NCBI GenBank assembly: GCA_934162205.1
Contig: CAKPIA010000001.1
Coordinates: 128,058-192,057 of the forward strand
Reading direction: 5' to 3'
Length of the DNA: 64,000 nucleotides
From: an uncultured Clostridia bacterium
GTDB lineage: Bacteria > Bacillota > Clostridia > TANB77 > CAG-508
In this document: positions 1 to 64,000 of the stretch, piece after piece
Numbering within the stretch: the first letter of the stretch is position 1
How the letters are laid out: the number at the start of each line of letters is the position of its first letter
Program-made: the position numbers and the translations under genes
The notes under the pieces: generated by a model
Seen by the model: only the letters and a program-made list of their open reading frames with translations
Told to the model about the DNA's origin: nothing
Database searches by the model: none

Positions 1-645
1 AGTTTGCATACCTGGATCTGTATATTTTACTGCTTCTAATTTTGAGCCATTAATTTTAAATGCATCATATATTGCATTTGACATTGATAATATTTCATCT
101 TCACTTAAATTCAATCTTATTGTATCTGTAGAAAGTGCTCCACCTAAATCTGGTATTTCAACTTTTTTCTTTGATACTACTATATAATTTTGTCCAGATG
201 GTAAAGATAATCTTATATCAACATAATCTCCATCCTCTAAATTTATAGGTAAAACTATTGTATTATATTCTTGTATTCTTGTATCATTATTTATTTTATT
301 ATCTGATTCTGTAATTAAATCTGATGTTAATATAGTGTTAGCCTTTAAATCTATCTTTGCTACTACATCCTCGTCGCCAGATAAACTTACAGCATTACTT
401 GGTACAACATCACTTGATACTGTTTTTGATTTTAATAAAGATATATCAACTGTTTCACCTGATTTAACATCTTGACTTAATATATATACTTTTTTACTTG
501 ATGCTACTTCTTTTTGTTGTTCTTTCTTTATATTTAATAATTGCATAGCTAAAAATGCTATTATTAATCCTGTTATAACTAATGTTATTAACATTCCTAA
601 TAAAAATGAATTTCTTGATTTTCTTTGCATTGGATTTGTTGCCAT
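1..645 (-). CDS. SAF-domain membrane protein, CpaB/RcpC/FlgA-like. The 5' part is present (start ATG at 643-645) and the 3' end runs off the window.
   Basis: Minus-strand translation gives MATNPMQRKSRNSFLLGMLITLVITGLIIAFLA, an N-terminal TM anchor, followed by a SAF-like beta-rich domain. There is a strong RBS (GGGAGGAA) upstream. It is absent from the ORF track because it is truncated by the window edge. Confidence 0.5.
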   Translation of the reverse strand, partial: MATNPMQRKSRNSFLLGMLITLVITGLIIAFLAMQLLNIKKEQQKEVASSKKVYILSQDVKSGETVDISLLKSKTVSSDVVPSNAVSLSGDEDVVAKIDLKANTILTSDLITESDNKINNDTRIQEYNTIVLPINLEDGDYVDIRLSLPSGQNYIVVSKKKVEIPDLGGALSTDTIRLNLSEDEILSMSNAIYDAFKINGSKLEAVKYTDPGMQT

Positions 646-905
646 GACAAATTCCTCCCTTAAAATATATTTTATTTGACTTTTTTACAAAATATTTATC
701 TATTTTATTTTAACTCAAACTATTCTTAAAATCAATAAATATGCTATCTGTAATAAAAAATTAATACCTTTGTAACATTATTGTAATATTGCTTTTTTTG
801 GAAAATTTTTCTAGTTTATTTTTTGTACATTTTGCAAATTATATTATTAGAAAAAGCAATAGTTTTTTCTAGAAAATGTTATATATAGCAGGAGGTGAAA
901 AAACA

Positions 906-1103
906 ATGGCAAACACAAGTAACAAAAAATTAGTTCCAGAAGCTATGTCTGCATTAGACAAATTCAAATATGAAGTTGCTTCAGAAGTTGGTGTTAATTT
1001 AAAAGACGGATACAATGGTGACATTTCAGCTAAAGATGCTGGTAAAATAGGTGGACAAATGGTTAAAAAGATGATTGAACAAGCTGAAAGAAACATGAAA
1101 TAG
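906..1103 (+). CDS. sspA: Small acid-soluble spore protein, alpha/beta type.
   Basis: MANTSNKKLVPEAMSALDKFKYEVASEVGVNLKDGYNGDISAKDAGKIGGQMVKKMIEQAE matches the conserved alpha/beta SASP core. RBS is AGGAGGTG. Start chosen at the internal ATG at 906. Confidence 0.9.
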   Translation: MANTSNKKLVPEAMSALDKFKYEVASEVGVNLKDGYNGDISAKDAGKIGGQMVKKMIEQAERNMK

Positions 1104-1210
1104 TTTTTACTATTATAGTTTTATAGTTAATTTCTATTTATATTTTATTTAGATTTTAATTATTGGCAGAAAGTTAAATTTTGTTTTTATATATTTTTGT
1201 AAATACATAA

Positions 1211-1242
1211 AGGCAGGATTTGATTTCCTGCCTTTTTATTTT
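1211..1242 (+). terminator. Rho-independent terminator downstream of the SASP gene.
   Basis: Stem AGGCAGGA/TCCTGCCT followed by a T-tract. Confidence 0.6.
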
Positions 1243-1291
1243 GATAAATTTAGAAGTTATTAATATTATCTTTTATTTTATAAAAAACAAC

Positions 1292-1330
1292 TAATAATAC
1301 AAAAAGTACGAAAAATTAAATTCTTCGTAC
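1292..1330. terminator. Bidirectional hairpin terminator between sspA and hpf.
   Basis: AAAAGTACGAA...TTCGTACTTTT perfect stem flanked by A- and T-runs. Confidence 0.6.
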
Positions 1331-1340
1331 TTTTTGTATT

Positions 1341-1868
1341 TTATGCTTCTGGTTCTACTAAACCGTAATTTTTTCCATCTTTTAATTTATGTATTGCATT
1401 AACTTTACCAGTTTCAACATTTATAAATACTAAAAAGTTGTGTGTAGGTTTTTCTTGTAATTTTAATTTAGCATCTTCTGGTAACATTGGTTTTATTTCA
1501 TAATATGATGTTTTTATAATTTCATTTTCAATTTCTTTATTTTCATCATAAATTGTTTCCATTAATTTTAAAGATGAATCTTTCATCATTTTTTCTTTTA
1601 TTGTTTTTGTTTTCCTTATTTGTCCCTCAAGTATATCAATATCTTTATCTATAGAAGCATATAAATCTTTATCTTCTGTAACAGCTCTATATCTTTCTCC
1701 ATTAGCTACAATTGAAATTTCTGCTATTTGTTCTGTTTTTTCTGTTCTTAAAGTTACTTCTGCATCAGCTTTTTCAAAATATTTATCTATTCTGTCTAAC
1801 TTTTTCTCTACATAATCATTTATTGCTTCTGTTATCTTTAGTTCCTTTCCTGTTATTTTTATTTTCAT
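1341..1868 (-). CDS. hpf: Ribosome hibernation promoting factor, long form.
   Basis: MKIKITGKELKITEAINDYVEKKLDRIDKYF is the canonical HPF/RaiA N-terminus, followed by a C-terminal dimerisation domain. The ORF-track start is probably an N-terminal over-extension. RBS GAAGGGAGCG lies before MKIKIT. Confidence 0.85.
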   Translation of the reverse strand: MKIKITGKELKITEAINDYVEKKLDRIDKYFEKADAEVTLRTEKTEQIAEISIVANGERYRAVTEDKDLYASIDKDIDILEGQIRKTKTIKEKMMKDSSLKLMETIYDENKEIENEIIKTSYYEIKPMLPEDAKLKLQEKPTHNFLVFINVETGKVNAIHKLKDGKNYGLVEPEA

Positions 1869-1965
1869 AAAAATCGCTCCCTTCATCTTTTTTGTTTTTA
1901 TTTTTATGTTATATCTTTTATTATATATATAATATTTTTAAATTTCAACACTATTTTTGACTTTT

Positions 1966-2695
1966 TTAAAACAATTCTTCTAATTTATACTCTTTTTCTA
2001 GTTTTTCATTAAAATATATTTTTGAAATCAACTCTAATTCTTTTAAACTTTCATCTTTCAAATTAAAAGAATATACTTTTTTAGCAGGAGCTGTTAATAT
2101 AAATTTAATAGCATTTTCAGTACTTTCATTAATTTCTATTGCACTTTTATCTATTATTCCGCACTCATTACATTTAACTCCGTTATCCTTTATACTAAAA
2201 TAATGAATATTTTCATTATTACCACAATTAACACATTTATTAATTCTTGGCAAAAATCCTAATATTGAAAGCAACCTTAATTTAAAAATACTTAATACTA
2301 AATCTAAATCTTTATCTGTTTCTGAAATAACGTATAAAGTATTTAAAAACAATTGTAAAATTTTATAGCAATTCTGATTTTCTTCTGTTACATCTTTAAT
2401 TATCTTAGTTATATGCACAGCATATTTAAGTTTGTCCAAATCTGTTCTTATATTATAAAAAACTTCTATTGTTTCACACGAATTTATATTATATGTACTT
2501 GTCCCTTTATACATTAAGTATTCTCCAAAACATAAAAATTGTGTGCCAGCTAAAAGAGCACTTTTGGTTCTTCTTGCTCCTTTAGCCACACATGAAATTT
2601 TACCGATACCCTGGAGTAAGCATTGTCAGCATTTTATCGGAATCACCAAAATTATTCTCCGATATTATTATTCCATTTGTTTTTATATTTCCCAT
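1966..2695 (-). pseudogene. recO: DNA repair protein RecO interrupted by an apparent +1 frameshift. A single extra base lies near plus-strand 2603-2607.
   Basis: The downstream frame contains AKGARRTKS and a C-terminal CxxC..CxxC zinc finger (KCVNCG...KCNECG) typical of RecO. The N-terminal 31 codons (MGNIKTNGIIISENNFGDSDKMLTMLTPGYR, then a stop) are in another frame with a good RBS (AAAGGTGGA). Removing one C from ..GGGTATCGGTAAAATT.. restores LTPGYGKISCVAKGARR. Confidence 0.75.
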
Positions 2696-2860
2696 CTTGT
2701 TCCACCTTTTGTATATTTTCTTCTATATCTTTTATTTGCTTAAATTCTAAAAACGCATCTATATCTCCTGTTTTTTTAAAGGTATCCCATGCAATTTTTT
2801 TAATCATATTAATCACTCCCTTTAAATTTATCTTTTGTATTTTTTGTTAAAATATACATA

Positions 2861-3760
2861 TTATATTTTAAACTTATTTACTATATTATCATTATCTTGC
2901 CAATCTTCTTTTACTTTTACCCAAGTTTTTAAATTTACTTTTTTGCCAAAGTTTTTTTCCATATCTATTCTTGCCATTCTTCCTATTCTTTTTAGCATTT
3001 CTCCATTTTTGCCTATAATAATTCCTTTGTGAGAATTTCTTAAACAATATATTGTAGCTTCTATATCATATATTTCTTCACCGTTTTTGTTTTTTCTTAA
3101 TTTCATTTTTTCTACTTCTATATATATTCCATGTGGTACTTCTTGATCTAATACTTTCAAAGCTTTTTCTCTTATTGTTTCTTCTGCTAATTGCCTTAAT
3201 GTTTGATCTGTATATTCTTCTATATCATAATATGCAGGACCAACATTTAAGTGTTTTTCTATTTCATCTAAAATTATATTTCTATATTTATTATCTAACG
3301 CTGTTATTGGTATAACTGCTTCAAAATCATATTCTTTGCTATATAAATCTATTAGTTTTAATAATTTTTCTCTTTTTACTAAATCTATTTTATTTATTAT
3401 TAATATTGTTTTTTTATTAGCTTCTTTAATTTTTTCTAATATTCTTCTATCTCCTCTTCCTATTTCTTCACTCGTAGCTTCTATCAAAAACAATATAACA
3501 TCAGCATCTAACATCATCCCAAAAGAAGTTTCTATCATCGTTTCATTCAATTTTGTTTTTGGTTTATGTATTCCTGGAGTATCTATAAATATAATTTGAG
3601 AGTTTTCTCTATTTACAATTCCCCTTATTGCTGTTCTTGTAGTTTGAACTTTATTTGCTATTGCAGCTACTTTTTCTCCTACTAATAAATTTATTAATGT
3701 TGACTTTCCAACATTTGTTCTTCCTATTAATGATACAAATCCTGATTTAAATTCTTCCAT
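2861..3760 (-). CDS. era: GTPase Era.
   Basis: G1 motif GRTNVGKST, DTPG, NKID, and a C-terminal KH domain. Length is 299 aa. Confidence 0.95.
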   Translation of the reverse strand: MEEFKSGFVSLIGRTNVGKSTLINLLVGEKVAAIANKVQTTRTAIRGIVNRENSQIIFIDTPGIHKPKTKLNETMIETSFGMMLDADVILFLIEATSEEIGRGDRRILEKIKEANKKTILIINKIDLVKREKLLKLIDLYSKEYDFEAVIPITALDNKYRNIILDEIEKHLNVGPAYYDIEEYTDQTLRQLAEETIREKALKVLDQEVPHGIYIEVEKMKLRKNKNGEEIYDIEATIYCLRNSHKGIIIGKNGEMLKRIGRMARIDMEKNFGKKVNLKTWVKVKEDWQDNDNIVNKFKI

Positions 3761-3920
3761 TTATCTTCTCCATTTTCTTTTTCGTTTTTTATATTATACA
3801 CTATTTTTTTGCTAAATTTGTAGAATTTAAGAATTTTTTTAAATTTTCTTATTTTTTTATTAATATATTTTTTGTAATATAAAAGAAGCTTCTAAAATTA
3901 TTTAGAAACTTCAATGGTTT

Positions 3921-4244
3921 TTAAGGTTTATATGTTATTTTTGCATTTATAACTCCGTTTATTCTACAATACTCTACTTCTAAGCCATTTTCCACCAAAA
4001 GTGGTATCATTTTTTCAAATGTTTCTATTCTATACTTTTCACTAAATGTTCTTGTAACATCTTTTTCCTTAATAGAACTTTTTTGATAAAATATATTTTT
4101 CGAAATATCAGAAAAAATTTTAATAGCCACTCCTTTAGCCAACTCTTCTGTATCAAATTCTAGAAAAATATCTTCTATTTCCTCATACATTTTTTCTATT
4201 TCTACTTTTTTTATTTTGTTGTCTAATTTTTCCCGTAAAGTCAT
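3921..4244 (-). CDS. Hypothetical protein of about 107 aa. The start is uncertain. The ORF-track N-terminal extension is probably not translated.
   Basis: The ORF lies between era and the DUF3048 gene. No recognisable motif. Internal M (MTLREK) is preceded by AAAGGA. Confidence 0.4.
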   Translation of the reverse strand: MTLREKLDNKIKKVEIEKMYEEIEDIFLEFDTEELAKGVAIKIFSDISKNIFYQKSSIKEKDVTRTFSEKYRIETFEKMIPLLVENGLEVEYCRINGVINAKITYKP

Positions 4245-4382
4245 AAACCCACATCCTTTCTTATAAGATATAAAAACCATTTTTACAACATTTTGCAATA
4301 GCTTTATTATTTCATATTTTAAACTATAAATCAATAAAAAAAGTAGAAGATAATTAAAAATCATCCTCTACTTTTCTACAAT

Positions 4383-5444
4383 TTATTCAAATGTTACATT
4401 TGCATCTTTTGGACATATATTTACCCAAGTATTTCCATCATTAACTTCAAGTTCTTTTCCATTTTCATCTTTATAAACTGTCTTTTTATTTCTATCTGAT
4501 TTTGTACATGTTATTTTTATTGCTTTTCCATTAGTTATATAATAGCCATTATATGTACCAATATTATTTAATCCTTGTCTTCCTTTTCCAGATCCATCAT
4601 TTAAATCATAATTTTCTATAAATTCAATTATTATATTTTTTGTTGTTACAGTCTCTCCTGTTTCCCAATCTGTTTGAACTCTATTTCTTGCATATCTTTT
4701 ATATCTTTGTGTTTGTTCATCATATTTATATTCTACAGTTTGTAAATTAGAATGTGGTATTGTAACAGATTTTGCACTTGTTCCATTTGTTAATTCTACT
4801 TCATTTGTTACATATTTTAATACACTTGCAGAATTTGATGTTGTTCTATATCCTTTATTTTCTGCAATTTTATAAATACTATTTATGTCTGTTGCTACAT
4901 TATGTGGTGCTTTTTTATCAGATACTCTCCTAAATGCACTAGCACTTTCTTGTATTCCATTTATATTATTAACACCTAATTTTGTAATATCTTTCTTTCC
5001 TTGTGGGCTCCATCCATAATGTGTATATATTGCATCATTTTCTAAAGCATAATCTAAGAAATAATGTCTACAACTTCTTACTGGACCTATTTTTTGTGCA
5101 TCTGCACCTTTAAATAGTGCCATTAATCTAGTTTCTCCACCTTCAACAATTATTTCGTATACCATATATGTTTTGTTAAGTCCACCTTGTGGCCATGCTC
5201 CACTATGGTTATCTATCATTACAGCAACTGGTCTTTCTGTTCCACTATATATTTTTATTCCTTCATTTCTTTCTTCTTTTTCTTCTTCTACAATTTGTGG
5301 TTCTGTGGTATTTTCTGGTTCTTGTCCATTCTTTTTATTGTTTGATATTTTTACTGCTAAAATAATTCCTGCTACCAAAATTATAATTGCTAAAACTGCT
5401 ATCAAAATTTTTGTTTTATTTTTTACAAAAAACTCCTTATTCAT
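4383..5444 (-). CDS. DUF3048 (YerB-like) membrane-anchored/lipoprotein.
   Basis: N-terminal TM helix, then MIDNHSGAWPQGGL...RLMALF...PVRSCRHYFLDYA, which is characteristic of the YerB/DUF3048 family. Confidence 0.7.
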   Translation of the reverse strand: MNKEFFVKNKTKILIAVLAIIILVAGIILAVKISNNKKNGQEPENTTEPQIVEEEKEERNEGIKIYSGTERPVAVMIDNHSGAWPQGGLNKTYMVYEIIVEGGETRLMALFKGADAQKIGPVRSCRHYFLDYALENDAIYTHYGWSPQGKKDITKLGVNNINGIQESASAFRRVSDKKAPHNVATDINSIYKIAENKGYRTTSNSASVLKYVTNEVELTNGTSAKSVTIPHSNLQTVEYKYDEQTQRYKRYARNRVQTDWETGETVTTKNIIIEFIENYDLNDGSGKGRQGLNNIGTYNGYYITNGKAIKITCTKSDRNKKTVYKDENGKELEVNDGNTWVNICPKDANVTFE

Positions 5445-5449
5445 AAATA

Positions 5450-5923
5450 TTACCCCCTTTTAATATTTAGTTTATTTAAAACATTCTCTTCTTTTGGTCT
5501 CATTACTTGCTTGTCCTCTTCCTTAATATGATCATATCCCATAAGATGATAGAAACCATGAACTAACATATATGAAAATTCTCTTTCAAAACTATGTCCA
5601 TATTCTTCCGCTTGTTCTTCAACTCTTTTTATTGAGATAACAATATCTCCCAAAACATCTTCATGTTTAAAATCTTTATTTTTTATCATTTCATCTAATT
5701 CTTTTTTTTCAAACATTGGAAAAGAAAGTACGTCTGTTTCTCTATCTATATTTCTAAATTCATTATTTATTTTTCTAATGTTTTCTGGATTTGTTAAAGT
5801 TATACTTATATATAATTTAGAGTCAAGTAATCCTTCTTCTTTAAAACATTGTTCTATTACTTTTTTTATTATTTTTTCATACTCTTTATTTTCTTCAATA
5901 TCTTTATATTCTAATTGGTACAT
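5450..5923 (-). CDS. ybeY: rRNA maturation RNase YbeY.
   Basis: HGFYHLMGYDH zinc-binding motif. Length is 157 aa. Confidence 0.9.
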   Translation of the reverse strand: MYQLEYKDIEENKEYEKIIKKVIEQCFKEEGLLDSKLYISITLTNPENIRKINNEFRNIDRETDVLSFPMFEKKELDEMIKNKDFKHEDVLGDIVISIKRVEEQAEEYGHSFEREFSYMLVHGFYHLMGYDHIKEEDKQVMRPKEENVLNKLNIKRG

Positions 5924-5925
5924 TT

Positions 5926-7137
5926 TTATTTCCTTACTAATTTTTTATTATTTATATATTTTCCTTCTGATTTAAAACCTTTTAATTCCTTCATTGCTTC
6001 ATAATCCACTAATTTTCTTTTGTAATATTTTATAATTCTTGTGTAATCTATTTTTTCATCATGTAATTTTTTCATATCATTTTTCATGAATAATATTTCT
6101 TTTTGTTTTACATATTCTATAAAATCTTCATCTTTTATTTTTTCATTATCTTTATATTGCTTCCAAAATTTTTTAAACTCTTCTTTTTCCTCTTCTTTTT
6201 CCCAATAAACTTTTGTTGATACTAACTTTAAATTATATTCTTCTATTAATTTTATAAGTGTTGCATAAGCCTTTTCTCTTTTAACTGCAATCTTTGTATC
6301 TTGCACTAAATTTCTTGCATCTCTAAGTAATTTTAAATAACATTGTTCTGTTACAACTAATGGTAAACTGTGTGTAAATAATTTTCTACTTAATGCTAAT
6401 AAAATCATGTTTTTTTCTATTGTGTCTTTTGTATCTAGTTTTCCTACTTCATAACTTTCATATTTTTCATATTCATTTAATACATCTTGTGAAAATTCTT
6501 GGGTATTTTCTTTTATTTTTAATGATAATATTTTTTCTATGTATTCTTCTAGTGTATAAAAGATTTTAGTATATATCCATTCCTTTGAAGAATCATACAC
6601 ATTAGTTGTATCTGCTAATTTTATTGAATAATTTTTTAATATTCCTTTATATAACATATCCATTTTTGAAACATAAAATTGAATATATTTTTCTACTGCT
6701 TTATCTTTATGAGATTCTTTTAATCCTTCAAAATCTAATTCTATTAAATATTTTTGTTTTCTATATTTGTATTCTACATATTCCGGTTCTTTTAATCTTG
6801 TTATTTCATAATATTGTGATAATGCTTTTTTTTCAAATTCTGAAGCACTATTATTTTTTACTTTTTTATATATTGAATCTAATACATATTTATCTAATGC
6901 TTCTAAATATGCTGTATATGTTTGATCGTATTTTTCTTCTAAGCTTTCTTTTTTGTTATTTTCTAATTCATGATTATTAAAGTTTTCAAATGATTTTAAT
7001 AACGCATTTCTTTTTACTGTAATTAACATTCCATTTATTCCAATTTTAGTAGGTATCAATATTTTAGTAATTGTATTTGATATCCTATTAAAAAACGTTT
7101 TATCTGCTCCAGTAATTTTTAAACTTCTTTCCTCCAT
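5926..7137 (-). CDS. Hypothetical Lys/Glu-rich protein of 403 aa.
   Basis: Long ORF with an RBS, and no recognisable catalytic motif. It occupies the position between yqfD and ybeY where phoH/yqfF usually sit. Confidence 0.5.
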   Translation of the reverse strand: MEERSLKITGADKTFFNRISNTITKILIPTKIGINGMLITVKRNALLKSFENFNNHELENNKKESLEEKYDQTYTAYLEALDKYVLDSIYKKVKNNSASEFEKKALSQYYEITRLKEPEYVEYKYRKQKYLIELDFEGLKESHKDKAVEKYIQFYVSKMDMLYKGILKNYSIKLADTTNVYDSSKEWIYTKIFYTLEEYIEKILSLKIKENTQEFSQDVLNEYEKYESYEVGKLDTKDTIEKNMILLALSRKLFTHSLPLVVTEQCYLKLLRDARNLVQDTKIAVKREKAYATLIKLIEEYNLKLVSTKVYWEKEEEKEEFKKFWKQYKDNEKIKDEDFIEYVKQKEILFMKNDMKKLHDEKIDYTRIIKYYKRKLVDYEAMKELKGFKSEGKYINNKKLVRK

Positions 7138-7234
7138 AAAATCATCCTCTCAAAATACTATTTTTTCATTAGTCCCTATATTTTCAAGCACTTCGTATGT
7201 AACATATACTTCTACATATTCTTCATTTTGATAT

Positions 7235-8335
7235 TTATTTACATTCTTTCCGAAGTATTTTGCTTTTGTCTTCTATTTCTTGTTCAATTTCCTTTTGTAA
7301 CTCTTCTATCCCTATGTTTGTAGCCTCATCAACATCATATACTATATTAGTCTTTTCTTTTTCTTTATATGTCAATTTTGTTACAGAAATAGGTAAATAT
7401 AAATTTGAAAATATTTTAAACTTTTTTTCTGCGTTTATTGTATCATAAAATTCAAATTTTGAAACCCTTTTATTAAAATTTATTTCAAAATTATTAATCT
7501 TAACTCCATACTTATTCTCTTCATTTCCTGTGTCCGTAAGCTTTTCTTGATTGTAATATATTTTTTCTGATTTTGTATGCCAAACTTTTGCCTCAATGTT
7601 TCCAATACTGTGTACATATCTTGTACCCGTGTACTTTCCTTCCATTGTACCAGATATTAATACATCACCTTCTTTTACTGTATCTCCAACATTTACCATA
7701 GCTGTTCCTTTTTGTGCATTTATTTTGGTTATAACGCCTGTTTTGTTTGATACAATGTTGCAATATTCATTTGAATCTATTATATCTGGTTTTTCTTCTG
7801 TTTTTACAACTTTAACAATTACATTTGTACCTTTTAGTTCTATCCCTATCCATGCAATATCTTGTCTTTTTAGTCTTATATTATTTATTATATCTTTAGA
7901 ATTTACTTTTGATTTTAATGTTCCTATTTTCAATCCCGCTTCTTGCAAATCCTGTTCTATATTTATAAGTTCTTTACCATCTTCTTCTTTAATTTCAACA
8001 TTCCATATATAATTAGAACTTAATACTATTAATAATGAAATTATTATTAAAAATAGTCCAAAAATTTTTCTTTTTTTGTATCTATTTAAGACAAATGGCA
8101 ATCCACTTTTCTTTTTTATTTTTATTTTACATTTTGTTTTTCTTGCCACATCTGATAACTGTTTAAAATCTTTTATTCCTATATTTAAATATAGTTTTAC
8201 ATTTTTATCTCTTTTTAAATTCCATATTAATAGTTTTTTATTTGTACATATATTTATAAATCTTTCTATATAATAACCTTCTACACTAATCCTTAAATAT
8301 CCAATTATATAACTAAAAATTATCTTTATAAACAT
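7235..8335 (-). CDS. yqfD: Sporulation protein YqfD.
   Basis: Length about 366 aa, a central TM segment, immediately downstream of yqfC. The conserved yqfC-yqfD pair. Confidence 0.75.
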   Translation of the reverse strand: MFIKIIFSYIIGYLRISVEGYYIERFINICTNKKLLIWNLKRDKNVKLYLNIGIKDFKQLSDVARKTKCKIKIKKKSGLPFVLNRYKKRKIFGLFLIIISLLIVLSSNYIWNVEIKEEDGKELINIEQDLQEAGLKIGTLKSKVNSKDIINNIRLKRQDIAWIGIELKGTNVIVKVVKTEEKPDIIDSNEYCNIVSNKTGVITKINAQKGTAMVNVGDTVKEGDVLISGTMEGKYTGTRYVHSIGNIEAKVWHTKSEKIYYNQEKLTDTGNEENKYGVKINNFEINFNKRVSKFEFYDTINAEKKFKIFSNLYLPISVTKLTYKEKEKTNIVYDVDEATNIGIEELQKEIEQEIEDKSKILRKECK

Positions 8336-8345
8336 TTATTCACCT

Positions 8346-8624
8346 TTATCCTTCTGTTTTTTCTATTTCCATACTATCTATATCTCCAATAATTTTTATA
8401 TCATCACCAGTCATTTGTTCTAACTTTAAATTAAATCCATTTATATTAACAATTCCTATATAAGTATTTACTTTTACATAGTATTCTTCATATTCCAAAA
8501 TTCCTTTATAATTTTCTATTAACATTTCATTAAAACCTACTATTGTTATTTTAGGTTCATTTGTATAGATTTCTTTGGGCATTTCTAAAATACTATCTAT
8601 TTTTCTAAAATTATTCTTCTTCAT
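8346..8624 (-). CDS. yqfC: Sporulation protein YqfC.
   Basis: 92-aa protein with a YqfC-like sequence (ITIVGFNEMLIENYKGILEYEEYYVKV) directly upstream of yqfD. Confidence 0.75.
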   Translation of the reverse strand: MKKNNFRKIDSILEMPKEIYTNEPKITIVGFNEMLIENYKGILEYEEYYVKVNTYIGIVNINGFNLKLEQMTGDDIKIIGDIDSMEIEKTEG

Positions 8625-8639
8625 TATTCCTCCTATGTT

Positions 8640-9461
8640 TTACTCAAACTCGTCTAAACTTTTAATTTCATATCCTTTATTTTTTATTTCTTTTATAATA
8701 CTATCTAATATATTTGTATTCGTTTTTGAATTTCCATGTAATAACATTATCTCGCCATTGTGTAAATTTGATATTACCATCTCTTTTGCTTTTGCTTCAT
8801 CTGGTTGATTTTTTTCATCCCAATCTTTATATGCAAAACTCCACATTACAGTTTTATATCCTAATGATTTTGTTATATTTAAAGTTCTTTCACTATATTC
8901 TCCCATAGGTGGTCTTATATATTTCATTTCATATGCAAATTTTTCATATATTGATTGATGTAATTTCATTACTTCTGTATTAACTTGTTCATCACTTAAT
9001 GATGGCATACTTTTGTGATTTACTGTATGATTTCCTACTATATGTCCTTCTTCTAACATTTGTTTTACCAATTGTTCTTGTGTGTTTAAATAATGTGCAG
9101 TTATAAAAAATGTAGCTTTTACATCATTTTGTTTTAATACTTCTAATATTTTGCTTGTATACCCTGCTTCATATCCTTCATCAAATGTTAAATATATAAC
9201 TTTTTTCTCTTTATTTCCTAAACATATACCATTATTTTGTTCTAATACACTTTGATTCTTTTTTCCAACATCAGGTTGTTCATTATTATTATTTCTTTTT
9301 ATTCCCCATCCTATCTTTTGATTACTTAATGCATTTGAATTTGTAACAGCTGTATTTTTTCCTTCTGTATTACTTAAATAAATAGTACAAATAGAAAACA
9401 TTGCTATTATTAAAATAGAAAATATAACTTTATATAATGAATTTTTTTTATTTTTATACAT
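8640..9461 (-). CDS. Polysaccharide deacetylase (NodB domain), probably sporulation-associated.
   Basis: TFDEGY...GNHTVNHKSM NodB motifs and an N-terminal signal/TM segment. Confidence 0.8.
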   Translation of the reverse strand: MYKNKKNSLYKVIFSILIIAMFSICTIYLSNTEGKNTAVTNSNALSNQKIGWGIKRNNNNEQPDVGKKNQSVLEQNNGICLGNKEKKVIYLTFDEGYEAGYTSKILEVLKQNDVKATFFITAHYLNTQEQLVKQMLEEGHIVGNHTVNHKSMPSLSDEQVNTEVMKLHQSIYEKFAYEMKYIRPPMGEYSERTLNITKSLGYKTVMWSFAYKDWDEKNQPDEAKAKEMVISNLHNGEIMLLHGNSKTNTNILDSIIKEIKNKGYEIKSLDEFE

Positions 9462-9529
9462 AACGTTCTCCTTATATCTTTTTTATAAATTTTATGTTTT
9501 ACTTTTTAGATTATTACTTTACCAAAAAA

Positions 9530-9562
9530 AATAAAGCCTAAATTTTTTTCTTAGGCTTTATC
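9530..9562 (-). terminator. Rho-independent terminator downstream of the nucleotidyltransferase gene.
   Basis: AAAGCCTAA..TTAGGCTTT stem with flanking A/T runs. Confidence 0.55.
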
Positions 9563-9570
9563 AAATTATT

Positions 9571-10038
9571 TTATAGTGTTTTTATATCACTATATACATC
9601 TTTATTTATAAACATTTTATATTTTTCTATATTTTTTCTAATATTTGTAGCAGAAATATTATATAATTTTCTCTCTGGATCTACCAATACATTTTCTATT
9701 TTAAGATAATCAGCAACACATTTTCCATATGGTTCACTGCTATAAAAATAATTAACATTTTTATCTTTTATTATTTCATATAAATATTCCATTTGAATTT
9801 TAACACTTTTTTCATCTAATCCATACTGCTTTGGACTATTATATGCTTCTAATATTTTTATATTAGGAAAATCATTCTTTATCCACTTTATTTTTTTATT
9901 TATATCAATATATTCTGGTGTGTCATATACAACCACATAAAAATCGTCCATGTCTTTTAATGCTGTGGCTATTAAATATTTGTGTCCTATATGATATGGT
10001 GAAAACTTTCCTATTGTAAATCCAATTTTTTTATTCAT
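9571..10038 (-). CDS. HxGH-motif nucleotidyltransferase (cytidylyl/adenylyl-transferase-like, NMNAT-like).
   Basis: GKFSPYHIGHKYLI is the (T/H)xGH signature of the nucleotidyltransferase superfamily. Length is 155 aa. Confidence 0.6.
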   Translation of the reverse strand: MNKKIGFTIGKFSPYHIGHKYLIATALKDMDDFYVVVYDTPEYIDINKKIKWIKNDFPNIKILEAYNSPKQYGLDEKSVKIQMEYLYEIIKDKNVNYFYSSEPYGKCVADYLKIENVLVDPERKLYNISATNIRKNIEKYKMFINKDVYSDIKTL

Positions 10039-10041
10039 ATT

Positions 10042-11820
10042 TTATATTGCTCCATATTTTATTAATAATTTTTCTATTTCGGTACCTTTAATCTTTTTTA
10101 GTCCCTCTTTTAGTGCTAATTTTTGTGGCAATGATAAATCCATTTCTGTAATTTTTTTGCCGTCATTTAATTTTACTGTTGCACTTATTAAATCTCTTAT
10201 ATCATATACACTTCCCCATACTTCTGGAACTCCTCTATCTATATTGCATAATGTATATACTGCTTCCATTGCTGTTCTAATTGAATATTCTGTTGTAAAT
10301 ACTGTGTCTCTTGGTGTTTCTGCATATTGTCCTATAAATGCTAAATTTACAGATCCATTTGGTACAACTAATGGTCTATCTCCATATCTTCTTGGTTCAA
10401 AAAATGATGTTACATATGGCATCATGCATGGTGTTGTATTACATGCATTTTGTGCTAAATCCATAATTCTATCTTTTGGTATTCCTATATGATATAGCCA
10501 TTCAGCTGCAAGTTCAATACCAGTACATTGATACATAGGCTTATCTATAAAGTCTCCTTTATCCTCCCAACAATTTAATCCATAAACCCAAATTAAGCAA
10601 TCATCTTTTGCTTGTTCTCTAAATTGTCCTTGACGATTTATTGTCCAACTTATTAACCAAGATGAATCTTTACATGTTACAATTCCTCCTGTTACAACTT
10701 TACCAGAAAGTGGGTTACGATGACATATTTTTTCTATTGCATCTAGAATTTCTTTATTTGATGTTTCAACAGTCCAAGATTCCCAACTTGTTTCTCTTAT
10801 ATCTTTAAAAAACTTATCTGGATTTCCAAATGCTTTATCTTGTTTAGCCATATTTTTCCACAATTCTATTGATGGACCTTCTCCATTTTTTATTTTCAAC
10901 TCTGGAGCATGTGTTTGGTCTCCATATGCAGAATTATCTCCTTGGCATCCATTTGTTACAAAAACCAAATCATTTTCTGTTAATTCAATTTTTTTGTCTT
11001 CATTATTTTGAGTATAATAAATAACTTTAGCAAGTTTCATTTCTTCATTACAAGTACATTCAACATTTTTTACTGTTGTATCATATTCAAATTTTACTCC
11101 TCTGTCTTTTAAATATTTAACCATTGGTAAAATCATTGATTCATATTGATTGTATCTTGTAAATCTTAATGCACTTAAGTCTGGTAATCCATCTATATGA
11201 TGTATATATCTTTGTAAATATAATTTCATTTCCAATGCACTATGCCATTTTTCAAACGCAAACATTGTCTGCCAATAAATCCAGAAATTAGTTTTATAAA
11301 ACTCTTCATCAAATAAATCATCAATTGTCTTATCTGCTAATTCCTCATCTGTTGCCATAAATAATTTTAATAATTCTTCTGTTGCTTTAGGATTCATTCC
11401 ATATTTTTTATCTGTATGAGCATCTTGTCCTTGTTTTTCTGTTACACGACATAATGAATAATTTGGATCTTCTTTATTTACTTTGTAATATTCGGAAAAT
11501 ATAGTTTCTCCTGGATTGTCTATTGATGGTATTGAACGAAATAAATCCCACATACATTCAAAGTGATTATCCATTTCACGTCCACCACGCATAATATATC
11601 CTTTGTTTTTATCAAATATCCCATCACATGAGCCTCCTGGCAATGGTAAGTGCTCAAATAATGTTATATTTTCTCCTTTCATTTGAGCATCTCTTACTAA
11701 AAAACAAGCTACTGATAATCCTCCTAATCCTGTTCCTACTATATAAGCTTTTTTATTTTCTATCCCCTCTGGTTTTTCTGCTTTTGCAAAAGCTTCATAA
11801 TTTCCATTTGAATAATACAT
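10042..11820 (-). CDS. ohyA: Oleate hydratase (fatty-acid double-bond hydratase, MCRA family).
   Basis: MYYSNGNYEAFA N-terminus, FAD-binding GTGLGGLSVA, RGGREM motif. Length is 592 aa. Confidence 0.9.
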   Translation of the reverse strand: MYYSNGNYEAFAKAEKPEGIENKKAYIVGTGLGGLSVACFLVRDAQMKGENITLFEHLPLPGGSCDGIFDKNKGYIMRGGREMDNHFECMWDLFRSIPSIDNPGETIFSEYYKVNKEDPNYSLCRVTEKQGQDAHTDKKYGMNPKATEELLKLFMATDEELADKTIDDLFDEEFYKTNFWIYWQTMFAFEKWHSALEMKLYLQRYIHHIDGLPDLSALRFTRYNQYESMILPMVKYLKDRGVKFEYDTTVKNVECTCNEEMKLAKVIYYTQNNEDKKIELTENDLVFVTNGCQGDNSAYGDQTHAPELKIKNGEGPSIELWKNMAKQDKAFGNPDKFFKDIRETSWESWTVETSNKEILDAIEKICHRNPLSGKVVTGGIVTCKDSSWLISWTINRQGQFREQAKDDCLIWVYGLNCWEDKGDFIDKPMYQCTGIELAAEWLYHIGIPKDRIMDLAQNACNTTPCMMPYVTSFFEPRRYGDRPLVVPNGSVNLAFIGQYAETPRDTVFTTEYSIRTAMEAVYTLCNIDRGVPEVWGSVYDIRDLISATVKLNDGKKITEMDLSLPQKLALKEGLKKIKGTEIEKLLIKYGAI

Positions 11821-11938
11821 AATAATTACCTCCTATATTTTTTTTCAATATAGTAATAACATTTTGTATTTTTGATTTCAATAAACAAATTTTAATCAAT
11901 GATAAATTTTTTATCATATATTATAAATTGATGTAAAA

Positions 11939-12517
11939 TTAATTATTATCTTTGTTAAACTGTTCTAATGCTTCAATTATATTTCCATGAACTAATATAT
12001 TTAATTTATCTATAATTATTTTAGGATCTTCCTTCATATCTTCTTCTATCCAATCTAGCATTATCCCTACAAAAGCATTTTTATAAAAATTTGCAATAAA
12101 TTTTTTATCTTCTTCTTCTACTTTTATATTTTTAGATTTTTCGTTAATAACATCCATTATTAATTTATATGTTAATTCTTTTACAAATTTTTCTATATGT
12201 TCCCTACTAATATTTTTATACACATTCATTATAAATGGCTTATTTCCTAAAACTGCTTCAAATATTTGATAATAGCCTTCTTGCCAAGTGTCATATGTTT
12301 TTTTACCTTTTATTGCTTCTTTGGCATCTTCTAAACACACCCATTCTATTAATTCATATATATCGTGGAAGTGATAATAAAATGTCATTCTATTAATTCC
12401 ACAATCGTTTGTTAAATCTTCTACTGTTATTTTATTTACTTTTTTCTTTAATAGCATCTTTTTTAGAGAATTTTCTAATGCTTTTTTTGTTAAATTTGAC
12501 AATTCTATCATCTCCAA
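11939..12517 (-). CDS. TetR/AcrR family transcriptional regulator.
   Basis: N-terminal HTH (ITVEDLTNDCGINRMTFYYHFHDIYEL). Length is 192 aa. It is adjacent to ohyA, as in other Firmicutes. Confidence 0.85.
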   Translation of the reverse strand: MEMIELSNLTKKALENSLKKMLLKKKVNKITVEDLTNDCGINRMTFYYHFHDIYELIEWVCLEDAKEAIKGKKTYDTWQEGYYQIFEAVLGNKPFIMNVYKNISREHIEKFVKELTYKLIMDVINEKSKNIKVEEEDKKFIANFYKNAFVGIMLDWIEEDMKEDPKIIIDKLNILVHGNIIEALEQFNKDNN

Positions 12518-12701
12518 TTTTTATTTAGTATATATTATTTTTTAGTTTTTTTCTAGCCAAAATTTAAAAATTTTATATTGTTTAATTTTAAATTAGAACT
12601 ACTTTTTTTATCTTTTAATTTTTTTCATATCAATTATTCCTTTTTATAAAAATAATAGTAATTTAGGCATTATATTTTTGTAAAATTATTCCAATTTTCT
12701 A

Positions 12702-12730
12702 TTGACAAGTTTAAGATTTTGAATTATATT
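12702..12730 (+). promoter_or_regulatory. Sigma-A-type promoter upstream of the LytTR regulator operon.
   Basis: TTGACA, then a 17-nt spacer, then TATATT, about 95 nt upstream of the start codon. Confidence 0.5.
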
Positions 12731-12823
12731 GTTACTGCTATTGGAAAAATAAGGTAATTTTGGGTTATATGTCGAAAACTATCAATACTTTAAAAAAAGC
12801 CCACTACAAGGAGAGAATTTTTA

Positions 12824-13534
12824 ATGATAAATTTTATAATTTGTGATGATAATCAAATAATTCTAGATAAATTAGAAAAAATTTTAAATGATATATTTTC
12901 TAGAAATGGATTTGAAGCTCAAGTAGCATTAAAATCTACTAATGTTGACGAAGTTCTTGACTTCGTTACTTTTAACAAAGTGGATGTTTTAATTTTAGAT
13001 ATAAATTTAAAATCTAGACTTACAGGATTAGAACTTGCTCAAAAAGTAAGAGAATTTAATAAAGACTGCTATTTAATATTTACAACAGGTCATCTAGAAT
13101 ATGCAATGCTTGCTTATAAATTCAAAACTTTTGATTATTTAGCAAAACCTATCACATCTGAAAGATTAGAAGATACTATTATAAGATTGTTTGATGATAT
13201 GTTTGGACAACCTAAAAAATATATGAAAATAGATAATAAAAATACACTTATTAATGAAGCAGATATTCAATATATTAAAAGAGAAGGGATGAGGCTTGTT
13301 TACCACACCAGAGATATGGATTATTTTACTTATGGCTCTTTTAATAAAATTCAACCTTCGCTACCAGAAAATTTTATAAGATGTCACAAATCTTATATAG
13401 TAAATATAAATAATGTAAAAAATTATGATGCGACCACTAATACTATTAGTTTTGGTAATAGTGTTTCTTGTGCTGTTGGTCCTAAATATAAAAAGATAAT
13501 TATGGAGGTGTTAAACAATTATGGAAATAAATAA
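12824..13534 (+). CDS. agrA: LytTR-family response regulator (AgrA-like).
   Basis: Receiver domain (DVLILDINL) plus a C-terminal LytTR DNA-binding domain. Length is 236 aa. Confidence 0.85.
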   Translation: MINFIICDDNQIILDKLEKILNDIFSRNGFEAQVALKSTNVDEVLDFVTFNKVDVLILDINLKSRLTGLELAQKVREFNKDCYLIFTTGHLEYAMLAYKFKTFDYLAKPITSERLEDTIIRLFDDMFGQPKKYMKIDNKNTLINEADIQYIKREGMRLVYHTRDMDYFTYGSFNKIQPSLPENFIRCHKSYIVNINNVKNYDATTNTISFGNSVSCAVGPKYKKIIMEVLNNYGNK

Positions 13535-14864
13535 TATTTGGAGTGCTCTATCAAGTGAGAATATTGCAATTATAAATCTTATGAAATACATTGGAATGTT
13601 TATAGAAAGTTATCTTCTTCTTAAACTTTCTTTATCAGCCTTAAACGTAAATTCTTCTAAGAAACAACGAATATTATATGTTTTACTTTTAGGACTAGAA
13701 GGAATTATAAGTTCTTATATAATACCATCACCCTTAAATTTAATTACAAATTATTTTATTAATTTCTTATTAGTTTTATTCATTTTTAAAATAAAACCTT
13801 TAAAAGTAATTTTATTTATAATATTACCAATTTGTATTTTTGCTTTGTTGGGAACACTAATAATAAATCCTTATTTAACATTATTAGATATTACATACGA
13901 ACAAACCGAATCTATTCCAATTTACAGATTAGGTTATTTAGCAATAATGTATACTATTGTTGGTTTAATAATTTGTATCATCAAATGTAAAAATTTTAAA
14001 ATCGCAGTATTAGAAGAACTTGATAAAAAAACAAAATTAATTATAATAAGTAATTTTATTTTAGGATTAATTGTTTTATGTATTCAATTATTTATTAATT
14101 TTTATTATATTAATGAATTTCCTTTAATAATAACTTTTTTAAATTTTATATCTTTATTAGCTTATTTCTTTATAAGTATATATAGTTTAACTAGAGTAAC
14201 AAAATTATATAAAACTCAAAAACAATTAGAAAATTCAGAAGCTTATAATAAATCTTTATCAATATTACATGATAATATTAGATGTTTTAAACATGATTTT
14301 GATAACATTGTTGCAACAATCGGTGGATATGTAAAAACAGATGATATGGAAGGTCTTAAAAAATATTATTATCAATTAGAAGATGATTGTCAAAGAGTTA
14401 ACAATATTGCAACACTAAGTCCAGAAATAATAAATAATCCAGGTGTATATGCAATACTTAGTTCTAAATATCATAAAGCTGATGAAAAAAATATTAAAAT
14501 TAATTTAGAATTTTTCTTAGATTTAAACACACTTAATATGAAAATTTATGAATTTACTAGAATCTTTGGTATACTTTTAGATAATGCAATAGAAGCAAGT
14601 TCAGAATGTGAAGAAAAACTTATAAATATAAAATTTAGAAATGAAGAAAGCAAACATAGGCAAATTGTTGTTATTGAAAATACATTTAAAGATTCAAAAT
14701 TAAATATTGATGATATTTTTCAAAAAGGTGTATCTGGAAAAGAAAATCATACTGGACTTGGATTATGGGAAGTAAGACAAATTTTAAAGAAAAATAATAA
14801 CTTAAATTTACATACACAAAAATCTGAAAATATGTTTATTCAGCAACTTGAAATTTATTATTAA
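13521..14864 (+). CDS. agrC: AgrC-like (HPK10) sensor histidine kinase.
   Basis: Six to seven N-terminal TM helices, H-box FKHDFDN, N-box LLDNAIEAS, G-box GLGLWEV. It overlaps the regulator gene by 14 nt, suggesting translational coupling. Confidence 0.85.
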   Translation: MEINNIWSALSSENIAIINLMKYIGMFIESYLLLKLSLSALNVNSSKKQRILYVLLLGLEGIISSYIIPSPLNLITNYFINFLLVLFIFKIKPLKVILFIILPICIFALLGTLIINPYLTLLDITYEQTESIPIYRLGYLAIMYTIVGLIICIIKCKNFKIAVLEELDKKTKLIIISNFILGLIVLCIQLFINFYYINEFPLIITFLNFISLLAYFFISIYSLTRVTKLYKTQKQLENSEAYNKSLSILHDNIRCFKHDFDNIVATIGGYVKTDDMEGLKKYYYQLEDDCQRVNNIATLSPEIINNPGVYAILSSKYHKADEKNIKINLEFFLDLNTLNMKIYEFTRIFGILLDNAIEASSECEEKLINIKFRNEESKHRQIVVIENTFKDSKLNIDDIFQKGVSGKENHTGLGLWEVRQILKKNNNLNLHTQKSENMFIQQLEIYY

Positions 14865-14877
14865 TAAATACATAAAA

Positions 14878-14910
14878 AAATAACAGCCTTTATTGGCTGT
14901 TATTTTTTTG
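14878..14910. terminator. Bidirectional terminator between the convergent agrC and agrD.
   Basis: AATAACAGCC..GGCTGTTATT stem plus a T7 tract. Confidence 0.6.
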
Positions 14911-14961
14911 TAAAATGGTTTATTTTATAATATTTGCTAAGTTAGCATTATAAAATACTTA

Positions 14962-15081
14962 TTAGTCTTTTTTTATCATAGAAACTGGCATTTTAGGTTG
15001 ATGTAACAACCAAACTAAGAAACATGCTGTATTTGTTGTCTTTGCATACTTTTCTGCAATTTTTGCTAAAATTTTTAACAT
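14962..15081 (-). CDS. agrD: AgrD-like autoinducing peptide precursor of 39 aa. Not in the ORF track.
   Basis: Minus-strand ORF MLKILAKIAEKYAKTTNTACFLVWLLHQPKMPVSMIKKD with RBS AAGGGGGAA 6 nt upstream. It has an amphipathic leader, a single Cys followed by hydrophobics, then a charged HQP...P tail, as in the C. perfringens AgrD sequence recalled from memory (..SACLWFTHQPEEPK..). It lies 57 nt downstream of agrB. Confidence 0.75.
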   Translation of the reverse strand: MLKILAKIAEKYAKTTNTACFLVWLLHQPKMPVSMIKKD

Positions 15082-15138
15082 AAAAATTCCCCCTTTATTT
15101 TTAATTTTTATATAAGAAAAAATTTGTAATGTTTAATC

Positions 15139-15741
15139 TTAGTATACTTCATAACCATATTTATTATTAGTTAGTCTGTACATTACTTTAGTTATTGATA
15201 AGGTCTGAAGTAATGTTCCTATAATTAATATGTTAGATATTACATTATCTCTTATGAAAATTGCAGCTATCAAAGAAATTGTAGCTATAATATAAGAAGC
15301 TAATTGTTTCTTTCGTCTTACTTTAGTTTCTAAGATAGGTACTTCTTCTGTGTCAGCCGGTGCATAAAGTTTTATCATTGCCATCGAAAATATCCATATT
15401 AATGATATAAGAATATATTTAACAATATCATTTAAAACTATATATTGACTTACAAATGCAGTACCACAATATGTTAATGTTGTTGCTATTATGCAACCAA
15501 TATGTGTATGTAGGTGAAATCCTCCCGAAACTGATCTGTATGGCATTATTAATATAAAAGTTATTAGTGTTAATTTAAATATACCTAATATCCATGATAT
15601 TAATAATATTATAAAAATTTTTGGTATCTCACCTATTAAAATTTGTAGGCCATAATTGATGACTTGCGTTCTCTCATCATCAATTTCTGGCATTTTCTTT
15701 CGTATTTTGTTGGTTAAAAATAAGCAGATTTTGTCTATCAT
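15139..15741 (-). CDS. agrB: AgrB-family AgrD-processing membrane endopeptidase.
   Basis: 200-aa polytopic membrane protein with the conserved RSVSGGFHLHTHIGCIIATTL block (catalytic His/Cys). RBS is GAGGTGAGGTG. Confidence 0.85.
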   Translation of the reverse strand: MIDKICLFLTNKIRKKMPEIDDERTQVINYGLQILIGEIPKIFIILLISWILGIFKLTLITFILIMPYRSVSGGFHLHTHIGCIIATTLTYCGTAFVSQYIVLNDIVKYILISLIWIFSMAMIKLYAPADTEEVPILETKVRRKKQLASYIIATISLIAAIFIRDNVISNILIIGTLLQTLSITKVMYRLTNNKYGYEVY

Positions 15742-15929
15742 ATTTTTTCACCTCACCTCTATTTGAGTTCAATTAGAGTTTATCATTAATATTCATTTTT
15801 GATTTTTTTCTTTTATAAAATGTATAAAATAATTCATAAAACTTTTTTCCATGTATTTTTTGTAAAAAAATCATTTTATAAAAAAAGAGGCTAGAAATTT
15901 TTTCTAGTCTCTTAAGAAAATTATTACTT

Positions 15930-17009
15930 TTATAAAGTTTCTTTATACATATTTGCATACATTTCCAATGCATCATCAAAAGAATCTGCAAGAATAATCT
16001 CACCATGTAATTTCATAATACCTTTCTGATATTTATCCATTACAGGTTTAATTTTATAGAGTTCTCCCCATTCTCCATACCGAAGATATTCACTACTATT
16101 GTACTTTAAAGTCTTATTACTATAAGTAATATCTTTACAATGACCATGTACAATAATACTCTTCTTTGGAAAAGTTTCAAATAATTCAAGTACCAAAGGT
16201 GTCTCAGAAGATGGATTAATTTTTCCAGCCCAAGAAACAATATGATCTTTACTGTCAAGAATAAGTGTAAGATTTTCTCGTTTCAATGCTCCTACAGAGG
16301 CTCCAGTAGACGTTATTAAAACTCCCTCTGGTATCTTTCTTGCAATAAAACCAGCCACACCATTAGTATATTGATTCTCTTGCAAAAATTTTCCTACTGT
16401 AAAAAATTCTGGAAAATATTTAGTAATAATATCTGTCATGTCATAATCAATCTTCTTGTGTGAATATCTTATCTTTGTATATCTGTGGCATATATTATCT
16501 AAAATCTTTTCCCATGGAGCCATTGTAATTCTATCCAAAGTTCCATCTTCATTATAAATGTACTCTGGATATACAATAGAAACATTACCAAAAGCATTAA
16601 TCTTAGCAAAGTTTTCCTTAGTTATAGGATGATTGAAATATCCCTGGTTCATAGATGGTGCAATTACAATGTACTTACCATATCCAATTGCTGAATGAAT
16701 AATCGATAATGGATAATTATCAGCAATTCCATTAGCAATTTTTGAAAATGTATTAAAAGTACATGGTGCTACAACAATTAAATCTTCTTCAGGAATTCTT
16801 TCATTGATAGAATTTGCTCTATTAAATGTATAGTCTCTCTTAATTTTATACCCTTCAACTGTTCTTAAGTCCATTATTGAACAACTAGCCGCAGTAGGCA
16901 TTAGGATACATGTTGCTCCTTCTGCTTTAAGGTAATCTAAGAGAATCTTTACATCTTTACTCTTGTTAGCTCCTGTTGTTACAACATAAACCACTTTACC
17001 TTTAAGCAT
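15930..17009 (-). CDS. Fusion protein with an N-terminal HFCD/CoaC-like flavoprotein domain and a C-terminal class II aldolase/adducin domain.
   Basis: N-terminal VVYVVTTGANKS...LIVVAPCTFNTFSKIANGIADN...YIVIAPSMN matches the flavoprotein (PF02441-like) signature. C-terminal NGVAGFIARK..VLITSTGASVGALKRENL...SSETPLVLELF...IIVHGHC matches the class II aldolase signature (GGN(I/V)S, ITPSG, HTHS-like). Confidence 0.6.
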   Translation of the reverse strand: MLKGKVVYVVTTGANKSKDVKILLDYLKAEGATCILMPTAASCSIMDLRTVEGYKIKRDYTFNRANSINERIPEEDLIVVAPCTFNTFSKIANGIADNYPLSIIHSAIGYGKYIVIAPSMNQGYFNHPITKENFAKINAFGNVSIVYPEYIYNEDGTLDRITMAPWEKILDNICHRYTKIRYSHKKIDYDMTDIITKYFPEFFTVGKFLQENQYTNGVAGFIARKIPEGVLITSTGASVGALKRENLTLILDSKDHIVSWAGKINPSSETPLVLELFETFPKKSIIVHGHCKDITYSNKTLKYNSSEYLRYGEWGELYKIKPVMDKYQKGIMKLHGEIILADSFDDALEMYANMYKETL

Positions 17010-17020
17010 ATTATTTCCTC

Positions 17021-17530
17021 CTATTCAAAATTATATTTTCGATATAGTTCATATGCAATCGCCGAAACAGCAACTGGTAATGTAAGAAAATCAACTTTTG
17101 ATTTATCCATTGGTAGCTTAATTATTTCATCTAACATTTTCTGTTTAGCAATAGTTAAGCCAGATGTTTCTGTTCCAAAAACTACAACAACATCTTTATC
17201 TTCAGGTAAATCTAAATCATAAAAAATTTTGTTGGTGTTTCCAGATGTACCAATAAGATATTTTCCCTTTGCTCTTAAGTCCGTAATAGCTTCTTCAAAG
17301 GTATTGTAATGAATCTCCTTTACCTCACCTGTAATATTCCATGATTTAACTTTACTTGTAATTTTTGGAATATCAAATGGTATTGAATTTTTTCCAGCCG
17401 TATAGATAACGCAATCAATTGCATTTGCAATCTGGATAACATGTGCAATATCATACGGTGACCGAATTGTGTCAAATAACAGTTCTACTTTTTTCATAAT
17501 GTTTACCTCACCTTTCACTTTTTTTTGCAA
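17021..17530 (-). CDS. SPOUT (SpoU/TrmH-family, TrmL-like) RNA 2'-O-methyltransferase.
   Basis: VVVFGTETSGL and IKLPM...TLPVAVSAIAYELYR motifs. Length is 169 aa, comparable to TrmL. Confidence 0.65.
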   Translation of the reverse strand: MQKKVKGEVNIMKKVELLFDTIRSPYDIAHVIQIANAIDCVIYTAGKNSIPFDIPKITSKVKSWNITGEVKEIHYNTFEEAITDLRAKGKYLIGTSGNTNKIFYDLDLPEDKDVVVVFGTETSGLTIAKQKMLDEIIKLPMDKSKVDFLTLPVAVSAIAYELYRKYNFE

Positions 17531-18218
17531 CCAAAATAAATGGATCTGATGTTATGTTACAATTACCATTTAAGTTTTCTATTATTTTTTCTTCATCTTT
17601 TTCAGAATAATTCTCAATAAAAGGAAAACTTTTAGTAATGTTAATAATTTCTTGAACACTTTGATACTTTCTTTGTATCTCATATTGTTCAACACTAATA
17701 ATATCAAACCCAGATTTCTCAAGTTTAGTAGAATAATATTCAATCTTTCTGCTTCTAATCAGTCTATTTCTAAACAGACTAGCTATTTCTACTAATCCCT
17801 TACTTGGTCCATATTCTCTAAAAACAAAATATCCCCCATTTTTAAGTACTCTGTATAATTCATCAGAATCATATATAGTTACATTTTTTGCAGTAATAAT
17901 ATCAAAAGAATTATTTGCAAAAGGAAGATTATTATTGTCTGCTTCAAGAATATTTGCACTTTCTCCCAAATTTTTTCTGGCTACTTTTACCATTTCACTT
18001 GAATTATCAACTCCTGTCAATGTGCTTTTGATACTTGAACATTCTTTAATTTGTTTTAATACAAATCCATTTCCTGTTCCAATATCAAGGATTTTAGATC
18101 CCTCTTCCATAAAAGAAATAATTTTCCGAACAAACAAACTATTAATATCCTGAGTTTGTTTGACGGGTGCTGCAATACTAGTGCTACGAATATTCACAAC
18201 TTTTTCATCGTAAAACAT
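17508..18218 (-). CDS. Class I SAM-dependent methyltransferase.
   Basis: ILDIGTGNGFV motif I, Methyltransf_11-like. Overlaps the downstream SPOUT gene by 23 nt. Confidence 0.75.
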   Translation of the reverse strand: MFYDEKVVNIRSTSIAAPVKQTQDINSLFVRKIISFMEEGSKILDIGTGNGFVLKQIKECSSIKSTLTGVDNSSEMVKVARKNLGESANILEADNNNLPFANNSFDIITAKNVTIYDSDELYRVLKNGGYFVFREYGPSKGLVEIASLFRNRLIRSRKIEYYSTKLEKSGFDIISVEQYEIQRKYQSVQEIINITKSFPFIENYSEKDEEKIIENLNGNCNITSDPFILVAKKSER

Positions 18219-18327
18219 CTTTTCACCCTTTCATAAATTATTTTTACTGGATCATTTTATCATTTTATGTATACTTTGTCAATAATTAAGCTTTTAAAAT
18301 ACAAAAAGTACAGCATTAACTGTACTC

Positions 18328-18771
18328 TTAAAATTTATCTATCTTTTCTTCTTTAAAAAATTTTTCCTTTTTAATTCCTAATTTTAAAACATCTTCTAGT
18401 ATTTTCTTATCTCCAAACCAATTTATTTGTTCTATAAATTCATCAAACTTGCACCATTTATAATCTATACTTTCTTCATTCAATACGATATTGGTTTTAT
18501 TTACAAAACTTATATACACATATTCTTTACAATGTACTTTTAATGATTCATATTCTAAAATCCAATTTAAATAAATATTATTATTAGTCAATAGTCCTGT
18601 TTCTTCTTTTACTTCTCTTTTAACAGTTTCTTCTCTATCTAAATCCTCTTCTTCACATCCTCCTGTTACTACATACCAAAATGATTTTTTAAATTGTGGA
18701 TCATCATCACTACCTTTTAATAATAATATTTCGTTATATTCATTTACAATAAATGTTAAAATTTTATTCAC
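18328..18771 (-). CDS. NUDIX hydrolase.
   Basis: Nudix box GGCEEEDLDREETVKREVKEETGL. Confidence 0.8.
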   Translation of the reverse strand: MNKILTFIVNEYNEILLLKGSDDDPQFKKSFWYVVTGGCEEEDLDREETVKREVKEETGLLTNNNIYLNWILEYESLKVHCKEYVYISFVNKTNIVLNEESIDYKWCKFDEFIEQINWFGDKKILEDVLKLGIKKEKFFKEEKIDKF

Positions 18772-18930
18772 TTATATCACCATATATAAGTATATCACTT
18801 AACCATATATTTAGCAATAAATTATCAAGTCATTTACTTTTATGTAAATTCATGCTATAATATTGACGTTCTCAATTATATTTAAACACAAACTATGTTT
18901 TAGTTTGTAAATCTACAAGGAGGTATTGAC

Positions 18931-19734
18931 ATGAGTAATTGGTACGAATCTAGCATCAAGTCATTGGTTGAAGAGTATTTTAAAGAACATGGTTTTCCCG
19001 TTGTCTTTGACTCTTCAGAGTTCTGGAATGTGTTTATTGAAAAATATCATAAACAACTTCCCAGCTCTCAAATAGCACATTTTGATAAAATTGCTACAGA
19101 AGCACGGTCATATGCATTTAATAAAAAATATGGTACCTATTCATATTTAACAGATTATCGTTCTGTATGTGAAAATTGGAATCATATTATCTTAAATGAA
19201 ATCCAAAAAATTCTTGGAAAAAATTTGGATTCAAAAAAAGTTCTTGCTTTAGGAGCTAATAACGGCTCTGAACTTGCTATCATCTTTGAGAATTTTTTTA
19301 ATACAATTGATTTTAATGTTGTAGAAATCTCAGAAACAGCTTGTTCTTCTGGCAAGACACTTTATCCAAATATTAATTTCATATGTGCGTCAATGGATGA
19401 AGTACCTCTTTCTGAAAATGAATTTGATATTTTCATCAGTTTACGTGCTGCATACTGTGCGGGTAATAACCTCGACTTTATAGTTAACAAGGCTATCCAT
19501 TCTGTTAAACCTGGCGGAGTTATCATCTTTTCCATATCAAATGGATACATTGATGTATCTGATGGTAAATATACACCTATTAAAGGAGTATATAACCCGG
19601 AAAATAAACATTGTGATGAAACAGAAACTGAAAGAAACATCAATTGGATGAAAAATGCTATGTTGACAAATGGTTGCTCAAAGGTTGATTTAGTTGATGC
19701 AGAAAGTGAGATTCTACTTATTTCTAAGCGTTAA
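18931..19734 (+). CDS. Putative SAM-dependent methyltransferase-like protein.
   Basis: KVLALGANNGSEL (motif I-like), FDIFISLRAAY, VKPGGVIIFSI. The assignment is tentative. Confidence 0.45.
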   Translation: MSNWYESSIKSLVEEYFKEHGFPVVFDSSEFWNVFIEKYHKQLPSSQIAHFDKIATEARSYAFNKKYGTYSYLTDYRSVCENWNHIILNEIQKILGKNLDSKKVLALGANNGSELAIIFENFFNTIDFNVVEISETACSSGKTLYPNINFICASMDEVPLSENEFDIFISLRAAYCAGNNLDFIVNKAIHSVKPGGVIIFSISNGYIDVSDGKYTPIKGVYNPENKHCDETETERNINWMKNAMLTNGCSKVDLVDAESEILLISKR

Positions 19735-19744
19735 CTCCAAAAAA

Positions 19745-19787
19745 CATACTAATAGAGTCCTTATGTATAAGGACTCTATTAGTATAT
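19745..19787. terminator. Strong bidirectional hairpin terminator.
   Basis: ATACTAATAGAGTCCTTA-TGTA-TAAGGACTCTATTAGTAT, an 18-bp perfect stem. Confidence 0.7.
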
Positions 19788-20475
19788 CTCAATTTTTACA
19801 TCTTTTAAAATACACCATGTTCCATTGCTTTCTGGAAAATCTTTAAATACCATTTCTTCTTTTGTTGTAGGATGACTAATTTTTAACTTATATGCCCATA
19901 ATGCTATTTGTTTTCCTTTACCTCTTGTTCCATATTTTTGATCACCAAATATACTATGTCCAAAATTAGATAATTGAACTCTTATTTGATGGTGTCTTCC
20001 TGTATGAAGATTTATTTTTAATAAAGATAAATTTTTTACTTCATTATATGCAAGAACTTCATAATCTAATTTAGCAAATTTACTATTTTTCTTATCTTTA
20101 TTTACAACTTTGCTTATATTATTTCTTTCATCTTTATATAAATAATCTTCTAATGTTCCGCTTCTTATTTTCTATTTTTCCATCAACAACAGCAAGATAC
20201 ATTTTGCTAAACTCTTTATTTCTTATTTGTTCACTAAGTCTTGATGCAGCTTTAGATGTTTTGGCAAATACCATAACTCCTCCAACTGGTCTATCTAATC
20301 TATGAACAAGTCCTAAATAAACATTTCCTGGTTTATTATATTTTTCTTTTATGTATTCTTTTATAATTGTAAGCATATCTATATCTTCTGTTTTATCTGA
20401 TTGTGATGGTATGTTAGGCTTTTTTTCTACAACTATTATGTGATTATCCTCATAAATAATTTTTAAATCTTGCAT
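19778..20475 (-). pseudogene. RluA-family pseudouridine synthase interrupted by a +1 frameshift. The extra base lies near plus-strand 20160.
   Basis: The N-terminal frame contains HRLDRPVGGVMVFAKT (catalytic Asp motif) and ends KIENKKRNIRRLFI*. The downstream frame continues GTLEDYLYKDERNNISK...HTGRHHQIRVQL..., the conserved RluA C-terminal core. Removing the C in AAGAAGCGGAACA restores KIENKKGTLEDY. Confidence 0.75.
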
Positions 20476-20486
20476 TTTTTCTCCTC

Positions 20487-21350
20487 TTATTTTTCCCATC
20501 TTCCATATATACCACATGGCAATATCAATTTTGACTCTTCCATTGGTAATCCAATTTCACCTGATGTTACTTTTCCTTTATATTTTTTTGATACTGTTAA
20601 TTTTAAAATATCTTGTAACACTACATTTGATATTCCTGTTGTATATGAATTTATTAAGAAAAATAAAGGATCATCTGATAATACTTTTGTACACAAATCT
20701 ACTAAATCATATATATTATTTTCAAATTGCCATACTTCTCCATTTGTTCCTCTACCATATGATGGTGGATCCATTATTATTGCATCATATTTATTTTCTC
20801 TTCTTATTTCTCTATTAACAAATTTTACAACATCATCAACTATATATCTTACTTTTCTATCTTCTAAACCTGATGAAACAACATTTTCTTTTGCCCATGT
20901 AACCATTCCTTTTGAACTATCAACATGACAACAAGATGCTCCCGCTGATAAACAGGCAACTGTTGCACCACCAGTATATGCAAATAAATTTAGCACTTTT
21001 ATTTCTCTTTTTTCTGATTTTATTTTATCTATCATCCAATCCCAATTAACTGCTTGTTCTGGGAATAAACCTGTATGTTTAAATCCCATTGGCTTTATAT
21101 TAAAAGTTAAATCTTTATATTTTATTTGCCATTGTTTTGGCATTTTTTTATTATATTCCCATGCTCCACCACCAGTTTTACTTCTATGATATGTAGCATT
21201 TATTTCATTCCATTTTTTTGGAAAACTTTTATCTTTCCAAATTATTTGTGGATCTGGTCTAGATAAAACAACATTTCCCCATCTTTCTAACTTTTGTCCA
21301 TCTGCCATATCTAATATTTTATAATCTTTCCAATCATTTGCTATATTCAT
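20487..21350 (-). CDS. Class I SAM-dependent RNA methyltransferase (RlmI/RlmK-like, COG1092).
   Basis: LNLFAYTGGATVA SAM-binding and DPPSY motifs. Length is 287 aa. Confidence 0.7.
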   Translation of the reverse strand: MNIANDWKDYKILDMADGQKLERWGNVVLSRPDPQIIWKDKSFPKKWNEINATYHRSKTGGGAWEYNKKMPKQWQIKYKDLTFNIKPMGFKHTGLFPEQAVNWDWMIDKIKSEKREIKVLNLFAYTGGATVACLSAGASCCHVDSSKGMVTWAKENVVSSGLEDRKVRYIVDDVVKFVNREIRRENKYDAIIMDPPSYGRGTNGEVWQFENNIYDLVDLCTKVLSDDPLFFLINSYTTGISNVVLQDILKLTVSKKYKGKVTSGEIGLPMEESKLILPCGIYGRWEK

Positions 21351-21429
21351 TTTTATCTCCTAAAAAAATAATACTATTTAATAATAGTATTATTTTAACA
21401 TATTTTTATTAATTCTCCAATATTGTTCT

Positions 21430-21810
21430 TTAAATATTTGCCAATTTTTTTCTTATCTCCAAAATTTTTTGTCTATAATATTCAATTTCTTCTTGTTCCT
21501 TTTTTATTCTTTCATCATATTTTAAAGAAATCTTTTCTTTTTCTTCATCAGATAATTCATATTCTTTTACAAGACCTTTTCTAAAATTTTGAAACATTAT
21601 TTCATTTTCATCTAATCTTGCAACATTATTTTTTATACTATTAGTTGTTTTTTTCTCTTCTTTAATAACATTGATATTTTCCGTATTATCTTTATTAAAA
21701 ATTCTTTTGATAAATCTAATTATTTTATTAAATATATTATCTTCTTTTATAACCATAATACTTTTATCATTTGATTTATTCATCATTTTTTTCTTCTGGA
21801 TCCTTTCCAC
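21430..21810 (-). CDS. Hypothetical coiled-coil protein.
   Basis: Charged, K/E-rich 126-aa ORF overlapping the upstream gene by 35 nt (operon). Confidence 0.4.
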   Translation of the reverse strand: MERIQKKKMMNKSNDKSIMVIKEDNIFNKIIRFIKRIFNKDNTENINVIKEEKKTTNSIKNNVARLDENEIMFQNFRKGLVKEYELSDEEKEKISLKYDERIKKEQEEIEYYRQKILEIRKKLANI

Positions 21811-23173
21811 TTTTATCTAATTGAGCATATTCTCTATAAAGTTCCTTTGCCTCTGCTTTTTCTTTTTCAAGTTTTCTTAATTTTTTCTCTTTTTCAGTTA
21901 ATTCTGTATCTTTACCTAACTCATTATATTTTTCTAATACAGATCCAAACTTTGAATATAAATAATCTTTTTCTACTTTTGCAACTTGATATAAATACCA
22001 ATTTTGCTCTGTTCTTTCTTCATCTTTATAATCTGTATTTTCTAGAAATTCTCTTAATTTAATACCATCATTTTTTCCAAACTGTCTTAAACTAGAAGCT
22101 CTACTCTTTAAGAATTCTAATATTTGATTTTTTTCTTCATCCTCTCCATCAAATTGTCTCAAATAACGCATCATTTCAAAATCTATATTTCTACCTTTAT
22201 TAAAATATTCTTCTCTTTCACCTATTTCTCTTTTTTCTGTTTCATTTATTATTGTTTCTATATCTTTTCCATTTAAATCATCAATTTTTTGTTCCTGTAA
22301 AACTTGAAGATATTTTTCAATTCTTCCATCTGGATTTTTTTCTTTAAATTTTAAACCTATTAAATATTGCTGTACTTTACTTATAACTCTTTTTTCTTGA
22401 ATTCTTAAATATATTGGATATAATTTATTTTCTTTACTCCCAGTTTCATTTTCCATTGCTTTTAAACATTCAAGAATTGTATCTTTATCTAATCTTTGTA
22501 TATTCTTTATATAATTAGAAAGAATTCTTTCTTTATTTGTAACATCAATTTCTTTATTAGCCATAAAATTAATTAAACTATCTTGATATAATTCGACATC
22601 TGTTTCGCTTATTCCATTTAATACTTCTAATCTTTCTGTAACTTCTTGTCCTATTTTCTTTATATCTTCTTCTGGCATACGATTTATATCAACAGTTGCC
22701 TGTGGCATTCTTTTTTCTAAATCTTCATAATTTAAAAGTTTTTCAATTTTAACTTTTCTTTCTATTTCTATTCCTTCTACTGGAATATTTCCATCTTTTA
22801 TTGAGTGAAAAATGCTTTTTCCTTCTTCTGTAAATTGAGTATCACTTATTTCTTTTAACCTTGTAATTAATGTATTTGTAAATCTTTTATCTATTTTATC
22901 ATCTGAAATAGATACTAAAATTCTTCTACATAATTGTTCAACATTTTTTAAATTACCCTGTTTAAATTCTGCAATTGCAATTCTATTATTGTGACTCTTT
23001 TTTCCTTCTTGTGAATCTAAAGAAACTATATAATAAATTTCCCCATTTTCAACCCTTGAAAAAATTTTCACATTAGGATTTTTCAGCATTTCTTTATTTA
23101 ATTTAACTATATTTTTCTTTTCCATATTCTTCACCAGTTTAATGATATTATTAAGTTTTATTTTTGTCAACAA
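21776..23173 (-). CDS. Hypothetical 465-aa charged protein.
   Basis: Long ORF in an AT-rich genome, where long spurious ORFs are improbable. No recognisable motifs. Confidence 0.5.
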   Translation of the reverse strand: MLTKIKLNNIIKLVKNMEKKNIVKLNKEMLKNPNVKIFSRVENGEIYYIVSLDSQEGKKSHNNRIAIAEFKQGNLKNVEQLCRRILVSISDDKIDKRFTNTLITRLKEISDTQFTEEGKSIFHSIKDGNIPVEGIEIERKVKIEKLLNYEDLEKRMPQATVDINRMPEEDIKKIGQEVTERLEVLNGISETDVELYQDSLINFMANKEIDVTNKERILSNYIKNIQRLDKDTILECLKAMENETGSKENKLYPIYLRIQEKRVISKVQQYLIGLKFKEKNPDGRIEKYLQVLQEQKIDDLNGKDIETIINETEKREIGEREEYFNKGRNIDFEMMRYLRQFDGEDEEKNQILEFLKSRASSLRQFGKNDGIKLREFLENTDYKDEERTEQNWYLYQVAKVEKDYLYSKFGSVLEKYNELGKDTELTEKEKKLRKLEKEKAEAKELYREYAQLDKSGKDPEEKNDE

Positions 23174-23179
23174 TTAAAA

Positions 23180-23389
23180 TTATATATTTTCTAAAATATT
23201 AATAATATTGTATATTAATAAAAAATCAATTATCGAAAAAATAATAAATGACATTATCGTTATAGAAAATATTATATGATTCTTTAAAAATTTATTAAAT
23301 CTACTGATTAAACTTTTTTGTTTTATCTCCAATCTATTTAGTTTTGTGTTATAAGTTATGTTAAAAATTTCATCTTTTGCAAATTCCAT
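23180..23389 (-). CDS. Small membrane protein of 69 aa.
   Basis: C-terminal TM helix. It is the first gene of a three-gene minus-strand unit downstream of uvrC. Confidence 0.35.
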   Translation of the reverse strand: MEFAKDEIFNITYNTKLNRLEIKQKSLISRFNKFLKNHIIFSITIMSFIIFSIIDFLLIYNIINILENI

Positions 23390-23478
23390 AAAATCTCCCC
23401 CTCTATTTTATTTCATAACTAATATATTCCTATTTTTATAAATTAGAACAAAAACTTATAGCAAAAAAGAGTCAACAA

Positions 23479-25263
23479 CTACAATTGTTTGACTCTTTTT
23501 GCTAATTTTTCTGTCATTCCTTTGACTTTCAACAAATCTTTTATATCTGCCTTTTTTATATTTTCTATACTTCCAAATTCTTTTAGTAATACTTTCTTTT
23601 TTACTTCACCAATTCCATTAATATTATCTAATTCAGATTTTGTAATAGATTTATCTCTTAACTTTCTATGATATGTTATTGCCGTATCGTGTACAGTATC
23701 TTGAAATCTAGTTATTAATTTCATTAATTCTTCTGATATTTCAAACTCTTTCCTATTTTTATCTATTAGTGCCCTAGTTTGATGTTTATCATTTTTTACC
23801 ATACCATATACCGGAATATTTACGTTTTTATATTTAGAAACAGCTCTTTTTACTGCTTTTATTTGTGTTATTCCTCCATCAACTAATATCAAATCTGGCA
23901 TTTTTCCAAAACCACCATTTTTATTTTCTAAAGAATGTTTTATTCTTCTTGTTACAACTTCTTCCATACACTTTGGATCATCTTGTCCATAAACTGTTTT
24001 TATTTTAAATCGTCTAGATAAATTTTTCTTTATTTGTCCATCTTGAATAACACACATAGCAGCCACCGTAAAATCTCCTGATATATTAGAAATATCATAT
24101 GTTTCTATTTTTCTTGGTAATTTGTCCAAATTTAATACTTCTTTTAATTCAAGTATTACTTCATTGTTATTTTTCTCTTTGTTCTCCAAAGTAACTTTAC
24201 TATTTAATTCTGCCATTTCAACGAATCTTAATTTTTCGCCTTTTTTAGGGCTTCTTAATTCCACTTTTCTTCCCGCTTCTGTGGATAACCATTGTTCTAT
24301 TGCATCTTTATCTTCTAATTCATCTCTTAACATTATTTTACTTGGAATATTAGGATTTTCAAAATAATATTGTTTTATAAATCCTGATATTATTTCTTTA
24401 TCTTCCATTTCTTTTACATCTTTTATAAAATAATGTTCTCTTCCTATCATTTTACTACCACGAACAAAAAATATTTCTATACAAACTTCTATATCTGATT
24501 TTGCCATTCCAATAACATCAATATTATTTTCTGAAATATTAGAAACTTTTTGTTTTGCAGAAGCTCTTTCTATTGCTAATTTTCTGTCTCTTATATATGC
24601 TGCTTGTTCAAAATCAAGTTTTTCTGATGCTAATTTCATTTTTTCGTCTAACTCTTTTAATATTTTTTCTGTTTTTCCTTCTAATAAATCAATTATTTCA
24701 TCTATTTGTTTTCTATATTCTTCTTTTGTAACATATCCCATACATGGAGCCATACATCTTTTTATATGATAATTTAGACAAGGTCTGGTTCTCTCTTTAA
24801 AATTTCTACATTGACGTATTTTATATTTTTGTTTTATAAAATCTACCATTTCTTTTGCTGCACCTGGATTAGCATATGGTCCAAAATATTTAGAACCATC
24901 ATTTATAACTCTTCTTGTTATATATACCCCAGGAAAATCTGATTTCACATCTATTTTTATATATGGATATGTTTTATCATCTTTTAGCAAAACATTAAAT
25001 TTAGGTCTATTCTTTTTTATTAAATTACATTCTAATATTAATGCCTCTGCTTCATTATCTACTACTATATATTCAAAATGGTCTATTAAACTTACCATTT
25101 TTTTTATTCTTTCTGTTTTATTAGTTTTTCTAAAATATGATCTAACACGATTTTTTAGTGAGATGGCTTTTCCAACATATATAATTGTATCATTTTTATC
25201 TCTCATTATATAAACTCCAGGCTTTCCTGGTAATTTTTTTAGTTCTTCTTCTATATTGAACAT
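23479..25263 (-). CDS. uvrC: Excinuclease ABC subunit C.
   Basis: GIY-YIG N-terminus (GVYIMRDKNDTIIYVGKAISLKNRVRSYF), UvrBC-interaction region, and a C-terminal HhH. Confidence 0.95.
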   Translation of the reverse strand: MFNIEEELKKLPGKPGVYIMRDKNDTIIYVGKAISLKNRVRSYFRKTNKTERIKKMVSLIDHFEYIVVDNEAEALILECNLIKKNRPKFNVLLKDDKTYPYIKIDVKSDFPGVYITRRVINDGSKYFGPYANPGAAKEMVDFIKQKYKIRQCRNFKERTRPCLNYHIKRCMAPCMGYVTKEEYRKQIDEIIDLLEGKTEKILKELDEKMKLASEKLDFEQAAYIRDRKLAIERASAKQKVSNISENNIDVIGMAKSDIEVCIEIFFVRGSKMIGREHYFIKDVKEMEDKEIISGFIKQYYFENPNIPSKIMLRDELEDKDAIEQWLSTEAGRKVELRSPKKGEKLRFVEMAELNSKVTLENKEKNNNEVILELKEVLNLDKLPRKIETYDISNISGDFTVAAMCVIQDGQIKKNLSRRFKIKTVYGQDDPKCMEEVVTRRIKHSLENKNGGFGKMPDLILVDGGITQIKAVKRAVSKYKNVNIPVYGMVKNDKHQTRALIDKNRKEFEISEELMKLITRFQDTVHDTAITYHRKLRDKSITKSELDNINGIGEVKKKVLLKEFGSIENIKKADIKDLLKVKGMTEKLAKRVKQL

Positions 25264-25461
25264 TTTTCCTCCATAACTTATAGTAATTATGTATTTCTCT
25301 ATAATTAATATATAATATTATTTAATAAAAGACAATATTATACTAACACTATTATTAGAAATTTTTAAAAAAACTTGCAACTTTTTTGGTATTATTGTAA
25401 TATAATAAAGTAAAATTGAAAGGCAAATAATAAAATTTAAAAGAAAGGAGTTTATTTATTA

Positions 25462-25640
25462 CATAGCGCCTGGACAGTTTATACTGTTGACGAGGACTAA
25501 AGTTATCGAAAAATTCGGCGGATGCTTTAGTGGCATAGCTACTGTCATAGATATTAATAAAAAACAATAGTGATATTGTAACAGAGTTAATATTAGTAGC
25601 TATTATTTGTATGCTTTCAATTCCAATAATATTTTTTAAG
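25462..25640 (+). ncRNA. glmS_ribozyme: glmS ribozyme (GlcN6P-responsive self-cleaving riboswitch).
   Basis: AGCGCCUGGACAGUU...GACGAGGA...GUUAUCGAAAAAUUCGGCGGAUGC core blocks immediately upstream of glmS. Confidence 0.8.
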
Positions 25641-25651
25641 GAGGATTCACT

Positions 25652-27475
25652 ATGTGTGGAATTGTAGGTTATATAGGAACAAAAAAAGCCAGTCCTATAC
25701 TTATTAATGGGCTTTTAAAATTAGAATATAGAGGTTATGATTCAGCAGGAATTTCAACAATTGAAAATGGCTCTATATCAGTTATGAAAGATAAAGGAAG
25801 AGTAAAAAATTTATACGATTTAGACGGAATTAATGATTTAGTTGGAACTGTTGGTATTGCTCATACAAGATGGGCAACTCATGGAAAACCATCTAAAGAA
25901 AACTCTCATCCTCATTTAGATAATACAAATACTTTTTGTGTTGTACATAATGGAATAATTGAGAATTATAATGAATTGCGTGAATTTTTAAAAGATAATG
26001 GATATACTTTCTATTCTGAAACAGATACAGAAGTTATTCCAAATTTAATATCTTATTATTATAAAAAAGGAAATGATTTCTTAAAATCTGTAAATCTTAC
26101 TTGTAATGATTTAAAAGGAAGTTATGCAATTGAAGTTATTTGTAAAGATTTTCCAGACAATATGATTGTTGCAAGAAAAGATAGTCCTTTAGTAATTGGA
26201 AAAGCAGAAAATGAAACATTCATTTCTTCCGATATTCCAGCACTAATATCATTTACAAACACATTCTACTTTTTAAACGATAATGAGATGGCATATATAT
26301 CTAAAGATGATATTAAATTTTATGATAATACCCTAAACGAATTATCTAAAGAATTAACAACTGTAGAATTATCTGCTGATAGTGCTGATAAAGATGGATT
26401 TGAAGATTATATGTTAAAAGAAATTTTTGAACAACCAAAAGCAATAAGAGAAACTATTGGAACATCACTTAATGGTTCAAAAATTCATTTTGAAGGATTA
26501 AATTTAGCAAAAGAATATTTATCTACAATAAATAAAATTTATATGATAGCATGTGGTACTGCAATGCATGCAGGACTTGGTGTAAAATCTAATTTTGAAA
26601 CATTATGCAACATCCCAGTTACAGTTGAAGTTGCTTCAGAATTTAGATATAGAAATCCATTAATTGATGACAAAACTTTATGTATTTATATAAGTCAATC
26701 TGGTGAAACAGCAGATACAATTGCAGCTCTTAAACTTGCAAAATCAAAAGGTGCAAAAACAATTGCAGTTACAAATGTTATAGAAAGTTCTATAACTAGA
26801 GAAGCAGATTATTTTGTATATACTCATGCTGGTCCAGAAATAGCTGTTGCATCAACAAAAGCTTATACATCACAATTAGTTTTACTTAATATTATGGCTC
26901 TTTATTTTGCAGAAACATTAGAAAGTTGTTCTCAAAATAGAATTGATAATATTAAAAAAGAAATTTTAAAACTTTCTGAAAAAGCAGAAGAAATTCTAGA
27001 AAATACAGAAAAAATAAAAGAAATTGCTAAAAAGATTTCTTCACAAAAATATATGTTCTATTTAGGTAGAGGTATTGATTATCCAGTAGCCATGGAAGGT
27101 GCTTTAAAATTAAAAGAAATTTCTTATATTTTCGCAGAAGCTTATCCTTCTGGAGAATTAAAACATGGACCTATTGCTTTAATAGAAAATGGAGTTTCAG
27201 TTATAAATATATTAACAAATTCTACTTTAGTTGAAAAATCTTTAAGTAATGTTCAAGAAGTTGTAACTCGTGGTGCAAATTGTATTATAATTACAAATCA
27301 AGACTTTGATACATCTAGTTTTGAAAATGTAATAAAAATACCAGAAATTTCTGCACTTGTATCACCTATTTTATCTGTTATTCCTCTTCAATTACTTGCT
27401 TACTATATAACTAAAGAAAAAGGATTAGATGTTGATAAACCTAGAAATTTAGCAAAATCTGTAACTGTTGAATAA
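25652..27475 (+). CDS. glmS: Glutamine--fructose-6-phosphate aminotransferase.
   Basis: N-terminal MCGIVGYIG (Cys2 nucleophile), two SIS domains. Length is 607 aa. Confidence 0.95.
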   Translation: MCGIVGYIGTKKASPILINGLLKLEYRGYDSAGISTIENGSISVMKDKGRVKNLYDLDGINDLVGTVGIAHTRWATHGKPSKENSHPHLDNTNTFCVVHNGIIENYNELREFLKDNGYTFYSETDTEVIPNLISYYYKKGNDFLKSVNLTCNDLKGSYAIEVICKDFPDNMIVARKDSPLVIGKAENETFISSDIPALISFTNTFYFLNDNEMAYISKDDIKFYDNTLNELSKELTTVELSADSADKDGFEDYMLKEIFEQPKAIRETIGTSLNGSKIHFEGLNLAKEYLSTINKIYMIACGTAMHAGLGVKSNFETLCNIPVTVEVASEFRYRNPLIDDKTLCIYISQSGETADTIAALKLAKSKGAKTIAVTNVIESSITREADYFVYTHAGPEIAVASTKAYTSQLVLLNIMALYFAETLESCSQNRIDNIKKEILKLSEKAEEILENTEKIKEIAKKISSQKYMFYLGRGIDYPVAMEGALKLKEISYIFAEAYPSGELKHGPIALIENGVSVINILTNSTLVEKSLSNVQEVVTRGANCIIITNQDFDTSSFENVIKIPEISALVSPILSVIPLQLLAYYITKEKGLDVDKPRNLAKSVTVE

Positions 27476-27484
27476 ATAAATTTA

Positions 27485-27520
27485 AAACTCTTAGAATTTT
27501 ATTCTAAGAGTTCTTTTTTA
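27485..27520 (+). terminator. glmS terminator.
   Basis: AAACTCTTAGAAT..ATTCTAAGAGTT stem plus a T-tract. Confidence 0.65.
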
Positions 27521-27534
27521 TTAAATAAACTATA

Positions 27535-27670
27535 ACTAACTATATATTGTTTTTCTATACCTTGCTGTCGCATCCTTCGGATTCCTTTCTAAGGAAGGAT
27601 GCTTCATTCGCCCTCCGCTACGCTCCGGTTGCTCGCTGCGCGGTATTTGAAAAACAATATATAGTTAGTC
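27535..27670 (-). repeat. MITE-like repeat, copy A (inverted relative to copies B and C).
   Basis: 21-bp perfect TIR ACTAACTATATATTGTTTTTC / GAAAAACAATATATAGTTAGT flanking a conserved GC-rich core with a nested hairpin (GCATCCTTC...GAAGGATGC). Confidence 0.8.
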
Positions 27671-27682
27671 TATTTTTAATTT

Positions 27683-27943
27683 TTATCCTATAAGTAATTT
27701 TATTAATATTAATGCAATTGCTCCTGGTATTCCTAAAATTCCAATAGCTATTGATGTAACTAAATTTAATCCTATATGAAACTCGAAACTACTTCCAATA
27801 ATATTAATCACATATATTAATCCTCCACCCAATATTGAATTAAAAACTAATTTTAAAACTTTTTTTACAGGTAAAGCAAACACTCTACCTATTAAGAACA
27901 AAAAACAAACACAAGCCAAAAAAGTTATTATATTTTGATTCAT
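27683..27943 (-). CDS. bofA: Pro-sigmaK processing inhibitor BofA.
   Basis: 86-aa two-TM protein. LNLVTSIAIGILGIPGAIALILIK matches the BofA consensus. Confidence 0.8.
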   Translation of the reverse strand: MNQNIITFLACVCFLFLIGRVFALPVKKVLKLVFNSILGGGLIYVINIIGSSFEFHIGLNLVTSIAIGILGIPGAIALILIKLLIG

Positions 27944-28012
27944 ACTTTCACCTCAAAAGATAGTAATAATTTCTTATTACTATCTTTATGATTTATTATG
28001 GACAAATATTAC

Positions 28013-28291
28013 TTATACTGCCTCATTTTCCATCCTTAATTTAAGTTCATTTATTCTATCCAATGCAATTCCTCTACTTTTAGCCATTCTTATTAAATAA
28101 TCCAGTTTTTCTTGGCTAGCTTTTATCTGATATGTGTAATAATCAATCATATCAAATTCTGCATGCTCAAAATTATTATTTGCATTTTGTAACTCTCTTT
28201 TTGCAGTCATTATACTTTTAATTAATTCCATTTTTTGTTCTTCTTCTGTCATTTCTAAAATCTTTTGTTCTCTTAGATATTCATTTTGCAT
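28013..28291 (-). CDS. YaaL-like protein (DUF2508).
   Basis: 92-aa charged protein in the conserved yaaL-bofA arrangement. Confidence 0.55.
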   Translation of the reverse strand: MQNEYLREQKILEMTEEEQKMELIKSIMTAKRELQNANNNFEHAEFDMIDYYTYQIKASQEKLDYLIRMAKSRGIALDRINELKLRMENEAV

Positions 28292-28352
28292 AATTATCTC
28301 CTATATATATTTTTTAGTATTATATGCCAACTATATAAATTTATTCAAAATT

Positions 28353-29180
28353 TTATACTAAACTATATATAACAATACCAATAGATTGAATAACAAAAAG
28401 ATTTAAAATATTTGATGTTAATAAATTATTTGTAGATTCTACAACTCCTAAAATTGCATCATTATTTTTTTTATGATGTTTTTGAGCTTCAAAAAAAGTA
28501 ATCAGTTCTGGAATGCTTGTTACAAATCCAAGTAAAATTCCTATAATTTTTTGTGGAATATTAAATATATTACACAAATTTTCTAAAGTATCTCCTAATC
28601 TATTTCCTATAAAAAATAGTATAATTCCGGTTACAAATAAATATATTATATATTTAATAACTTTCCCCTTTTCTTTAGAATTTTCTTTAATCTCTTCATC
28701 ATTTTCTTTTTCATTTAAATAAAATTTATGTGCATTATGATTTAATACTAAAAACAGGCTATATAGTAAAATAAATATTGGAACTAGTTGAATATTAACA
28801 TTAATTTTAAAAAGCATTATAATTATTGGAATTGCTATTGTTACTGCAACCATTATAATATCTATTTTTAATGCCCTATTTTTTAAAACCTTTTGATTTT
28901 TATTTAAAATAATTGCAAATACATATTGTATTAAATTTATAATGTTTGAACTTATTACATTATATATACTTGCACCTATCAATCCATTAAAACTTGATAT
29001 TCCAATTGTCAACAACTCTGGCATTGATGTTGCATAACCTGCAATATTTCCAACAATTCTTGGCTTTAAATTTAAACTTTCTGCTAATCTTCTTAAAACA
29101 CTTACTAATATATATTTAGATATTAATACAATTACCCCTAAATATATTATAAATTTTATAATTTCAAAAAATAAGCTCAT
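28353..29180 (-). CDS. Sodium/calcium exchanger family (CaCA) membrane protein.
   Basis: Two alpha-repeat motifs, GYATSMPELLT and GFVTSIPELIT. Confidence 0.8.
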   Translation of the reverse strand: MSLFFEIIKFIIYLGVIVLISKYILVSVLRRLAESLNLKPRIVGNIAGYATSMPELLTIGISSFNGLIGASIYNVISSNIINLIQYVFAIILNKNQKVLKNRALKIDIIMVAVTIAIPIIIMLFKINVNIQLVPIFILLYSLFLVLNHNAHKFYLNEKENDEEIKENSKEKGKVIKYIIYLFVTGIILFFIGNRLGDTLENLCNIFNIPQKIIGILLGFVTSIPELITFFEAQKHHKKNNDAILGVVESTNNLLTSNILNLFVIQSIGIVIYSLV

Positions 29181-29304
29181 TATTATTTTTCCTCTTTAAA
29201 TATTTTCTTTAAACTTTTTGTAATATTATTTCCAATTTATTGCTAATTATTATATTTTATTATATAATATGAACTATTAAAGTAATTTTATAGGGGGTAT
29301 TAAA

Positions 29305-30633
29305 ATGATTGATATAAAATTCTTAAGAGAAAATCCTGATATTGTTAAAGAAAATATTAAGAAAAAATTTCAAAATCATAAACTTTGTTTAGTAGATGAA
29401 GTTATTGATTTTGATAAAAAATATAGAGAAACAAAATTAAATGGTGATAATTTAAGAGCAGAAAGAAAATCATTAAGTTCTCAAATTGGAAATTTAATGA
29501 AAGCTGGTCAAAGAGATGAAGCTGAATCTGTAAAAAAACAAGTTGAAGAAATTAATGCAAAACTTTCTGAAAATGAAAAATTAGAGGAAGAATATTTTGA
29601 AGAAATAAAATCTAGAATGATGAAAATACCAAATATCATGCATGAATCTGTTCCTATAGGTGAAGATGATAGTAAAAATGTTGAATTACAAAGATATGGT
29701 GAACCTGTTGTTCCAGATTATGAAATTCCATATCATGGAGAAATAATGGAAAAACTTTGTGGATTAGATTTAGATAGTGCAAGAAGAGTTGCTGGACAAG
29801 GCTTCTATTATTTAATGGGTGATGTTGCTAGACTTCATTCTGCTGTATTAACATATGCTAGAGATTTCATGATTAATAAAGGTTTTACATATTGTATTCC
29901 ACCATATATGATTCGTAGTGAAGTTGTAACTGGTGTTATGAGTTTTGAAGAAATGGATGCAATGATGTATAAAATTGAAGGCGAAGATTTATACTTAATT
30001 GGTACTAGCGAACACTCTATGATTGGAAAATTTAAAGATCAAATTTTAAATAAAGCTGATATGCCTTATACTATGACATCTTATTCACCTTGTTTTAGGA
30101 AAGAAAAAGGTTCCCATGGATTAGAAGAACGTGGTGTTTATAGAATACATCAATTTGAAAAACAAGAAATGGTTGTTGTTTGTGAACCAGAAGATTCTTG
30201 GGAATGGTACAACAAAATGTGGTCATATACAGTAGAATTTTTTAGAAGTATGAATATTCCTGTTAGAACATTAGAATGTTGCTCTGGAGATTTAGCAGAT
30301 TTAAAAGCCAAAAGTGTTGATGTTGAGGCTTGGTCTCCTAGACAAAAAAAATATTTTGAAGTTGGAAGTTGTTCAAACTTAACAGATGCTCAAGCAAGAA
30401 GATTAGGAATAAGAATAAAAGGAGAAAATGGAAATTACTTTGCTCATACTCTTAATAACACAGTAGTTGCCCCACCTCGTATGTTAATTTCTATAATGGA
30501 AAATAATTACCAACCAGATGGAAGTGTTATTATTCCAGAAGTATTAAGACCATATATGGGTGGATTAGAAAAAATATCTCCAAAAGAACAAAAGCGGACA
30601 TTAATAACTTTTGTTCTTATTAAAACATTTTGA
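29305..30633 (+). CDS. serS: Seryl-tRNA synthetase. The C-terminus may be altered or extended.
   Basis: N-terminal coiled-coil arm and class II aaRS motifs. Length is 442 aa, about 15 aa longer than typical, with an atypical tail KRTLITFVLIKTF. Confidence 0.9.
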   Translation: MIDIKFLRENPDIVKENIKKKFQNHKLCLVDEVIDFDKKYRETKLNGDNLRAERKSLSSQIGNLMKAGQRDEAESVKKQVEEINAKLSENEKLEEEYFEEIKSRMMKIPNIMHESVPIGEDDSKNVELQRYGEPVVPDYEIPYHGEIMEKLCGLDLDSARRVAGQGFYYLMGDVARLHSAVLTYARDFMINKGFTYCIPPYMIRSEVVTGVMSFEEMDAMMYKIEGEDLYLIGTSEHSMIGKFKDQILNKADMPYTMTSYSPCFRKEKGSHGLEERGVYRIHQFEKQEMVVVCEPEDSWEWYNKMWSYTVEFFRSMNIPVRTLECCSGDLADLKAKSVDVEAWSPRQKKYFEVGSCSNLTDAQARRLGIRIKGENGNYFAHTLNNTVVAPPRMLISIMENNYQPDGSVIIPEVLRPYMGGLEKISPKEQKRTLITFVLIKTF

Positions 30634-30878
30634 AGTCCGCGTCTTTGTTCGTGCGTGAAATTTACAAAGCAAATTTCTGTGCAATATAATAATAATTTTT
30701 ATAAAATAGAAAATTACTTAATTTGTAATTTTCTATTTTTGTCTTTATAATAAGCAATAAATTAAGGTTTTTGTTGTATTTTACATAAAAACATGATATA
30801 ATTTTGCCATAGTAAGTTTTAGTAACCTTTAATATTTAAATTATTATTATTTTTTTAATTAAAAAGGAGGTACACATT

Positions 30879-32174
30879 ATGGGAAAAATTATTCCTTGTG
30901 TCACAGAAATCGTTGGAGCATACTGGGGCGACGAAGGTAAAGGCAGAGTTGCTGCTTTTGAAGCCCGGGATGCAAAATTGGTTTTAAGAACCACTGGTGG
31001 TAATAATGCTGGTCATACAGTGTATTACAATGGAGAAAAAATTCCACTTCATTTAATACCTGGAGGTATTATTTATGATCAAGCAACGGCAGTTATTTGC
31101 CAAGGAGTTGTTGTTGACCCCAAAGTTTTAAAGGACGAGATTGATTTACTTTCTAAGTATATCAATATTACTCCTGATAAACTTATTATTTCAGACTGTG
31201 CTCATCTCATTTTACCGCATCATATTGCCCTGGATAAGATTCAGGAAAATTTACGCGGTAATAATAAGATTGGCACTACAAAATCTGGAATCGGTCCATG
31301 TTATCATGACATGAGTGACCGGGTAGGCATTAGAATGATGGATTTATTCCGTTCTGAAGAAGGTCTTAAAGAACTTATTAAGACTGTATTACAGTTTAAT
31401 GCACCGGTTATGCAGTTAGAAGATATTTCGTATTCTGTTGAAGAGTACTATGATTTCTGTATGACTGCAAAGAAAAATATTGGTAAGTTCATAAAAAATG
31501 CTGAGCCTACAATTGATTTTGCCTTGAAAAATCATGACAAAATCGTCATTGAAGGTGCACAGGCAGATCATTTGGATATTCTTAACGGAGACTATCCAGA
31601 TTGTACAAGTTCACAGTGCAATCCATCTGGAACTCTTTCTGGTGCAGGAATTGGTCCTGTGTATGTTGAAAGAGTAATTGCAACTACAAAGGCATATTGT
31701 TCACGGGTAGGTAATGGTATTTTTCCTACAGAACTGGATGATGATGAAGGAGACATCATAAGAGAATTTGGCTACGAATATGGCACAACTACAGGTCGCC
31801 CACGAAGATGTGGCTGGTTAGACTTAGTTGCTCTAAGAACAGTAACTAGAGGCTATACCGATCTTTGTTTAAACCATTTGGATACAATCGGTTTAATAGG
31901 AAATAAACTTGGACATATAAAAATCTGTACAGGTTATACCTACAAAGGAGTTGTAACATACAACTTCCCTACTGACACAAAAATTAGCGGAAAATCGCCA
32001 AAACCACACTATAAAACATTTGATGGTGGTTGGGAAATTCCTGATAACTGTAGATCTTTTGATGAACTTCCAGAAAAAGCAAAGGAATTTGTTCTCTTTA
32101 TTGAAGAATACACTAAGATTCCTGTTAGCTATATTGGCATAGGTCCTAATAACGAAGATACAATCATTCGTTAA
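30879..32174 (+). CDS. purA: Adenylosuccinate synthetase with strongly atypical (higher) GC content.
   Basis: GDEGKGR P-loop, GGNNAGHT, and TTGRPRRCGW motifs. Length is 431 aa. Local GC is about 40-45% against about 22-25% in the flanks. It uses CGG/CCG/GGC codons that are rare elsewhere in the window. Confidence 0.9.
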   Translation: MGKIIPCVTEIVGAYWGDEGKGRVAAFEARDAKLVLRTTGGNNAGHTVYYNGEKIPLHLIPGGIIYDQATAVICQGVVVDPKVLKDEIDLLSKYINITPDKLIISDCAHLILPHHIALDKIQENLRGNNKIGTTKSGIGPCYHDMSDRVGIRMMDLFRSEEGLKELIKTVLQFNAPVMQLEDISYSVEEYYDFCMTAKKNIGKFIKNAEPTIDFALKNHDKIVIEGAQADHLDILNGDYPDCTSSQCNPSGTLSGAGIGPVYVERVIATTKAYCSRVGNGIFPTELDDDEGDIIREFGYEYGTTTGRPRRCGWLDLVALRTVTRGYTDLCLNHLDTIGLIGNKLGHIKICTGYTYKGVVTYNFPTDTKISGKSPKPHYKTFDGGWEIPDNCRSFDELPEKAKEFVLFIEEYTKIPVSYIGIGPNNEDTIIR

Positions 32175-32195
32175 AATTATCACCAAAACTTACTA

Positions 32196-32235
32196 AGCTA
32201 AGTCACTCTATATAGAGTGACTTAGTATTTTATAT
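32196..32235 (+). terminator. purA terminator.
   Basis: TAAGTCACTCTATATAGAGTGACTTAG palindrome plus a T-run. Confidence 0.6.
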
Positions 32236-32328
32236 ATAAGAATATCTTGTCAAACTATATTTGTTATTATCTTGAAAAAAGCTGTTAAATATGTTATTAT
32301 AAATATATTAATTTAAAGGAGAAAAAAT

Positions 32329-32913
32329 ATGATAGTTCAAAATCCTAAATTTGAAATTTCAGCAGTAAAACCAAGTCAATATCCTACAAATAATTTGCCA
32401 GAAATTGTTTTAGTTGGAAAATCTAATGTTGGAAAATCAAGTTTTATAAATACAATGATAAATAGAAAAAAATTAGCTAGAACAAGTAGTGAACCAGGAA
32501 AAACAAGACAAATTAATTTTTATAATATTGATGAAACCTTTTATTTTGTTGATTTACCTGGTTATGGCTATAGTAAAATGTCTAAACAAGAACAAGTAAA
32601 AGTTGGAAATTTTATTGAAGAATATTTATTTAAAAGACAACAAATTTCTTTAATTATATTTTTAATTGATATAAGGCACTCTCCTACTGCTAATGATAAA
32701 CTTATGTATAATTATGTTATTAGATCAAAATTACCTTTTATTATACTTGCAAATAAAGCTGATAAAATTGCTATAACAAAAGTTTCTGACCAAGTAAGTA
32801 ATTTATTAAAAGAAATAAATCCAATTGGTGATGCAACTTGTTTACCATTTTCTTCTGAAAGAAAAATTTATAAAGAAGATGTTTGGAATATTATTGATGA
32901 ATATATTAAATAA
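32329..32913 (+). CDS. engB: Ribosome biogenesis GTPase EngB/YihA/YsxC.
   Basis: VGKSNVGKSSFIN G1 motif, DLPGYG, NKADK. Confidence 0.9.
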   Translation: MIVQNPKFEISAVKPSQYPTNNLPEIVLVGKSNVGKSSFINTMINRKKLARTSSEPGKTRQINFYNIDETFYFVDLPGYGYSKMSKQEQVKVGNFIEEYLFKRQQISLIIFLIDIRHSPTANDKLMYNYVIRSKLPFIILANKADKIAITKVSDQVSNLLKEINPIGDATCLPFSSERKIYKEDVWNIIDEYIK

Positions 32914-32977
32914 AAGCAAATATATGAACCTAAATTTTTTAAGTTCATATATCTGTTTTTTTATTTATATATTTTTT

Positions 32978-33226
32978 CTAGCATCTTCTTATTTTACATG
33001 CACATAGTTTGTATATTACCAATAAAATAAAGAAAAATCCTAAAATTGATGCAGTTGCAATTAATACTCCTAAATTTCCTGTAAGTGTTGATACATAAAC
33101 TGTTCCTAATATTAATCCAATAACTCCTAATATAAATGCAAATACTATTCCTATAATGATATTTAAACAACAACATGCCCTTTTATCACATTTGTTATAG
33201 TTCTCTGGTTCCATCATATTATCCAC
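32978..33226 (-). CDS. Small Cys-rich membrane protein of 82 aa.
   Basis: Two TM helices flanked by CDKRACCC and CACKIRRC. Confidence 0.4.
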   Translation of the reverse strand: MDNMMEPENYNKCDKRACCCLNIIIGIVFAFILGVIGLILGTVYVSTLTGNLGVLIATASILGFFFILLVIYKLCACKIRRC

Positions 33227-33350
33227 CTCCTACCATAGCATTGATTTGCTATAGTATATATTATTCATTTTATTTTTAGTTGTTACACTTTTCGACATTA
33301 TTTTTAATTTAAGATGATTTATATAATTTTGTGCAATATCATACAAACAA

Positions 33351-33477
33351 TTTATATATATGTTTTGTAATGTCGCATAGCGAGCAACCGGAGCGTAGCG
33401 GAGGGAAAATGAAGCATCCTTCCTTAGAAAGGAATCCGAAGGATGCGACAACAAGACATAAAAAACATATATATAAA
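33351..33477 (+). repeat. MITE-like repeat, copy B.
   Basis: TIR CAATTTATATATATGTTTT / AAAACATATATATAAATTG flanking the same core as copies A and C. Confidence 0.8.
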
Positions 33478-33563
33478 TTGCTGCTTAATAAATATTGGTA
33501 TAAGATTTATAAATAAATTATAAAATAAAAGTAATTCACATTAGTGAATTACTTTTATTTTAT

Positions 33564-33749
33564 TTATTCTTTGCTCTCTATTTTTTTAGTAATTGCTTTC
33601 AATGCTTTTTGTCTTTCTAGAACAACAACATGTCCACAACCTTCGCACTTTAACTTAAAATCAACTCCAACTCTAGTTATTTCCCATAACTTGCTTCCAC
33701 ATGGATGAGGTTTTTTGGTTCTTACAATATCTCCTATATTATATTCCAA
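33564..33749 (-). CDS. DUF951-family small protein.
   Basis: MEYNIGDIVRTKKPHPCGSKLWEI...CEGCGHVV is the typical DUF951 sequence. Confidence 0.65.
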   Translation of the reverse strand: MEYNIGDIVRTKKPHPCGSKLWEITRVGVDFKLKCEGCGHVVVLERQKALKAITKKIESKE

Positions 33750-33766
33750 TACTTTTACCTCCTAAA

Positions 33767-35431
33767 TTATTTTAAATTTTTTATTGCTGTTTCAAATCTT
33801 TCTTTTATTCTATTTTTACCCAAAACATTCATAATCTCGTACATATCTGGAGTATTAGTTCTTGCTGTTAATGCAACTCTTAATACTGTACTTACATCTC
33901 CAACATGTGCTTTATATTTATCAGGATTTGCTTTAAATTCTTTTACTTCTTTAGCATATCCCATCTCTCCTGCTAATTCTTTAATTTTATCAAACCAAGT
34001 TTGTTTATCATCATTTTCATTAAAATATTTTTCTATATACAATTTTAAAATTTGTTCAATACTTTCTTTGTCATTAATTACTTGATATGGATATTCTTTA
34101 GTATTTTCATAAAATTTATTATCATACATATATTCAATATTTTCTTTTACTTCTGACCATTTTGCAATATCTTTTCTAGGCTTTTTATTTCCTCTTTCTA
34201 TTCCAAATACTTTAAGTGCATATTCTTTATCTTCTAGCATTTTTGCTAATTCAGAATCATATTCTTTAGCCCAAATTAATGATTTATTATATACTTCTTC
34301 TGCTGTCATTTTTGATATAACTGTTTTTCCTATATCTAGTAATTTTACAATATCTAAAAGAGCTCCACTAACACTCATTTTATTTAATTGAAAATCAAAA
34401 TCTTCTATTGATTTATCTGGGTTTGCTCTTTTCCAGTTTTCAAAACTTGAATTTGCAATATTTAATAAATATTCTTTAACTGCTTCTGCTGGTATTCCTT
34501 CTTCTTTGTAATATGATACTGCTGCTTCTGGGTCTTTTCTTTTACTTATTTTACGTTTATTTCCATTATCGTTTTTTAATATTGTTGGAGTATGTGCATA
34601 TTTAGGTGCTTTAAATCCCATTTCATAAAATAATTGTAAATGTAATGGAACTGAAGATAACCACTCATCTCCTCTAGTCACGTGTGTTGTATGCATTAAA
34701 TGATCATCAACAACATGTGCAAAATGATATGTTGGAAGTCCATCGGATTTTATTATTACAACATCTTGATCATTTTCTGGGAAATCAACATTTCCTTTTA
34801 TTACATCTTTATGTTTAATTTTTTTATCTTCTCTTCCTTGTGATTTAAATCTAATTATATATTCTTCACCATTTTTTATTTTCTCTGCAGCTTCATTAAG
34901 TGGTAATGTTCTATATTTTGCCCATATTCCATAATAACCTGTTCTTATTTTAGCAGCTTCCTGTTTTGCTCTTATTTCGTCTAATTCTTCTTTAGTTGCA
35001 AAGCATGGATAAGCTTTTCCTTGTTGTAACATGTATTTAGCATAAGATTGATAAATTTCTTTTCTAAATGATTGTCTATATGGTCCATAATTTCCTTTCC
35101 ATTCTGTTTCTGAAATCATTCCTTCATCTGGTTCTAAATCAAAGTCTCTTAATGCATCTATTATTTGTTTTATTCCATTTTCTATTTCTCTTTTTTGGTC
35201 TGTATCTTCTATTCTTAGAAAAAATACTCCACCTGTTTGTTTTGCTAACTTCTTAGCAATTAATGCTTGATATATTGTTCCTATGTGAACATTTCCTGTT
35301 GGACTAGGTCCTATTCTTAATACCATTGCACCTTCTGGTAAGTTTCTTTCTGGATATTTTTCTTCATAATATGATATATCTTTCGCATCTGGAAATATTA
35401 AATCTGCTAACTCTTTATAATCCATTTTCAT
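33767..35431 (-). CDS. gltX: Glutamyl-tRNA synthetase.
   Basis: HIGH-type motif PSPTGNVHIGT and KMSKS-type KISKRK. Length is 554 aa. Confidence 0.85.
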   Translation of the reverse strand: MKMDYKELADLIFPDAKDISYYEEKYPERNLPEGAMVLRIGPSPTGNVHIGTIYQALIAKKLAKQTGGVFFLRIEDTDQKREIENGIKQIIDALRDFDLEPDEGMISETEWKGNYGPYRQSFRKEIYQSYAKYMLQQGKAYPCFATKEELDEIRAKQEAAKIRTGYYGIWAKYRTLPLNEAAEKIKNGEEYIIRFKSQGREDKKIKHKDVIKGNVDFPENDQDVVIIKSDGLPTYHFAHVVDDHLMHTTHVTRGDEWLSSVPLHLQLFYEMGFKAPKYAHTPTILKNDNGNKRKISKRKDPEAAVSYYKEEGIPAEAVKEYLLNIANSSFENWKRANPDKSIEDFDFQLNKMSVSGALLDIVKLLDIGKTVISKMTAEEVYNKSLIWAKEYDSELAKMLEDKEYALKVFGIERGNKKPRKDIAKWSEVKENIEYMYDNKFYENTKEYPYQVINDKESIEQILKLYIEKYFNENDDKQTWFDKIKELAGEMGYAKEVKEFKANPDKYKAHVGDVSTVLRVALTARTNTPDMYEIMNVLGKNRIKERFETAIKNLK

Positions 35432-35565
35432 CTCTCCTTAAGTTTTAATCTTACTTATTATATCATAATAACTTTATTGTATCAATAAATTATATAATAA
35501 AAAGAATAAGTGGGTAACAAATCAAAATACCAAGGTTGCAAAAACCTTGGTATTACTGTATTTAA

Positions 35566-37491
35566 TTATACTTCCATAATAATTGGTATAATCATTGGAT
35601 TTCTTTTTGTTTTAGCAAAAATATAATCTTTCAAGTTCTCTTTTACAGTTCCTTTTATTGTTGACCAATCAGTTATTCCCTTTTCCTCACATTTTTTTAT
35701 CTCATGTCTTACAACTGATTTCACATCATCCATTAAATTTTCAGATTCTCTTACATACACAAATCCTCTAGAGATAACATCTGGTCCTGCTACAACCTCT
35801 CCTGTTGTAGAATCCATTGTTAAAACTATTATTATTAAGCCATCTTGTGATAAATGTTGTCTATCTCTTAAAACTATATTTCCAACATCTCCAACACCTA
35901 ATCCATCTACAAGTACTCTTCCATTTGGTACTGAAGTTGTTAATTTTGCTTCATTTTCGTTTATTTCCAATACTCTACCATTTGTCATCATAAATATATG
36001 ATCTTTATCTATTCCCATTAATTGAGCAGTTTCACTATGTGCTATAAGTTGTCTATATTCACCATGAACAGGTATAAAGAATTTTGGTTTTGTTAATGCC
36101 ATCATTAATTTTTGTTCCTCTTGACATGCATGCCCTGATACGTGAACATCTTCTAATGCACTATATACAACATCTGCCCCAATTTGCATTAAGTCATCAA
36201 TTACTTTTGATACATATTTTTCATTTCCTGGTATTGGTGTTGCAGAAATTATTACTAAATCATTTGGAGTTATTTTTACTTTTCTATGTTCTCCTGCTGC
36301 CATTCTTGTTAATGCTGACATAGTTTCTCCTTGACTTCCTGTTGTAATTATAACCAATTGTTCATCTGTATAATTTCCTATCATGTCTATATCTATAAAT
36401 ATATCTTTTGGACATGTTATATATCCTAATTCTCTTGCAGTATCTATCATATTTATCATACTTCTTCCACATACTGCAATTTTTCTATTATTTGCAACTG
36501 CCGCATTTACTATTTGTTGAACTCTATGAACATTTGATGCAAATGTTGCAACTACTATTCTTTTTGTACAATTTAAAAATAATTTATCAAATACTTCTCC
36601 AACTGTTCTTTCAGACATTGTAAATCCTTTTCTTTCGGAATTTGTACTGTCTGACATAAGTGCTAATACTCCCTTTTTTCCAAGTTCTGCAATTCTTCCA
36701 AAATCCATTAATTGACCATCTATAGGTGTGTAATCAATTTTAAAATCTCCTGTATGTAGTATAACTCCAACAGGTGTATTTATTGCTAAAGCTACTGAAT
36801 CTGGAATACTGTGAGAACTTCTTATAAATTCAACTTTAAAGTTTTTTCCTAATTTTATTGTTTCTCCTTGATTAACTACTTTTAATTTAGTTCCTCTTAA
36901 TAATTTATGTTCTTCTAATTTATTACTTATTAATCCAGCTGTTAATTTAGTTGCATATATTGGTACATTAATTTGTTTTAAAATATATGGTATTGCTCCT
37001 ATATGATCTTCATGACCATGTGTTATAACTAAGCCTTTAATTTTGTCTTTATTTCTTATTAAATAAGTTATATCTGGTATTACTAAATCAATACCTAACA
37101 TATCATCTTCTGGAAAAGATAATCCACAATCTACTACTATTATTTCATCTTCATATTCAAATACTGTAATATTTTTTCCAACTTCGTGTAAACCTCCAAG
37201 TGGTATTATTTTTAAATTACTTTTTTTAAATATACTATCTCTTTTTGTATTTCTTGTTTCTTTTCTTTTCTCTGTTTTATTTTTTTTATCAACTATTTCT
37301 GCATTTTCTGTTTTTTCATTTTTTAAATTTGCATTAGTTTTTGTATTTTTCTTATTAAAATTACTTCTTCTTGTTGTCTTTTTTTCCTTATTTATATTAA
37401 CCGCTTTTTCTTTTATATTTCTAATCGTACTTGTTTTTTTACTAGTATTTTTCTTTGTATCTTTTATAATCTTAAAATCTTCTTCTGTCAT
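35566..37491 (-). CDS. rnj: Ribonuclease J with an approximately 90-aa Lys-rich N-terminal extension.
   Basis: Metallo-beta-lactamase HGHEDHIG and beta-CASP domains. Length is 641 aa. Confidence 0.9.
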   Translation of the reverse strand: MTEEDFKIIKDTKKNTSKKTSTIRNIKEKAVNINKEKKTTRRSNFNKKNTKTNANLKNEKTENAEIVDKKNKTEKRKETRNTKRDSIFKKSNLKIIPLGGLHEVGKNITVFEYEDEIIVVDCGLSFPEDDMLGIDLVIPDITYLIRNKDKIKGLVITHGHEDHIGAIPYILKQINVPIYATKLTAGLISNKLEEHKLLRGTKLKVVNQGETIKLGKNFKVEFIRSSHSIPDSVALAINTPVGVILHTGDFKIDYTPIDGQLMDFGRIAELGKKGVLALMSDSTNSERKGFTMSERTVGEVFDKLFLNCTKRIVVATFASNVHRVQQIVNAAVANNRKIAVCGRSMINMIDTARELGYITCPKDIFIDIDMIGNYTDEQLVIITTGSQGETMSALTRMAAGEHRKVKITPNDLVIISATPIPGNEKYVSKVIDDLMQIGADVVYSALEDVHVSGHACQEEQKLMMALTKPKFFIPVHGEYRQLIAHSETAQLMGIDKDHIFMMTNGRVLEINENEAKLTTSVPNGRVLVDGLGVGDVGNIVLRDRQHLSQDGLIIIVLTMDSTTGEVVAGPDVISRGFVYVRESENLMDDVKSVVRHEIKKCEEKGITDWSTIKGTVKENLKDYIFAKTKRNPMIIPIIMEV

Positions 37492-37858
37492 ATAATCTCC
37501 TTTCTTTTTCTTACATAAAAATTAAAATTAGTTTAATAATAAACTAATCGTCAACATATTTATTTCTTATTAATACATAAATTTACACCCTAAAAAAACG
37601 TCTATTTATATAATGCTCTCACATTTATTATATAATAAACTTACATGTATTCAATTTTAATATTTCCCGATCAATTTTATTATTCACTTTTCTCATTATT
37701 TAATACATAAAAACAAAATCTCATTTTTGCCATAGGCAACTCACTATTTAATATTCTATCATTAATTTATAAAAAAGTCAAATTGCCCATTTTGACTTTT
37801 GCGAAATATAGTTGTATAATTAATTATGTAACCTGTTGTTTTAATCAAAGGAGGTATT

Positions 37859-38089
37859 ATGAAAGAAAAATTCCTTCAAAAAGTTTTCGATTATATTGAA
37901 GATATTATTATTCTAGAAATGTTAATACCATCAATATATGGTATTTCCTTAGCTTTGCGGGAACAATCGAAAATAACCATTTTTTTTGTTTACTTCTTTT
38001 TAGGTTTTGTACTTGCAGGAGCAACAATGCTCTTGTGTGCATTAATTATTATACACTATGAAAAAAAAGACAAAAAACAAAAAAAATAA
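37859..38089 (+). CDS. Small membrane protein of 76 aa.
   Basis: RBS GGAGG, two TM segments, KKDKKQKK tail. Confidence 0.4.
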   Translation: MKEKFLQKVFDYIEDIIILEMLIPSIYGISLALREQSKITIFFVYFFLGFVLAGATMLLCALIIIHYEKKDKKQKK

Positions 38090-38117
38090 TCCTTTAAAAG
38101 AGTAAGTAAAATTTTAC

Positions 38118-39005
38118 TTACTCTTTTATTGTTGCCCCTATTATTCCAGCATCATTTCCTAATATTGCAATTTTTATATCTATATTTCTTTTTATTTTTT
38201 CTTCTAATCTATTTTTTATCTTTTCTAGTAATATATGTATATAATAAATAAATCCCCCACCTATGTCTATTACATTAACATTATATTTGTTTAATATTAT
38301 TGTTAATCCATCTGTTAAATCTTCTACATATTCATCTATTACTTTTTTTATTATTTCATTATCCGGATTATTATTAATTATTTTTACAATTTCTTTTCCA
38401 CTAGTTTGTTCATCTAATTGCATTTTTTTTCTTATATTATCTTTAAGAGCTTTCATTCCAGCATATTTTTCAAAACAACCATTTTGACCACAATTACATT
38501 TTATTCCATTTTCCTTTAAAATTATATGTCCAAATTCAAATTCTGCTTTATTTTTACTTTTTATTAATTTATCATCAACAAAAACAGCTCCTCCTATTCC
38601 TGTTCCAATTGTTAAAAATACTGCATTTTTAACATTTCTTAAACTTCCATATTTTTTTTCTGCAATACCTGCACATTGTGAATCATTTTTTATTAAATAT
38701 TCTATATCTTTTAAATTAGTTTTATTTTTTAAATGTTCTATTATATTATAATTTCTAAATCCCAAATTTGGTGATTCTTCTATTATATTATTTTCTATTT
38801 TCCCTGCTGAAGATACTCCTATTGTTTCTATTTTATATTTTTGATTAAATTCTAATATTTTTCTTACTAAATATTCTTCTATAAATTCTTCTATTTTTTC
38901 TTTATCTTCTTTTAATATTCTTATTTCTTCTTGTTCTATAATTTTCCCATTATCAACTATTCCAATTCCTACATGACTTCCACCAATGTCTATTCCAATT
39001 TTCAT
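38118..39005 (-). CDS. ROK-family sugar kinase (glucokinase-like).
   Basis: N-terminal IGIDIGGSHVGIG and the ROK zinc motif CNCGQNGCFEKY. Confidence 0.85.
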   Translation of the reverse strand: MKIGIDIGGSHVGIGIVDNGKIIEQEEIRILKEDKEKIEEFIEEYLVRKILEFNQKYKIETIGVSSAGKIENNIIEESPNLGFRNYNIIEHLKNKTNLKDIEYLIKNDSQCAGIAEKKYGSLRNVKNAVFLTIGTGIGGAVFVDDKLIKSKNKAEFEFGHIILKENGIKCNCGQNGCFEKYAGMKALKDNIRKKMQLDEQTSGKEIVKIINNNPDNEIIKKVIDEYVEDLTDGLTIILNKYNVNVIDIGGGFIYYIHILLEKIKNRLEEKIKRNIDIKIAILGNDAGIIGATIKE

Positions 39006-39132
39006 AAATTTCTCCTTTAAACAATTTATAATTTAATTTTGCTATATTTATCTTCTTCAGAAAATTATCATAGTATGATAATTTTCTGAAATACTAAAAA
39101 CTTCTAATGATAATTCATTAGAAGTTCTATTT

Positions 39133-40479
39133 TTAAAATCCATATGCTGAAAATAAGAAGTTACCCATATAAACTTGAACACATGGTACTAATACTACTA
39201 TAACAAAGAATATTAATACAACTCCTACTATTGAATAAACAACCTCCGGTAAAACTTTCATTATTTTTTCTAAAGTATTATCTATATCAATATCCATATA
39301 TTCTACAAGTTTTTCAACCATTTCTGTTAAATCTGTTTGCATACCAATTTTTAGCATTTCTGTTTCCATTGATGATGATAAATTTGATTTTTCAAAAGGT
39401 TCGATCCAAGAATCTCCTACTAATACATTGTTTATTGCTGTTTCTATCATAGATAACATTACATAGTTTTGTACTACGTTTTTACTTACTTCTAATGCAT
39501 CCTGAACCCTCATTCCATTTTTTAAGTTTAAAAGCATTGCCTTCATAAATCTTGAAAAATCCAATGAATAAATTAGTTTTCCAAAAATCGGCATTGTATA
39601 TTTAAAATAGTGAAAATTATATTTTCCTTTTGGTGTATTTATATAAAATAATATTGCTACTATAACTCCAGTAATAAGCATAAGAGGAATATACCAAAAC
39701 TCTATAAGTAAATTTACTACCTTTTGGAACCATAAAGTTATAGCTGGAAGTGTATCTTTTGTACCTAATTCTTCAAAAACATGTTGTATAGCTGGTATTG
39801 CAAATAATGTTCCAACAAAAAGCATTATTATTAATAAAACAAATTGTACCAAATTAGGAATTAAAATACCTCTTAATTTTTTTGTTACTCTTTCAGAATC
39901 ATCTAAATATTTTACAGCTTGTTTTAATGAGTTCTCAAGTGATCCTGATAATTCTCCAACTTTTATCATATTTATATAAATATATGGAAATACATTAGAA
40001 TAATATTCCATAGTTGTATACATATTTTCTCCTGCTTCAACCCCTGCTAATATATCTTCTAATATTCCCCTTAACGTATAATTTTCTGTACTATTAATTA
40101 TTGTAGTTAATGCATGTATATTATTAAAGTTAGCTTTTTTCAATAAGTAAAAGTTTTGAGTAAATACAACTAGATCTCTTGATGTTATACGTTCAGATTT
40201 TGCTAAATAAAGCATAGCTTTTTCTTTTGTTGACAATGATCTTTGTTTAGTTCTACTTACATTAGTTGTTGTTACATTTTTCATTATTTCTTGAATATCT
40301 GTAACATTTCTTTTTTGCTGTCTCTTTTGCTTAGATCTATATGCAACTTGATCAACCGATATTGGAATTATATTATTATTTTTTAATTTTTTAATTAAAA
40401 TTTGTTTACTTACTTCTTCTACTCTATTCCTTATTATTTGACCACTTTCAGTTACTGCTTTATAAATATATATTGGCAC
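39133..40479 (-). CDS. pilC: Type IV pilus platform protein PilC (GspF family).
   Basis: Two GspF repeats and three TM segments. Length is 448 aa. Confidence 0.85.
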   Translation of the reverse strand: MPIYIYKAVTESGQIIRNRVEEVSKQILIKKLKNNNIIPISVDQVAYRSKQKRQQKRNVTDIQEIMKNVTTTNVSRTKQRSLSTKEKAMLYLAKSERITSRDLVVFTQNFYLLKKANFNNIHALTTIINSTENYTLRGILEDILAGVEAGENMYTTMEYYSNVFPYIYINMIKVGELSGSLENSLKQAVKYLDDSERVTKKLRGILIPNLVQFVLLIIMLFVGTLFAIPAIQHVFEELGTKDTLPAITLWFQKVVNLLIEFWYIPLMLITGVIVAILFYINTPKGKYNFHYFKYTMPIFGKLIYSLDFSRFMKAMLLNLKNGMRVQDALEVSKNVVQNYVMLSMIETAINNVLVGDSWIEPFEKSNLSSSMETEMLKIGMQTDLTEMVEKLVEYMDIDIDNTLEKIMKVLPEVVYSIVGVVLIFFVIVVLVPCVQVYMGNFLFSAYGF

Positions 40480-40500
40480 AAATTACACCTCCTTATACTT

Positions 40501-41598
40501 TTATCCTTTTTTTATCTTTAATTGCATTATTGTTCTATTTAATGTCTCAATATTTTTTTCTTCTATTTGTGACTTAGCTTGTTCTAAAGTTATTTTATCA
40601 TCAACAAACAATTCTGCAATTGAATTAATTAATCCTATACTTCCTTTATCTAAATTACTTTGTATAGCATCTTCTATTTCTGAAACACTTATTTTTTCTT
40701 TTCTAATTATTCCCGCAACAATATTGTCAACAACCATTACTTCAGGAACTAATACTAATTTTCCATCAATTCCTTGTAGTAATCTTTGAGATAATACTAA
40801 TTTTAGTACTGAAGATAATAAATATTTTATACTTGCTTGATCTCTAACTTCATAGAAATTTATCATTCTATCTATTGTTTCTGCACAAGATTTTGTGTGC
40901 AATGTTCCTATTACTAAATGCCCTGACTCTGCCATTTCTATTGCTGCTTCCATAGTTACTTTATCTCTAATCTCTCCTATTACTAAAATATCACAGTCTT
41001 CTCTTAAAGAGTTTTTAACACCATCACTAAATGTTAATACATCTTTTCCTTTTCCTACTTCTTTTTGAACTATTAAAGATTTTTTTGAATGATGCTTATA
41101 TTCTATCGGATTTTCTAGTGTTAGTATTTTTTTGTTTTGGTTTTCATTTATTTCATTTATTAATGCATTTAATGTTGTTGTTTTTCCAGAGTTTGTTTTT
41201 CCAGTTACTAATATTAGTCCTTGTGGTTGATATGTCATTCTCCTTATTATATCTGGAACTCCTAATGATTCATATGTTGGCAATTCATTTTTTATTAATC
41301 TTAATGTACATATAGTCATATTATCTGCCAATGAAATATTTACTCTTAAACGTATTCCTTTATATTCATAAGATGTGTCAAGTTTTCTAGTAGTTCTATA
41401 AACCTCATCAGCGTCAACACTACCCTTTATTAGAAAATCATATATTTCTGTCATATCTTCTTCTGTCAACACATCCATTTCTTCAATTTCTTCTAATCTT
41501 CTCATTATTCTAAGTATTGGTTTATTATTACTTACTAAATGCACATCTGAAGCATCTCTTGCAATTGCTTCATCTAATATCTTATTCATGTCAACCAT
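40501..41598 (-). CDS. pilT: Type IV pilus retraction ATPase PilT.
   Basis: 365 aa. Walker A VTGKTNSGKTTT, Asp box, His box. No N-terminal GspE_N domain. Confidence 0.85.
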   Translation of the reverse strand: MVDMNKILDEAIARDASDVHLVSNNKPILRIMRRLEEIEEMDVLTEEDMTEIYDFLIKGSVDADEVYRTTRKLDTSYEYKGIRLRVNISLADNMTICTLRLIKNELPTYESLGVPDIIRRMTYQPQGLILVTGKTNSGKTTTLNALINEINENQNKKILTLENPIEYKHHSKKSLIVQKEVGKGKDVLTFSDGVKNSLREDCDILVIGEIRDKVTMEAAIEMAESGHLVIGTLHTKSCAETIDRMINFYEVRDQASIKYLLSSVLKLVLSQRLLQGIDGKLVLVPEVMVVDNIVAGIIRKEKISVSEIEDAIQSNLDKGSIGLINSIAELFVDDKITLEQAKSQIEEKNIETLNRTIMQLKIKKG

Positions 41599-41623
41599 GT
41601 TTTTTCCTCCGTTTAATTATATT

Positions 41624-43297
41624 TTAATATATTAGTAATTTTCTGTTTAACTCTTCCAAGTTAGTTTTTCCCTCAATTACTTTTTCAATACCATCTACTA
41701 TAAATGGTTTATAATCTTCTTCTAGTGCTTTTCTCATTATTTCTATACTAGATGCACCTTTCATTATTAATTCCTTAATATTATCTGTTATATCTAGTAT
41801 TTCAAATATTCCCATTCTATCTAAATATCCTGTATTATTACATTCCTTACAACCTACAGCATCATATGTTACCTTATTTTTCAAGTCAAATTCACAATTA
41901 TATTGTTTTCCTATTTTTTCAATTATATTTATTTCATCATCTGTAAATTTTCTTTCTTTCATACAATGTGGGCATAATTTTCTTACTAATCTTTGAGAAA
42001 TTGTTGTAGCTAAAGTACTAGCTATATCATAATCAGATAATCCCATTTTTCTTAATCTAGTTATTACTTCTACACTATTTATTGTGTGAATTGTTGATAA
42101 TACATAGTGTCCAGTTTGTCCAGCTTGTATTGCAATTTCTGCTGTTTCTCTATCTCTTATTTCTCCAACTAAGATTATATCTGGGTCTTGTCTTAATACT
42201 GTTCTTAATGATTCAGAAAATGTAATATTTTTGTCAATTTCTATTTGATTTAATCCATCTATTCTTATCTCTACTGGATCTTCTATTGTTGTTATATTTA
42301 TTTCTGGACTATTTAAATAATCAATTATACTATATAATGTTGTTGTTTTTCCTTCACCTGTAGGTGCAGCCATTATTGTCATACTATTTCTTTTATTTAT
42401 ACTTTTCTTCAATTTATCCTCTTCTGCTGGGAATCCTAATTCTAATATATTTTTAATATCAGAATCTTTTTTTAATAATCTTAAAACAAATTTTTCTCCA
42501 TAAACATTTTTTTGAGAAGATACACGAATATTATAGTCATCATATAATAATATTCTACCATCTTGTGATTCTTGTTTTTCTTGGTGCATATTTGATATAG
42601 CTTTTAATCTTCCAATCATTTGTGTTTGTTTATCTTTAGATATATTAGCAGCAGTATAAAGTTCACCATCAATTCTATATCTTACACGTACAGAATCTTC
42701 CATTGGCTCTATATGAATATCACTTGCTCTTTTTTCCATACCAGTTTTTATTATATTATCTATTAATTCTGTAATTGTATTCCCTTGTTCTGTAATATTT
42801 AAACTTTCAGATGCACTTCCTTCAGATGCTTTTAAATATTTTAATATATCACTCTCAAATGTTATATAAGAATCCATTATTAGACCTTTATTTAACATTA
42901 ATAATCTAATTGTTTCTATTGCTTTACTATTTGATGTTTCTGCAAAACACACTTTTATTCTACTATTTTCAATATCAAATGGTATAACTTTGTTTTTCTT
43001 TGCAACTTCCATTGAAATATAATCTGTAAGGTTTAATTTTATATCATAAGGTTTTAAAACAATTCCTTTTTCTCCTAATATTTCCCCTATTGCTTTTATT
43101 AATATATCAGAATCACATACTTGTAAAGTATATAATATATCACCTAATCTCATATTAGGATGTTTTCTTTGATATTGTAACGCCTCATCTATATTAGCTT
43201 CTGTTACAATTCCTCTTTTTACTAATTCTACTCCAATAGGTTGTCTTCTTCTTACTTCCATAATACTTCTTCCTTTCTTAGAATCTCTTACTTCCAT
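41624..43297 (-). CDS. pilB: Type IV pilus assembly ATPase PilB (GspE family).
   Basis: GspE_N domain, Walker A APTGEGKTTTL, tetracysteine CPHC...CKEC. The true start may be at the internal Met at about 43261. Confidence 0.85.
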   Translation of the reverse strand: MEVRDSKKGRSIMEVRRRQPIGVELVKRGIVTEANIDEALQYQRKHPNMRLGDILYTLQVCDSDILIKAIGEILGEKGIVLKPYDIKLNLTDYISMEVAKKNKVIPFDIENSRIKVCFAETSNSKAIETIRLLMLNKGLIMDSYITFESDILKYLKASEGSASESLNITEQGNTITELIDNIIKTGMEKRASDIHIEPMEDSVRVRYRIDGELYTAANISKDKQTQMIGRLKAISNMHQEKQESQDGRILLYDDYNIRVSSQKNVYGEKFVLRLLKKDSDIKNILELGFPAEEDKLKKSINKRNSMTIMAAPTGEGKTTTLYSIIDYLNSPEINITTIEDPVEIRIDGLNQIEIDKNITFSESLRTVLRQDPDIILVGEIRDRETAEIAIQAGQTGHYVLSTIHTINSVEVITRLRKMGLSDYDIASTLATTISQRLVRKLCPHCMKERKFTDDEINIIEKIGKQYNCEFDLKNKVTYDAVGCKECNNTGYLDRMGIFEILDITDNIKELIMKGASSIEIMRKALEEDYKPFIVDGIEKVIEGKTNLEELNRKLLIY

Positions 43298-43362
43298 TAT
43301 ACTTTATTTGTTTATAAATTTGTTGTTTTTTCGAAAATTACATATATTTACTAGTTTTTACA

Positions 43363-43839
43363 TTATTTTGAAGTTTTTAGTGTATATGTTGTATCTCTGG
43401 TATTTCCATTTACTGTTATTGTTACTTTTAATTTGTAATTTTTTTCATCACTAACATCCTCAAATTTACAATTATCGATATTGCTACATATTTTTATTTT
43501 ATTCAAATATATTGATTGATTTTTAAATGTATATTGTGTATATCCTAAATTTCCAATCTTTTCATCTTTATCATTTGGATTATAAAAAATAATGTAATTA
43601 TCATTTTTTCCGATATTTTGAGTATTACAATCATAAATAATATTTCCAGATTGATTAACTTCTTCTGTAAGAAATGTATTTAATTTTGTTATTTCTTCCA
43701 TTGAAGTTGTGTTATTTGATAATTTATTAACATTTCCGTAGTAATATCTTGTTATTACAGCTATTATGCCAACAATAATTATCATTGCTACAATATATAT
43801 AATTATTGAAGTAATTGTAATTCCCTTTTCAGATTTCAT
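43363..43839 (-). CDS. Pilin-like / minor pseudopilin (class III signal peptide lacking Glu5).
   Basis: MKSEKG|ITITSIIIYIVAMIIIVG. It sits in the pilus operon. Confidence 0.55.
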   Translation of the reverse strand: MKSEKGITITSIIIYIVAMIIIVGIIAVITRYYYGNVNKLSNNTTSMEEITKLNTFLTEEVNQSGNIIYDCNTQNIGKNDNYIIFYNPNDKDEKIGNLGYTQYTFKNQSIYLNKIKICSNIDNCKFEDVSDEKNYKLKVTITVNGNTRDTTYTLKTSK

Positions 43840-43850
43840 TTTTTCTCCTT

Positions 43851-44270
43851 TTAATTATTTAATATCCATGTATATATATTTAGGTTTTGTTCATTTTTTC
43901 CTACTAAGTATTTAACATTAACTGTAACTTTTTTTGCAACATGAGTACCATCTGTGTTAATTTCATTAAATTGTAATACATCTGTCTCATTTTCACATTT
44001 GGTATCTATTGTGTAACCATTTAAACTTGCATATTTTGAATCAATATATGATTTTAAATAATCTTCTGTAAGATTTTCAAAACTTGTTCCTTTAGCATAT
44101 TCTAGTATATCAATCATTATAGATGTTGCTTTTTCTTTTCTTTCTACTTTCTTTGACTCTATTGCAAAATTATATAAAACTGTTGTTATTATTCCTGCAA
44201 ATATTATAACAATTATTATTGCAATTGATATATCTATTCCTGTAAATCCATTACTTTTTCTTAAATTCAT
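43851..44270 (-). CDS. Pilin-like / minor pseudopilin.
   Basis: MNLRKSNG|FTGIDISIAIIIVIIF has a prepilin-like leader with Asp at +5. Confidence 0.55.
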   Translation of the reverse strand: MNLRKSNGFTGIDISIAIIIVIIFAGIITTVLYNFAIESKKVERKEKATSIMIDILEYAKGTSFENLTEDYLKSYIDSKYASLNGYTIDTKCENETDVLQFNEINTDGTHVAKKVTVNVKYLVGKNEQNLNIYTWILNN

Positions 44271-44288
44271 ATATCTTCTCCTTTTAAC

Positions 44289-45077
44289 TTAAGAAACTAA
44301 AAATGTAATAATTAAAAATACTATTATATTTGAAATGCTTAAAAAATATCCAATTGGTAATTTATATGTTGCCTTTGTTTTTATTGATTTGTTTTTTATT
44401 TTATATATTAATAAATAAATTGCAATTGCAAATAAGGCAATTATTATTGTATTTATTGTTACATATTCAGCAGTAAATATAATCATTATTGTTAATAATG
44501 TTAAAATTCCAATTGTATAATTTTCTTTTTTCTTCTTTTTTGTTATTATAAACTGAACTATTGTAAGTAACACATATATTGCCAAATATATAATATATCT
44601 ATATATACTAACTTTTTCTATTATATATAGATATACTATATATAAAACTGAAATTACTCCACCAAATATTAGTACAGATTTGTCTATTTTTATATTTTCT
44701 TTATCTATTCCTGCTATTAAAAATATAAATGTTAAATATAGAATTACAAAAATAAAATAAATATATAAATTTATACTTGTTTGCATATTTATATTTAATG
44801 ATAAAGCAAATAATAAAAATGTTAATCCAGACATAATTTCAAAAATTATATATCTAGGGCTTATTTTTTTACCACAATGTTTGCATTTTCCTTTTAAAAA
44901 TATATAACTTAAAACTGGAATCAACTCAAAAAAACCTAATTTTGAATTACAATTAGGGCAATAAGAGTGTGTATGTGTTATATCTTGTTTTATTGGTATT
45001 CTATATGTTGCAAGTGTAAAAAAGCTTCCAAATAATGTTCCAATTATAAATATTGTTATATATATTATTGTATTCAT
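44289..45077 (-). CDS. pilD: Prepilin peptidase PilD (A24 family).
   Basis: N-terminal CxxC...CxxC zinc motif and polytopic membrane topology. Length is 262 aa. Confidence 0.8.
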   Translation of the reverse strand: MNTIIYITIFIIGTLFGSFFTLATYRIPIKQDITHTHSYCPNCNSKLGFFELIPVLSYIFLKGKCKHCGKKISPRYIIFEIMSGLTFLLFALSLNINMQTSINLYIYFIFVILYLTFIFLIAGIDKENIKIDKSVLIFGGVISVLYIVYLYIIEKVSIYRYIIYLAIYVLLTIVQFIITKKKKKENYTIGILTLLTIMIIFTAEYVTINTIIIALFAIAIYLLIYKIKNKSIKTKATYKLPIGYFLSISNIIVFLIITFLVS

Positions 45078-45154
45078 TTATTTTCCTACCCTTTATAGAA
45101 ATTTAGGCATATACATATAATGCATATGCCTTTTATTAAATTTCAATTGATTAA

Positions 45155-45577
45155 TTATTCAGCTGTAGCTGTCCAACCAGCAGCTGTAAATCCACCATCT
45201 TTATCAACTGTAGCTTCTTCAGTTTTTCCATCTGAGTTTTTGTTTACTGTTGTTATTTTTCCAGAAGCAAATGAATAATGTTTGTCATTTTTCATATATT
45301 TTGTACTGTTAGCAGTTAACCAATCAGAAAATGTATCAGTTGTTGGTGTTGTAGCTACGTATTTAGCTTCCATATATGCTGTATATGCAGCATTTAAATC
45401 TAAAGCAGCAGCTTCTTTATCTTCAGCTATTTTGCTTGTATCAACAGCTTTTGTAGCTCTACCTAATAATCCATTATCACCTGTTAACATAGCGATTGAT
45501 ACACCTGCTAATATTAATAATACGATTATTGTGATTACTAAAGCAACTAAAGTAATACCTTTTTGATTTTTCATCAT
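45155..45577 (-). CDS. Candidate major pilin with a prepilin leader lacking Glu5.
   Basis: MMKNQKG|ITLVALVITIIVLLILAGV is parallel to clostridial PilA KG|FTLVEL but has Ala at +5. Length is 140 aa. Confidence 0.6.
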   Translation of the reverse strand: MMKNQKGITLVALVITIIVLLILAGVSIAMLTGDNGLLGRATKAVDTSKIAEDKEAAALDLNAAYTAYMEAKYVATTPTTDTFSDWLTANSTKYMKNDKHYSFASGKITTVNKNSDGKTEEATVDKDGGFTAAGWTATAE

Positions 45578-45673
45578 TTGAAATCCTCCTTCTTTATAAA
45601 ATTTTCTTTTGTATATATTTATTTAAATAAATATAACCTAACTCTAATAAATTTTTACATCCTTTTTGTTTTA

Positions 45674-46132
45674 TTATTTTGTTCCTGTATCTGGAAATAA
45701 TGTTTTATTTGCTGTTGTATTTGTCTTTGTTGTGTTATTTTCTGTTACACTATTTCCATTTGTATTTGAACTTGTACTTGAATTTGTTGTTGTTTGATTA
45801 CCAGCTGTTTGATTATTATCTTCTGTTGTATTTACATTTTCTTGTTGATAAGAAGAAAATGGATTTGCTTTTCCTGAATTATAATCTCCTTGTTTCTCAT
45901 AGTTGTCCAAATCTGTTTCGTCTATTTTATATGTTAATATTACTTGACTATTTTCTGCATCAACTGACTCTTGAATGGCTTTCTTTACTTCTTCGGTTTG
46001 TGTATACGAAACTTCTTGAGGTACAATTTTATTTGAAGGAACATAGTTATATAAAACTACACCTAATACCAATATAATTGCCAAACATAATAATAATATA
46101 ATTATTGTTTCTCTAATAATTGTTTTAGCCAT
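45674..46132 (-). CDS. Membrane-anchored Ser/Thr/Asn-rich protein in the pilus operon.
   Basis: N-terminal TM segment and a low-complexity T/N/S-rich C-terminus. Confidence 0.5.
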   Translation of the reverse strand: MAKTIIRETIIILLLCLAIILVLGVVLYNYVPSNKIVPQEVSYTQTEEVKKAIQESVDAENSQVILTYKIDETDLDNYEKQGDYNSGKANPFSSYQQENVNTTEDNNQTAGNQTTTNSSTSSNTNGNSVTENNTTKTNTTANKTLFPDTGTK

Positions 46133-46148
46133 TTTTAATTCCTTTCTT

Positions 46149-46895
46149 TTATTGATTTGTTGTTCCTGTTGTATTTACTGCTGAACCAGTAGTACTTGCT
46201 GGTTGTGTGCTTGTACTATTTTTCATTGTTGTATTACTTCCTGTTGCAGATGCAGAGTTTGTATTTGTATCAGTTGTACTTGGTGTTGATGAATATGTTA
46301 CATTTGAAGATTCAATGTTTATACTAATATCTTTGCATACGAAACTTCCTGTTAATATATTCGTATCACTACCTGGTTGTAAACTAAACTCTTCTATTTT
46401 AAATCCTAATGATGTATCATTTTCTATGTCATATATAAAATCTGCAATTCCTACATATTGTCCATTTACTGTAAATTGTAAGTTATATAATCCTTGAGTT
46501 CCTGTTGAGCTATTTTTTAAGTCTATTTTCATTGTTACTCCTTCTTTTTTAGCCCAATTTCCTATTTTAGTCCACAAATATTCTATCTCGTATTTTTCTA
46601 TTTTGGCTGCACTTTGTACTTGTTCATCTGTACTAATTGTAACCATGTTATCATATTTTTCTTTTTCGCTTTTTAAGTCTTTCATACTTTTAGTTATATT
46701 TGATATTTGTGTTGGATAATCAGTGCTAATTAATTTTGAAGCAACTGAAATTTTTTCATCTAAATTTTCATTTAATTCTTTTATTTCTTTTAAACCTGAA
46801 ATTCTATAATTTATTATTGTTATTCCGTTATAACACATATATCCTGCTACTGCTAATAATATAACAATTAAAACAGATATTAATAATTTTCTCAT
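46149..46895 (-). CDS. pilO: PilO-like pilus assembly protein.
   Basis: Bitopic: N-terminal TM segment, coiled coil, C-terminal domain. The T/S-rich tail suggests glycosylation. Confidence 0.55.
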   Translation of the reverse strand: MRKLLISVLIVILLAVAGYMCYNGITIINYRISGLKEIKELNENLDEKISVASKLISTDYPTQISNITKSMKDLKSEKEKYDNMVTISTDEQVQSAAKIEKYEIEYLWTKIGNWAKKEGVTMKIDLKNSSTGTQGLYNLQFTVNGQYVGIADFIYDIENDTSLGFKIEEFSLQPGSDTNILTGSFVCKDISINIESSNVTYSSTPSTTDTNTNSASATGSNTTMKNSTSTQPASTTGSAVNTTGTTNQ

Positions 46896-48529
46896 GGCAA
46901 GTCTCCTTCTATTGTAACTTTTACAACATCATTTTCTTTAACACCACTATTTGATATTACATCTGTTAAAACATTTGCAGATTTTATCTTTGCCTTAAAA
47001 TATCCTATTTGTTCATATTTATCCGCTTGTACTTTTATAACAATATGTTTATTAGTTGTGTTTTCTATAGATGTAATTTGTACATTTTCTGGAATGTCTG
47101 TCATAACTTTATATAATAAATTTGGTATAGAATTTCTAGTTTGGTTTATTTCATTTATTCTATCAGATAATTCTTGTAAATTTTGTATTAATTGTGTATA
47201 TTCATTTTTTCTAGTTTTTATTCTATTTTCATCTTGTCTTGCTAATGATATCTGTGAATTGGTATTATTTATTACTTTTGCTACTTCATCTTGTTTTTTA
47301 TTAATTTGTTTTGTAAGTAACGCCGAAAATCCACTAAATATTATTATAAATATCAAAATGCCTACTGCTGTTCTTAGCAAATTATATTCTACCCCATCTA
47401 GTTTTGCACTAAAATCAAAATTAATGTTTATATTGCTTTTTTTCTTATTTGTAGTATTTTTATTTTTTTCCTTATTCTTTGTTTTATCTAACTCAGGCAT
47501 TGTTATTGAAAGTTTATCCATTAATGTTGTTTTTTTAAAGTTCATTCCTTCGATGCCTTCATTAAGTCCTTGTAAAGCTAAAGATATTGCTGAATTAACT
47601 TCTATATAATCTTTTATATTTGTTTCTTTTATAAGTTTTTTTATAAAATATGGTTTTAATATTTCACATTTAACTCCTGTTAAATACTCTTGAAAATATA
47701 AATCAATATTATTTATTGCAGAAGCTGTTCCAGTTATATAAACTACCTCTATTCTATTTAAACTTTCATTTATTATTTTTTGTACTCTTCCTACTATATT
47801 AAATAATGTAGGCATAATATCTTCTAAATGTCCTTGTGTATCTTCTCCTAATTCTCTTCCTTCAGCTGTATATATTGTTGTATTTTTACATATTTCGTAA
47901 GATTTAGAAAAAGAATTTTCTTTCATGTTTATTTTTTGTAAAATTTCTTCACTGCCTTGATCTAATGTTTCAACATTATAAATTTTTTCATCAATAATTG
48001 TTGTTATTCTTGTTTTATTTTCTATATTAACTATAATTGAATTTTGCTTAGGTTGTAAATCTGCAATATTTGGAATAGTCATAGAAATTGGAGATATATT
48101 TGTTAATCTATATTTAGTAAAATCTTGTAGTTTTTTATTTATTTCTATCTTATTTGCAGCTACATGTATTACTTTGATTTTTTCTTTGTCTTCGGTATTG
48201 TCTACTAAAGCATATCTTTTTTCAAAAACATTTGGATTATACCCTTTATCTGAGCAATATGATTCAAATTCAACTTCTATAGCTTTTTGCAAATCTTTTT
48301 TTGATAATAGTGAAAACATATTAAAATAAGTATACATTTCTTCTGATAAATTTACACTTATTGGTGTTTTGTAGCTATAAGTTTCCTCTATTATTTGATT
48401 TATAGCATTTGTCAAATTTTCATAGAACTTAATTCCAAACGACTCAATTTTTATATTATCATGGTCTTTGGAAACTTTTGCATATTTAATTATGTTTTCT
48501 TCAATATATAAACCTAAACATTGAGCCAT
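46892..48529 (-). CDS. pilMN: PilM-PilN fusion protein.
   Basis: N-terminal actin-like PilM fold (about 330 aa), then a TM segment and a coiled-coil PilN-like region. Length is 545 aa. Confidence 0.6.
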   Translation of the reverse strand: MAQCLGLYIEENIIKYAKVSKDHDNIKIESFGIKFYENLTNAINQIIEETYSYKTPISVNLSEEMYTYFNMFSLLSKKDLQKAIEVEFESYCSDKGYNPNVFEKRYALVDNTEDKEKIKVIHVAANKIEINKKLQDFTKYRLTNISPISMTIPNIADLQPKQNSIIVNIENKTRITTIIDEKIYNVETLDQGSEEILQKINMKENSFSKSYEICKNTTIYTAEGRELGEDTQGHLEDIMPTLFNIVGRVQKIINESLNRIEVVYITGTASAINNIDLYFQEYLTGVKCEILKPYFIKKLIKETNIKDYIEVNSAISLALQGLNEGIEGMNFKKTTLMDKLSITMPELDKTKNKEKNKNTTNKKKSNININFDFSAKLDGVEYNLLRTAVGILIFIIIFSGFSALLTKQINKKQDEVAKVINNTNSQISLARQDENRIKTRKNEYTQLIQNLQELSDRINEINQTRNSIPNLLYKVMTDIPENVQITSIENTTNKHIVIKVQADKYEQIGYFKAKIKSANVLTDVISNSGVKENDVVKVTIEGDLP

Positions 48530-48730
48530 TTTATTCTCCTTCTAAATTTACTATTAATATAATTTACAAATTATTGATAAACAATACTTGTATTTAATTT
48601 AAAATTTGTATTTTTTTTCATTTATTTGTAATATTTACACAAATTTTGTATGATATTATTTTATATTTTTTAATGTAAAAGTCAATAACTTTAATTAAAC
48701 TGTAAAGAAAATGTAATAGTTTTGTAATAT

Positions 48731-50077
48731 TTAGTCTTTTTTATATATTTTGCATATAAAAAAGCCATCATTTGTATTATTAGGATATATTTTTATATAC
48801 TTATTTTCTACTAAATATTTGCTTATTTCTACATTATTTGTAATATTTTCATATCTAGATATTTTATATTCAGGATTTTTATTTAAAAAACTATCTATTA
48901 TATTTTGGTTTTCTTCTTCAAAAATACTACATGTAGAATATACCAATTCTCCACCTTTTTTTAAATATTTTGAACAAGTTTCTAAAATTTGCATTTGAAT
49001 TTTTGTTATTTCATTAATATTTTCTTTTTTTCTCTGCCACTTTATATCTGGTTTTCTTCTTATTACTCCAGTTCCTAAGCACAATACATCTAATAAAATT
49101 TTATCAAATTTTTCAAAATATTCTTCCTTATATATTGTTGCATCATTTAAATAAGTCTCAATTATATTTATTCCTAACCTTTTATAATTTTGTTTTATTA
49201 AATTAAGTCTATGATCATATATATCCCATGCAATAATTTTCCCTTTATTATTCATAATTTCTGCTAAATGAGTTGTTTTTCCTCCTGGTGCACTACAAGC
49301 ATCTAAAACTATTTCATTTTCTAAAGGATTTAAAACAATAGAAGCCATACCTGCAGATTCATCTTGTACTGTAAAATAGCCCTCTTTAAACAAATCTAAA
49401 TTTTCTATATCCTTTAGTCCATCTATTGTTATAAAATTACTTAACTTCCCATCTTGACAATTTATATTTCTTTCTTTTAATTTTTCTTTTAATTCATTTT
49501 TTGTTATTTTTAATCTGTTTACTCTTATACTTGTTTTTGGCTTTATATTAAAACTTTTGCATATTTTTTCCACTTCTTTTTCATTTTTTTCTTTTAGCAA
49601 TTCCCCTACAATCCACTCTGGAGTTGATGTGATTTTTGAAATTCTTTCTATGTTATTTTCTATTTTATTAAATTCTTTCATATCTTCTTTACCAACTTTT
49701 CTTAGTATTGCATTAACAAAATTACTACTCCCTTTATGTCCATATCTTTTAGCTAAATTAACACTTTCATTTACTGCAGCTGATTTTGGAATTTTATCTA
49801 AAAATATTATTTGGTATATTCCCATTCTTAAAATATTTAAAATCCATGGTGATATTTTTTTCATTTTTATACTTGAATATTTCTTTATTATTTCATCAAT
49901 TGTTAATTTCCAAGAAACAGTTCCATAAACTATTTCCGATATTAAACCTATATCTCTTGAATCTAAATTATTTTTATTTTGTTTTATCATTTCATCTAAA
50001 GCTAAATTAGAATATGTTTCTTCTTTATCTATTTTATACAGAGTTTTTAATGCAACTTCTCTTGTTTTATCTATCAT
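48731..50077 (-). CDS. rsmB: 16S rRNA (cytosine967-C5)-methyltransferase RsmB.
   Basis: NusB-like N-terminal domain plus a Fmu/RsmB methyltransferase core. Length is 448 aa. Confidence 0.85.
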   Translation of the reverse strand: MIDKTREVALKTLYKIDKEETYSNLALDEMIKQNKNNLDSRDIGLISEIVYGTVSWKLTIDEIIKKYSSIKMKKISPWILNILRMGIYQIIFLDKIPKSAAVNESVNLAKRYGHKGSSNFVNAILRKVGKEDMKEFNKIENNIERISKITSTPEWIVGELLKEKNEKEVEKICKSFNIKPKTSIRVNRLKITKNELKEKLKERNINCQDGKLSNFITIDGLKDIENLDLFKEGYFTVQDESAGMASIVLNPLENEIVLDACSAPGGKTTHLAEIMNNKGKIIAWDIYDHRLNLIKQNYKRLGINIIETYLNDATIYKEEYFEKFDKILLDVLCLGTGVIRRKPDIKWQRKKENINEITKIQMQILETCSKYLKKGGELVYSTCSIFEEENQNIIDSFLNKNPEYKISRYENITNNVEISKYLVENKYIKIYPNNTNDGFFICKIYKKD

Positions 50078-50228
50078 TTATTTTCTCCTTTATAATTTTG
50101 TCCAATTTTATAATATACAAATTATATTTTGAATAATTATATTATTAAAAGAAAATATTTTCCATATATTTTGTATATTTTTTCAATTTTAGGAAAATAT
50201 ATTTTTAAAAGATTTTAGGAGGTATTTT

Positions 50229-50447
50229 ATGGATATAGAAAAACATTTAATTGTTACAGGTTCTTCAAACGTTTCATGGAAGGATGCTATTGTAAAAACA
50301 ATACATGAAGCATCAAAAACAATCGATTATATATCATCTGTCAAAATTTTAGAACAAAGAGCAAATATAGATGGTGACAGAATTTCTGAATATTTTGTTG
50401 ATATAGATTTAGGATTTATTTTAGATTTAAATAGAAAAAATAGTTAG
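50229..50447 (+). CDS. Dodecin-family protein.
   Basis: HLIVTGSSNVSWKDAIVKTIHEASKTIDYISSVKILEQRANIDGDRISEYFVDIDLGF aligns with the dodecin fold consensus. Confidence 0.7.
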   Translation: MDIEKHLIVTGSSNVSWKDAIVKTIHEASKTIDYISSVKILEQRANIDGDRISEYFVDIDLGFILDLNRKNS

Positions 50448-50455
50448 GAGGATTT

Positions 50456-50920
50456 ATGAAACCATTAGATACAAAAAAAGGTTATCAAGAATATGTTGAT
50501 AAAAAATCGCCTAATTCCCCTATATTAAAAAACTGCTTTAACGCATTCTGGGTTGGTGGTTTAATTTGTTCTATTGGACAAGTTATTTTATCAATTTGTA
50601 AGCAAAGAGGTTTAAGTGTTGAAACCTCTGGCACAATTGTTTCTATTATATTAATAGGAATTAGTGCTTTTTTAACAGGATTAAATATATTTAATAAAAT
50701 AGGAAAATTTGCAGGTGCAGGTTCTTTAGTTCCTATAACTGGATTTGCTAATTCTATTGTAGCACCTGCTATGGAATACAAATCCGAAGGATATATTATG
50801 GGAGTTGGTGGAAAAATGTTTACTGTTGCAGGTCCTGTTTTAGTATTCGGGATATCTGCTTCTATAATAGTTGGACTAATCTACTTAATATTTAATACCC
50901 AAGCAATAACTTTAGTTTAA
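50456..50920 (+). CDS. spoVAC: Stage V sporulation protein AC.
   Basis: 154-aa membrane protein with conserved blocks FWVGGLICSIGQ and PITGFANSIVAPA. Confidence 0.9.
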   Translation: MKPLDTKKGYQEYVDKKSPNSPILKNCFNAFWVGGLICSIGQVILSICKQRGLSVETSGTIVSIILIGISAFLTGLNIFNKIGKFAGAGSLVPITGFANSIVAPAMEYKSEGYIMGVGGKMFTVAGPVLVFGISASIIVGLIYLIFNTQAITLV

Positions 50921-50932
50921 GGAGATGGTTTT

Positions 50933-51934
50933 ATGCAAAAAATAGGAAAACAAACAATAAAATTTGATAATCCCCCAACAATAACTCAAACAGCAAGCAT
51001 TGTTGGTCCAAAAGAAACTGACGGACCTCTTGCAAAATATTTTGATCAATGTTTAGAAGATGAATTTTGGGGTGAAAATAGCTGGGAAAAAGCTGAAAGT
51101 AAAATAATTAAAGAAACAGTCAACACATTAATTGCCAAATCTGGTATTCCATCAGAAAAAATAGATTATTGTTTTGCAGGAGATCTATTAAATCAATGTA
51201 TTTCCTCAAGTTTTGGTTTAAGAGATTTAAATATTCCCTTCTTTGGAATATTTGGTGCATGTTCTACATTTGTAGAAGGTATGAGTTTATCTGCAATTTT
51301 TGCAGAAGCAGGTATGGAAAATGTTATGTGTGCAGCATCCAGTCACTTCTGTAGTGCAGAAAAGCAATTTAGATTTCCTCTTGAATTAGGAAATCAGAGA
51401 ACTCCTACCTCTCAATGGACAGTCACAGGAGCTGGTGCAGCATTAATTTCTAAAAATGGTTCAGGTCCTTATATAACGCATATAACTCCTGGTAAAATAG
51501 TCGACATGGGAATTAAAGATGCAAATAATATGGGAGCAGCTATGGCTCCTGCTGCTTGTGATACTTTAATTACTCATTTAAAAGATACAGAAAGAAAACC
51601 AAGTTACTATGATGCTATAATAACTGGAGATTTAGGACATGTTGGTAAATCAATTTTAATAGACTTAGCAGAATCAAAAGGTTATAATATAAAATCAAAT
51701 TATAATGATTGTGGTGTATTGATATTTGACCAACAAAAACAGGATACTCATGCTGGTGGAAGTGGATGTGGATGCTGTGGAAGCGTATTTTCTGGATATT
51801 TTTTTAAACAATTACAAGATAAAAAATTAAAAAGAATTTTACTTATTGCAACAGGTGCTTTGACTAATTCTACTAGTAGTCAACAAGGTGAATCAATTCC
51901 TGGTATCGCTCATGCAATAAGTATAGAATTATAG
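50933..51934 (+). CDS. spoVAD: Stage V sporulation protein AD.
   Basis: 333 aa with a thiolase/KAS-like fold, conserved in the spoVA operon. Confidence 0.9.
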   Translation: MQKIGKQTIKFDNPPTITQTASIVGPKETDGPLAKYFDQCLEDEFWGENSWEKAESKIIKETVNTLIAKSGIPSEKIDYCFAGDLLNQCISSSFGLRDLNIPFFGIFGACSTFVEGMSLSAIFAEAGMENVMCAASSHFCSAEKQFRFPLELGNQRTPTSQWTVTGAGAALISKNGSGPYITHITPGKIVDMGIKDANNMGAAMAPAACDTLITHLKDTERKPSYYDAIITGDLGHVGKSILIDLAESKGYNIKSNYNDCGVLIFDQQKQDTHAGGSGCGCCGSVFSGYFFKQLQDKKLKRILLIATGALTNSTSSQQGESIPGIAHAISIEL

Positions 51935-51946
51935 TGAGGTGTTATT

Positions 51947-52333
51947 ATGGAATTTTTACAAAGTTTTGATTGGATGCAACTTTTAAGATGTTTTGTAGTT
52001 GGTGGTCTAATTTGTGTTATAGGTCAAATTCTTATTGATAAAACAAAACTAACACCTGCAAGAATTTTGGTTTTATTTGTAACTACAGGAACTATTTTAG
52101 GTGGATTAGGAATTTATAAATATTTAGTAGATTTCGCTGGTGCTGGCGCTACTGTACCTTTAACAGGATTTGGATATAATTTAGCCAAAGGTGCAATTGA
52201 AGGTGTTAAAGAATCAGGAATTGTTGGTGCATTTACAGGTGGAGTTAAAGCTTCTGCTGGTGGAATTGCTGCTGCTGTATTCTTCGGTTACATTGCTTCA
52301 CTTATCTCAAAACCAAAAATGAAAAAACAATAA
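51947..52333 (+). CDS. spoVAEb: Stage V sporulation protein AE (SpoVAEb).
   Basis: 128-aa membrane protein with FVVGGLICVIGQ and PLTGFGYNLAKGA blocks. Confidence 0.85.
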   Translation: MEFLQSFDWMQLLRCFVVGGLICVIGQILIDKTKLTPARILVLFVTTGTILGGLGIYKYLVDFAGAGATVPLTGFGYNLAKGAIEGVKESGIVGAFTGGVKASAGGIAAAVFFGYIASLISKPKMKKQ

Positions 52334-52377
52334 ATTAAAACTAAATATTTTATTTTTACAAGTTATCAATTATAAAA

Positions 52378-52508
52378 AAATCTATATACTGTTTTGCAAT
52401 GCCGCGTAGCGAGCAACCGGAGCGTTAGCGGAGGGCGAATGAAGCATCCTTCCTTAGAAAGGGATCCGAAGGATGCGACAACAAGGCATAAAAAACATTA
52501 TATAGATT
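52378..52508 (+). repeat. MITE-like repeat, copy C.
   Basis: TIR AAATCTATATACTGTTTT / AAAACATTATATAGATTT with the same GC-rich core. Confidence 0.8.
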
Positions 52509-52554
52509 TTATATAAATATTATTAAGACTAACCAAAATATTTAGTTTTAATTT

Positions 52555-52596
52555 TAAAAAAATAGTATAGCTACAAACTATACTATTTTTTTGTTT
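52555..52596. terminator. Bidirectional terminator between spoVAEb and rplT.
   Basis: AAAAAAATAGTATAG..CTATACTATTTTTTT. Confidence 0.65.
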
Positions 52597-52607
52597 TTAT
52601 TAAATTT

Positions 52608-52958
52608 CTATGCTTTTTTTGCAATTTCAGCAATTTCTGTGAAAGCTTTTGGATCACTAACTGCTATTTCAGCTAACATTTTTCTATTTATTGTTACATT
52701 AGCTTTCTTTAATCCAGCTATTAATTTACTGTATGTTAATCCATTCATTCTTGCAGCAGCATTAATTCTTGTTATCCATAATTTTCTAAAATCACTCTTT
52801 TTATCTTTTCTTCCAACATAAGCATATGATAAAGATTTCATAACAGCTTGGTTAGCCATTCTAAATCTATAATGTTTTGCTCCATAATATCCTTTTGCTT
52901 GTTTTAAAACTTTTTTATGTCTTGCTCTTGTTGTTCTTGCTGTTTTTACTCTTGCCAT
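52608..52958 (-). CDS. rplT: 50S ribosomal protein L20.
   Basis: [29 protein letters not shown]. Confidence 0.95.
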
Positions 52959-52992
52959 TTATTTCACCTTCCTTATTATTTTTAATTAAATT

Positions 52993-53193
52993 CTAATTTC
53001 CATATGGTAATAATTTTTTTATTGTATTTTCGCAGCTCTTATCTGCATATTCAGATGCTCTGCTTGATAATTTTTGTCTTTTTGTTTTATTTGCTAATAA
53101 ATGTCTTCTATTAGCTGATGTTCTTTTTACTTTTCCTGTTGCTGTTATTGAATATCTTTTTTTAGCAGCTTTGTTTGTTTTTAGTTTTGGCAT
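52993..53193 (-). CDS. rpmI: 50S ribosomal protein L35.
   Basis: MPKLKTNKAAKKRYSITATGKVKR. Length is 66 aa. Confidence 0.9.
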   Translation of the reverse strand: MPKLKTNKAAKKRYSITATGKVKRTSANRRHLLANKTKRQKLSSRASEYADKSCENTIKKLLPYGN

Positions 53194-53227
53194 AAGCCAC
53201 CGCTCCTTTCATTTTATTGTATATATA

Positions 53228-53737
53228 TTAAGCTTTTTTAGATAGCATAATAAACATATTTCTACCTTCTAATTTTGGTTTTTTCTCAACTACAGATACA
53301 TCTTCAAGTTCTTGAATAAATTTTTCTAATACATTTTCTCCTAATTTAACATTATTTACTTCTCTACCTTTAAATCTAACTGTAATCTTAACTTTATTTC
53401 CATCTTCTAAAAATTTTCTTGCATTTTTAGATTTAAAACCAAAATCGTGTTCTTCTATATTAGGTGTAATTCTTATTTCTTTAATTTCTAAAACTTTTTG
53501 TTTTTTCTTAGCTTCTTTTTCTTTCTTTGCTTGCTCAAATTTATATTTTCCATAATTCATTATTTTGCAAACAGGTGGATTAACATTTGGTGCAACTAAT
53601 ACTAAATCTAACTTTTTATCTTCAGCTTTTTCTAAAGCTTCTTGTAAAGAAATAACTCCTAATTTTTCTCCTTCATCACTAATAAGTTGTACTTCTTTAG
53701 CTTTAATTTGACCATTAATTGGTAATTCTTGTTTTAT
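53228..53737 (-). CDS. infC: Translation initiation factor IF-3, with an inferred non-canonical AUA start codon.
   Basis: IF3 N- and C-domains (IKQELPINGQIKAKEVQLISDEGE...). In-frame upstream Met codons give an implausible 50-aa extension. GGAGGTG RBS lies 6 nt before ATA. Confidence 0.85.
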   Translation of the reverse strand: MKQELPINGQIKAKEVQLISDEGEKLGVISLQEALEKAEDKKLDLVLVAPNVNPPVCKIMNYGKYKFEQAKKEKEAKKKQKVLEIKEIRITPNIEEHDFGFKSKNARKFLEDGNKVKITVRFKGREVNNVKLGENVLEKFIQELEDVSVVEKKPKLEGRNMFIMLSKKA

Positions 53738-53754
53738 ATAAAACACCTCCATTA

Positions 53755-53800
53755 AAATAAAATAAAGATTGATTTTTTTGTTACAAATCAATCTTACCCA
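53755..53800 (-). promoter_or_regulatory. Putative L20-responsive leader attenuator of the infC-rpmI-rplT operon.
   Basis: On the minus strand, AAGATTGATTTGTAAC-AAAAAAATCAATCTT hairpin followed by a U-rich run, immediately 5' of the infC RBS. Confidence 0.35.
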
Positions 53801-54031
53801 CTTTATTATAAAACAATATTTTATATTGAATTTAAAATCTAACCTTTTTCCTAATAGATAAGGTGAGAAGTGGATAACTTCTTCTTGCAACATATAAAAT
53901 TATATATTCATTTTTATATTTTGTCAATACTTTATAATTAATTTTAACAAATTTCAGTAAAATACTTGTTTTTTTACTGTTTTTATAAGATAATATATAT
54001 GTAATATTTTGTTTTGAAAGGATAATCAAAT

Positions 54032-56341
54032 ATGAAATACATAGACAAATTTTTGAAAAAATTAAATACAGATAGAAATACATTTGCAACATTTATTTTA
54101 ACATTAATTACAGTATATATAGCAATAGATAGAATAGTAGAAATATTATTTATGATATTTACAGGAGTTTCTGTTTCATATTGGGGACCACTTAAATATA
54201 CTTTAGCATTAGCATGTCCTATTTTTGCATTCTTATTTTCAGGAAGTTCTTCATTTGCAAAAATAAAAAATGTTAAAGTTACATTATTTTATACATTTAT
54301 AATTGGTTTGTACATAATTGCTCTTTCTATGTTTATACAATGGTTTAATCAAGGTTGTTGGTTATTTTTAATGTCTATACCAAATTATGTTGAAATAGTA
54401 ACTAATTTTTCTGAATTAATTAGACCTGCATTTACATCACTTGCATTATATTTACCATTAGTTACATTTTTCCCATTAATAAAATGGATTGTATTTGGCG
54501 TAAATGATAGTAAAGATATGATTCGTTCAGTTTGGGATTATGCAGGTATAAGTTTGGCAGATAAAAAACAAGGTCATGGTCCATATACTTGTGAAGTATT
54601 TCTATTTAAAGATAAAGAAAGAAATATAAATGTTAAAATATCAGAAAATAACAGATTTTTATCATTATTAGTTTGTGGTGGATCCGGATCTGGAAAAACA
54701 GCTTTAATTGTTGAACCTATGATTGCAAGAGATATTGAAAGAAAACAATTTTTTAAAAATGTTTCTAAAGAATTAGGTTTTACAGCATTAAAAACAAATA
54801 TTGCAACATTAGATTGTCCTTATTCTAACGAATATATAAATGAAAACTTTAATTTAAATATGTTAAAACCTGCTTTTGGAAAAGAAACTGTATATAAAGC
54901 TTTTATGAAAAAAATGATTTTAACAGATTCTTCTGAAATAGTATATAGAAATTTAGGTTTTACATATTTTACTCCTGATATTGAAACAATATCACATATG
55001 ACTGAAATTTGTGATAATTATCATATAAAATATAATATAATAGATCCTTCAAGTACATCATCAATTGGTTTAAATCCATTTGTTTATGATGATCCATCAA
55101 AAATTGCTGTAACTATATCTTCTGTAATAAAAGGAATGTATAACGATGCACACGAAGAATTAGAAGAAGCTTATAGAGAAGATATTACAATTCAAGCAAT
55201 TGAAAATATATCCATTTTATTAAAAGAAATGTATCCTAGATTAAATGATGGCGCACTACCAAATTTAGAAGATTTATTAAAAATGCTTACAAATTTTGAT
55301 TTAGTAGAAAAAATGTGTGAAATATTAAAAACAGATGAAGAATTAGCAGAAAAATATAGTATTCAATTATCTTATTTTAAAAATAATTTTTATAAAAATG
55401 GTAAAGGTAGGGATGAAACACAAAATTTTGTTTATTCAGCAATTACACAACTTGATACCTTATTAAGAATACCAGGGATTAAAAGTATATTATGTAACAG
55501 ACATAATAACTTAAATTTTGATGAAGCTTTGAAAAATGGTGAAATAACCTTTGTATGTACAAGAAGAGGAGATTTAGGAAATACTGGTCATAAAGCATTT
55601 GGATTATTCTTCCTTTTAACTATGCAAAACGCTGTATTAAGAAGACCTGGAAATGAAAAATCAAGAATACCTCATTTTCTTTATATAGATGAATTTTCTG
55701 ATTTCATATCAAGATCAACAGAACCAATATTTACAATGTATCGTAAATATCGTGTGGGTACTGTTATAACAATACAAAGTTTAACTCAATTAGAAAGTGC
55801 AACCTCAAAATATAATTATAAATCAACAATTCTTTCTAACTGTGCAAATAAAATTTTAACAGGGGGATCTACTCCAGAAGAATTAGATTGGTGGTCTACA
55901 GAACTTGGAGATAAAAGAGAGTGGACTTATAAAAATAATATAGATGTTTCTAAACTAGAATATGATTCTAAATATTCAGATATAAAATGGGCTTGGGTTA
56001 AAAATTTCGCACCTGCAAAATTAGCAAATATTAGATTTAAAATGTGCGTTTATAAAGTTAAAGATGATTCTGGAAAGAATATCGTTGGTGAAGGAATATT
56101 AAATTATTTAGACTCAAAATATAAAGAAGAACAAAAAGATAAATTTTATGATTTTTCTAAATTTAACAGTAATATTATAGATGATTCAAATGATGATAAA
56201 AAAAATAAATTTGATCCAAAACATATTAACTTTAAAGATGAAAGAGATGAAATAAATCCAGTTCAAACTGATGACACTGATGCAAGTTTCATATTTGATA
56301 ATGAAGATGCAATATCAATTAATTTAAAGAAAAAGAAATAA
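54032..56341 (+). CDS. Membrane-anchored P-loop ATPase, type IV coupling protein-like (TraG/TraD/VirD4 family).
   Basis: About five N-terminal TM helices, Walker A VCGGSGSGKTA, Walker B FLYIDEF, and a C-terminal TVITIQSLTQLESATSKY...SNCANKILTGGSTPEELDWWSTELG block resembling the TraG-D_C domain. Confidence 0.55.
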   Translation: MKYIDKFLKKLNTDRNTFATFILTLITVYIAIDRIVEILFMIFTGVSVSYWGPLKYTLALACPIFAFLFSGSSSFAKIKNVKVTLFYTFIIGLYIIALSMFIQWFNQGCWLFLMSIPNYVEIVTNFSELIRPAFTSLALYLPLVTFFPLIKWIVFGVNDSKDMIRSVWDYAGISLADKKQGHGPYTCEVFLFKDKERNINVKISENNRFLSLLVCGGSGSGKTALIVEPMIARDIERKQFFKNVSKELGFTALKTNIATLDCPYSNEYINENFNLNMLKPAFGKETVYKAFMKKMILTDSSEIVYRNLGFTYFTPDIETISHMTEICDNYHIKYNIIDPSSTSSIGLNPFVYDDPSKIAVTISSVIKGMYNDAHEELEEAYREDITIQAIENISILLKEMYPRLNDGALPNLEDLLKMLTNFDLVEKMCEILKTDEELAEKYSIQLSYFKNNFYKNGKGRDETQNFVYSAITQLDTLLRIPGIKSILCNRHNNLNFDEALKNGEITFVCTRRGDLGNTGHKAFGLFFLLTMQNAVLRRPGNEKSRIPHFLYIDEFSDFISRSTEPIFTMYRKYRVGTVITIQSLTQLESATSKYNYKSTILSNCANKILTGGSTPEELDWWSTELGDKREWTYKNNIDVSKLEYDSKYSDIKWAWVKNFAPAKLANIRFKMCVYKVKDDSGKNIVGEGILNYLDSKYKEEQKDKFYDFSKFNSNIIDDSNDDKKNKFDPKHINFKDERDEINPVQTDDTDASFIFDNEDAISINLKKKK

Positions 56342-56353
56342 AATAATTTCATA

Positions 56354-56388
56354 AAAAAAATCGATACTTTGGTATCGATTTTTTATAT
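56354..56388. terminator. Bidirectional terminator.
   Basis: AAAATCGATAC-TTTG-GTATCGATTTT. Confidence 0.65.
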
Positions 56389-57243
56389 TTTAAATCCTAT
56401 TAATTGCAATATTATTCCTGCCATTACACCTACACAATATAATAATATAACGATTTTTATATTTTCTTTAATATTCTTATTAGTTTTAAATAATACAGCA
56501 AGTCCAACTCCTGCTCCAACAAATAATCCAGAAAGCATTGCAGAAACAGAAATAACATTTTGTAAATATAATTGTGTTAATATTACAGATGATGCACAGT
56601 TTGGAATTAATCCAATTATACCTGCAAGAATTGGTGCTATAATTGGATTATTAGATACAAATAATGCTAAATTATCTTCACCTATAAAGAATATAACTGT
56701 ATTTATTATAAATGTTATTATAATTATAAATGCAAAAATACTTAATGTATGTTTTAATGATGATCTTAGAATTCCTTCTTCACAATGGCAATGTTCATGT
56801 TTGCATATATCTTCTATTTTATCTTCTTCATTTTCTTCTTTTTTATTACTTATTAATCTTATTACTAAGTCAATTATAAATCCTGCAATTATTCCTACAA
56901 CTAATTTTATTCCTAATATTTTAAATATAACATCAACCGAAACTGCTTCGGATAACAATATTGGTATCATTTCGTCAGAAGTTGTTAAATATATTGATAT
57001 TAAAGTTCCTAATGTAATAACTCTTGCTGAATAAAAATTTGTTGCCGCAACAGAAAATCCACATTGTGGTAGTATTCCTAATAAACTTCCTATTAATGGC
57101 CCAAATTTACCAGATTTCTCTATTGTTTCTTTTGTTTTGTGACTTATTTTATGTTCTATATATTCCATTATTAAATATGTAATAAATAAAAATGGCAATA
57201 GTTTTATTGAATCTATTAATGTTTCTTTTATAACCTCTAACAT
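56383..57243 (-). CDS. Predicted permease of the DUF318/YraQ/ArsP-like family.
   Basis: Two repeats carrying GILPQCGFS and GLIPNCASS motifs and a His/Cys-rich cytoplasmic loop DICKHEHCHCEEG. Confidence 0.5.
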   Translation of the reverse strand: MLEVIKETLIDSIKLLPFLFITYLIMEYIEHKISHKTKETIEKSGKFGPLIGSLLGILPQCGFSVAATNFYSARVITLGTLISIYLTTSDEMIPILLSEAVSVDVIFKILGIKLVVGIIAGFIIDLVIRLISNKKEENEEDKIEDICKHEHCHCEEGILRSSLKHTLSIFAFIIIITFIINTVIFFIGEDNLALFVSNNPIIAPILAGIIGLIPNCASSVILTQLYLQNVISVSAMLSGLFVGAGVGLAVLFKTNKNIKENIKIVILLYCVGVMAGIILQLIGFKI

Positions 57244-57355
57244 TCTTTTCTCCTATTTTTAATTTTTGTACAAATATTATATTAACATATTTTTTTTTAC
57301 TTTTCAAGTTAATGTTTAGTAAATGTATAATTCTCAAAATTTTTCTATAATATAA

Positions 57356-57392
57356 TAAAGCAGAAAATTTCAATAATTTTCTGCTTTATTAT
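57356..57392. terminator. Hairpin terminator.
   Basis: AAAGCAGAAAATT..AATTTTCTGCTTT. Confidence 0.6.
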
Positions 57393-57405
57393 ATTATTAT
57401 TTTAT

Positions 57406-57948
57406 TTAAAATCTTCTTCTGTAACATCCTCTAAAACTACCTGTTCTTCCACTATTTGAAGTATTTGGAGTTACACTAGCATTTAATACTACATTTTCTG
57501 TATTTGAAGAATTACAATAGCATTCATCATCTGTATCTTCATCTGCTTCATTAGCATTTTTTGAACAATTACTACTAATTGTCAATAAATCATTTGTATT
57601 ACTATTTCCATAGTTACTACTTATAGTTAATAAATTTGTTCCATTATCATTATTATCTTGATTATTGTATCTACATTTACAGCAATCTCTGTCTTCAAAT
57701 AAATTTCTCAATCTACAAGACAATTTAACTAATAATGCTGTTATATATGCAATTATTGAATACACAATAGTTGCTATAATTGCATATACTAACTGTGCTG
57801 TTGTTGCAACTGCAAATGAAACAATTAAGTATATTGCGAAAAATGTAACAGCTACTAATAATGGATTTTTTAAGATTTTCTGTAATACTATAGCTAATAT
57901 TATTGTAGCTAATGGTAAAGCAAAAAATATAAGTAAATTAATATTCAT
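57406..57948 (-). CDS. Hypothetical membrane protein with a Cys/Asn-rich repetitive C-terminus.
   Basis: Three N-terminal TM helices, then internal repeats (NLLTISSNYGNSNTN / DLLTISSNCSKNAN) and several Cys pairs. Confidence 0.45.
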   Translation of the reverse strand: MNINLLIFFALPLATIILAIVLQKILKNPLLVAVTFFAIYLIVSFAVATTAQLVYAIIATIVYSIIAYITALLVKLSCRLRNLFEDRDCCKCRYNNQDNNDNGTNLLTISSNYGNSNTNDLLTISSNCSKNANEADEDTDDECYCNSSNTENVVLNASVTPNTSNSGRTGSFRGCYRRRF

Positions 57949-58016
57949 ACTCTTTTTCTCCTTTTTAGTTTAATTTACTATATTTTATGCTTTTTACATT
58001 TTTATGTTACTATATG

Positions 58017-58757
58017 TTATTCATACTCTACATTTACTAAAAAAAGACCTTGTGGAGGAAGTGTTTTCCCAGCATTTTCTCTTTTCTGTTCTTTTATTAT
58101 ATTTAAAATTTCTTCTGGTTGTATTTTTCCTATTCCAACATCAACTAATGTTCCAGCAATAATTCGTACCATGTTATATAAAAAACCATTACCTGTAAGT
58201 TCTATATAAATTCTTTCGTTTTCATCATATACTTTTGCTTTGTATATTGTTCTAACACTACTTTTACTACTTGTCCCACTTGCTTTAAATGCTTTAAAAT
58301 CATGTTCTCCTTCAAAATATTTTACCGCTTCTTTCATTTTATCAACATTTAATTTTTGATTTATATGACATTCTAAATTTCTATATATTGCTGATGGAAA
58401 CTTAGAATTATTAATTACATATCTATATGTTTTCTTTTTACAAGTTAATCTACTGTGAAATCTTTCATCTACTTCTTCTGCCTCTTTTATAACAATAGAC
58501 TTTTTTAATCTTGAATTTATTGCAATTGCCATTTTTTCTATTGGGATATTTGAATTTGTTTTAAAATTTGCTACTTGTCCCAATGCATGAACTCCTGCAT
58601 CAGTTCTTCCAGAAGCATTTAATTCAATATTCTCCTCCCCTGTTATTTCACTTATTGCTCTTTCTATTGTTCCCTGAATATTTAATTTATTAGGTTGTTT
58701 TTGCCATCCATTAAAATCTTTCCCATCATATTCTATTGTTAATTTTATATTTCTCAT
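58017..58757 (-). CDS. truA: tRNA pseudouridine(38-40) synthase.
   Basis: MRNIKLTIEYDGKDFNGWQKQ and the catalytic RTDAGVHA motif. Confidence 0.95.
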   Translation of the reverse strand: MRNIKLTIEYDGKDFNGWQKQPNKLNIQGTIERAISEITGEENIELNASGRTDAGVHALGQVANFKTNSNIPIEKMAIAINSRLKKSIVIKEAEEVDERFHSRLTCKKKTYRYVINNSKFPSAIYRNLECHINQKLNVDKMKEAVKYFEGEHDFKAFKASGTSSKSSVRTIYKAKVYDENERIYIELTGNGFLYNMVRIIAGTLVDVGIGKIQPEEILNIIKEQKRENAGKTLPPQGLFLVNVEYE

Positions 58758-58826
58758 TTTTTCTCCTTGTAAAAATATAACTGTACTAAATTAAATTACT
58801 TTAATCTAGAACAGTTGATATTTTTA

Positions 58827-59783
58827 TTATTTATTTTCATCTTTTTTATCTTCTTCAGTAGCTTCATTATTACTATTTTTGTTTTTAAATTTATCTTTTA
58901 TTCTTTTTAATCTTTCTTTGCTTTTACTTTTATCTTGTACTAATCTTTTTGTTACAATATTATTAATTAATATTTTCTTTAATGCATCCTCTCTAACATC
59001 TGCAATTAATGTTCCATCTTTTGCAACAGAAATTTTTCCTGTTTCTTCTGATACAACAACTGCAATACTATCAGATTCTTTAGATATTCCTATTGCTGCT
59101 CTATGTCTTGTACCTAATTCTTTTGCAATGTCTTTATCCCCTGCAAGTGGAAGCATACATGCAGCTGCTGCAATTTTATTTTTACTTATTATAACTGCTC
59201 CATCGTGTAATGGTGTTTTAGGCACAAATATATTTACTAATAATTGAGGAGATATTTGTGAATCCATTATAACTCCTGTTGAAATAATATCTTTTATTTC
59301 TATATCTCTTTCTATAACAATTAAAGCACCTGTTTTCTCTTTAGCAAGTTCTGTAACAGCAATTACTATTTTATATATATCTTCTTTTGTCTTTGTTGCA
59401 ATATCTTTATCAAATCCAAAAAATTTGGTAAATTTATTTGTTCCTAATTGTTCTAATGCTCTTCTTAACTCTGGTTGGAAAATTATAAATATAAGTATTA
59501 TTCCCCAATTCATTACAGTTGATAATATGTAATTTAATATATGTAAATTTAAAAGAGCACTTAATGCTGTTGCAATTATTAAAAGTGCAATACCCTTAAC
59601 TAATTGCCACGCTCTTGAATCTTTGACAATTTTTAATAAGTGATATCCTAAAAATATAACAATTGATATATCTAATATTAATGTAACTAATTTTATTGGA
59701 TATTCTTGTAATGTTTGAATATATGTTAGTACTCTTTGTTCATAAAAAGTAGAAATTATATCATTTATATCTATCATATTTTT
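58827..59783 (-). CDS. cdaA: Diadenylate cyclase CdaA with a low-complexity C-terminal extension.
   Basis: Three N-terminal TM helices and a DAC domain (GALIVIERD, DGAVII, TRHRAAIGIS). Start chosen at the internal Met with RBS AGAGGT. Confidence 0.85.
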   Translation of the reverse strand, partial: KNMIDINDIISTFYEQRVLTYIQTLQEYPIKLVTLILDISIVIFLGYHLLKIVKDSRAWQLVKGIALLIIATALSALLNLHILNYILSTVMNWGIILIFIIFQPELRRALEQLGTNKFTKFFGFDKDIATKTKEDIYKIVIAVTELAKEKTGALIVIERDIEIKDIISTGVIMDSQISPQLLVNIFVPKTPLHDGAVIISKNKIAAAACMLPLAGDKDIAKELGTRHRAAIGISKESDSIAVVVSEETGKISVAKDGTLIADVREDALKKILINNIVTKRLVQDKSKSKERLKRIKDKFKNKNSNNEATEEDKKDENK

Positions 59784-59802
59784 TACCTCTTTTTTCTTAT
59801 GT

Positions 59803-59955
59803 TTATCCAAATATAATTGCAAATATTAATGTTGAGCATGTTGCAACTAACATTAATATAGCTAAAAATAACGCCATTCCTTTAACAAAAATTTGTCCTT
59901 TATCTACATGTTTATTTGTTTTTACTTTTTCTTGTTTTTCTTTATCTTTTTTCAT
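59803..59955 (-). CDS. Small membrane protein of 50 aa. Not in the ORF track.
   Basis: RBS AGGAGGTAAATTA, then ATG. MKKDKEKQEKVKTNKHVDKGQIFVKGMALFLAILMLVATCSTLIFAIIFG. Confidence 0.4.
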   Translation of the reverse strand: MKKDKEKQEKVKTNKHVDKGQIFVKGMALFLAILMLVATCSTLIFAIIFG

Positions 59956-60051
59956 TAATTTACCTCCTAAATGTTTTACCTTTTATATTATATCATACTA
60001 ATATTTCTTTTCAATAATTTTTGTAAATTATTATTTTGTAAATTTATCCAT

Positions 60052-61356
60052 TTATTTTATTATATCTATTATAGTCTTTGGCTTTTCTTGTTCTTGATTT
60101 GATATTTTAAATATATTTAATATTTCATTATATTTATTTGTTTTTTCGATTTTCTTATTTGAATATACTGTTGCTAATATATCCCCCACTTTTACTTTGC
60201 TAGCTATTTTTTTATTTAATATAATTCCTACAGTATTATCAATATTATCTTCTTTTCTTATTCTTCCAGCACCTAAACTACACGCAAATTTTCCAATTTG
60301 TTCTGCATTTATTTCTTTAATATATCCATTTTCTTTAGCTATTATTGGAGTTATATATTTAGCTTTTTCAAATTTTTCAGTATTTTCTACATAAGATATA
60401 TCTCCATTTTGATTTTTTACCAATTCTAAAAATTTATTATATGCTTTTCCATTTTTTATATTTTCTAGCATTTTTTCTTTATTTTGCCTAATATCTTCAC
60501 CTTTTCCAGCTAGTTTAATCATATAACTTCCTAGTTCTAAGACAACTTGTTTTAAATCTTCTGGCATATTTCCTTTTAAGAAATTTATTGCTTCTATAAC
60601 TTCCAAAGAATTTCCAACTGCATGTCCAATAGGTTCATCCATATTTGTAAGTACACAAATTGTTTCTCTATTTGTTAATTCTCCTATTTTTATCATTTCT
60701 TTCGATAATGCAATTGCATCTTCTTTTGTCTTCATAAATGCACCTTTTCCAACTGTTACATCTAAAGCAATTTTATTTGCACCTGCTGCTATTTTTTTGC
60801 TCATTATACTTGAAGCTATAAGTGGCATACTTTCTACACAAGATATTGTATCACGAAGTGCATATATTTTTTTATCTGCTGGTGCTAAATTAGCAGTCTG
60901 TCCAATCATACTTATTCCTATGTTTTCCACATTTTGTATAAAATTGTGTATATCTATATTGGTTTTATATCCTGGTATGGATTCTAATTTATCTACTGTT
61001 CCTCCTGTAAATCCTAATCCTCTTCCTGACATTTTTGCAACAGGTATTCCTAGCGAAGCTATTATTGGCAATAGTATTATTGATACTTTATCACCAACTC
61101 CACCTGTACTATGTTTATCTACTACATTTTCTCCAAATTTTGATAAATCTAAAACATCTCCCGAATTCGCCATTGCAAATGTTAAATTTACAATTTCCTC
61201 ATCAGTCATTCCATTTATATATATAGCCATTACTAATGCAGCTGCTTGATAATCTGTTATTTCATTATTTGTATATGCATTTACAAAATAATCTATTTCT
61301 TCTTTGCTCAATATTTTCTTATCTCTTTTTTTAGCTATTATTTCTAATATATTCAT
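60052..61356 (-). CDS. pdp: Pyrimidine-nucleoside phosphorylase.
   Basis: VDKHSTGGVGDK phosphate-binding loop. Length is 434 aa. Confidence 0.9.
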   Translation of the reverse strand: MNILEIIAKKRDKKILSKEEIDYFVNAYTNNEITDYQAAALVMAIYINGMTDEEIVNLTFAMANSGDVLDLSKFGENVVDKHSTGGVGDKVSIILLPIIASLGIPVAKMSGRGLGFTGGTVDKLESIPGYKTNIDIHNFIQNVENIGISMIGQTANLAPADKKIYALRDTISCVESMPLIASSIMSKKIAAGANKIALDVTVGKGAFMKTKEDAIALSKEMIKIGELTNRETICVLTNMDEPIGHAVGNSLEVIEAINFLKGNMPEDLKQVVLELGSYMIKLAGKGEDIRQNKEKMLENIKNGKAYNKFLELVKNQNGDISYVENTEKFEKAKYITPIIAKENGYIKEINAEQIGKFACSLGAGRIRKEDNIDNTVGIILNKKIASKVKVGDILATVYSNKKIEKTNKYNEILNIFKISNQEQEKPKTIIDIIK

Positions 61357-61420
61357 TTTTTCTCCTTCTATTGATTTTTAAGCTAATCTATGATATAATT
61401 TTTTCATTAAATCCTAAAGG

Positions 61421-61537
61421 AGGAATTATGTATGAAAAAATTGTTAGTAGCAATTGCTGTAGCAATCACAAGTATCATCGGAGCTTTTATTGGTCTTTCA
61501 ATACTTAGCTACCTTATGATACCACCAGAGGATGACT
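61421..61537 (+). CDS. Small membrane peptide of 38 aa. Not in the ORF track.
   Basis: RBS AGGAGG. MKKLLVAIAVAITSIIGAFIGLSILSYLMIPPEDDYFL. Followed by a terminator. Confidence 0.4.
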
Positions 61538-61543
61538 ATTTTT

Positions 61544-61575
61544 TATAATCCTCTCAAGCACTGGTCTAACCAGTG
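61544..61575. terminator. Hairpin terminator.
   Basis: CAAGCACTGG-TCTAA-CCAGTGCTTG plus T-rich tail. Confidence 0.65.
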
Positions 61576-61580
61576 CTTGT

Positions 61581-62213
61581 TTATATAAAATGTGTTGTAA
61601 AACTTTTTCTATGTAATGGACATAAACCATATTCTTTTATTGCAGAAATATGTGCTGATGTTCCATATCCTTTATGTTTTCCAAATCCATATTGCGGATA
61701 TATTTTATCCCATTCTCTCATAATCCTATCCCTTGTAACTTTTGCAATTATAGATGCAGCTGCTATACTATATGACTTTGCATCTCCTTTTATAATTGAT
61801 TCATAAGGAATTCCATTTGTATCAATATGTGTTAATGCATCAACTAATATCAAATCTGGTTTTACTTTTAATTCCTTAATTGATTTGGTTAATCCTTTTT
61901 TAGTTGCATTTAATATATTTATTTCATCTATTTCATTTTGATCTATAATTCCAATTCCATAACTAATTGCTTCATCTAAAATTAAATCATATAATTTTTC
62001 TCTCTTCTTTTCTGAAACTTTTTTTGAGTCATTTACTCCTTCTATCATAGAATCTCTTGGCATTATAACACTTGCTACAACCACCGGTCCAGCCAACGGA
62101 CCTCTTCCAGCTTCATCAATTCCACATATATATTTAAAATTTTCACTTTTATTATATATATCTTCTTCTATTTTTTTTAAGTTAGTTAGTCTTTCAATTT
62201 CTTTTTCTTTCAT
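61581..62213 (-). CDS. rnhB: Ribonuclease HII.
   Basis: ICGIDEAGRGPLAGPVV catalytic motif. Length is 210 aa. Confidence 0.9.
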   Translation of the reverse strand: MKEKEIERLTNLKKIEEDIYNKSENFKYICGIDEAGRGPLAGPVVVASVIMPRDSMIEGVNDSKKVSEKKREKLYDLILDEAISYGIGIIDQNEIDEINILNATKKGLTKSIKELKVKPDLILVDALTHIDTNGIPYESIIKGDAKSYSIAAASIIAKVTRDRIMREWDKIYPQYGFGKHKGYGTSAHISAIKEYGLCPLHRKSFTTHFI

Positions 62214-62216
62214 TTT

Positions 62217-62684
62217 TTACTCCATATTTTGTAATTGTGTTAATGTATATTTAATTTTATTATTTTCTTCAAAACCTTTTGTATATAAGATTTCTACTGT
62301 TAAATTTTCTTTATTATATTTAACAAAATAATACTCGTTTTCTGGCAATTTTATATCTGATAAATTCATATTATTTAATTTTTCTTGGTTTAAATAATAC
62401 CAGTCACTTGAATAATTTTCTCCAGCCTTTTTCAATTTTGAAACTTTTTCTGTATCTGTTTCTTGTATTTGAACTCCTATTAATTTTGATTCATCTTTAC
62501 TGAAATTATATTCTTCTAGTGCTGTCTTTGTTTTAGCTTCTACTAATAACATATTTGTTTTTAAACTTTCTAATTGTGCTTTTTTTATTAAAGAATATCC
62601 TCCTGTAATTGTAACACCAGCTAATATTAGCATTATAACTATTGTTATTACAAGTGTTACCATAGTTATACCTTTATTATTCAT
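62217..62684 (-). CDS. Pilin-like protein. Paralog of the 45155-45577 pilin with the same Glu5-less leader.
   Basis: MNNKG|ITMVTLVITIVIMLILAGV. Its stop lies 3 nt upstream of the rnhB start. Confidence 0.55.
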   Translation of the reverse strand: MNNKGITMVTLVITIVIMLILAGVTITGGYSLIKKAQLESLKTNMLLVEAKTKTALEEYNFSKDESKLIGVQIQETDTEKVSKLKKAGENYSSDWYYLNQEKLNNMNLSDIKLPENEYYFVKYNKENLTVEILYTKGFEENNKIKYTLTQLQNME

Positions 62685-62926
62685 TTTATTTCCACCCTTT
62701 ATATTTTTTCTATATTATATATTTATAATTATTAGTTTTCAACAAATTTTTACAATTTTATAATTAATTTAATAAGCATTGTTAATTTGTATTCTTATAA
62801 AATAATTTATTATTTTTGTGTTCCATTAAAATTTATATTTTTTTCACAAAAAATTCACAAATGTATTGTATCATAATAATAATTTAGGTTATTATATAAA
62901 AAATAACTAATTAGGAGGTTATATTA

Positions 62927-64000
62927 TGAGTGAAAATGAAAACAAAAATAATGCATTTCAAAGCATAAAAGATTCTAGTAAATATAATGATTTTTATTCA
63001 AAAGATGAAAAATCTCACTCTAGTTTCGGTAAAACTGTTGTAATTCCATTTTTTAGTGGAATTGTTGGTTGTAGTTTAGTTATAGGTACTTGTTTTGGAG
63101 TTCCTAGCATAAAAGAAAAAATTGTAGGTGTTTCAAATTCATCTGTTCAAACATCTAGTTCTTCTACTTCTTCTAATTCGTCAACATCAACACTTACAAA
63201 CGTATCTTTATCAAATTATTCAGATACTTCTATATATGCAGCAAACAAGATTTTACCATCAATTGTAGGTATTACAATTGAATATAATGTAAGTAGTTCC
63301 TTAGGTTCTTTCTTTGGAAACAAACAACAGACTTCTACTGCTACAGCAAGTGGTTCTGGAATTATTATAAAATCTGATGGATATATTTTAACGAATAACC
63401 ACGTTGTTTCTACATCATCATCTAGCAATTCTTTTTATGATATATCTGAAGCAACAAAAATAACAGTCAAATTATATAATGATGATACAGAATATGAAGC
63501 AAAAATAATTGGTCAAGATGAACAAACAGATTTAGCTATAATAAAAATTGATAAATCAGACTTAACAGCTGCAGAACTTGCAGATTCTAGCAAAGTAAAA
63601 GTTGGAGAATTTGCTATGGCAGTTGGAAGTCCTTTAGGTATGGAAAGTTCTATAACTTGTGGTGTAGTTAGTGCAACTAATAGACAAGTAACAGATTCTG
63701 ACGGAAAAACATTTACACTTATTCAAACAGATGCTGCAATAAATTCTGGGAACAGTGGTGGTGCTCTTGTTAATAGTGAAGGAAAAGTAATTGGTGTAAA
63801 TACAATGAAAGTTTCTTCTACAGGTGTTGAAGGTATGGGATTTGCAATTCCTATAAATTCTACTTTAGATGTTACTAATCAATTAATTCAATATAATAAA
63901 GTAAAAAGACCATATATTGGAATTGGTGGTTTAGATTTAGATGAAAAAACTGCTAAAGCTAATAATTTAGTAAAAGGTGTATATGTAAAAACAATAGAAA
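62927..64000 (+). CDS. htrA: HtrA/DegP-family serine protease. The 3' end is truncated by the window.
   Basis: RBS AGGAGG. N-terminal TM segment and a trypsin-like domain with GNSGGAL. The catalytic His is in TNNHVV. Confidence 0.85.

Follow-up and report, generated by a model that had tools for sequence, protein, structure and literature searches.

An agr-type autoinducing-peptide cassette in two convergent operons from an uncultured gut Clostridia bacterium

A group of four genes at positions 12824–15741 of a 64,000-nucleotide stretch of DNA from an uncultured Clostridia bacterium (the window) raises the question of whether it encodes a self-contained peptide quorum-sensing system and, if so, what peptide serves as the signal. 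An earlier note, made from the sequence alone, had described this region as a complete agr-type signal/receptor cassette, a description that is supported by family models, by conservation in 80 species-level genomes of related uncultured gut Clostridia, which made up the comparison set, and by the fact that, within the species, the AgrC sensor varies together with the AgrD core. There is little doubt that the region is a genuine, complete and self-contained agr-type autoinducing-peptide cassette, a kind of system that is well known. Samples that yielded agr-bearing uncultured gut Clostridia came from human, rabbit, mouse and ruminant sources.

Gene content and layout

All four open reading frames were found where the earlier note had placed them (Table 1). 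In this very AT-rich DNA (25% G+C in the window), agrA and agrC, which overlap by 14 nt, are transcribed from the plus strand and converge on agrD and agrB on the minus strand. This convergent arrangement, also pointed out in the earlier note, was seen in 76 of the 80 related loci, that is, in every one of sufficient length. That agrBD and agrCA can form separate operons has already been described for Clostridium (PMC12312760, PMC10301443), so the layout represents a variation rather than a new design; the convergent form itself was not found described in a literature search. A scan of the whole window at Rfam gathering thresholds did not find RNAIII, the sole match being a glmS ribozyme; an RNAIII equivalent has been reported absent from clostridial agr systems (PMC12312760). 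A linear peptide-pheromone LytTR system of the ComCDE/BlpRH/Pln type was ruled out, as the precursor has no GG leader and AgrB adjoins it. Nor do the neighbouring genes include an ABC exporter, which in such systems carries a C39 peptidase and stands in for AgrB.

Table 1. Genes, domains and predicted signals of the agr cassette (positions in the window)
Feature	Position	Strand	Description
Predicted agrAC promoter	12702–12730	+	sigma-A consensus, TTGACA-17 nt-TATATT, 11 of 12 to consensus; promoter scan
agrA	12824–13534	+	236 aa; response regulator, REC and LytTR
agrC	13521–14864	+	447 aa; HPK10-type kinase
agrC sensor half, residues 1–225	13521–14195	+	polytopic membrane domain; hypervariable receptor part
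agrC kinase half	14196–14864	+	H-box FKHDFDN (H258) and GHKL ATPase
Hairpin between convergent stop codons	14874–14909		15-bp stem, 6-nt loop; terminator scan
agrD	14962–15081	-	39 aa, MLKILAKIAEKYAKTTNTACFLVWLLHQPKMPVSMIKKD; autoinducing-peptide precursor
Cys20–Leu26 codons (CFLVWLL)	15004–15024	-	predicted mature signal core; column entropy
agrD ribosome-binding site, AGGGGGAA	15088–15095	-	7–8 nt upstream of the ATG; read from sequence
agrB	15139–15741	-	200 aa; membrane peptidase, AgrD processing and cyclisation
Predicted extended -10 of agrBD promoter, TGATAAACT	15777–15785	-	no recognisable -35; read from sequence
Proximal box pair, TTTTATGAA-N12-TTTTATAAA	15812–15841	-	21 bp start to start; predicted AgrA site
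Distal boxes, TTTTATAAA and TTTTACAAA	15859–15883	-	at 15875–15883 and 15859–15867, 16 bp apart; PWM scan

The reading of 15139–15741 as AgrB, of the sensor as an HPK10 (AgrC-like) kinase and of its partner as a LytTR regulator was confirmed by family models. The agrB product matches Pfam AgrB (PF04647) with an E-value of 1.5e-38 (132 bits against a cutoff of 23) over model positions 4–185 of 185. It carries the GGFH76-x6-C83 motif, and G73, G74, H76, C83 and the YAPADT stretch at 126–131 are invariant among 81 sequences; by motif, H76/C83 correspond to H77/C84, the catalytic pair of the Staphylococcus aureus AgrB. AgrA contains Response_reg (2.6e-16) and LytTR (1.6e-19) domains, with D9, D59, T88 and K108 invariant in 75 orthologues. 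AgrC has 6–7 hydrophobic segments within residues 1–220 and matches HATPase_c_5 (3.5e-16); the NCBIfam AgrC model aligns with it end to end (residues 53–442, 3.7e-35), at a score below the staphylococcal equivalog cutoff, and H258, in the H-box, D259, N262, N355, G412 and G414 are invariant in orthologues. The staphylococcal equivalog models for AgrC, AgrA and AgrB all score far below their cutoffs (93 against 282 for AgrB), as expected because these proteins are distant orthologues.

Precursor, signal core and receptor

The 39-aa product of agrD passes the NCBIfam model TIGR04223 (26.7 bits against a cutoff of 19, 4.5e-06), one of the two AgrD models that the earlier note had named; the other, PF05931, was not matched, since a Pfam scan of this product gave no match at E ≤ 1. 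Because the broader TIGR04223 was passed, the miss reflects only distance from the sequences behind PF05931. A gene for AgrD lies downstream of agrB in all 80 related genomes (62–87% identity, one copy being cut by a contig end), each copy starting with ATG and preceded by a GGAGG-type ribosome-binding site, which takes the form of GGAGG or GGGGG, at an unchanged position, in the related loci. The TIGR04223 match and this conservation establish the small open reading frame, well beyond what chance would give, as a real AgrD propeptide, whose family profile matches 3385 database clusters.

Most of what the earlier note had said of the peptide was borne out. The strong ribosome-binding site is present; the N-terminal helix is amphipathic, with a helical hydrophobic moment of 0.55 for the first 16 residues as opposed to 0.24 in shuffled sequences, only 0.7% of which reach 0.55; the only Cys is residue 20; and it is separated from HQP by six residues, compared with four in Clostridium perfringens, in whose AgrD the HQP motif is indeed present (CLWFTH..., PMC7300355). 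The claim that the gene was unannotated did not hold: gene calling has already yielded the identical 39-aa sequence on 29 public contigs, including some NCBI records, it passes the very model that PGAP uses (TIGR04223), and close relatives are already named "cyclic lactone autoinducer peptide". Annotation status cannot be judged from the raw window and is unlikely to matter.

Across the 80 genomes, the AgrD leader and its C-terminal tail (HQPKMP..KKD) are nearly invariant, the most variable leader columns being positions 4, 8 and 15 (entropy 1.2–2.0 bits). Residue 20 is Cys in 77 and Ser in three. The six residues that follow (21–26) have column entropies of 2.2–3.2 bits, compared with less than 1 bit in most other columns and at most 0.3 bits in the flanks 16–20 and 27–32, no flank column exceeding 2.0; the 80 genomes contain 80 distinct cores. 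With six residues after the Cys, this hypervariable core is unusually long. Its positions +5 and +6 (2.5 and 2.2 bits) are always occupied by hydrophobic residues, like the C-terminal ring residues of the autoinducing peptides in PMC12312760, and Trp is the most frequent residue at +4 (40 of 80). A simple pattern match found the C/S-x6-HQP spacing in 115 of the 120 best database relatives; on inspection, the remaining five appear to have been matched from a Ser just ahead of the Cys.

Within the host species, six alleles of the AgrD core were found, and these partition the receptor. The sensor half of AgrC is 97–100% identical in pairs with the same core (n = 47) and 60–88% identical in pairs with different cores (n = 124), with no overlap, and the most similar cores, CALLWVL and CAIMWVL, go with the most similar sensors (87%). 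The kinase half is 90–100% identical in both kinds of pairs. AgrB is 94–100% identical within the species, and one AgrB allele was found with different cores. Thus, the AgrD core and the AgrC sensor form a co-varying pair, in which neither the kinase half nor AgrB takes part. Nucleotide identity to locus L009 is 60–83% in the agrC sensor region and 93–98% over 14190–14640. Across species, identity to the AgrC of the window ranges, per bin, from 37 to 47% in the sensor half and from 55 to 77% in the kinase half.

Because the sensor half partitions by AgrD core, AgrC is argued to be the cognate receptor. Alternatively, AgrBD could produce the peptide on its own, as C. difficile agr1 and C. perfringens do, with the kinase and regulator as mere neighbours that do not receive the peptide. 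Clostridia with agrBD-only loci and receptors encoded elsewhere are known (PMC8534292, PMC12312760), and the two transcription units here are separate and on opposite strands; however, the four genes occur together in all 76 of the 80 loci that are long enough to show it, and the perfect partition of the sensor half, but not of the kinase half, would have no easy explanation if the sensor did not read the peptide, which makes this alternative highly improbable. As for the signal itself, the earlier note had put forward both CFLVW and CFLVWLL. The two are not equally likely. HQP(K) directly follows the five-residue rings of C. difficile [CPWII] and C. perfringens [CLWFT] (PMC12312760, PMC8534292, PMC7300355), and by analogy a seven-residue ring is predicted here; that all six positions after the Cys are hypervariable and HQP is invariant likewise favours CFLVWLL. 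The most likely mature signal would therefore be a seven-residue macrocycle, a ring size not described before. The same cassette could also produce a ring of five (CFLVW) or six (CFLVWL) residues if AgrB cleaved one or two residues ahead of HQP, the additional hydrophobic residues going with the tail. Rings of five residues greatly outnumber all others, and among clostridia the only further size known is six (PMC4916163, PMC10301443, PMC12312760); the frequent Trp at +4 could be a preferred ring-closing residue; and +6 is the least variable of the six positions (2.17 bits), with only L or M within the species. Yet the entropies at +5 and +6 are far above those of the flanks, which would be unexpected if these residues served merely for AgrB recognition, +5 varies among the pherotypes of the species (L, V, F, A) in step with the sensor, and in both HQP-bearing systems for which a product is listed, H comes immediately after the ring (PMC12312760, PMC8534292, PMC7300355). 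On balance, a smaller ring seems possible but somewhat improbable.

The prediction of CFLVWLL draws on analogy and on the pattern of variability, and the variable +5 and +6 could fall outside a smaller ring. The computed [M+H]+ values are 875.4848 for CFLVWLL, 762.4007 for CFLVWL and 649.3167 for CFLVW. Clostridial autoinducing peptides detected to date have no N-terminal tail and rearrange to lactams (PMC8251862), and the C. difficile peptide is listed with the tail ANST (PMC12312760). The four residues ahead of the Cys, TNTA, are invariant and would be compatible with either a tail-less product or a constant tail.

Transcriptional signals and proposed mechanism

Of 74 related loci, 60 contain the predicted agrAC promoter word TATTGACA and 59 the word ATTATATT, and the columns of both are conserved in the alignment; upstream of agrB, the conserved columns include the word ATGATAAA. 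The TTTYATRAA repeats at 21-bp spacing that precede agrB are a candidate AgrA binding site, predicted to drive agrBD. LytTR sites usually consist of repeats 21 bp apart, and the AgrA sites of S. aureus are 9-bp repeats with that spacing. The pattern TTTYATRAA-N12-TTTYATRAA has a single exact match in the 64 kb, the proximal pair, with 0.00 expected from shuffles. A 9/10 self-repeat at 21-bp spacing was found in 32 of 80 loci, as compared with 2–11 for any other spacing, and adjacent box pairs number 63 at 21 bp and at most five at 20 or 22 bp, counts that come from homologous loci and are not independent events. The boxes of the related loci form four clusters, at about -143, -122, -97 and -76 from the ATG. 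A 3.9-kb strain-specific insertion has its edge at 15886/15887, just beyond the distal box.

The repeats could instead be bound by another regulator, or belong to an AT-rich (UP-element-like) promoter architecture, in which case autoinduction of agrBD would not occur. The box, TTTYATRAA(A), comes close to a palindrome and differs from the staphylococcal AgrA consensus, and such words are common in DNA of 25% G+C; the relaxed pattern is not enriched, box pairs with up to two mismatches numbering three in the window against 3.9 expected, so that no regulon member can be named; and the conservation counts stem from homologous loci. We nevertheless consider this explanation somewhat unlikely, as the exact pair is unique in the 64 kb where none is expected, its spacing matches that of the S. 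aureus sites, and the boxes lie just upstream of a predicted promoter without a recognisable -35 and were looked for and not found in the region of the agrAC promoter, with its consensus -35.

The 97-nt agrC–agrD spacer folds at -29.5 (plus strand) and -27.5 (minus strand) kcal/mol, and its hairpin is flanked by an A-run and a T-run, so that Ts follow the stem on both strands. It reads as a shared intrinsic terminator. A comparable A/T-flanked hairpin was found in 12 of 57 related loci by a crude test, and its conservation is therefore not established.

Taken as a working model, AgrB, a membrane cysteine-type peptidase (H76/C83), would bind the amphipathic leader and the HQPKMP...KKD tail of AgrD, remove the tail, and join Cys20 to the new C-terminus in a thioester ring, with signal specificity set by the six residues that follow Cys20. 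Should the leader be cleaved exactly at this Cys, which is the case in other clostridia, the product would rearrange into a cyclic peptide with amide bonds only. AgrC would sense the peptide through its polytopic N-terminal half and phosphorylate AgrA at D59; phosphorylated AgrA would then bind the 21-bp-spaced repeats upstream of agrBD, yielding more signal. The agrAC operon is predicted to be transcribed from its own consensus sigma-A promoter, and both operons would converge on one hairpin terminator.

Relation to known agr systems and significance

In its four protein families and in its logic the cassette matches S. aureus agrBDCA, including the H-x6-C pair of AgrB, an AgrD with an amphipathic leader, central Cys and charged tail, a polytopic HPK10-type kinase and a LytTR-type regulator, and in both cases allelic specificity groups combine a hypervariable AgrD core with the AgrC sensor (PMC12312760). 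In contrast to the single agrBDCA operon of S. aureus with its divergent RNAIII, two convergent operons were found here, with no RNAIII match. The variable region of S. aureus is contiguous and takes in part of agrB, whereas here AgrB does not co-vary and two variable islands are parted by the conserved kinase half and the terminator; furthermore, the leader residues before the Cys are invariant, and the gap between Cys and conserved tail is six residues, not four.

All four agr genes of C. acetobutylicum point in the same direction, unlike the convergent operons described here. The core and tail of its AgrD read CVLVTL-YEPKMP, and the spacing here is one residue longer still. As here, this clostridial system has separate agrBD and agrCA operons (PMC10301443); its ring has six residues, more than five as is predicted here too, and the detected product carried no N-terminal tail (PMC10301443, PMC8251862). 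A LanM-like effector gene (CA_C0082) follows agrCA in C. acetobutylicum (PMC10301443), but no adjacent LanM-like gene is present here.

The AgrD1 of C. difficile and the AgrD of C. perfringens share with that of the window an S/T-rich stretch ahead of the Cys and HQP(K) right after the variable core (...ANSTCPWIIHQPK in C. difficile, PMC8534292, compared with ...TNTACFLVWLLHQPK in the window). C. difficile AgrD1 (...STCPWIIHQPK) likewise has four residues between Cys and H (PMC8534292), as opposed to six here, and five-residue rings are listed for both species (PMC12312760). Their loci consist of agrBD alone, with the receptor elsewhere, unlike this four-gene cassette; agr2 of C. difficile is arranged as agrACDB in a single direction (PMC3754575). 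The experimentally determined Rc-AIP1 of Ruminiclostridium cellulolyticum (cyclo-CWFWSY), a six-residue tail-less macrocycle, has an aromatic, hydrophobic core, as here, one residue shorter than the one predicted for the window; it arises as a thiolactone that then rearranges into a homodetic cyclic peptide (PMC8251862), chemistry that would hold here as well with a leader cut at Cys20. The fsr system of Enterococcus faecalis also belongs to the agr family, and its signal GBAP has a ring of more than five residues closed as a Ser lactone (PMC12312760); Ser replaces the Cys in three of the 80 relatives here. Unlike the predicted product of the window, GBAP has nine residues in its lactone ring and two in its tail, and its gene order is fsrBDCA in one direction (PMC12312760), and its precursor has no obvious resemblance to this AgrD.

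Change from species to species and from strain to strain is confined to six peptide residues and the receptor membrane domain. A wider reading, which we hold tentatively as not quite probable, is that a lineage-wide AgrD family (C/S-x6-HQPKMP, 3385 clusters) makes a seven-residue macrocycle, with a private signal in each species examined and at least six pherotypes in one gut species, that one AgrB appears to serve all of them, unlike in S. aureus, and that the convergent layout keeps the agrD core and the agrC sensor perfectly linked although the kinase segment between them recombines. Such linkage, if true, would point to selection on signal–receptor pairing in human gut populations. A seven-residue ring, if true, would be larger than the known rings of five and six residues and smaller than that of GBAP, with nine, and would extend the known chemistry of the AgrB enzyme; otherwise, this is one more ordinary agr locus.

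Work on agr signalling has dealt almost exclusively with pathogens and a small number of industrial clostridia; in the present case, one conserved agr design is shared by uncultured gut Clostridia that form a very large group. With change confined to the peptide core and the receptor domain, the family amounts to a natural experiment on the evolution of signal–receptor specificity. In addition, it offers many predicted cyclic peptides that are easy to synthesise and may serve as probes of communication and interference among gut commensals.

The agr cassette and its propeptide gene

All four reading frames that the earlier note had assembled into a complete agr-like locus were found as described, both in the ORF list and in the sequence, and that observation is confirmed in every particular. 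The agrA and agrC genes overlap by 14 nt. AgrC residues 53–442 align with the NCBIfam AgrC model (3.7e-35), with a score under the cutoff of that staphylococcal equivalog; residues 1–220 contain six to seven hydrophobic segments, and the H-box and N-box read FKHDFDN (H258) and LLDNAIEA, respectively. The product assigned to AgrB from sequence alone is matched by the Pfam AgrB model and carries GGFH76-x6-C83. A comparison of AgrB with PDB sequences gave no match at E<=1, so its catalytic residues are placed by motif and invariance only. In alignments of 81 AgrB, 56 AgrC and 75 AgrA sequences, invariant positions are G73, G74, H76, C83 and the YAPADT motif (126–131) of AgrB; H258, D259, N262, N355, G412 and G414 of AgrC; and D9, D59, T88 and K108 of the AgrA receiver, along with several LytTR residues. 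Nothing in these catalytic and signalling residues suggests decay, and the cassette carries each defining feature of agr systems that can be tested from sequence.

Features of the agr cassette and its surroundings (positions in the window)
Feature	Position	Strand	Description
MCRA-family gene (592 aa) and TetR-family regulator gene	10042-12517	-	Pfam MCRA 1.2e-213; TetR_C_8, DhaS-like
Conserved block just 5' of agrAC -35	12670-12701		TTTGGATAATTTTGTAAATTTT
Predicted agrAC sigma-A promoter	12702-12730	+	TTGACA-17-TATATT, near-consensus; promoter scan; conserved
Conserved block just 3' of agrAC -10	12731-12823		TTGGAAAAT.AAGGTAATTTT
agrA (236 aa)	12824-13534	+	receiver domain 2.6e-16, LytTR DNA-binding domain 1.6e-19 (Pfam)
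agrC (447 aa)	13521-14864	+	HATPase_c_5, typical of HPK10 kinases, 3.5e-16 (Pfam)
Hairpin	14874-14909		15-bp stem; between the convergent stop codons
agrD (39 aa)	14962-15081	-	NCBIfam AgrD family TIGR04223, 26.7 bits (cutoff 19), E 4.5e-06
agrB (200 aa)	15139-15741	-	Pfam AgrB over whole model, 1.5e-38, 132 bits (cutoff 23)
Predicted extended -10 of agrBD	15777-15785	-	TGATAAACT; conserved
Proximal box pair	15812-15841	-	TTTTATGAA-N12-TTTTATAAA; sole exact match in 64 kb, none expected from shuffles
3.9-kb insertion relative to L007	15887-19791		flavoprotein + class II aldolase fusion (359 aa), SpoU methylase, methyltransferase, NUDIX hydrolase, methyltransferase
glmS ribozyme/riboswitch	25454-25604	+	Rfam RF00234, 94 bits, full length
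607-aa ORF	25652-27475		directly downstream of the ribozyme

The small ORF bears the features that had been read from it by eye. A strong ribosome-binding site, GGGGGA, lies 7–8 nt 5' of the ATG, and the helical hydrophobic moment of residues 1–16 is reached by only 0.7% of shuffles, in agreement with an amphipathic N-terminus. Of the two model checks, the NCBIfam AgrD model recognizes the product above its cutoff, while Pfam yielded no match at E<=1. An AgrB scan in which each GTDB species was represented by a single genome returned 187 relatives, the best 80 of which were used for comparison of loci; all are metagenome-assembled or "Clostridia / Clostridium sp." genomes (for example, CAG:440 and CAG:343) from the guts of humans (Hadza among them), rabbits, mice, sheep and goats. 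The G+C content of the window is 25.4%. An agrD homologue with an ATG and a GGAGG-type ribosome-binding site follows agrB on the same strand at 80/80 loci, one copy being cut by a contig end, and the small ORF, whose standing the earlier note had tied to conservation in related genomes, is therefore a real, conserved gene; a chance ORF is ruled out by this conservation together with the AgrD model match. A linear pheromone system of the ComC/Blp type is ruled out as well, by the presence of AgrB and the absence of both a GG leader and, among the neighbouring genes, an exporter. At all 76 loci long enough to tell, agrC and agrA are encoded on the other strand and converge on agrD, which argues that the B-D> <C-A layout is ancestral in this lineage and no local accident.

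The claim that the propeptide gene is unannotated did not survive as a novelty. Gene calls for the identical 39-aa sequence exist on 29 public contigs (NCBI, ENA, Logan), which are gut metagenome assemblies. A search of 5.8 billion proteins with a profile of 16 sequences, headed by a 44-aa relative, retrieved 3385 clusters of this AgrD family, and several members bear the name "cyclic lactone autoinducer peptide" in NCBI or JGI annotation, so automatic pipelines already recognize the family. AIP precursors of human-microbiome genomes have been mined before, in large surveys (PMC11953309). One family member, the database protein P0047 (MLKFLAKVAEKYAKATNTACFVFWVYHQPKMPASMIKKD), carries an NCBI label of Thomasclavelia cocleata, which has been cultured; its contigs are no longer than 4.6 kb. 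Barring contamination, this agr type may thus have a carrier that can be cultivated.

The variable core and pairing of signal and receptor

Column entropies over the window and 79 species-level relatives (80 AgrD sequences) divide the propeptide into three parts. Residues 1–20, with the consensus MLKFLAKVAEKYAKSTNTAC, are invariant or nearly so except for positions 4, 8 and 15 (1.2–2.0 bits), and residues 27–39, HQPKMPASLIKKD, are likewise (near-)invariant at no more than 1.0 bit. Between them, exactly six positions, 21–26, reach 2.2–3.2 bits. The nucleophile is Cys in 77 of the 80 sequences and Ser in the other three, and the cores of nucleophile plus six residues differ in all 80 genomes. 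Among the best 120 of the 3385 clusters there are 112 distinct cores. By simple pattern match 115 of these 120 show C/S-x6-HQP, in agreement with the six residues originally counted between Cys and HQP; in the remaining five the match apparently begins at a Ser shortly before the Cys (TNTSC or NSAC), with the actual spacing unchanged. A literature search on the HQPKMP tail and related motifs found no relevant paper.

AgrB variants 94–100% identical to that of the window are numerous in the database, and loci of four of them were pooled with loci from the comparisons above into a within-species set. At least six cores occur in the species: CFLVWLL (the window), CALLWVL, CAIMWVL, CAVWWFM, CVAIWLL and CAVWWAL. 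In pairs of loci with the same core (n=47), the AgrC sensor halves (residues 1–225) are 97–100% identical, whereas in pairs with different cores (n=124) they are 60–88% identical, with zero overlap between the two ranges; the kinase halves are 91–100% and 90–100% identical, respectively. The closest two cores, which differ at 2/6 positions, have the closest sensors (87%). AgrB does not follow the core: P0198 is paired with CAIMWVL and CAVWWFM, P0173 with CFLVWLL and CAVWWFM, and P0155 with CVAIWLL and CAVWWAL. A nucleotide sliding window against L009, the locus of the species representative, gave 60–83% identity in the agrC sensor, 93–98% in the kinase core, 84% in agrD and 97–100% in agrB.

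Such a pattern marks the species as having agr specificity groups (pherotypes) like those of S. aureus (PMC12312760). In contrast to S. aureus, AgrB of the window species does not co-vary with the core, which fits the invariant AgrD leader and tail that AgrB must recognize, and the two variable islands lie apart, with the conserved kinase half between them, because the operons converge. Kinase-half alleles are shuffled with respect to core/sensor alleles: both kinase types are found together with CFLVWLL, and carriers of CAIMWVL have the kinase type of the window. This implies recombination between the two islands, yet the core–sensor pairing is intact, which in this modest sample we read as selection on the signal–receptor pair. 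Some pherotypes have an AgrC of 450–452 aa, not 447, and at one locus the called gene encodes 418 aa (L091 3977-5233; L093, L094, L099); the sensor half thus differs between pherotypes by small indels or in its start.

Predicted control regions and mosaic surroundings

The hairpin between the convergent stop codons is flanked by an A-run and a T-run and so resembles an intrinsic terminator on both strands. A comparable hairpin was found in just 12 of 57 loci by a crude fold-based test, so conservation is not claimed. In an unbiased test of the region upstream of agrB, 9/10 self-repeats were spaced 21 bp apart in 32/80 loci versus 2–11 at other spacings from 10 to 40, counts that are not independent since the loci are homologous. 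The repeated word is TTTYATRAA, and boxes found with its weight matrix cluster at about -143, -122, -97 and -76 from the ATG, with 63 adjacent pairs at exactly 21 bp. In the window, the proximal pair lies about 26 nt 5' of the extended -10, and a -35 between them is not recognizable. Box pairs with up to two mismatches are not enriched in the window (3 found, 3.9 expected), so a regulon member cannot be proposed.

In S. aureus, AgrA binds nine-bp direct repeats 12 bp apart. From this similar geometry we infer that AgrA~P would activate agrBD through the predicted boxes, with the caveat for such a reading that the repeated word is rich in A+T and close to a palindrome. The same repeat test found no 21-bp signal upstream of agrA, where a sigma-A promoter is predicted. 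With boxes at agrBD and this promoter at agrAC, feedback would act on signal production only and the receptor operon would be expressed independently. The non-coding blocks that flank the agrAC promoter are conserved in 74 loci and might be an operator or leader element.

Strain L007 is 99% identical; relative to it, the window has a 3.9-kb insertion directly upstream of the agrBD promoter, its junction (15886/15887) just past the distal promoter box. The segment is also present at L001, L004, L005 and L089 and absent from L007, L002, L009 and L094; in loci without it, a pseudouridine synthase gene adjoins the agrBD promoter. Relative to L001 and L002, about 1.6 kb is missing between agrA and the TetR gene (junction 12585/12586). 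In those two strains the stretch is occupied by an Amidoligase_2 gene (369 aa) and a 147-aa ORF, divergent from agrA (L001 7574-9116), which are present in most strains and absent from the window and L007. The AgrA protein of the window is 89–93% identical to that of most strains and 100% identical to those of L007 and L008; at the nucleotide level, agrA (12824–13400) is 80–91% identical to L001, L002 and L009 and identical to L007 and L008. With agrB and the kinase half of agrC 93–100% identical to at least one of L001, L002 and L009, the cassette is a mosaic, which indicates recombination breakpoints within it, near 13400–13500 and 14600.

The MCRA/TetR pair, with the TetR-family gene just upstream of the MCRA gene on the same strand, adjoins the cassette and is a conserved neighbour in other strains. 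The 607-aa ORF behind the glmS ribozyme has a counterpart in L002 whose GATase and SIS domains point to glmS. This ribozyme is the sole Rfam match in the window; the scan found no RNAIII in the whole window, and clostridial agr systems are likewise reported to be without RNAIII (PMC12312760). No tRNA genes were found in the window.

Ring size and relation to described agr systems

AIP rings have five residues in most cases, six in C. acetobutylicum and relatives and nine in the E. faecalis GBAP (PMC4916163, PMC10301443, PMC12312760); the R. cellulolyticum product is cyclo-CWFWSY (PMC8251862). HQP, named in the earlier note for C. perfringens, is indeed common to the precursors of that species and to C. 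difficile AgrD1. The latter reads ...STCPWIIHQPK (PMC8534292) with the ring [CPWII], and the former CLWFTH... (PMC7300355) with the ring [CLWFT] (both rings, PMC12312760), so in both the ring ends directly before H.

The same ruler applied here gives [CFLVWLL], seven residues. Between the two candidates proposed at first, CFLVW and CFLVWLL, the longer is favoured by this ruler and because all six post-Cys positions are hypervariable, +5 and +6 always being hydrophobic, as are the C-terminal ring residues of listed AIPs (PMC12312760), and +5 differing between pherotypes. We give the seven-residue ring, CFLVWLL, an even chance or slightly better; a six-residue ring seems unlikely, and the five residues of most described AIPs would be unlikelier still. 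The C. acetobutylicum AgrD reportedly has a C-x5-YEPKMP spacing, which was not used as evidence. The invariant TNTA before the Cys would fit either a tail-less product or a constant tail. Clostridial AIPs detected so far are tail-less and rearrange to lactams (PMC8251862); the C. difficile AIP is listed with the tail ANST (PMC12312760).

The convergent two-operon layout differs from described systems; separate operons are known in Clostridium (PMC12312760, PMC10301443), C. difficile agr2 is agrACDB in one direction (PMC3754575), and our literature search found no description of a convergent agr layout. Further differences are the six-residue variable core, a leader invariant up to the Cys, and AgrB that does not co-vary with the core. 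The co-variation of core and sensor is the strongest evidence that AgrC would be the cognate receptor and the six variable residues the carriers of specificity. Experimental interest centres on the pherotype structure and on the putative ring of seven residues.

What the first reader, a model, noticed from the sequence alone, without database searches (positions are those of the whole stretch)
15930..19734. GC-elevated operon upstream of agrB encoding a flavoprotein/class II aldolase fusion and two methyltransferases
A minus-strand operon sits immediately upstream of agrBD. It comprises a SAM methyltransferase (17508-18218), a TrmL-like SPOUT 2'-O-methyltransferase (17021-17530, overlapping by 23 nt), and a 359-aa fusion (15930-17009). 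The fusion joins an HFCD/CoaC/EpiD-type flavoprotein domain to a class II aldolase/adducin domain (MtnB/FucA-like).

I am not aware of a described pathway using this domain fusion. The region runs at about 30% GC against a 22-25% baseline. A NUDIX hydrolase and a divergent methyltransferase-like gene flank it. Together the set looks like an acquired small-molecule or nucleoside/RNA-modification module. The flavoprotein could act as a Cys-decarboxylase or a PPC-decarboxylase-like enzyme, but its function here cannot be assigned.
Basis: partly seen in the sequence, partly recalled or inferred. Interest (0 to 1): 0.65.

Follow-up and report, generated by a model that had tools for sequence, protein, structure and literature searches.

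The report
Mobile flavoprotein-aldolase and methyltransferase gene cassette
A 3.9-kb five-gene block in this gut Clostridia-like genome is one version of a rare, uncharacterised enzyme set that has spread between very distant small-genome bacteria and archaea; it probably tailors a nucleotide or sugar-phosphate, and it has nothing demonstrable to do with the neighbouring agr quorum-sensing genes.

Summary
The genes are real and both domain calls hold: an HFCD flavoprotein half fused to a class II aldolase half (Pfam; AlphaFold pLDDT 92; Foldseek). Three details need correcting. SpoU is 158 aa and does not overlap MT1. The GC rise is modest and is matched by housekeeping genes in the window. 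The agr adjacency is incidental: a terminator lies between, and relatives have other neighbours.

Across 42 non-redundant loci, the fusion sits beside one particular divergent SPOUT protein in 39 and beside MT1 in 33. Two accessory sets never co-occur. One is a viperin-like radical SAM plus a methyltransferase. The other is a TrxR-like flavoprotein, a SLOG protein, an NMN-adenylyltransferase-like protein, NUDIX and a second SpoU. Hosts are small Clostridia and Bacilli, CPR bacteria and DPANN archaea. In relatives, nucleotide similarity begins and ends at the edges of the five-gene block (about 15,880-19,780).

The flavoprotein half lacks the catalytic His of Cys and PPC decarboxylases. The aldolase half keeps its zinc triad, Glu and phosphate-binding residues.

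Best reading (about 0.4): a mobile, SAM- and flavin-dependent module that tailors a nucleotide or pentose phosphate. Main rival: an RNA hypermodification pathway. No description was found in the literature searched.

The parts
15880..19780 (.). Whole five-gene cassette (MT2, NUDIX, MT1, SpoU, fusion) with its flanking terminators
   Evidence: blastn to six related loci at 82-87% identity starts at 15873-15883. It ends at about 19780 in L102 and L103, which hold the whole block, and at 19734 in L085/L086. No similarity to the window's flanks was found.
15930..17009 (-). 359-aa fusion protein: HFCD flavoprotein domain joined to a compact class II aldolase domain. A GGAGGA ribosome-binding site lies 7 nt upstream of the ATG.
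16491..16991 (-). HFCD (CoaC/EpiD-type) flavoprotein domain, aa 7-173. FMN-type motifs (TGA, PCTFNT, GIADNY) are conserved. The catalytic His and the Cys clamp segment of the decarboxylases are absent.
   Evidence: Pfam E 7e-17; Foldseek 1mvn/1e20/3qjg; profile alignment to EpiD and PPCDC; column counts
15933..16400 (-). Class II aldolase/adducin-fold domain, aa 204-359. Zn triad H288/H290/H335 is kept in 19 of 19 members and E269 in 18 of 19. The PSSE and ITSTG phosphate-binding motifs are kept. The FucA Tyr113 loop is deleted.
   Evidence: Pfam; Foldseek FucA, YgbL, DrdA; hhalign 97.5% to FucA; column counts
17021..17497 (-). Divergent SPOUT-fold protein ('SpoU family 1'), 158 aa, the exclusive partner of the fusion
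   Evidence: Pfam SpoU_methylase 47.8 bits; corrected start; adjacent to the fusion in 39 of 42 loci; knot-only alignment to a canonical SpoU
17508..18218 (-). Class I SAM methyltransferase MT1, 236 aa, first gene of the three-gene operon
   Evidence: Methyltransf_11 E 1.6e-16; present in 33 of 42 loci
18254..18282 (-). Promoter-like site, TTGACA-17-TAAAAT with a TG extension (11 of 12 matches), upstream of MT1
   Evidence: sequence
18304..18329 (-). Terminator-like hairpin plus T-run directly after the NUDIX stop codon
18328..18771 (-). Small single-domain NUDIX hydrolase, 147 aa
   Evidence: PF00293 E 1.6e-13. Same family as the NUDIX inside Type II operons; present in 15 of 42 loci. 57% identical to the L007 copy.
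18931..19734 (+). Divergently transcribed class I methyltransferase MT2, 267 aa, with a 100-aa N-terminal extension
   Evidence: Methyltransf_25/11. Travels with NUDIX in 5 of its 6 loci; 69% identical in L007.
19744..19787 (.). Perfect 19-bp inverted repeat with flanking T-runs: a terminator between MT2 and the convergent rluA-like gene. It marks the right border of the cassette.
15878..15913 (-). Hairpin (15885-15913) plus U7 run after the fusion stop codon. It is terminator-like and marks the left border of the cassette.
   Evidence: dG -10.8 kcal/mol, z -2.4; similarity border at 15873-15883

Best explanation
The region is a discrete, horizontally mobile five-gene cassette: MT2, divergent from NUDIX, then the MT1-SpoU-fusion operon. 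It is a reduced form of an uncharacterised enzyme module.

The invariant core of that module is one divergent SPOUT-fold SAM-binding protein, the HFCD-flavoprotein::class II aldolase fusion and, nearly always, the class I methyltransferase MT1.

I infer that the module tailors a nucleotide-derived or pentose-phosphate-type small molecule. The proposed steps, all inferred, are:
1. NUDIX trims a (poly)phosphate or dinucleotide.
2. The FMN domain of the fusion dehydrogenates the substrate. It does not decarboxylate a cysteine.
3. The adjacent Zn site stabilises an enediolate on a phosphorylated keto-sugar moiety, leading to cleavage, epimerisation, dehydration or decarboxylation.
4. The SPOUT protein, MT1 and MT2 add methyl groups.

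Shown:
- The cassette borders and the operon signals.
- The composition of the core and of the accessory sets.
- The cross-domain distribution.
- Which catalytic residues are kept and which are lost.

Inferred: the substrate class, the order of the steps and the biological role.
For: Cassette: similarity to six relatives starts at 15873-15883 and ends at 19734-19780, with unrelated flanks. The operon has its own promoter and terminators.

Core:
- SpoU family 1 is adjacent to the fusion in 39 of 42 non-redundant loci, and MT1 in 33 of 42.
- SpoU family 1 is an isolated family of 138 clusters. It is the same size as the fusion family, and many entries share longest-contig lengths with fusion hits.
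- SpoU family 1 is 61-74% identical between Clostridia and CPR bacteria.

Nucleotide theme in the accessory genes:
- A radical SAM matching pVip profiles over its full length (E 1e-31), with viperin, BlsE and MoaA among its best PDB relatives.
- An NMN-adenylyltransferase-like protein (E 8e-25).
- A SLOG/LOG-fold protein (Pfam LDcluster4 at E 2e-5; Foldseek to the Moco carrier protein and LOG-AMP complexes).
- NUDIX in 15 loci.
- PRPP synthetase next to the archaeal operon.
- An APH-type kinase inserted in one relative.

Fusion chemistry:
- The Zn triad is kept in 19 of 19 members and the Glu in 18 of 19. The PSSE and TG phosphate-binding motifs are conserved.
- FMN-type motifs are invariant, while the decarboxylase His is absent.

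Charge: SpoU family 1, NUDIX, MT2, MTb and MTc are acidic, whereas the canonical SpoU of the same operons is basic.

Distribution: Clostridia, Bacilli, CPR phyla and Nanoarchaeota-labelled contigs that also carry prefoldin.
Against: - No substrate is identified, and nothing here is biochemical.
- As far as I know (from memory, not checked here), every characterised SPOUT enzyme acts on RNA. Public sources call this one TrmH or TrmL.
- MT1 and MTe are basic, and MT1 weakly resembles RlmA and a phage 'tRNA methyltransferase' family.
- The window's own version lacks the most nucleotide-suggestive partners (radical SAM, SLOG, NMNAT-like). The inference for this locus therefore rests on relatives.
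- The charge argument is weak and mixed.
- Taxonomic labels of metagenome bins are uncertain.
- The SLOG Pfam match is just below the gathering score.
Confidence: 0.4

Rival explanations
1. The module is an RNA (tRNA or rRNA) hypermodification pathway. The SPOUT protein and the class I methyltransferases methylate a specific nucleotide in RNA. The flavoprotein-aldolase, the radical SAM or the TrxR-like enzyme builds or remodels a side group on that nucleotide. The cassette spreads because the modification gives an advantage, for example resistance to a ribosome- or tRNA-targeting toxin.
For: - PF00588 SpoU_methylase is above its cutoff, and sources annotate the protein as TrmH or TrmL.
- Type II operons add a canonical SpoU/TrmH (103 bits).
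- MT1 aligns to the RlmA model across its whole catalytic domain (E 5.5e-12) and to a phage 'tRNA methyltransferase' family.
- MTb weakly matches the Erm and KsgA models.
- MT1 and MTe are basic.
- A GNAT and an APH-type kinase occur nearby in some loci.
Against: - SpoU family 1 lacks the motif-1 Asn/Arg region and the motif-3 Asn of the 2'-O-methyltransferases, and it is mildly acidic.
- To my knowledge, viperin-like radical SAM enzymes, NUDIX, NMNAT-like, SLOG and class II aldolase proteins are not parts of known RNA-modification pathways.
- All equivalog scores are far below their cutoffs.
Confidence: 0.25
2. The module is an antiviral or antagonistic system related to prokaryotic viperins. 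It makes a modified, chain-terminating or otherwise toxic nucleotide analogue. The core enzymes and methyltransferases elaborate or detoxify that analogue.
For: - The Type I partner radical SAM matches pVip profiles over its full length and viperin structures.
- The cassette has mobile-element-like behaviour and a patchy cross-domain spread.
- It lies in a T4SS region in one Saccharibacteria genome and near Fic and SWIM genes in another.
- NUDIX and kinase partners recall nucleotide-analogue pathways.
Against: - The window has no radical SAM.
- No core protein matches any PADLOC model.
- The radical SAM scores 92 bits against a cutoff of 180 for the viperin model.
- Neither phages nor plasmids carry the fusion.
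- No consistent defence-island neighbours were seen.
Confidence: 0.12
3. The module is a housekeeping salvage route. It disposes of SAM by-products or nucleotide-derived ribose in reduced genomes, working like the MTA / 5'-deoxyadenosine DHAP shunt or the MtnB step.
For: - The aldolase half is closest to the OtnC, FucA and MtnB models and to the DrdA and FucA structures.
- A distant relative fuses the same aldolase type to a nucleoside-phosphorylase-superfamily domain (P0304).
- Many SAM-using enzymes sit in the module.
- PRPP synthetase, a PfkB kinase and transketolase lie near one archaeal copy.
Against: - Three to five methyltransferases are biosynthetic, not catabolic.
- The module has no nucleosidase, isomerase or kinase as a regular member.
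- The window's version has no radical SAM that would generate 5'-deoxyadenosine.
- Patchy, cassette-like inheritance is unusual for core salvage.
Confidence: 0.08
4. The flavoprotein is a peptidyl-cysteine or phosphopantothenoylcysteine decarboxylase. It would act on the neighbouring AgrD peptide (a RiPP-like tailoring step) or in CoA biosynthesis.
For: - The best sequence and structure matches of the N-half are EpiD, PPCDC and AtHAL3a.
- agrBD lies 188 nt downstream, and AgrD has a Cys.
- A CoaBC-aldolase triple fusion exists elsewhere (P0252).
Against: - The catalytic His is absent, the PxMN Asn is kept in only 10 of 19 members, and the Cys-clamp segment is missing.
- P0252, a genuine CoaBC, keeps the His, which shows the contrast.
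- The CoaBC and CoaC models score 59 and 40 bits against cutoffs of 220 and 261.
- The agr adjacency is absent from close relatives and from all other phyla.
- A terminator lies between the fusion and agrB.
Confidence: 0.03

Closest known systems
HFCD flavoproteins: CoaC / PPC decarboxylase (AtHAL3a, human PPCDC) and LanD enzymes (EpiD, MrsD)
   Same: Same fold (Foldseek TM about 0.8). The same FMN-site motifs are present (a G/S-x-A-type N-terminal loop, a [ST]-x-N-T motif, a G-x-x-D-N motif) and the C-terminal 'MA' motif.
   Different: No catalytic His, no conserved PxMN Asn and no Cys-clamp segment. The domain is fused to a class II aldolase instead of CoaB. Scores are far below the family cutoffs.
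Class II (Zn) aldolase/adducin superfamily: FucA, MtnB, AraD, OtnC/YgbL, DrdA
   Same: Same fold (TM about 0.66). The HxH plus H zinc triad, the PSSE Glu and the phosphate-binding Ser-Ser and Thr-Gly motifs are all kept.
   Different: The domain is compact, about 155 aa. The 13-residue FucA segment carrying Tyr113 is deleted, and FucA Asn29 is replaced by Phe or Cys. No equivalog model comes near its cutoff. The reaction type is unknown.
SpoU/TrmH/TrmL SPOUT 2'-O-methyltransferases
   Same: The trefoil-knot SAM-binding half is present, with the G-x-E-x-x-G and P-M motifs. PF00588 is above its cutoff.
   Different: The N-terminal motif-1 region does not align. The motif-3 Asn is an invariant Thr. 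The family is isolated, with 138 clusters, and mildly acidic. TrmL scores 34 bits against 190.
Prokaryotic viperin (pVip) loci
   Same: In 12 related loci the core is paired with a radical SAM of about 305 aa that matches pVip profiles end to end.
   Different: The window has no such gene. The radical SAM is below the curated viperin cutoff. As far as I know, viperin loci are not described with a SPOUT protein or a flavoprotein-aldolase partner.
NUDIX-initiated nucleoside-analogue biosynthetic clusters (for example puromycin: NUDIX Pur7, an oxidoreductase, N- and O-methyltransferases, an acetyltransferase). This comparison is recalled from memory, not tested.
   Same: The enzyme classes are the same: a small NUDIX, an oxidoreductase acting on ribose, several SAM methyltransferases, and an occasional kinase or GNAT neighbour.
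   Different: There is no detectable homology beyond the superfamily level. The hosts are reduced-genome symbionts rather than actinomycetes. No product is known.

Membership tests
HFCD Cys/PPC decarboxylases (CoaC, EpiD/LanD) | Rossmann-like HFCD fold with an FMN-binding site | tested here: met
   PF02441 at 61.9 bits against a cutoff of 22.7. Foldseek to 1mvn, 1e20 and 3qjg at TM about 0.8. FMN-type motifs are invariant. Flavin binding itself was not measured.
HFCD Cys/PPC decarboxylases (CoaC, EpiD/LanD) | Catalytic histidine (EpiD His67, AtHAL3a His90) | tested here: not met
   EpiD His67 aligns to a non-conserved column. The window has Ile68 there, in the only loop with pLDDT below 50. 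14 of 19 members have no His in the segment.
HFCD Cys/PPC decarboxylases (CoaC, EpiD/LanD) | PxMNxxMW motif Asn that binds the substrate | tested here: not met
   Asn is kept in 10 of 19 members; the others have Gly, Asp or Ser.
HFCD Cys/PPC decarboxylases (CoaC, EpiD/LanD) | Score above the curated family cutoff | tested here: not met
   coaBC_dfp 58.9 against 219.7; coaC_strep 40.5 against 261.4.
Class II aldolase/adducin superfamily | Fold plus the three-His metal site and the catalytic Glu | tested here: met
   PF00596 at 35.1 bits against 22.2. Foldseek to FucA. hhalign 97.5% to FucA. H288, H290 and H335 are kept in 19 of 19 members and E269 in 18 of 19.
Class II aldolase/adducin superfamily | Phosphate-binding Ser-Ser (PSSE) and Thr-Gly motifs | tested here: met
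   S267 and S268 are each kept in 18 of 19 members. T/S235 is kept in 19 of 19 and G236 in 18 of 19. This is a motif-level mapping only.
L-fuculose-phosphate aldolase (FucA) proper, or MtnB / OtnC / AraD equivalogs | FucA Tyr113 loop; equivalog score | tested here: not met
   The 13-residue segment carrying Tyr113 is deleted. Scores: OtnC 36 against 250, MtnB 27.7 against 137, FucA 18.9 against 400, AraD 21 against 389.
TrmL / TrmH 2'-O-methyltransferases | SPOUT trefoil-knot SAM-binding domain | tested here: met
   PF00588 at 47.8 bits against 29.7. The knot half aligns to a canonical SpoU at 90.8% probability.
TrmL / TrmH 2'-O-methyltransferases | Motif-1 Asn/Arg and motif-3 Asn; equivalog score | tested here: not met
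   The N-terminal half does not align. The motif-3 'LN' is an invariant 'LT'. TrmL scores 34.4 against 190.6 and RlmB 35.7 against 160.
TrmL / TrmH 2'-O-methyltransferases | RNA substrate | not testable with these tools
   Only indirect evidence: median pI 6.1, against 8.6 for the canonical SpoU of the same operons.
Prokaryotic viperin system | A viperin-family radical SAM in the locus | tested here: not met
   tblastn finds no radical SAM anywhere in the 64-kb window. In Type I relatives the partner matches pVip profiles but falls below the NCBIfam cutoff (92 against 180).
agr quorum-sensing operon | Co-transcription with agrBD and conserved linkage to it | tested here: not met
   A terminator-like hairpin plus U7 run lies between the fusion and agrB. 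Relatives at 82-90% identity have other neighbours. No agr gene is among the recurrent neighbours in 42 loci. Transcription itself was not measured.

The most novel reading that the evidence does not exclude
The SPOUT + HFCD::aldolase core defines a previously unrecognised biosynthetic pathway shared by horizontal transfer among ultra-small symbiotic prokaryotes (CPR bacteria, DPANN archaea, reduced Firmicutes). The pathway would make a methylated nucleotide- or pentose-phosphate-derived metabolite, possibly an antiviral, antagonistic or signalling molecule. In it a SPOUT-fold enzyme would act on a small molecule rather than on RNA. The viperin-like radical SAM set and the flavin/SLOG/NMNAT set would be alternative routes to the same intermediate.
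Probability: 0.25. Interest if true: 0.85.

Novelty: new variant of a known kind. Interest (0 to 1): 0.66.

Why it matters
If the inference holds, this is an undescribed enzyme module built from familiar superfamilies in an unfamiliar combination. It is exchanged across the bacterial-archaeal divide among organisms with the smallest known genomes, and such genomes rarely keep genes that do not pay their way.

It offers a concrete, compact target (3.9 kb, five genes) for heterologous expression. That could reveal three things: a new nucleotide-derived metabolite or RNA modification, a possible first non-RNA substrate for a SPOUT enzyme, and a new reaction for an HFCD flavoprotein that has lost its decarboxylase residues.

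It also connects a viperin-like radical SAM to partner enzymes not previously linked with it.

For annotation, it shows that labels such as 'TrmH family RNA methyltransferase' and 'flavoprotein' hide a coherent system.

Tried and rejected
- **Compositional evidence for acquisition.** It is too weak. Per-gene z-scores are 1.6 or less for GC, and housekeeping genes are as high.
- **Mobile-element borders.** There are no meaningful flanking direct repeats. The neighbouring rluA-like ORF is frameshifted, not truncated by an insertion.
- **Defence-system membership.** The core has no PADLOC match.
- **Phage or plasmid carriage.** Only flavoprotein-only hits were found.
- **Split versions of the fusion.** 65 flavoprotein-only loci (Actinobacteria, Chloroflexi) have no aldolase or SpoU nearby.
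- **Odd architectures.** P0094 (aldolase + HAD) and P0070 (SpoU + partial fusion) look like chimeric short contigs, and P0095 is a fragment.
- **Family 3 as LOG-like.** The sequence profile against PDB gave only E = 1.4. It was later settled by Pfam LDcluster4 and the predicted fold.
- **Literature.** Eight searches found nothing on the fusion or the module. The paper that defined the SLOG clusters is not held.
- **Pterin, flavin, CoA and quinone cofactor ideas.** I considered these from weak model hits (NudB-like NUDIX, AfpA/DmrX, UbiX, UbiE). I dropped them for lack of any specific support.

Full report
**1. What is in the sequence**

The five ORFs exist as described. Pfam gives the following:
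- the 359-aa product (15930-17009, minus strand): Flavoprotein PF02441 (aa 7-173, E 7e-17) plus Aldolase_II PF00596 (aa 204-296, E 1.6e-8);
- the next gene: SpoU_methylase;
- the third: a class I methyltransferase (MT1);
- then a 147-aa NUDIX;
- a divergent class I methyltransferase (MT2);
- agrB directly downstream.

An AlphaFold model built on 19 family members is confident (pLDDT 92.1, pTM 0.88). Foldseek matches its N-half to AtHAL3a and EpiD (TM about 0.8) and its C-half to FucA, YgbL and DrdA (TM about 0.66). No solved chain covers both halves.

**2. Corrections to the description**

SpoU most likely starts at the ATG at 17497. That start has a GGTGAGG ribosome-binding site, and nearly all full-length homologues are 151-169 aa, most of them 156-159. 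The start lies 10 nt after the MT1 stop, so there is no 23-nt overlap.

A terminator-like hairpin follows the NUDIX stop codon. A near-consensus extended -10 promoter (TTGACA-17-TGnTAAAAT) precedes MT1. A hairpin (dG -10.8 kcal/mol, z -2.4) plus a U7 run follows the fusion stop codon. MT1-SpoU-fusion therefore looks like its own transcription unit. agrB has its own ribosome-binding site and is followed by a 39-aa agrD.

**3. Composition**

The block is 28.8% GC against a window mean of 25.4%, in the top 4% of equal-sized windows. Per gene, the z-scores are only 1.3 (fusion), 1.3 (SpoU), 0.6 (MT1), -1.0 (NUDIX) and 1.6 (MT2). GC3 stands out only for SpoU (z 2.2) and MT2 (z 2.9). serS, purA (36.9% GC) and spoVAC/AD/AE in the same window are as high or higher. 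Composition alone does not show acquisition.

**4. Comparative evidence**

*Family size.* The fusion family is small. About 95 full-length clusters at 90% identity carry it. An exhaustive profile search finds roughly 30 full-length representatives at 50% identity among 1.84 billion proteins.

*Hosts.* Scans of genomes and metagenomes and contig look-ups gave 42 non-redundant loci. The hosts are:
- uncultured Clostridia and Bacilli (including Clostridium sp. CAG:628);
- Saccharibacteria, Moraniibacteriota and other Patescibacteria, and an Omnitrophota-labelled bin;
- contigs labelled Nanoarchaeota, one of which also carries prefoldin.

*ORF census.* The number of loci with each neighbour of the fusion is:

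| Neighbour | Loci (of 42) |
|---|---|
| Divergent SPOUT protein (SpoU family 1) | 39 (the other three are contig ends) |
| MT1 | 33 |
| SLOG protein | 17 |
| NUDIX | 15 |
| MTb | 13 |
| Radical SAM | 12 |
| TrxR-like flavoprotein | 12 |
| MTc | 11 |
| NMNAT-like protein | 8 |
| MT2 | 6 |
| MTe | 6 |
| Canonical second SpoU | 5 |

*Layouts.* Three recur:
- **Type I:** radical SAM and MTb, divergent from MT1-SpoU-fusion.
- **Type II:** MT1, TrxR-like, SpoU, fusion, SLOG, (NMNAT-like), MTc, NUDIX, (SpoU2).
- **Type III (this window):** MT2, divergent from NUDIX-MT1-SpoU-fusion.

The radical SAM set and the SLOG/TrxR-like set never co-occur (12 loci, 17 loci, 0 with both).

*Partnership.* SpoU family 1 is an isolated family of 138 clusters. 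That is about the same size as the fusion family, and many entries share longest-contig lengths with fusion hits. It is 61-74% identical between Clostridia and CPR bacteria, which is more conserved than the fusion (42-57%) or MT1 (44-50%).

**5. The block is a cassette**

blastn against six relatives at 82-87% identity starts at 15,873-15,883. It ends at about 19,780 in L102 and L103, which hold the whole block, and at 19,734 in L085/L086. These borders are the two terminators, and the flanks show no similarity to the window. One relative has an APH-type kinase gene inserted between NUDIX and MT1. Only same-species contigs (97% identity) share the agrB side. An 87%-identical relative has an ABC transporter there instead.

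No flanking direct repeats were found. The neighbouring rluA-like gene is frameshifted rather than truncated. No phage or plasmid record carries the fusion.

**6. What the proteins can and cannot be**

*HFCD half.* The FMN-type motifs are invariant (A14, P82, T84, G94, D97). The catalytic His of EpiD and AtHAL3a aligns to a variable, gapped column. The window has Ile68 there, in the only low-confidence loop, and 14 of 19 members have no His in that segment. The PxMN Asn is kept in 10 of 19, and the Cys-clamp segment is absent. By contrast P0252, a genuine CoaC-CoaB protein with an appended aldolase domain, keeps the His. This half is therefore not a canonical Cys or PPC decarboxylase.

*Aldolase half.* H288, H290 and H335 are kept in 19 of 19 members and E269 in 18 of 19. 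The PSSE and Thr-Gly phosphate-binding motifs are conserved. The FucA segment carrying Tyr113 is deleted. This is a probably active metal-enediolate site for a phosphorylated keto-sugar. It is not a member of any named equivalog.

*SPOUT protein.* Only the SAM-binding knot aligns to a canonical SpoU. The motif-3 Asn is an invariant Thr.

*Accessory proteins.*
- The radical SAM matches pVip profiles end to end (E 1e-31). Its best PDB relatives are SkfB, viperin, BlsE and MoaA. It is below the curated viperin cutoff.
- Family 9 is like an archaeal NMN adenylyltransferase.
- Family 3 is a SLOG/LOG-fold protein.
- The TrxR-like protein lacks the redox CxxC in 11 of 12 loci.

**7. Interpretation**

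Three facts are shown: the accessory genes share a nucleotide theme, the aldolase site binds phosphate, and the flavoprotein has lost its decarboxylase residues.

From them I infer a module that tailors a nucleotide-derived or pentose-phosphate-type small molecule. The steps would be pyrophosphate trimming, FMN-dependent dehydrogenation, Zn-enediolate chemistry and several methylations. Charge data give weak support: SpoU family 1 has median pI 6.1 against 8.6 for the canonical SpoU.

The main rival is an RNA hypermodification pathway. It is favoured by the SPOUT precedent and by the basic, RlmA-like MT1. An antiviral viperin-type role and a salvage role remain possible. The AgrD/RiPP or CoA decarboxylase idea is essentially excluded.

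**8. Novelty**

Eight literature searches found no description of the fusion or the module. Public records call the proteins 'flavoprotein', 'hypothetical protein' or 'TrmH family RNA methyltransferase'. The superfamilies are known. The combination, the exclusive SPOUT-fusion partnership and the cross-domain cassette behaviour appear to be undescribed.

Noticed in passing
window 12824-15741: A complete agr-type quorum-sensing locus: agrB (15139-15741, minus), a 39-aa agrD (14962-15081, minus; MLKILAKIAEKYAKTTNTACFLVWLLHQPKMPVSMIKKD), and a convergent GHKL histidine kinase (13521-14864) and LytTR response regulator (12824-13534). A terminator sits at 14874-14909.
   Followed up: partly
window ~19800-20517 (minus strand): An RluA-type pseudouridine synthase gene is split by a frameshift. 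The N-terminal 127 aa are in one frame and the rest continues in another. This is either a pseudogene or an assembly error at a homopolymer.
   Followed up: partly
related loci L002-L014, L081, L083, L112-L132, L180: Around the same SpoU + fusion core, a viperin-like radical SAM + MTb set (12 loci) and a TrxR-like + SLOG (+ NMNAT-like, MTc, NUDIX, second SpoU) set (17 loci) never co-occur. They may be alternative routes to one intermediate, for example oxygen-independent versus flavin-dependent.
   Followed up: partly
proteins P0252, P0304, P0327, P0253, P0256 (one search hits): Distant relatives of the aldolase half occur in other fusions: CoaC-CoaB-aldolase (607 aa), receiver domain-aldolase-nucleoside phosphorylase (1115 aa), and DeoC-aldolase (399 aa). 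They also occur in families of about 320 aa and about 800 aa that share the linker plus the aldolase. Their contexts could not be looked up.
   Followed up: partly
loci L016-L080, L088-L099, L140-L179; plasmid hits H1-H8: More than 500 flavoprotein-only relatives share the AP[CA]TFNT and GIAD[NS]Y motifs. They occur in Actinobacteria and Chloroflexi, on Streptomyces plasmids and in some viral contigs. They are annotated only as 'flavoprotein' and have no aldolase or SpoU nearby.
   Followed up: partly
L085 5755-6678 (between NUDIX and MT1): A 307-aa APH/Bud32-like kinase gene is inserted into the cassette of an 87%-identical relative, at the point equivalent to window 18296-18328.
   Followed up: partly
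L180 5470-12707: A contig labelled Nanoarchaeota, with prefoldin nearby, carries a nine-gene Type II operon with overlapping genes. PRPP synthetase lies immediately upstream, and a PfkB kinase and transketolase are nearby.
   Followed up: no
window 30879-32174: Adenylosuccinate synthetase (purA) is the most GC-rich gene of the window (36.9% GC, GC3 0.243, z above 3). It is more of an outlier than anything in the finding.
   Followed up: no
window 50456-52333: spoVAC, spoVAD and spoVAE homologues, recognised by eye from the translations rather than by a profile search, suggest that the source organism is a spore-forming Firmicute despite its very low GC (25.4%).
   Followed up: no
protein clusters: The 90% clustering of the protein collection places MT1 (236 aa) in the same cluster as the SpoU proteins. 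This is probably an artefact of read-through or overlapping ORF calls at the MT1/SpoU junction.
   Followed up: no

Follow-up and report, generated by a model that had tools for sequence, protein, structure and literature searches.

What is the unit of about 135 bp that lies three times in the window (the whole stretch of 64,000 nucleotides of Clostridia DNA that was analysed), how did its copies arise and why have they been kept? An initial annotation had placed three copies of a MITE-like element in intergenic positions, and these copies (c1, c2 and c3; Table 1) were recovered with a 37-nt core pattern that gave three matches in the window and none in 100 shuffles, alignment of the copies revealing an invariant block of about 85 nt. 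The GC-rich core in AT-rich DNA was likewise borne out, the GC content of the window being 22.5-28.9% and that of the core lying far above its surroundings. All copies are bounded by AT-rich terminal inverted repeats (TIRs) of 19-22 bp, with arms of 21 nt that are 100% complementary in c1, 22 nt (95%) in c2 and 19 nt (95%) in c3, and YTATATAYTGTTTT is found in the TIRs of c1 and c2. The annotated TIRs hold as far as these arms go, but their outermost bases are copy-specific, yet complementary. The core of the family is asymmetric in that its 5' and 3' halves are not mutual reverse complements, and only the TIRs, a 5-bp stem and a 9-bp stem pair. All three window copies match perfectly in the 9-bp stem GCATCCTTC/GAAGGATGC, as had been described, and the stem encloses a variable apical loop; the 5' half of the core, AGCGAGCAACCGGAGCG(T)TAGCGGAGGGCGAATGA, is conserved and largely unpaired in the predicted fold. 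An outer GTCGCA/TGCGAC stem, taken for a family feature, is present in c2 only of the window copies, the family-wide stem being the 5-bp ATRYC/GRYAT. The ORFs over the elements are spurious or unsupported, leaving a non-coding, TIR-bounded unit shorter than 300 bp, as in a MITE.

Copy c1 lies between the glmS terminator and the stop codon of bofA, two convergent genes, and c3 in the spacer of the convergent genes spoVAEb and rplT, whereas c2 has the DUF951 terminator on one side and the start of an 82-aa ORF on the other. Placement at the 3' ends of genes, as annotated, is only partly right, since c2 also lies upstream of the 82-aa ORF and a further copy, c4 (see below), lies between divergent genes.

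Table 1. Coordinates of the repeat copies, the hairpins beside them and other features of the window.
Feature	Position	Strand	Details
Copy c1	27535..27669	-	arms 27535-27555 / 27649-27669; core 27556-27648, sense on - strand; 9-bp hairpin 27570-27602
Copy c2	33348..33480	+	arms 33348-33369 / 33459-33480; 9-bp hairpin 33414-33446
Copy c3	52377..52510	+	arms 52377-52395 / 52492-52510; 9-bp hairpin 52444-52476
glmS intrinsic terminator, bidirectional	27486..27512	+	adjoins c1; outside the repeat
DUF951 intrinsic terminator	33520..33563	-	20-bp stem, 4-nt loop ATTA; adjoins c2
Bidirectional terminator common to spoVAEb and rplT	52556..52592		also in sister lineage without the element
Outer hairpin around c3	52335..52551		inverted repeat TTAAAACTAAATATTTT (52335-52351) / AAAATATTTAGTTTTAA (52535-52551); encloses 183-nt segment 52352-52534
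Segment between c1 and c2 (bofA to 82-aa ORF)	27670..33347		inverted in some strains
82-aa ORF beside c2	32978..33226	-
Stretch between c2 and the DUF951 terminator	33481..33519
glmS ribozyme/riboswitch (RF00234)	25454..25604	+	94 bits; directly upstream of glmS
glmS	25652..27475
agr-type quorum-sensing cluster	12824..15741		LytTR response regulator, GHKL histidine kinase, AgrB
Type IV pilus / type II secretion-like cluster	39133..48529		T2SSF, two T2SSE ATPases, prepilin peptidase, then several ORFs without Pfam match
TraG/VirD4-like coupling protein (TraG-D_C), 769 aa	54032..56341	+	adjoins infC-rpmI-rplT

Among the other features of the window, the gene for the TraG/VirD4-like protein has the same position in all strains and in the sister lineages, with no other conjugation genes nearby.

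To find further copies, a strict two-anchor pattern was scanned over one genome per species (GTDB representatives). It matched three loci, all in one uncultured Clostridia metagenome-assembled genome (MAG) from Hadza gut samples, two of them (L001 and L002) being orthologues of window loci at about 95% identity and the third (L003) an additional site, c4. A relaxed pattern was scanned over metagenome contigs, with counts that are minimum values; among the matches listed, all those of low GC content came from the same species, recovered c3 and c4 again and added a c1/c2 hybrid (L098) as well as one further site, c5 (L058, L099), whose sequence is more divergent. The family comprises at least five loci (c1-c5) with unrelated flanks, c4 and c5 being on other contigs, and as far as the scans reach it is known from one uncultured gut Clostridia species. 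BLASTN against plasmid and phage collections gave no match to the element, and of two patterns scanned over viral contigs one gave zero matches and the other only unrelated high-GC contigs. Five of the latter (L036-L040, about 69% GC) share GGCAACCGGAGCG(N)AGCGGAGGGCGGCAGCC, matching 24 nt of the core, which was judged to be a chance or structural-motif resemblance.

The other matches listed in the relaxed scan belonged to an integron attC family or to a repeat present in high copy number in a single high-GC metagenome, or were singletons (about 20). Many unrelated matches among those listed carry the motif CC-GGA-GCGNAGC-GGA-GG at a hairpin tip, in which GCGNAGC is a mini-hairpin of the GNA-triloop type. 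The sequence CCGGAGCGNAGCGGAGG stands at the hairpin tip both in the attC family (TAACGCC...CACCGGTGACAAAACCGGAGCGAAGCGGAGGTTTTGGCATCCGGTG...GGTTAKG, on contigs of 36-61% GC; metagenome loci L041-L160, e.g. L045, L068, L085, L119) and in the repeat of about 70 copies in the high-GC metagenome Ga0190275. Matches sharing CCGGAGCGNAGCGGAGG were rejected as homologues, the motif being a structural one of hairpin tips and partly forced by the search pattern.

Segregating sites were counted at c3 across 20 strains and compared using Fisher tests. In the element outside the apical loop 5 of 117 sites were segregating, compared with 11 of 51 in the flanking spacers (p = 0.001) and 11 of 62 at the 4-fold degenerate sites of spoVAEb (p = 0.005), so that the polymorphism of the element is 4-5 times below that of either; the apical loop had 4 segregating sites out of 15. 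Similarly, pairwise divergence at the 4-fold sites of neighbouring genes was 2-20%, as against about 1-2% between orthologous elements. Homogenisation between copies is not the cause of this low variation, because orthologues still bear the signatures of their own copy. Conservation is highest in the 5' half of the core, which is predicted to be unpaired; AGCGAGCAACCGGAGCGTAGCGGAGGG is a conserved stretch of the element. This reduced polymorphism indicates constraint on the element. Purifying selection on fixed orthologous copies is unexpected for a purely selfish element and counts against the explanation that we favour below.

On both strands the folding energy of the whole element was far below that of shuffles, both as RNA (z between -4.5 and -8.9) and as DNA (z between -4.8 and -9.1). 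The core alone reached z values of -0.5 to -1.0, and the nested-hairpin core of the initial annotation has to be given up in the sense that the core by itself (z about -0.9) is no more structured than shuffled sequence. The 5-bp stem is found family-wide and covaries between copies. In the outer helix both sides had changed in 13 of 27 pairs among 12 distinct copies, and 94.7% of cells were paired, compared with 36-50% when the partners were slid; the inner 9+2-bp helix is invariant among the same 12 copies. The arms became perfectly matched in L176 and L182, and the outer inverted repeat at c3 shows a compensated change between lineages (ACTAAAT/ATTTAGT versus ACCAAAT/ATTTGGT). The covariation of the outer helix is no proof of an RNA, because template switching yields such patterns without selection: it is known to cause inversion of the loop or spacer, homogenisation of the arms and multiple compensatory changes (PMC8794818, PMC8604942). 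The practical lesson is that even strong covariation is unusable in such a stem as proof of a functional RNA.

These data bear on the possibility that the element is a multi-copy structured RNA gene or a cis-acting module (a small RNA or an mRNA leader), its spread as a repeat being secondary. We regard this as unlikely, even though the GC-rich core, in a genome of 25% GC, exceeds neutral proxies 4-5 times in conservation and each strand offers a candidate signal. The antisense strand has a C-rich CCCUCC stretch as might be found in a small RNA, and the sense strand has GGAGG-N4-ATG followed by an ORF of 23-35 codons (MKHPSLERNPKDATTRHKK...), as might be found in a leader. The GGAGG and the ATG are invariant and the variable positions concentrate in the apical loop and the GGAGG-ATG spacer, while in c5 a 3-nt deletion keeps the frame and one pair of the 9-bp stem is a T.G wobble. 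The same ORF speaks against a conserved small peptide, which was rejected given that about 13 of its 14 substitutions were non-synonymous by alignment inspection; searches by protein words from the two spurious ORFs that cover the core, aimed at diverged copies, gave no candidates, a collection of 15 billion proteins holding no ORF that shared words with either core frame. The core alone being no more stable than shuffles also argues against this reading, as does the result from Rfam. The initial annotation had recognised no named family, and cmscan agreed: with gathering thresholds only the glmS ribozyme was found in the window, and in a scan by E-value the best match on c3 was SscA (E = 0.7, 19 bits), far under the threshold of 60 bits. 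Predicted promoter and terminator signals within the element were at chance level and not common to the copies examined, and its orientation relative to neighbouring genes is not conserved.

The last point concerns all three window loci, at each of which both orientations are found among strains. For c1, a segment of 121 bp in L002 is inverted relative to the window (99% identity), and for c2 the same is true of 132 bp in L001 (97.7% identity). Flipped c2 was also found in L028-31 and L033, and the two orientations of c2 occur among strains in a ratio of 5:5. Among 12 contigs of the same lineage (L004-013, L057, L107) c3 is flipped in 2, and a second lineage has it flipped in 3 of 8 contigs. 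Single assemblies combine the orientations independently, c3 being flipped and c2 not in ERZ916619 and the reverse in ERZ28618363. An assembly artefact was rejected as the source of the flips, given that flipped alleles carry linked substitutions and recur in independent assemblies; moreover, inverted repeats of 17-22 bp are shorter than final assembly k-mers, which counts against such an artefact. When the flipped c3 alleles were computationally unflipped they carried the markers of their own lineage, and at least two independent inversions must therefore have occurred at c3. Within a lineage the flipped c3 alleles share private changes, so that their scatter on the flank tree may be due in large part to recombination, and the sharing of flipped alleles within lineages may likewise reflect recombination and not repeated flipping. 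Flipped haplotypes differ from unflipped ones also by extra substitutions and, at c2, by a non-homologous flank of 40-55 bp (see below), which counts against the explanation favoured below.

The inversion end-points were in the YTATATAYTGTTTT TIR at c1 and c2 but in the outer inverted repeat at c3, which is unrelated in sequence, so that the inverted unit there is the 183-nt segment consisting of c3 and its spacers (Table 1). Comparison of c1, c2 and c3 did not reveal a common recombinase recognition sequence at the end-points. Ordinary terminator hairpins flip as well: the loop of the DUF951 terminator is TAAT instead of ATTA in strains with flipped c2, and in a sister species the 12-nt loop of a terminator (about 1890-1935) is reversed between L161 and L162. 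Among 135 perfect hairpins that have orthologues and a stem of 7 bp or more, at most one loop flip was seen. Inversion of hairpin loops would on these comparisons be a general mutational feature of this clade. The different end-points, together with the flipping of ordinary terminator loops, make inversion through the hairpins, or template switching, more likely than a dedicated invertase.

A dedicated invertase would be needed if the copies formed a family of invertons, in which a recombinase encoded elsewhere flips the segment and reorients a signal in the core (a hairpin or terminator, a promoter or a small gene) relative to the neighbours. The cwpV and flgB switches of C. difficile are similar in size to the element (about 95-183 bp between inverted repeats of 17-22 bp), several lineages and all three loci have both orientations, there is constraint on the sequence, and the rarity of flips among ordinary hairpins (no more than 1 in 135) would also be expected. 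We nevertheless consider this improbable, because c3 uses an outer inverted repeat unrelated to the TIRs of c1 and c2, because a terminator loop in the window and another in the sister species flip too, and because the flipped alleles bear substitutions of their own and resemble old haplotypes. In addition, a recombinase is absent from the 64-kb window, promoter-like signals are at chance level and unconserved between copies, and c1 and c3 lie between convergent genes. A related proposal would be that the core is a domesticated module (a small RNA, a leader or a protein-binding site) carried in invertible hairpins, with orientation acting as a heritable on/off or sense/antisense polymorphism, kept up in the population and more than mutational noise, in a multi-locus "shared-cargo inverton" family; we think that this is rather improbable.

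Copies also recombine with each other. Copies c1 and c2 are in opposite orientation 5.8 kb apart, and in L017 bofA is followed by a hybrid element, consisting of the 5' part of c1 and the 3' part of c2, and then by DUF951 on the opposite strand. This junction is the product that would be expected if the segment between c1 and c2 (Table 1) were inverted by recombination within the cores. Hybrid elements were also seen at the ends of contigs L018 and L022 and at the start of L098, which are from other samples, and in half of the c1 contigs the assembly breaks inside the element, the usual signature of a repeat.

Two further observations were made around the copies. Between c2 and the DUF951 terminator a stretch of 40-55 bp, compared between the window and L001/L028-33, is completely non-homologous between the two haplotype groups, with flanks that are about 95-100% identical, and the window is itself a recombinant at c2, with the left flank from one haplotype and the core and right flank from the other. 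At c5 (L099 3575-3790) two convergent genes have stop codons that overlap with the outer inverted repeat GTAGTAGAAGTTAAATA / TATTTAACTTCTACTAC, so that the predicted proteins of both end in VVEVK*, which suggests that an inverted copy of the 3' end of one gene rewrote the C-terminus of the other.

About 50 contigs from the same species and sister lineages were obtained by exact-protein look-ups. All same-species strains carry c1, c2 and c3, whereas in lineages with flanks 85-86% identical to those of the window the spoVAEb/rplT spacer carries no element. In L161-163 and L164-172 this spacer has only a bidirectional terminator of 27-47 bp, and in L173 it has about 105 bp of unrelated sequence and the same second terminator; the sister spacers are otherwise non-homologous, and a precise empty site is absent among them. 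The absence of the element in sister lineages identifies it as an addition at spoVAEb/rplT and fits gain by insertion over local duplication. The MITE reading of the initial annotation agrees with a dispersed non-coding repeat with TIRs at five or more loci with unrelated flanks, but the target-site duplications that it had proposed to look for in the flanks were not seen, no consistent direct repeat being present at the five sites (a 2-bp TA inside the TATATA ends is possible), and for a MITE the copies are few. The 64-kb window was found to contain no autonomous partner element, transposase or site-specific recombinase; a Pfam search of 40 of its ORFs showed genes for housekeeping, sporulation, an agr-type system and a type IV pilus, the other large ORFs being housekeeping. 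Dispersal and the pattern of presence and absence would point to insertion by a transposase-like agent.

The lack of target-site duplications would also fit an element active as single-stranded DNA, which would serve in priming like an sso or, like a REP, as the substrate of an HUH enzyme (RAYT/IS200-type), and would be recognised in its folded hairpin form while the DNA is replicated or transferred, and the insertion of c3 and c5 into hairpin loops fits enzymes that target single-stranded DNA. The element has two GCGYAGC modules, of the type of the GNA-triloop DNA mini-hairpin, and the related tip motif CC-GGA-GCGNAGC-GGA-GG recurs in the integron attC family and other repeats, although the likeness to attC and REP is partly forced by the search pattern and the element does not consist of two inverted REPs. 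The TAGCG motifs of the element (TAGCGA and TAGCGG only) resemble the CS-6 sequence TAGCGT, and in size and palindromic fold it is like ssoA, which is about 160 nt (PMC5703833, PMC4598088). However, ssoA is defined by a conserved RSB and by CS-6 in a terminal loop (PMC4598088, PMC5703833), whereas the RSB-like ATGCCG stretch of the element varies and covaries, and sso function is strictly orientation-dependent (PMC5703833) while the orientation here is free. Given, in addition, the absence of similarity to any plasmid and a context in the core chromosome and not in a plasmid or ICE, identity with ssoA was rejected, and we assign activity as single-stranded DNA in general a low probability. Finally, an immobile repeat spread by local segmental duplication or gene conversion, the case that the initial annotation had set against mobility, would agree with three copies within 25 kb and with recombination between c1 and c2, but is very improbable given the unrelated flanks at five loci, the position of c4 and c5 on other contigs and the orthologous site of sister lineages without the element.

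Taken together, the explanation that we favour, at a probability of roughly one half, is an undescribed family of MITE/REP-like palindromic repeats, low in copy number and restricted to one species, whose evolution is driven by hairpins and whose copies are retained under selection. The AT-rich TIRs and the 5-bp stem close a long hairpin around the asymmetric GC-rich core. According to this model copies would have been inserted into intergenic spacers, often in or beside terminator hairpins, by a trans-acting agent with no gene in the vicinity. After insertion the segment between the arms would invert through intramolecular template switching or recombination of the arms, and homogenisation of the arms would give rise to the "compensatory" changes. 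Separately, the cores of about 95 nt would recombine homologously and generate the 5.8-kb c1/c2 inversion. The copies would now be kept by purifying selection, most likely because the hairpin or the conserved single-stranded stretch, or both, has a putative role in binding or as a structure at RNA 3' ends or for insulation.

An undescribed repeat family has thereby been added to an uncultured lineage of Clostridia that is widespread in the human gut. In it the evolution of long hairpins on bacterial chromosomes can be followed in a clear natural case, with flips of 93-183-nt spacers, homogenisation of arms and repeat-mediated inversions of 5.8 kb, and the elements disrupt metagenome assemblies and generate structural variation at the strain level. 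Should transcription of the conserved GC-rich core, or binding to it, be shown, the core would count as a new regulatory element whose orientation polymorphism is built in.

With regard to known systems, the likeness to ssoA of rolling-circle plasmids consists of an imperfect palindrome of about 130-160 nt with a TAGCG motif that is richer in GC than the host DNA; the present element differs in being chromosomal and multi-copy, in its unfixed orientation and in lacking an RSB or sequence similarity to plasmids. Hairpin inversions by template switching (quasipalindrome mutagenesis; PMC8794818, PMC8604942) share with it the inversion of spacers, homogenised arms, clustered compensatory changes and dependence on stem length. 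The inverted spacers of 93-183 nt are long for this process, and template switching is a mutational process and not an element family, which would account for the evolution of the copies but not for their identity. Invertons such as cwpV and flgB of C. difficile, which are flipped by RecV, are similar in that a short segment between inverted repeats of about 20 bp occurs in both orientations. In this family, by contrast, the same cargo is present at several loci with differing inverted-repeat end-points, a recombinase is absent from the window, a conserved promoter was not found and c1 and c3 have no downstream gene to be regulated.

The REP/BIME and REPIN-RAYT systems share with the element that they are palindromes outside genes with a GC content above that of the genome; likewise, they lack target-site duplications, lie between convergent genes, are vertically inherited and conserved, and have GTAG beside small hairpins. 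The element is not an inverted pair of REPs but a long AT-rich TIR stem around an asymmetric core, and no RAYT (Y1 transposase) gene is present in the 64-kb window. The pneumococcal RUP, BOX and SPRITE repeats, bcr1 of B. cereus, the Correia element of Neisseria and ERIC resemble it in being non-coding, intergenic and TIR-bounded units of 100-170 bp that form a long hairpin, often near terminators, and in being species-restricted substrates for recombination. In comparison with them, target-site duplications (five sites) and a cognate IS (64-kb window) were not found here and the copies number about five. The family is further set apart from them by an asymmetric GC-rich core in a 25% GC genome, by TIR ends that are copy-specific and complementary, by orientation polymorphism at all loci and by the constraint on its fixed copies.

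Follow-up and report, generated by a model that had tools for sequence, protein, structure and literature searches.

The purA gene of an uncultured Clostridia bacterium departs strongly in base composition and codon usage from the AT-rich DNA around it, yet sequence comparison indicates that it is a resident housekeeping gene, which has occupied the site between serS and engB since before the compared lineages split and was not recently inserted. The joint explanation that we favour, with a probability of roughly 60%, is a resident purA whose alleles are exchanged in place and which is subject to a GC bias linked to recombination, beside a serS gene altered by a separate insertion. purA is unusual in its evolution, not in its function. 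The host would belong to a family of very AT-rich (25–30% GC), spore-forming gut Clostridia. The window, that is, the whole stretch of DNA that was analysed, is 64 kb long, and the locus comprises the following features.

29305..30633, + strand: serS, serine-tRNA ligase, 442 aa (TIGR00414, 424 bits; cut-off 302)
30586..30682, + strand: GC-rich insert at the serS stop, about 97–118 nt, with two hairpins (30586–30650 and 30651–30682)
30589–30630, + strand: serS read-through extension, codons 429–442, ending at the TGA at 30631–30633
30703..30741, + strand: AT-rich hairpin with a ~15-bp stem, then a T-run; likely the original serS terminator (RNA fold)
30774..30802, + strand: putative purA promoter, TTGTAT, 17 nt, then TGATATAAT (extended −10), read from the sequence
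30866..30870, + strand: purA ribosome-binding site GGAGG, 8 nt 5′ of the ATG, read from the sequence
30879..32174, + strand: purA, adenylosuccinate synthetase, 431 aa (NF002223, 427.1 bits; TIGR00184, 399.6 bits)
~31580–32025, + strand: most variable segment of purA (allele comparison)
32197..32236, + strand: intrinsic terminator of purA, a hairpin at 32197–32226 (stem of 13 bp, loop of 4 nt) and a T-rich tail (terminator scan)
32329..32913, + strand: engB/ysxC, ribosome-biogenesis GTPase, the conserved downstream neighbour (TIGR03598, 211 bits; cut-off 124)

All three genes score above NCBIfam equivalog cut-offs, and the TIGR00414 model is fully covered by SerS residues 1–418. purA would be a monocistronic gene that has an extended −10 promoter, a ribosome-binding site and a terminator to itself; the latter two had rightly been recognized in a first-pass annotation. 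The GGAGG is kept in L083, L089 and L090 (L numbers denote the compared loci, and all compared sequences are metagenome assemblies, GCA_947627935.1 for L087, GCA_947581805.1 for L088 and GCA_948875265.1 for L102), and a TTGCAT/TTGCAC...TGnTATAAT layout is also found 5′ of purA in L086, L087 and L088. The window promoter is given as putative because it scores under the threshold of a consensus scan. A riboswitch or other known RNA between serS and purA was rejected, as an Rfam search of the spacer gave no match at gathering thresholds and returned chance-level hits alone at E ≤ 5.

The purA product is, to judge from its motifs and family matches, an ordinary adenylosuccinate synthetase, and nothing functional points elsewhere. 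The predicted reaction makes adenylosuccinate from IMP, aspartate and GTP and is the first that commits the pathway to AMP. The protein is a full-length match to family HMMs over curated cut-offs (402 for NF002223 and 395.55 for TIGR00184, the match spanning residues 11–430), and its homologues carry PF00709. Its closest solved structure is 4m0g, the Bacillus anthracis enzyme (AdSS; E = 3e-99), to which the P-loop and NAGHT motifs align. In 22 members of the PurA clade, WGDEGKGR (W16–R23, P-loop and catalytic Asp) and NAGHT (N43–T47, catalytic His) are invariant. Also invariant are the residues of the IMP/aspartate motifs (G132–T134; G137–P140, GIGP; E225–Q228; T304–T305; R307; R309; G312) and, within the clade, the guanine-recognition Asp motif N-x-[LI]-D, here N332-H333-x-D335. 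Across the clade, GDEGKG, NAGHT, GTT, GIGP, EGAQ and TTGRPRRCGW vary little or not at all, and they align to 4m0g. The string AYWGDEGKG, once read as an N-terminal deviation, is a clade-wide invariant, and GAYWGDEGKGK is also found in unrelated PurAs.

The window protein carries the same motifs as other bacterial PurAs (TIGR00184/NF002223/PF00709; 4m0g and E. coli 1ade); it differs in coming from a divergent clade of uncultured Clostridia, merely 4–25 bits above the cut-offs, and its gene differs in codon usage atypical for its genome and in unusual variability within the species. Two functional departures were weighed. An altered nucleotide specificity was suggested by NHLD in the window protein, where E. 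coli PurA has TKLD, and was dropped because the B. anthracis enzyme carries NSID, close to NHLD, at that place. An origin from a phage PurZ was rejected, since the protein reaches just 110 bits against a cut-off of 300 in the model for phage succino-amino-deoxyadenylate synthase (NF038379), and viral contigs yielded no relative.

Could purA be a recent foreign cassette, set between serS and engB with a left junction that altered the 3′ end of serS? The first-pass annotation proposed this, and purA is indeed the strongest compositional outlier of the window, has its own ribosome-binding site and terminator, and lies near extra GC-rich sequence at the serS stop. The model is refuted by conserved synteny, and we regard it as extremely improbable. 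The serS–purA–engB order recurs in ten further loci (L083, L086, L087, L088, L100, L101, L102, L104, L105 and L090), where PurA is 63–95% identical to that of the window, and serS–purA is seen in L091, whose contig ends inside purA. The order forms part of a wider conserved block, BofA–DUF2508–...–serS–purA–engB–...–DUF951–gltX, with rnj beyond where the contig reaches. Eight of these syntenic loci show the same GC excess (purA at 34.5–39.7% GC, with GC3 of 0.19–0.31 against about 0.1). Shared synteny and shared purA GC content in relatives were the two findings that the annotation itself had named as counting against an insertion.

Conspecific L090, moreover, has no insert at the serS stop and yet carries purA behind the same promoter region. 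No integrase or transposase lies beside purA, the sizeable adjoining ORFs being serS and engB alone; no tRNA was found in the 64-kb window, and no flanking direct repeat accompanies the gene. Nor was a donor-like homologue found, none above 73% identity occurring outside the species among the 5.8 billion proteins of a gut-rich collection. Like a genomic island or acquired cassette, then, purA has atypical composition and codon usage and its own transcription signals; unlike one, it sits at a site that is filled in all relatives, without mobility genes, tRNA or flanking repeats.

The proposal of horizontal acquisition nonetheless holds in part. The sequences indicate that purA does move horizontally, by in-place homologous allele replacement and mosaic recombination and not by cassette insertion. 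The PurA tree joins L086 and L087 as sisters (distance 0.14, bootstrap 1.0). In the flanking genes, by contrast, L086 pairs with L088 (bootstrap 1.0), L087 groups with L083 and the window (0.9), and the two lie 0.27 apart. A nucleotide profile agrees with this conflict. A PurA phylogeny had been suggested as a check on insertion, and the incongruence that it reveals reflects exchange in place.

Within the species, three purA allele types differ at 107–148 of 1296 nt (8–11%) on flanks that are 97–100% identical. Third-position differences are clustered (permutation p ≤ 0.0002 for variance and p ≤ 0.005 for the longest identical run), and the patches lie elsewhere in different alleles. Assembly chimaeras were rejected as their source, since independent samples yield every allele type in identical form. 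At the protein level, the 90% cluster of PurA contains 42 variants, the 15 listed ones being 87–99% identical; SerS variants are 98–100% identical, and the 90% cluster of EngB is a single sequence on 51 contigs. Between species, purA is about twice as diverged as its neighbours. Repeated replacement or patching of purA alleles by homologous recombination with diverged alleles of related lineages would account for all of these features: the mosaicism, the hypervariability within the species, the doubled divergence and the tree conflict.

Mosaic housekeeping genes that arise by interspecies recombination are familiar from penA and other mosaic alleles of Neisseria and Streptococcus, and from recombined MLST loci. 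purA likewise combines supported tree incongruence with non-random clustering of differences, its patches have sharp boundaries, and its allele types sit on near-identical flanks. It differs in that no antibiotic or other selective agent is known to act on it, and in a stable shift of GC and codon usage that is not usual for such mosaics. A diversity-generating retroelement was rejected as the source of the variation: all four bases are involved, the changed codons are mostly synonymous, and no reverse transcriptase gene was found in the flanking 9 kb.

The GC anomaly of purA is real and gene-specific. At 36.9% GC, against 25.4% for the window, the gene is the outlier that the first-pass annotation took it to be, but the enrichment is about 1.45-fold and not the twofold excess (40–45% GC) then claimed. 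Its GC3 of 0.243 (median 0.107) is the highest of about 50 ORFs in the window and is attained by no other ORF of at least 150 aa. From its own amino-acid sequence and background codon usage, purA would be expected to have a GC content of 0.310, whereas 0.370 is observed (z = 12, the largest codon-choice deviation among 56 ORFs). Some 31% GC is thus set by the amino-acid sequence, and a further 6 points come from codon choice. The first step, from 25% to 31%, makes up about half of the excess and is the usual effect of PurA amino-acid composition: in six other genomes of 27–30% GC, which are distant relatives at ≤51% identity among the matches listed in a contig profile search, purA has 30–32% GC. 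In these controls, purA GC3 lies near or under the median of neighbouring genes.

The codons responsible are, as had been noted, rare elsewhere. purA holds 2.5% of the codons of the window, yet 27% of CGG, both CGC, 40% of CTC and 22% of GGC, and 8.8% of its codons are genome-rare, the median being 1.1% (eightfold). CAG is used at 41% against 3%, while TTA, ATA and AGA are depleted. On the same strand, A3 falls to 0.31 from about 0.45 and T3 is unchanged; GC3 is uniform over the length of the gene. Translational selection for high expression was rejected because genes for ribosomal proteins and translation factors (the highly expressed rplT, rpmI, infC, nusA and infB) show a GC3 of just 0.07–0.13 and high A3.

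The excess extends to L103, where purA lies in a different gene context. It is not universal in the clade, because purA GC3 is ordinary in L104 and L091 (0.11–0.14), where the locus is the same, and in L106 and L003 (0.12), where the gene context differs; the full range among lineages is 0.11 to 0.31. All 13 host contexts examined for the PurA clade have 25.6–30% GC.

Several explanations compete for an excess of this kind. One ancient acquisition by the common ancestor of the family, from a donor richer in GC and with amelioration still incomplete, would fit an excess common to many lineages at one locus, a divergent PurA clade that barely passes the TIGR00184 cut-off, and the apparently fully ameliorated genes of L104 and L091. 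We nevertheless consider it quite unlikely. Synonymous sites are saturated between lineages (the same codon is used at a fraction of 0.50 of identical PurA residues, with 0.465 expected under independence), and G/C3 sites are in common between lineages at a level close to chance, so a relic signal should have decayed to the background of ~0.1. Instead, GC3 stays at 0.19–0.31 in at least nine lineages. Because synonymous sites are saturated and G/C3 positions unshared, the excess appears to be maintained and not to be a fading trace. The presence of the excess at the different genomic position of L103 and the incongruence between PurA and its flanks also speak against a single old event, as do the polarized differences within the species, which reveal no net decay towards AT (90 W>S against 60 S>W). 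The per-site S>W/W>S ratio is 1.14 in purA and 1.9 in the flanks, a weak separation from small numbers and a three-taxon polarization.

Alternatively, purA might be imported continually from unsampled relatives of 35–40% GC with the same flanks, replacement outpacing amelioration. We find this unlikely. Allele replacement and mosaicism are indeed demonstrated, the codon usage resembles that of a moderate-GC Firmicute, and purA GC3 differs by lineage. But none of the 13 examined hosts of the PurA clade is a GC-richer genome, the very large gut-rich protein collection contains no candidate donor allele above 73% identity, and the one clearly recent exchange, between L086 and L087, joins two low-GC genomes.

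A third alternative is selection on the codon or mRNA composition of purA, either as rare-codon dosing or conditional control of translation, or as sparing of A in the mRNA of an enzyme that makes AMP. Several features lean this way: the eightfold density of rare codons, including CGG and CGC that are nearly absent elsewhere, the drop in A3 on the same strand with T3 unchanged, and the retention of the signature despite saturated synonymous sites. Against it, G/C3 is not conserved at specific sites, the signature is missing from the syntenic L104 and L091 and from L106, and the mosaicism, tree conflict and raised amino-acid divergence are left unexplained. On balance, such selection seems unlikely. 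That purA conceals a conserved nucleotide element or RNA structure was rejected, given the evenness of GC3 and the finding that, at invariant PurA residues, the count of lineages with G or C at the third position follows a binomial distribution.

The favoured reading is that the high GC and rare codons of purA are a diffuse, stationary property, kept independently in each lineage and sustained by a GC-favouring bias that is tied to frequent recombination and akin to biased gene conversion. As the cause of the excess, this bias is our best guess. Biased gene conversion is a hypothesis for recombination-associated GC enrichment in bacteria, and purA resembles such cases in that one and the same gene recombines most and is richest in GC3 within the region, and in that its enrichment is diffuse and apparently maintained lineage by lineage. 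It is unlike them in that a single gene is affected, and strongly so (GC3 at two to three times background); the recombination-associated GC3 shifts reported for bacteria are smaller than the purA excess of +0.10 to +0.18. The link between recombination and high GC in purA is a correlation, compatible with biased gene conversion or with codon or mRNA selection. A second purA copy elsewhere in the genome, if there is one, might act as a conversion donor. A literature search for a compositional anomaly of purA found nothing relevant.

Tentatively, then, purA could be a gene with a codon and GC equilibrium of its own that also serves as a hot spot of exchange between species, under recombination-driven GC bias or mRNA/codon selection. 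If so, it would show recombination-driven GC bias in bacteria with unusual clarity in a single gene or, under selection, provide a case of rare-codon dosing or of A-sparing under adenylate limitation in an AMP gene. The locus would be a compact natural system in which a single core gene keeps high GC and rare codons under extreme AT pressure and is itself the focus of local allele exchange. Data on gut populations could separate recombination-linked GC bias from selection on mRNA composition at purA.

The altered C-terminus of SerS appears to be an event separate from purA. As first reported, serS ends in an atypical extension, and a GC-rich string, GAAGTCCGCGTCTTTGTTCGTGCGTG, lies at its stop (30632–30657, beginning inside the stop codon). 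The extension amounts to 14 codons (442 aa against 428 aa in relatives): where relatives have TAA after codon 428, the window has CAA as codon 429. Both forms occur within the species, the listed 442-aa forms on more contigs. What had been taken for the left junction of purA is better explained by the insertion of a hairpin-forming element (~100 nt) at the stop codon of serS, which carries the reading frame 14 codons into the insert. The window, L001, L083 and L089 have the insert; it is absent from the conspecific L090, from L086, L087 and L088 and from all other species, with purA kept in all; it varies within the species, and purA is always there. The purA promoter region lies 3′ of the insert and is common to strains with and without it. 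In L090, the putative serS terminator hairpin is kept and directly follows a TAA TAA stop.

The insert resembles MITE- or REP-like elements in its size of ~100 nt, its strong folding (−41 kcal/mol, z = −5.45, for 30585–30760), its imperfectly inverted ends (GAACAAAAGCGGAC ... GTCCGCGTCTTTGTTC) and its presence or absence among strains at a precise site. Two assemblies, L001 and L089, break inside it, their contigs beginning there. A MITE- or REP-like element would be expected in several copies across a genome; the 64-kb window, the stretch covered, has one copy of the insert, which has no Rfam match. The locus carries a caution for annotation, as an outlier gene with its own promoter and terminator beside an altered neighbour mimics a fresh horizontal insertion, when purA seems to be resident at an old conserved position and the change in serS to have an unrelated cause. 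That the string at the serS stop is a copy of a GC-rich repeat of the window was considered and rejected, as the string occurs once and the repeat differs from it. The repeat itself, 95 nt long and unrelated in sequence to the insert, is present in the window in three copies.

Serine–tRNA ligase (serS), purA and engB each score above the curated cut-off of their own NCBIfam equivalog model, and the locus contains the following features.

29305-30633, + strand: serS, 442 aa
30632-30657: the string GAAGTCCGCGTCTTTGTTCGTGCGTG, occurring once in the window
5′ of purA: promoter-like TTGTAT-17-TGATATAAT
8 nt 5′ of the purA ATG, + strand: GGAGG
30879-32174, + strand: purA, 431 aa
32197-32226, 3′ of purA: terminator with a 13-bp stem
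32329-32913, + strand: engB/ysxC

The GGAGG and the 13-bp stem bear out the first-pass annotation's statement that purA has its own ribosome-binding site and terminator. The compositional anomaly that it described is also real, although its size had been put too high: purA measures 36.9% GC (GC1 0.48, GC2 0.38, GC3 0.243) in a window of 25.4% GC. No other ORF in the window matches this GC3, the ORF median being ~0.107. Expected GC was obtained by re-encoding the protein of each ORF with codons at the window's background frequencies; for purA this gave 31.0%, against 37.0% observed (z=12, top of 56 ORFs). Because the re-encoded protein alone gives 31.0%, an ordinary amino-acid effect of the glycine-rich, lysine-poor PurA accounts for about half of the apparent excess; the remaining half is codon choice. 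The gene holds 2.5% of window codons, yet 27% of CGG, 40% of CTC and 22% of GGC, together with both CGC codons, and genome-rare codons reach a density of 8.8% in it versus a median of 1.1%. Six unrelated genomes with 27-30% GC (L003, L005, L006, L008, L013 and L022) have a purA of 30-32% GC, whose GC3 lies near or under the neighbours' median.

The next codon outliers below purA (z=4-8) are the genes at 15139-19734, which encode AgrB, a flavoprotein/aldolase fusion, a SpoU methylase and two SAM methyltransferases (mildly raised GC of 0.27-0.32 and GC3 of 0.15-0.23). This block looks like an accessory insertion. In L087, a locus of another species, AgrB directly adjoins a pseudouridine synthase gene; the pseudouridine synthase ORF beside the block in the window (20134-20517) has only 127 aa versus 230 aa in L087. 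An MCRA-family protein of the fatty-acid hydratase type (10042-11820, − strand; 711 bits to PF06100) has a GC of 0.30, relatively high here and mostly from GC1 and GC2.

The first-pass annotation had read purA as a horizontally acquired cassette inserted between serS and engB. A synteny survey of contigs encoding close, then ever more distant PurA homologues found the same order in ten other loci: L083 and L090 from the window's own species (PurA identity to the window 93% and 95%), L086, L087 and L088 from other species (71%, 72% and 68%), L100 (65%), L101 and L102 (63% each), and L104 and L105 (66% each). In L091 (67%), serS and purA are followed by the contig end. The wider conserved block is usually BofA-DUF2508-(Na/Ca exchanger)-serS-purA-engB-...-DUF951-gltX-rnj. 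Gene calls and repeat and tRNA checks of the window placed no integrase, tRNA or flanking repeat with purA. The view of purA as an inserted cassette with a junction is wrong; shared synteny in relatives is the very finding that the first-pass annotation had named as refuting it.

In L101, a ToxN (abortive-infection toxin) gene lies between purA and engB (11336-11860), and small minus-strand ORFs lie between serS and purA in L100 (9327-9725) and L101 (9611-9841). In other lineages, the spacers on either side of purA thus admit small accessory genes, and this locus may be a minor hot spot of integration. In L100, serS is present as two ORFs (7990-9277; 279 aa and 140 aa), reflecting a frameshift/pseudogene or an assembly error.

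The C-terminal extension of serS, 14 codons long, is indeed atypical. As a left junction of purA it fails, the insert being missing in the purA-bearing L090. SerS in all other species has 428 aa and ends ...GGLE(K/R)IS-IKK-stop or in a near variant. In L090, where the flanks match the window at 99-100% identity, serS ends CCA AAA AAA TAA TAA, directly followed by an AT-rich terminator hairpin. The window at the same place reads CCA AAA GAA CAA AAG CGG ACA ... TGA, with codon 429, formerly the stop, now CAA. The 26 nt past CCA AAA in L090 align with 118 nt of window sequence, ~97 nt of it (30586-30682) having no L090 counterpart. The region is predicted to fold as RNA into two hairpins 5′ of the retained terminator hairpin at 30703-30741 (-41 kcal/mol, z=-5.45). 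The insert is carried by the window, L001, L083 and L089 and is missing in L090 and other species; the species SerS cluster holds 442-aa and 428-aa forms, with the listed 442-aa forms on more contigs. Because purA and the TTGTAT-17-TGATATAAT region occur with or without it, the supposed junction is an independent small insertion and no purA boundary. Two assemblies (L001 and L089) begin within the insert, a hint that it may be a repeated element; it has no second copy in the window and no Rfam match. L083 (~7950-7990) and L089 (1-60) carry a further 40 nt inside the insert with its own hairpin, AGGAAGTTCGAAGAACTTTCCT, which the window lacks.

Horizontal exchange of purA in place, by homologous allele exchange at the resident locus, is well supported by tree conflict, excess PurA divergence and within-species diversity. 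In a tree of concatenated EngB, GltX, RNase J and SerS, L086 pairs with L088 (bootstrap 1.0), and L087 joins the window and L083 (0.9). In the PurA tree, L086 groups with L087 (distance 0.14, bootstrap 1.0) versus a flank distance of 0.27, and their similarity in the nucleotide profile spans the serS-purA spacer to the start of engB. For nearly every other pair, PurA divergence is 1.5-3 times that of the flanks (PurA/flank distances: window-L087 0.36/0.16, L100-L102 0.43/0.14, L086-L088 0.42/0.16).

Within the species, three purA allele types occur: that of the window, L001 and L002; that of L083, L084 and L085; and that of L089, which differs from L090 by 10 nt. The types differ at 107-148 of 1296 nt in flanking DNA that is 97-100% identical, with ~73 synonymous versus 30 non-synonymous codon changes. 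The differences are patchy, with patches unlike between alleles, local divergence of up to ~30% and an abrupt return to identity past purA nt 1150. Third-position differences are clustered (p<=0.0002), and identical runs exceed chance length (p<=0.005). Assembly chimaeras are excluded as the source, since every type recurs identically in independent samples. The PurA 90% protein cluster contains 42 distinct sequences, the 15 listed being 87-99% identical; identity among SerS variants is 98-100%, and EngB is monomorphic, a single protein sequence on 51 contigs.

Across the window and nine other loci, purA is 34.5-39.7% GC, with GC3 0.19-0.31 versus ~0.1 for its neighbours. Eight loci combine excess and synteny (L083, L086, L087, L088, L100, L101, L102 and L105); L103 shows the same excess in a different gene context, at a PurA identity of only 52-53%. 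Raised GC3 is not universal among purA lineages, being ordinary (0.11-0.14) in L104 and L091, which have the same synteny, and in L106 and L003, in other contexts. Synonymous sites between lineages are saturated: identical residues use the same codon in 50% of cases versus 46.5% expected from codon frequencies, the exceptions being L086-L087 (0.73 versus 0.50) and, more mildly, L100-L102 (0.58 versus 0.49). Sites with G/C3 in both orthologues are near chance (98 observed versus 77 expected), the count of G/C3 lineages at 146 invariant residues fits a binomial distribution, and GC3 is evenly spread over the length of purA. It follows that the signature is diffuse and arises anew in each lineage independently; this argues against one old, incompletely ameliorated transfer, and equally against a conserved nucleotide element hidden in the gene.

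Intense recombination coincides with a stationary, diffuse GC excess and thus points most simply to recombination-linked GC bias. Singleton differences among the three conspecific alleles, with rough polarisation and small numbers, comprise 90 A/T-to-G/C and 60 reverse changes, showing no AT-ward decay; the per-site ratio of reverse to forward changes, similarly rough, is 1.14 in purA versus 1.9 in the downstream flank. One alternative is selection on the composition of the codons or the mRNA, favoured by the fall in A3 from ~0.45 to 0.31 in purA on the same strand, with T3 unchanged. Expression was rejected as a cause: in these genomes, rplT, rpmI, infC, nusA and infB show GC3 values of 0.07-0.13, with A3 at 0.54-0.68. 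A second alternative is unsampled donors of purA alleles; the 13 contexts examined all have 25.6-30% GC, with no GC-richer host among them, and 5.8 billion proteins included no homologue of >73% identity outside the species.

By its motifs, the encoded protein appears to be an ordinary PurA. Within the clade, GDEGKG, NAGHT, GTT..GIGP, EGAQ and TTGRPRRCGW show little or no variation, and the best solved relative is Bacillus anthracis AdSS (4m0g, E=3e-99). The AYWGDEGKG N-terminus, earlier listed as a deviation, is clade-typical, and GAYWGDEGKGK also occurs in unrelated PurAs; NHLD is likewise clade-typical and has a counterpart in the Bacillus NSID. Neither motif points to a foreign origin or a changed function. 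PurZ identity was rejected (110 bits versus a cut-off of 300), and a search for viral relatives of the window PurA found none.

Elsewhere in the window, intergenic DNA holds three copies of a GC-rich, ~95-nt repeat, at 33365-33460 (+), 52388-52495 (+) and 27560-27655 (−), with 87% mean column identity, a hairpin GCATCCTTC...GAAGGATGC and no Rfam family. The 300-nt bin with the 33365 copy has only 74% identity and 37 gapped positions versus conspecific L089 and L090. A glmS ribozyme/riboswitch (RF00234, 94 bits) at 25454-25604 (+) lies directly upstream of glmS (25652-27475).
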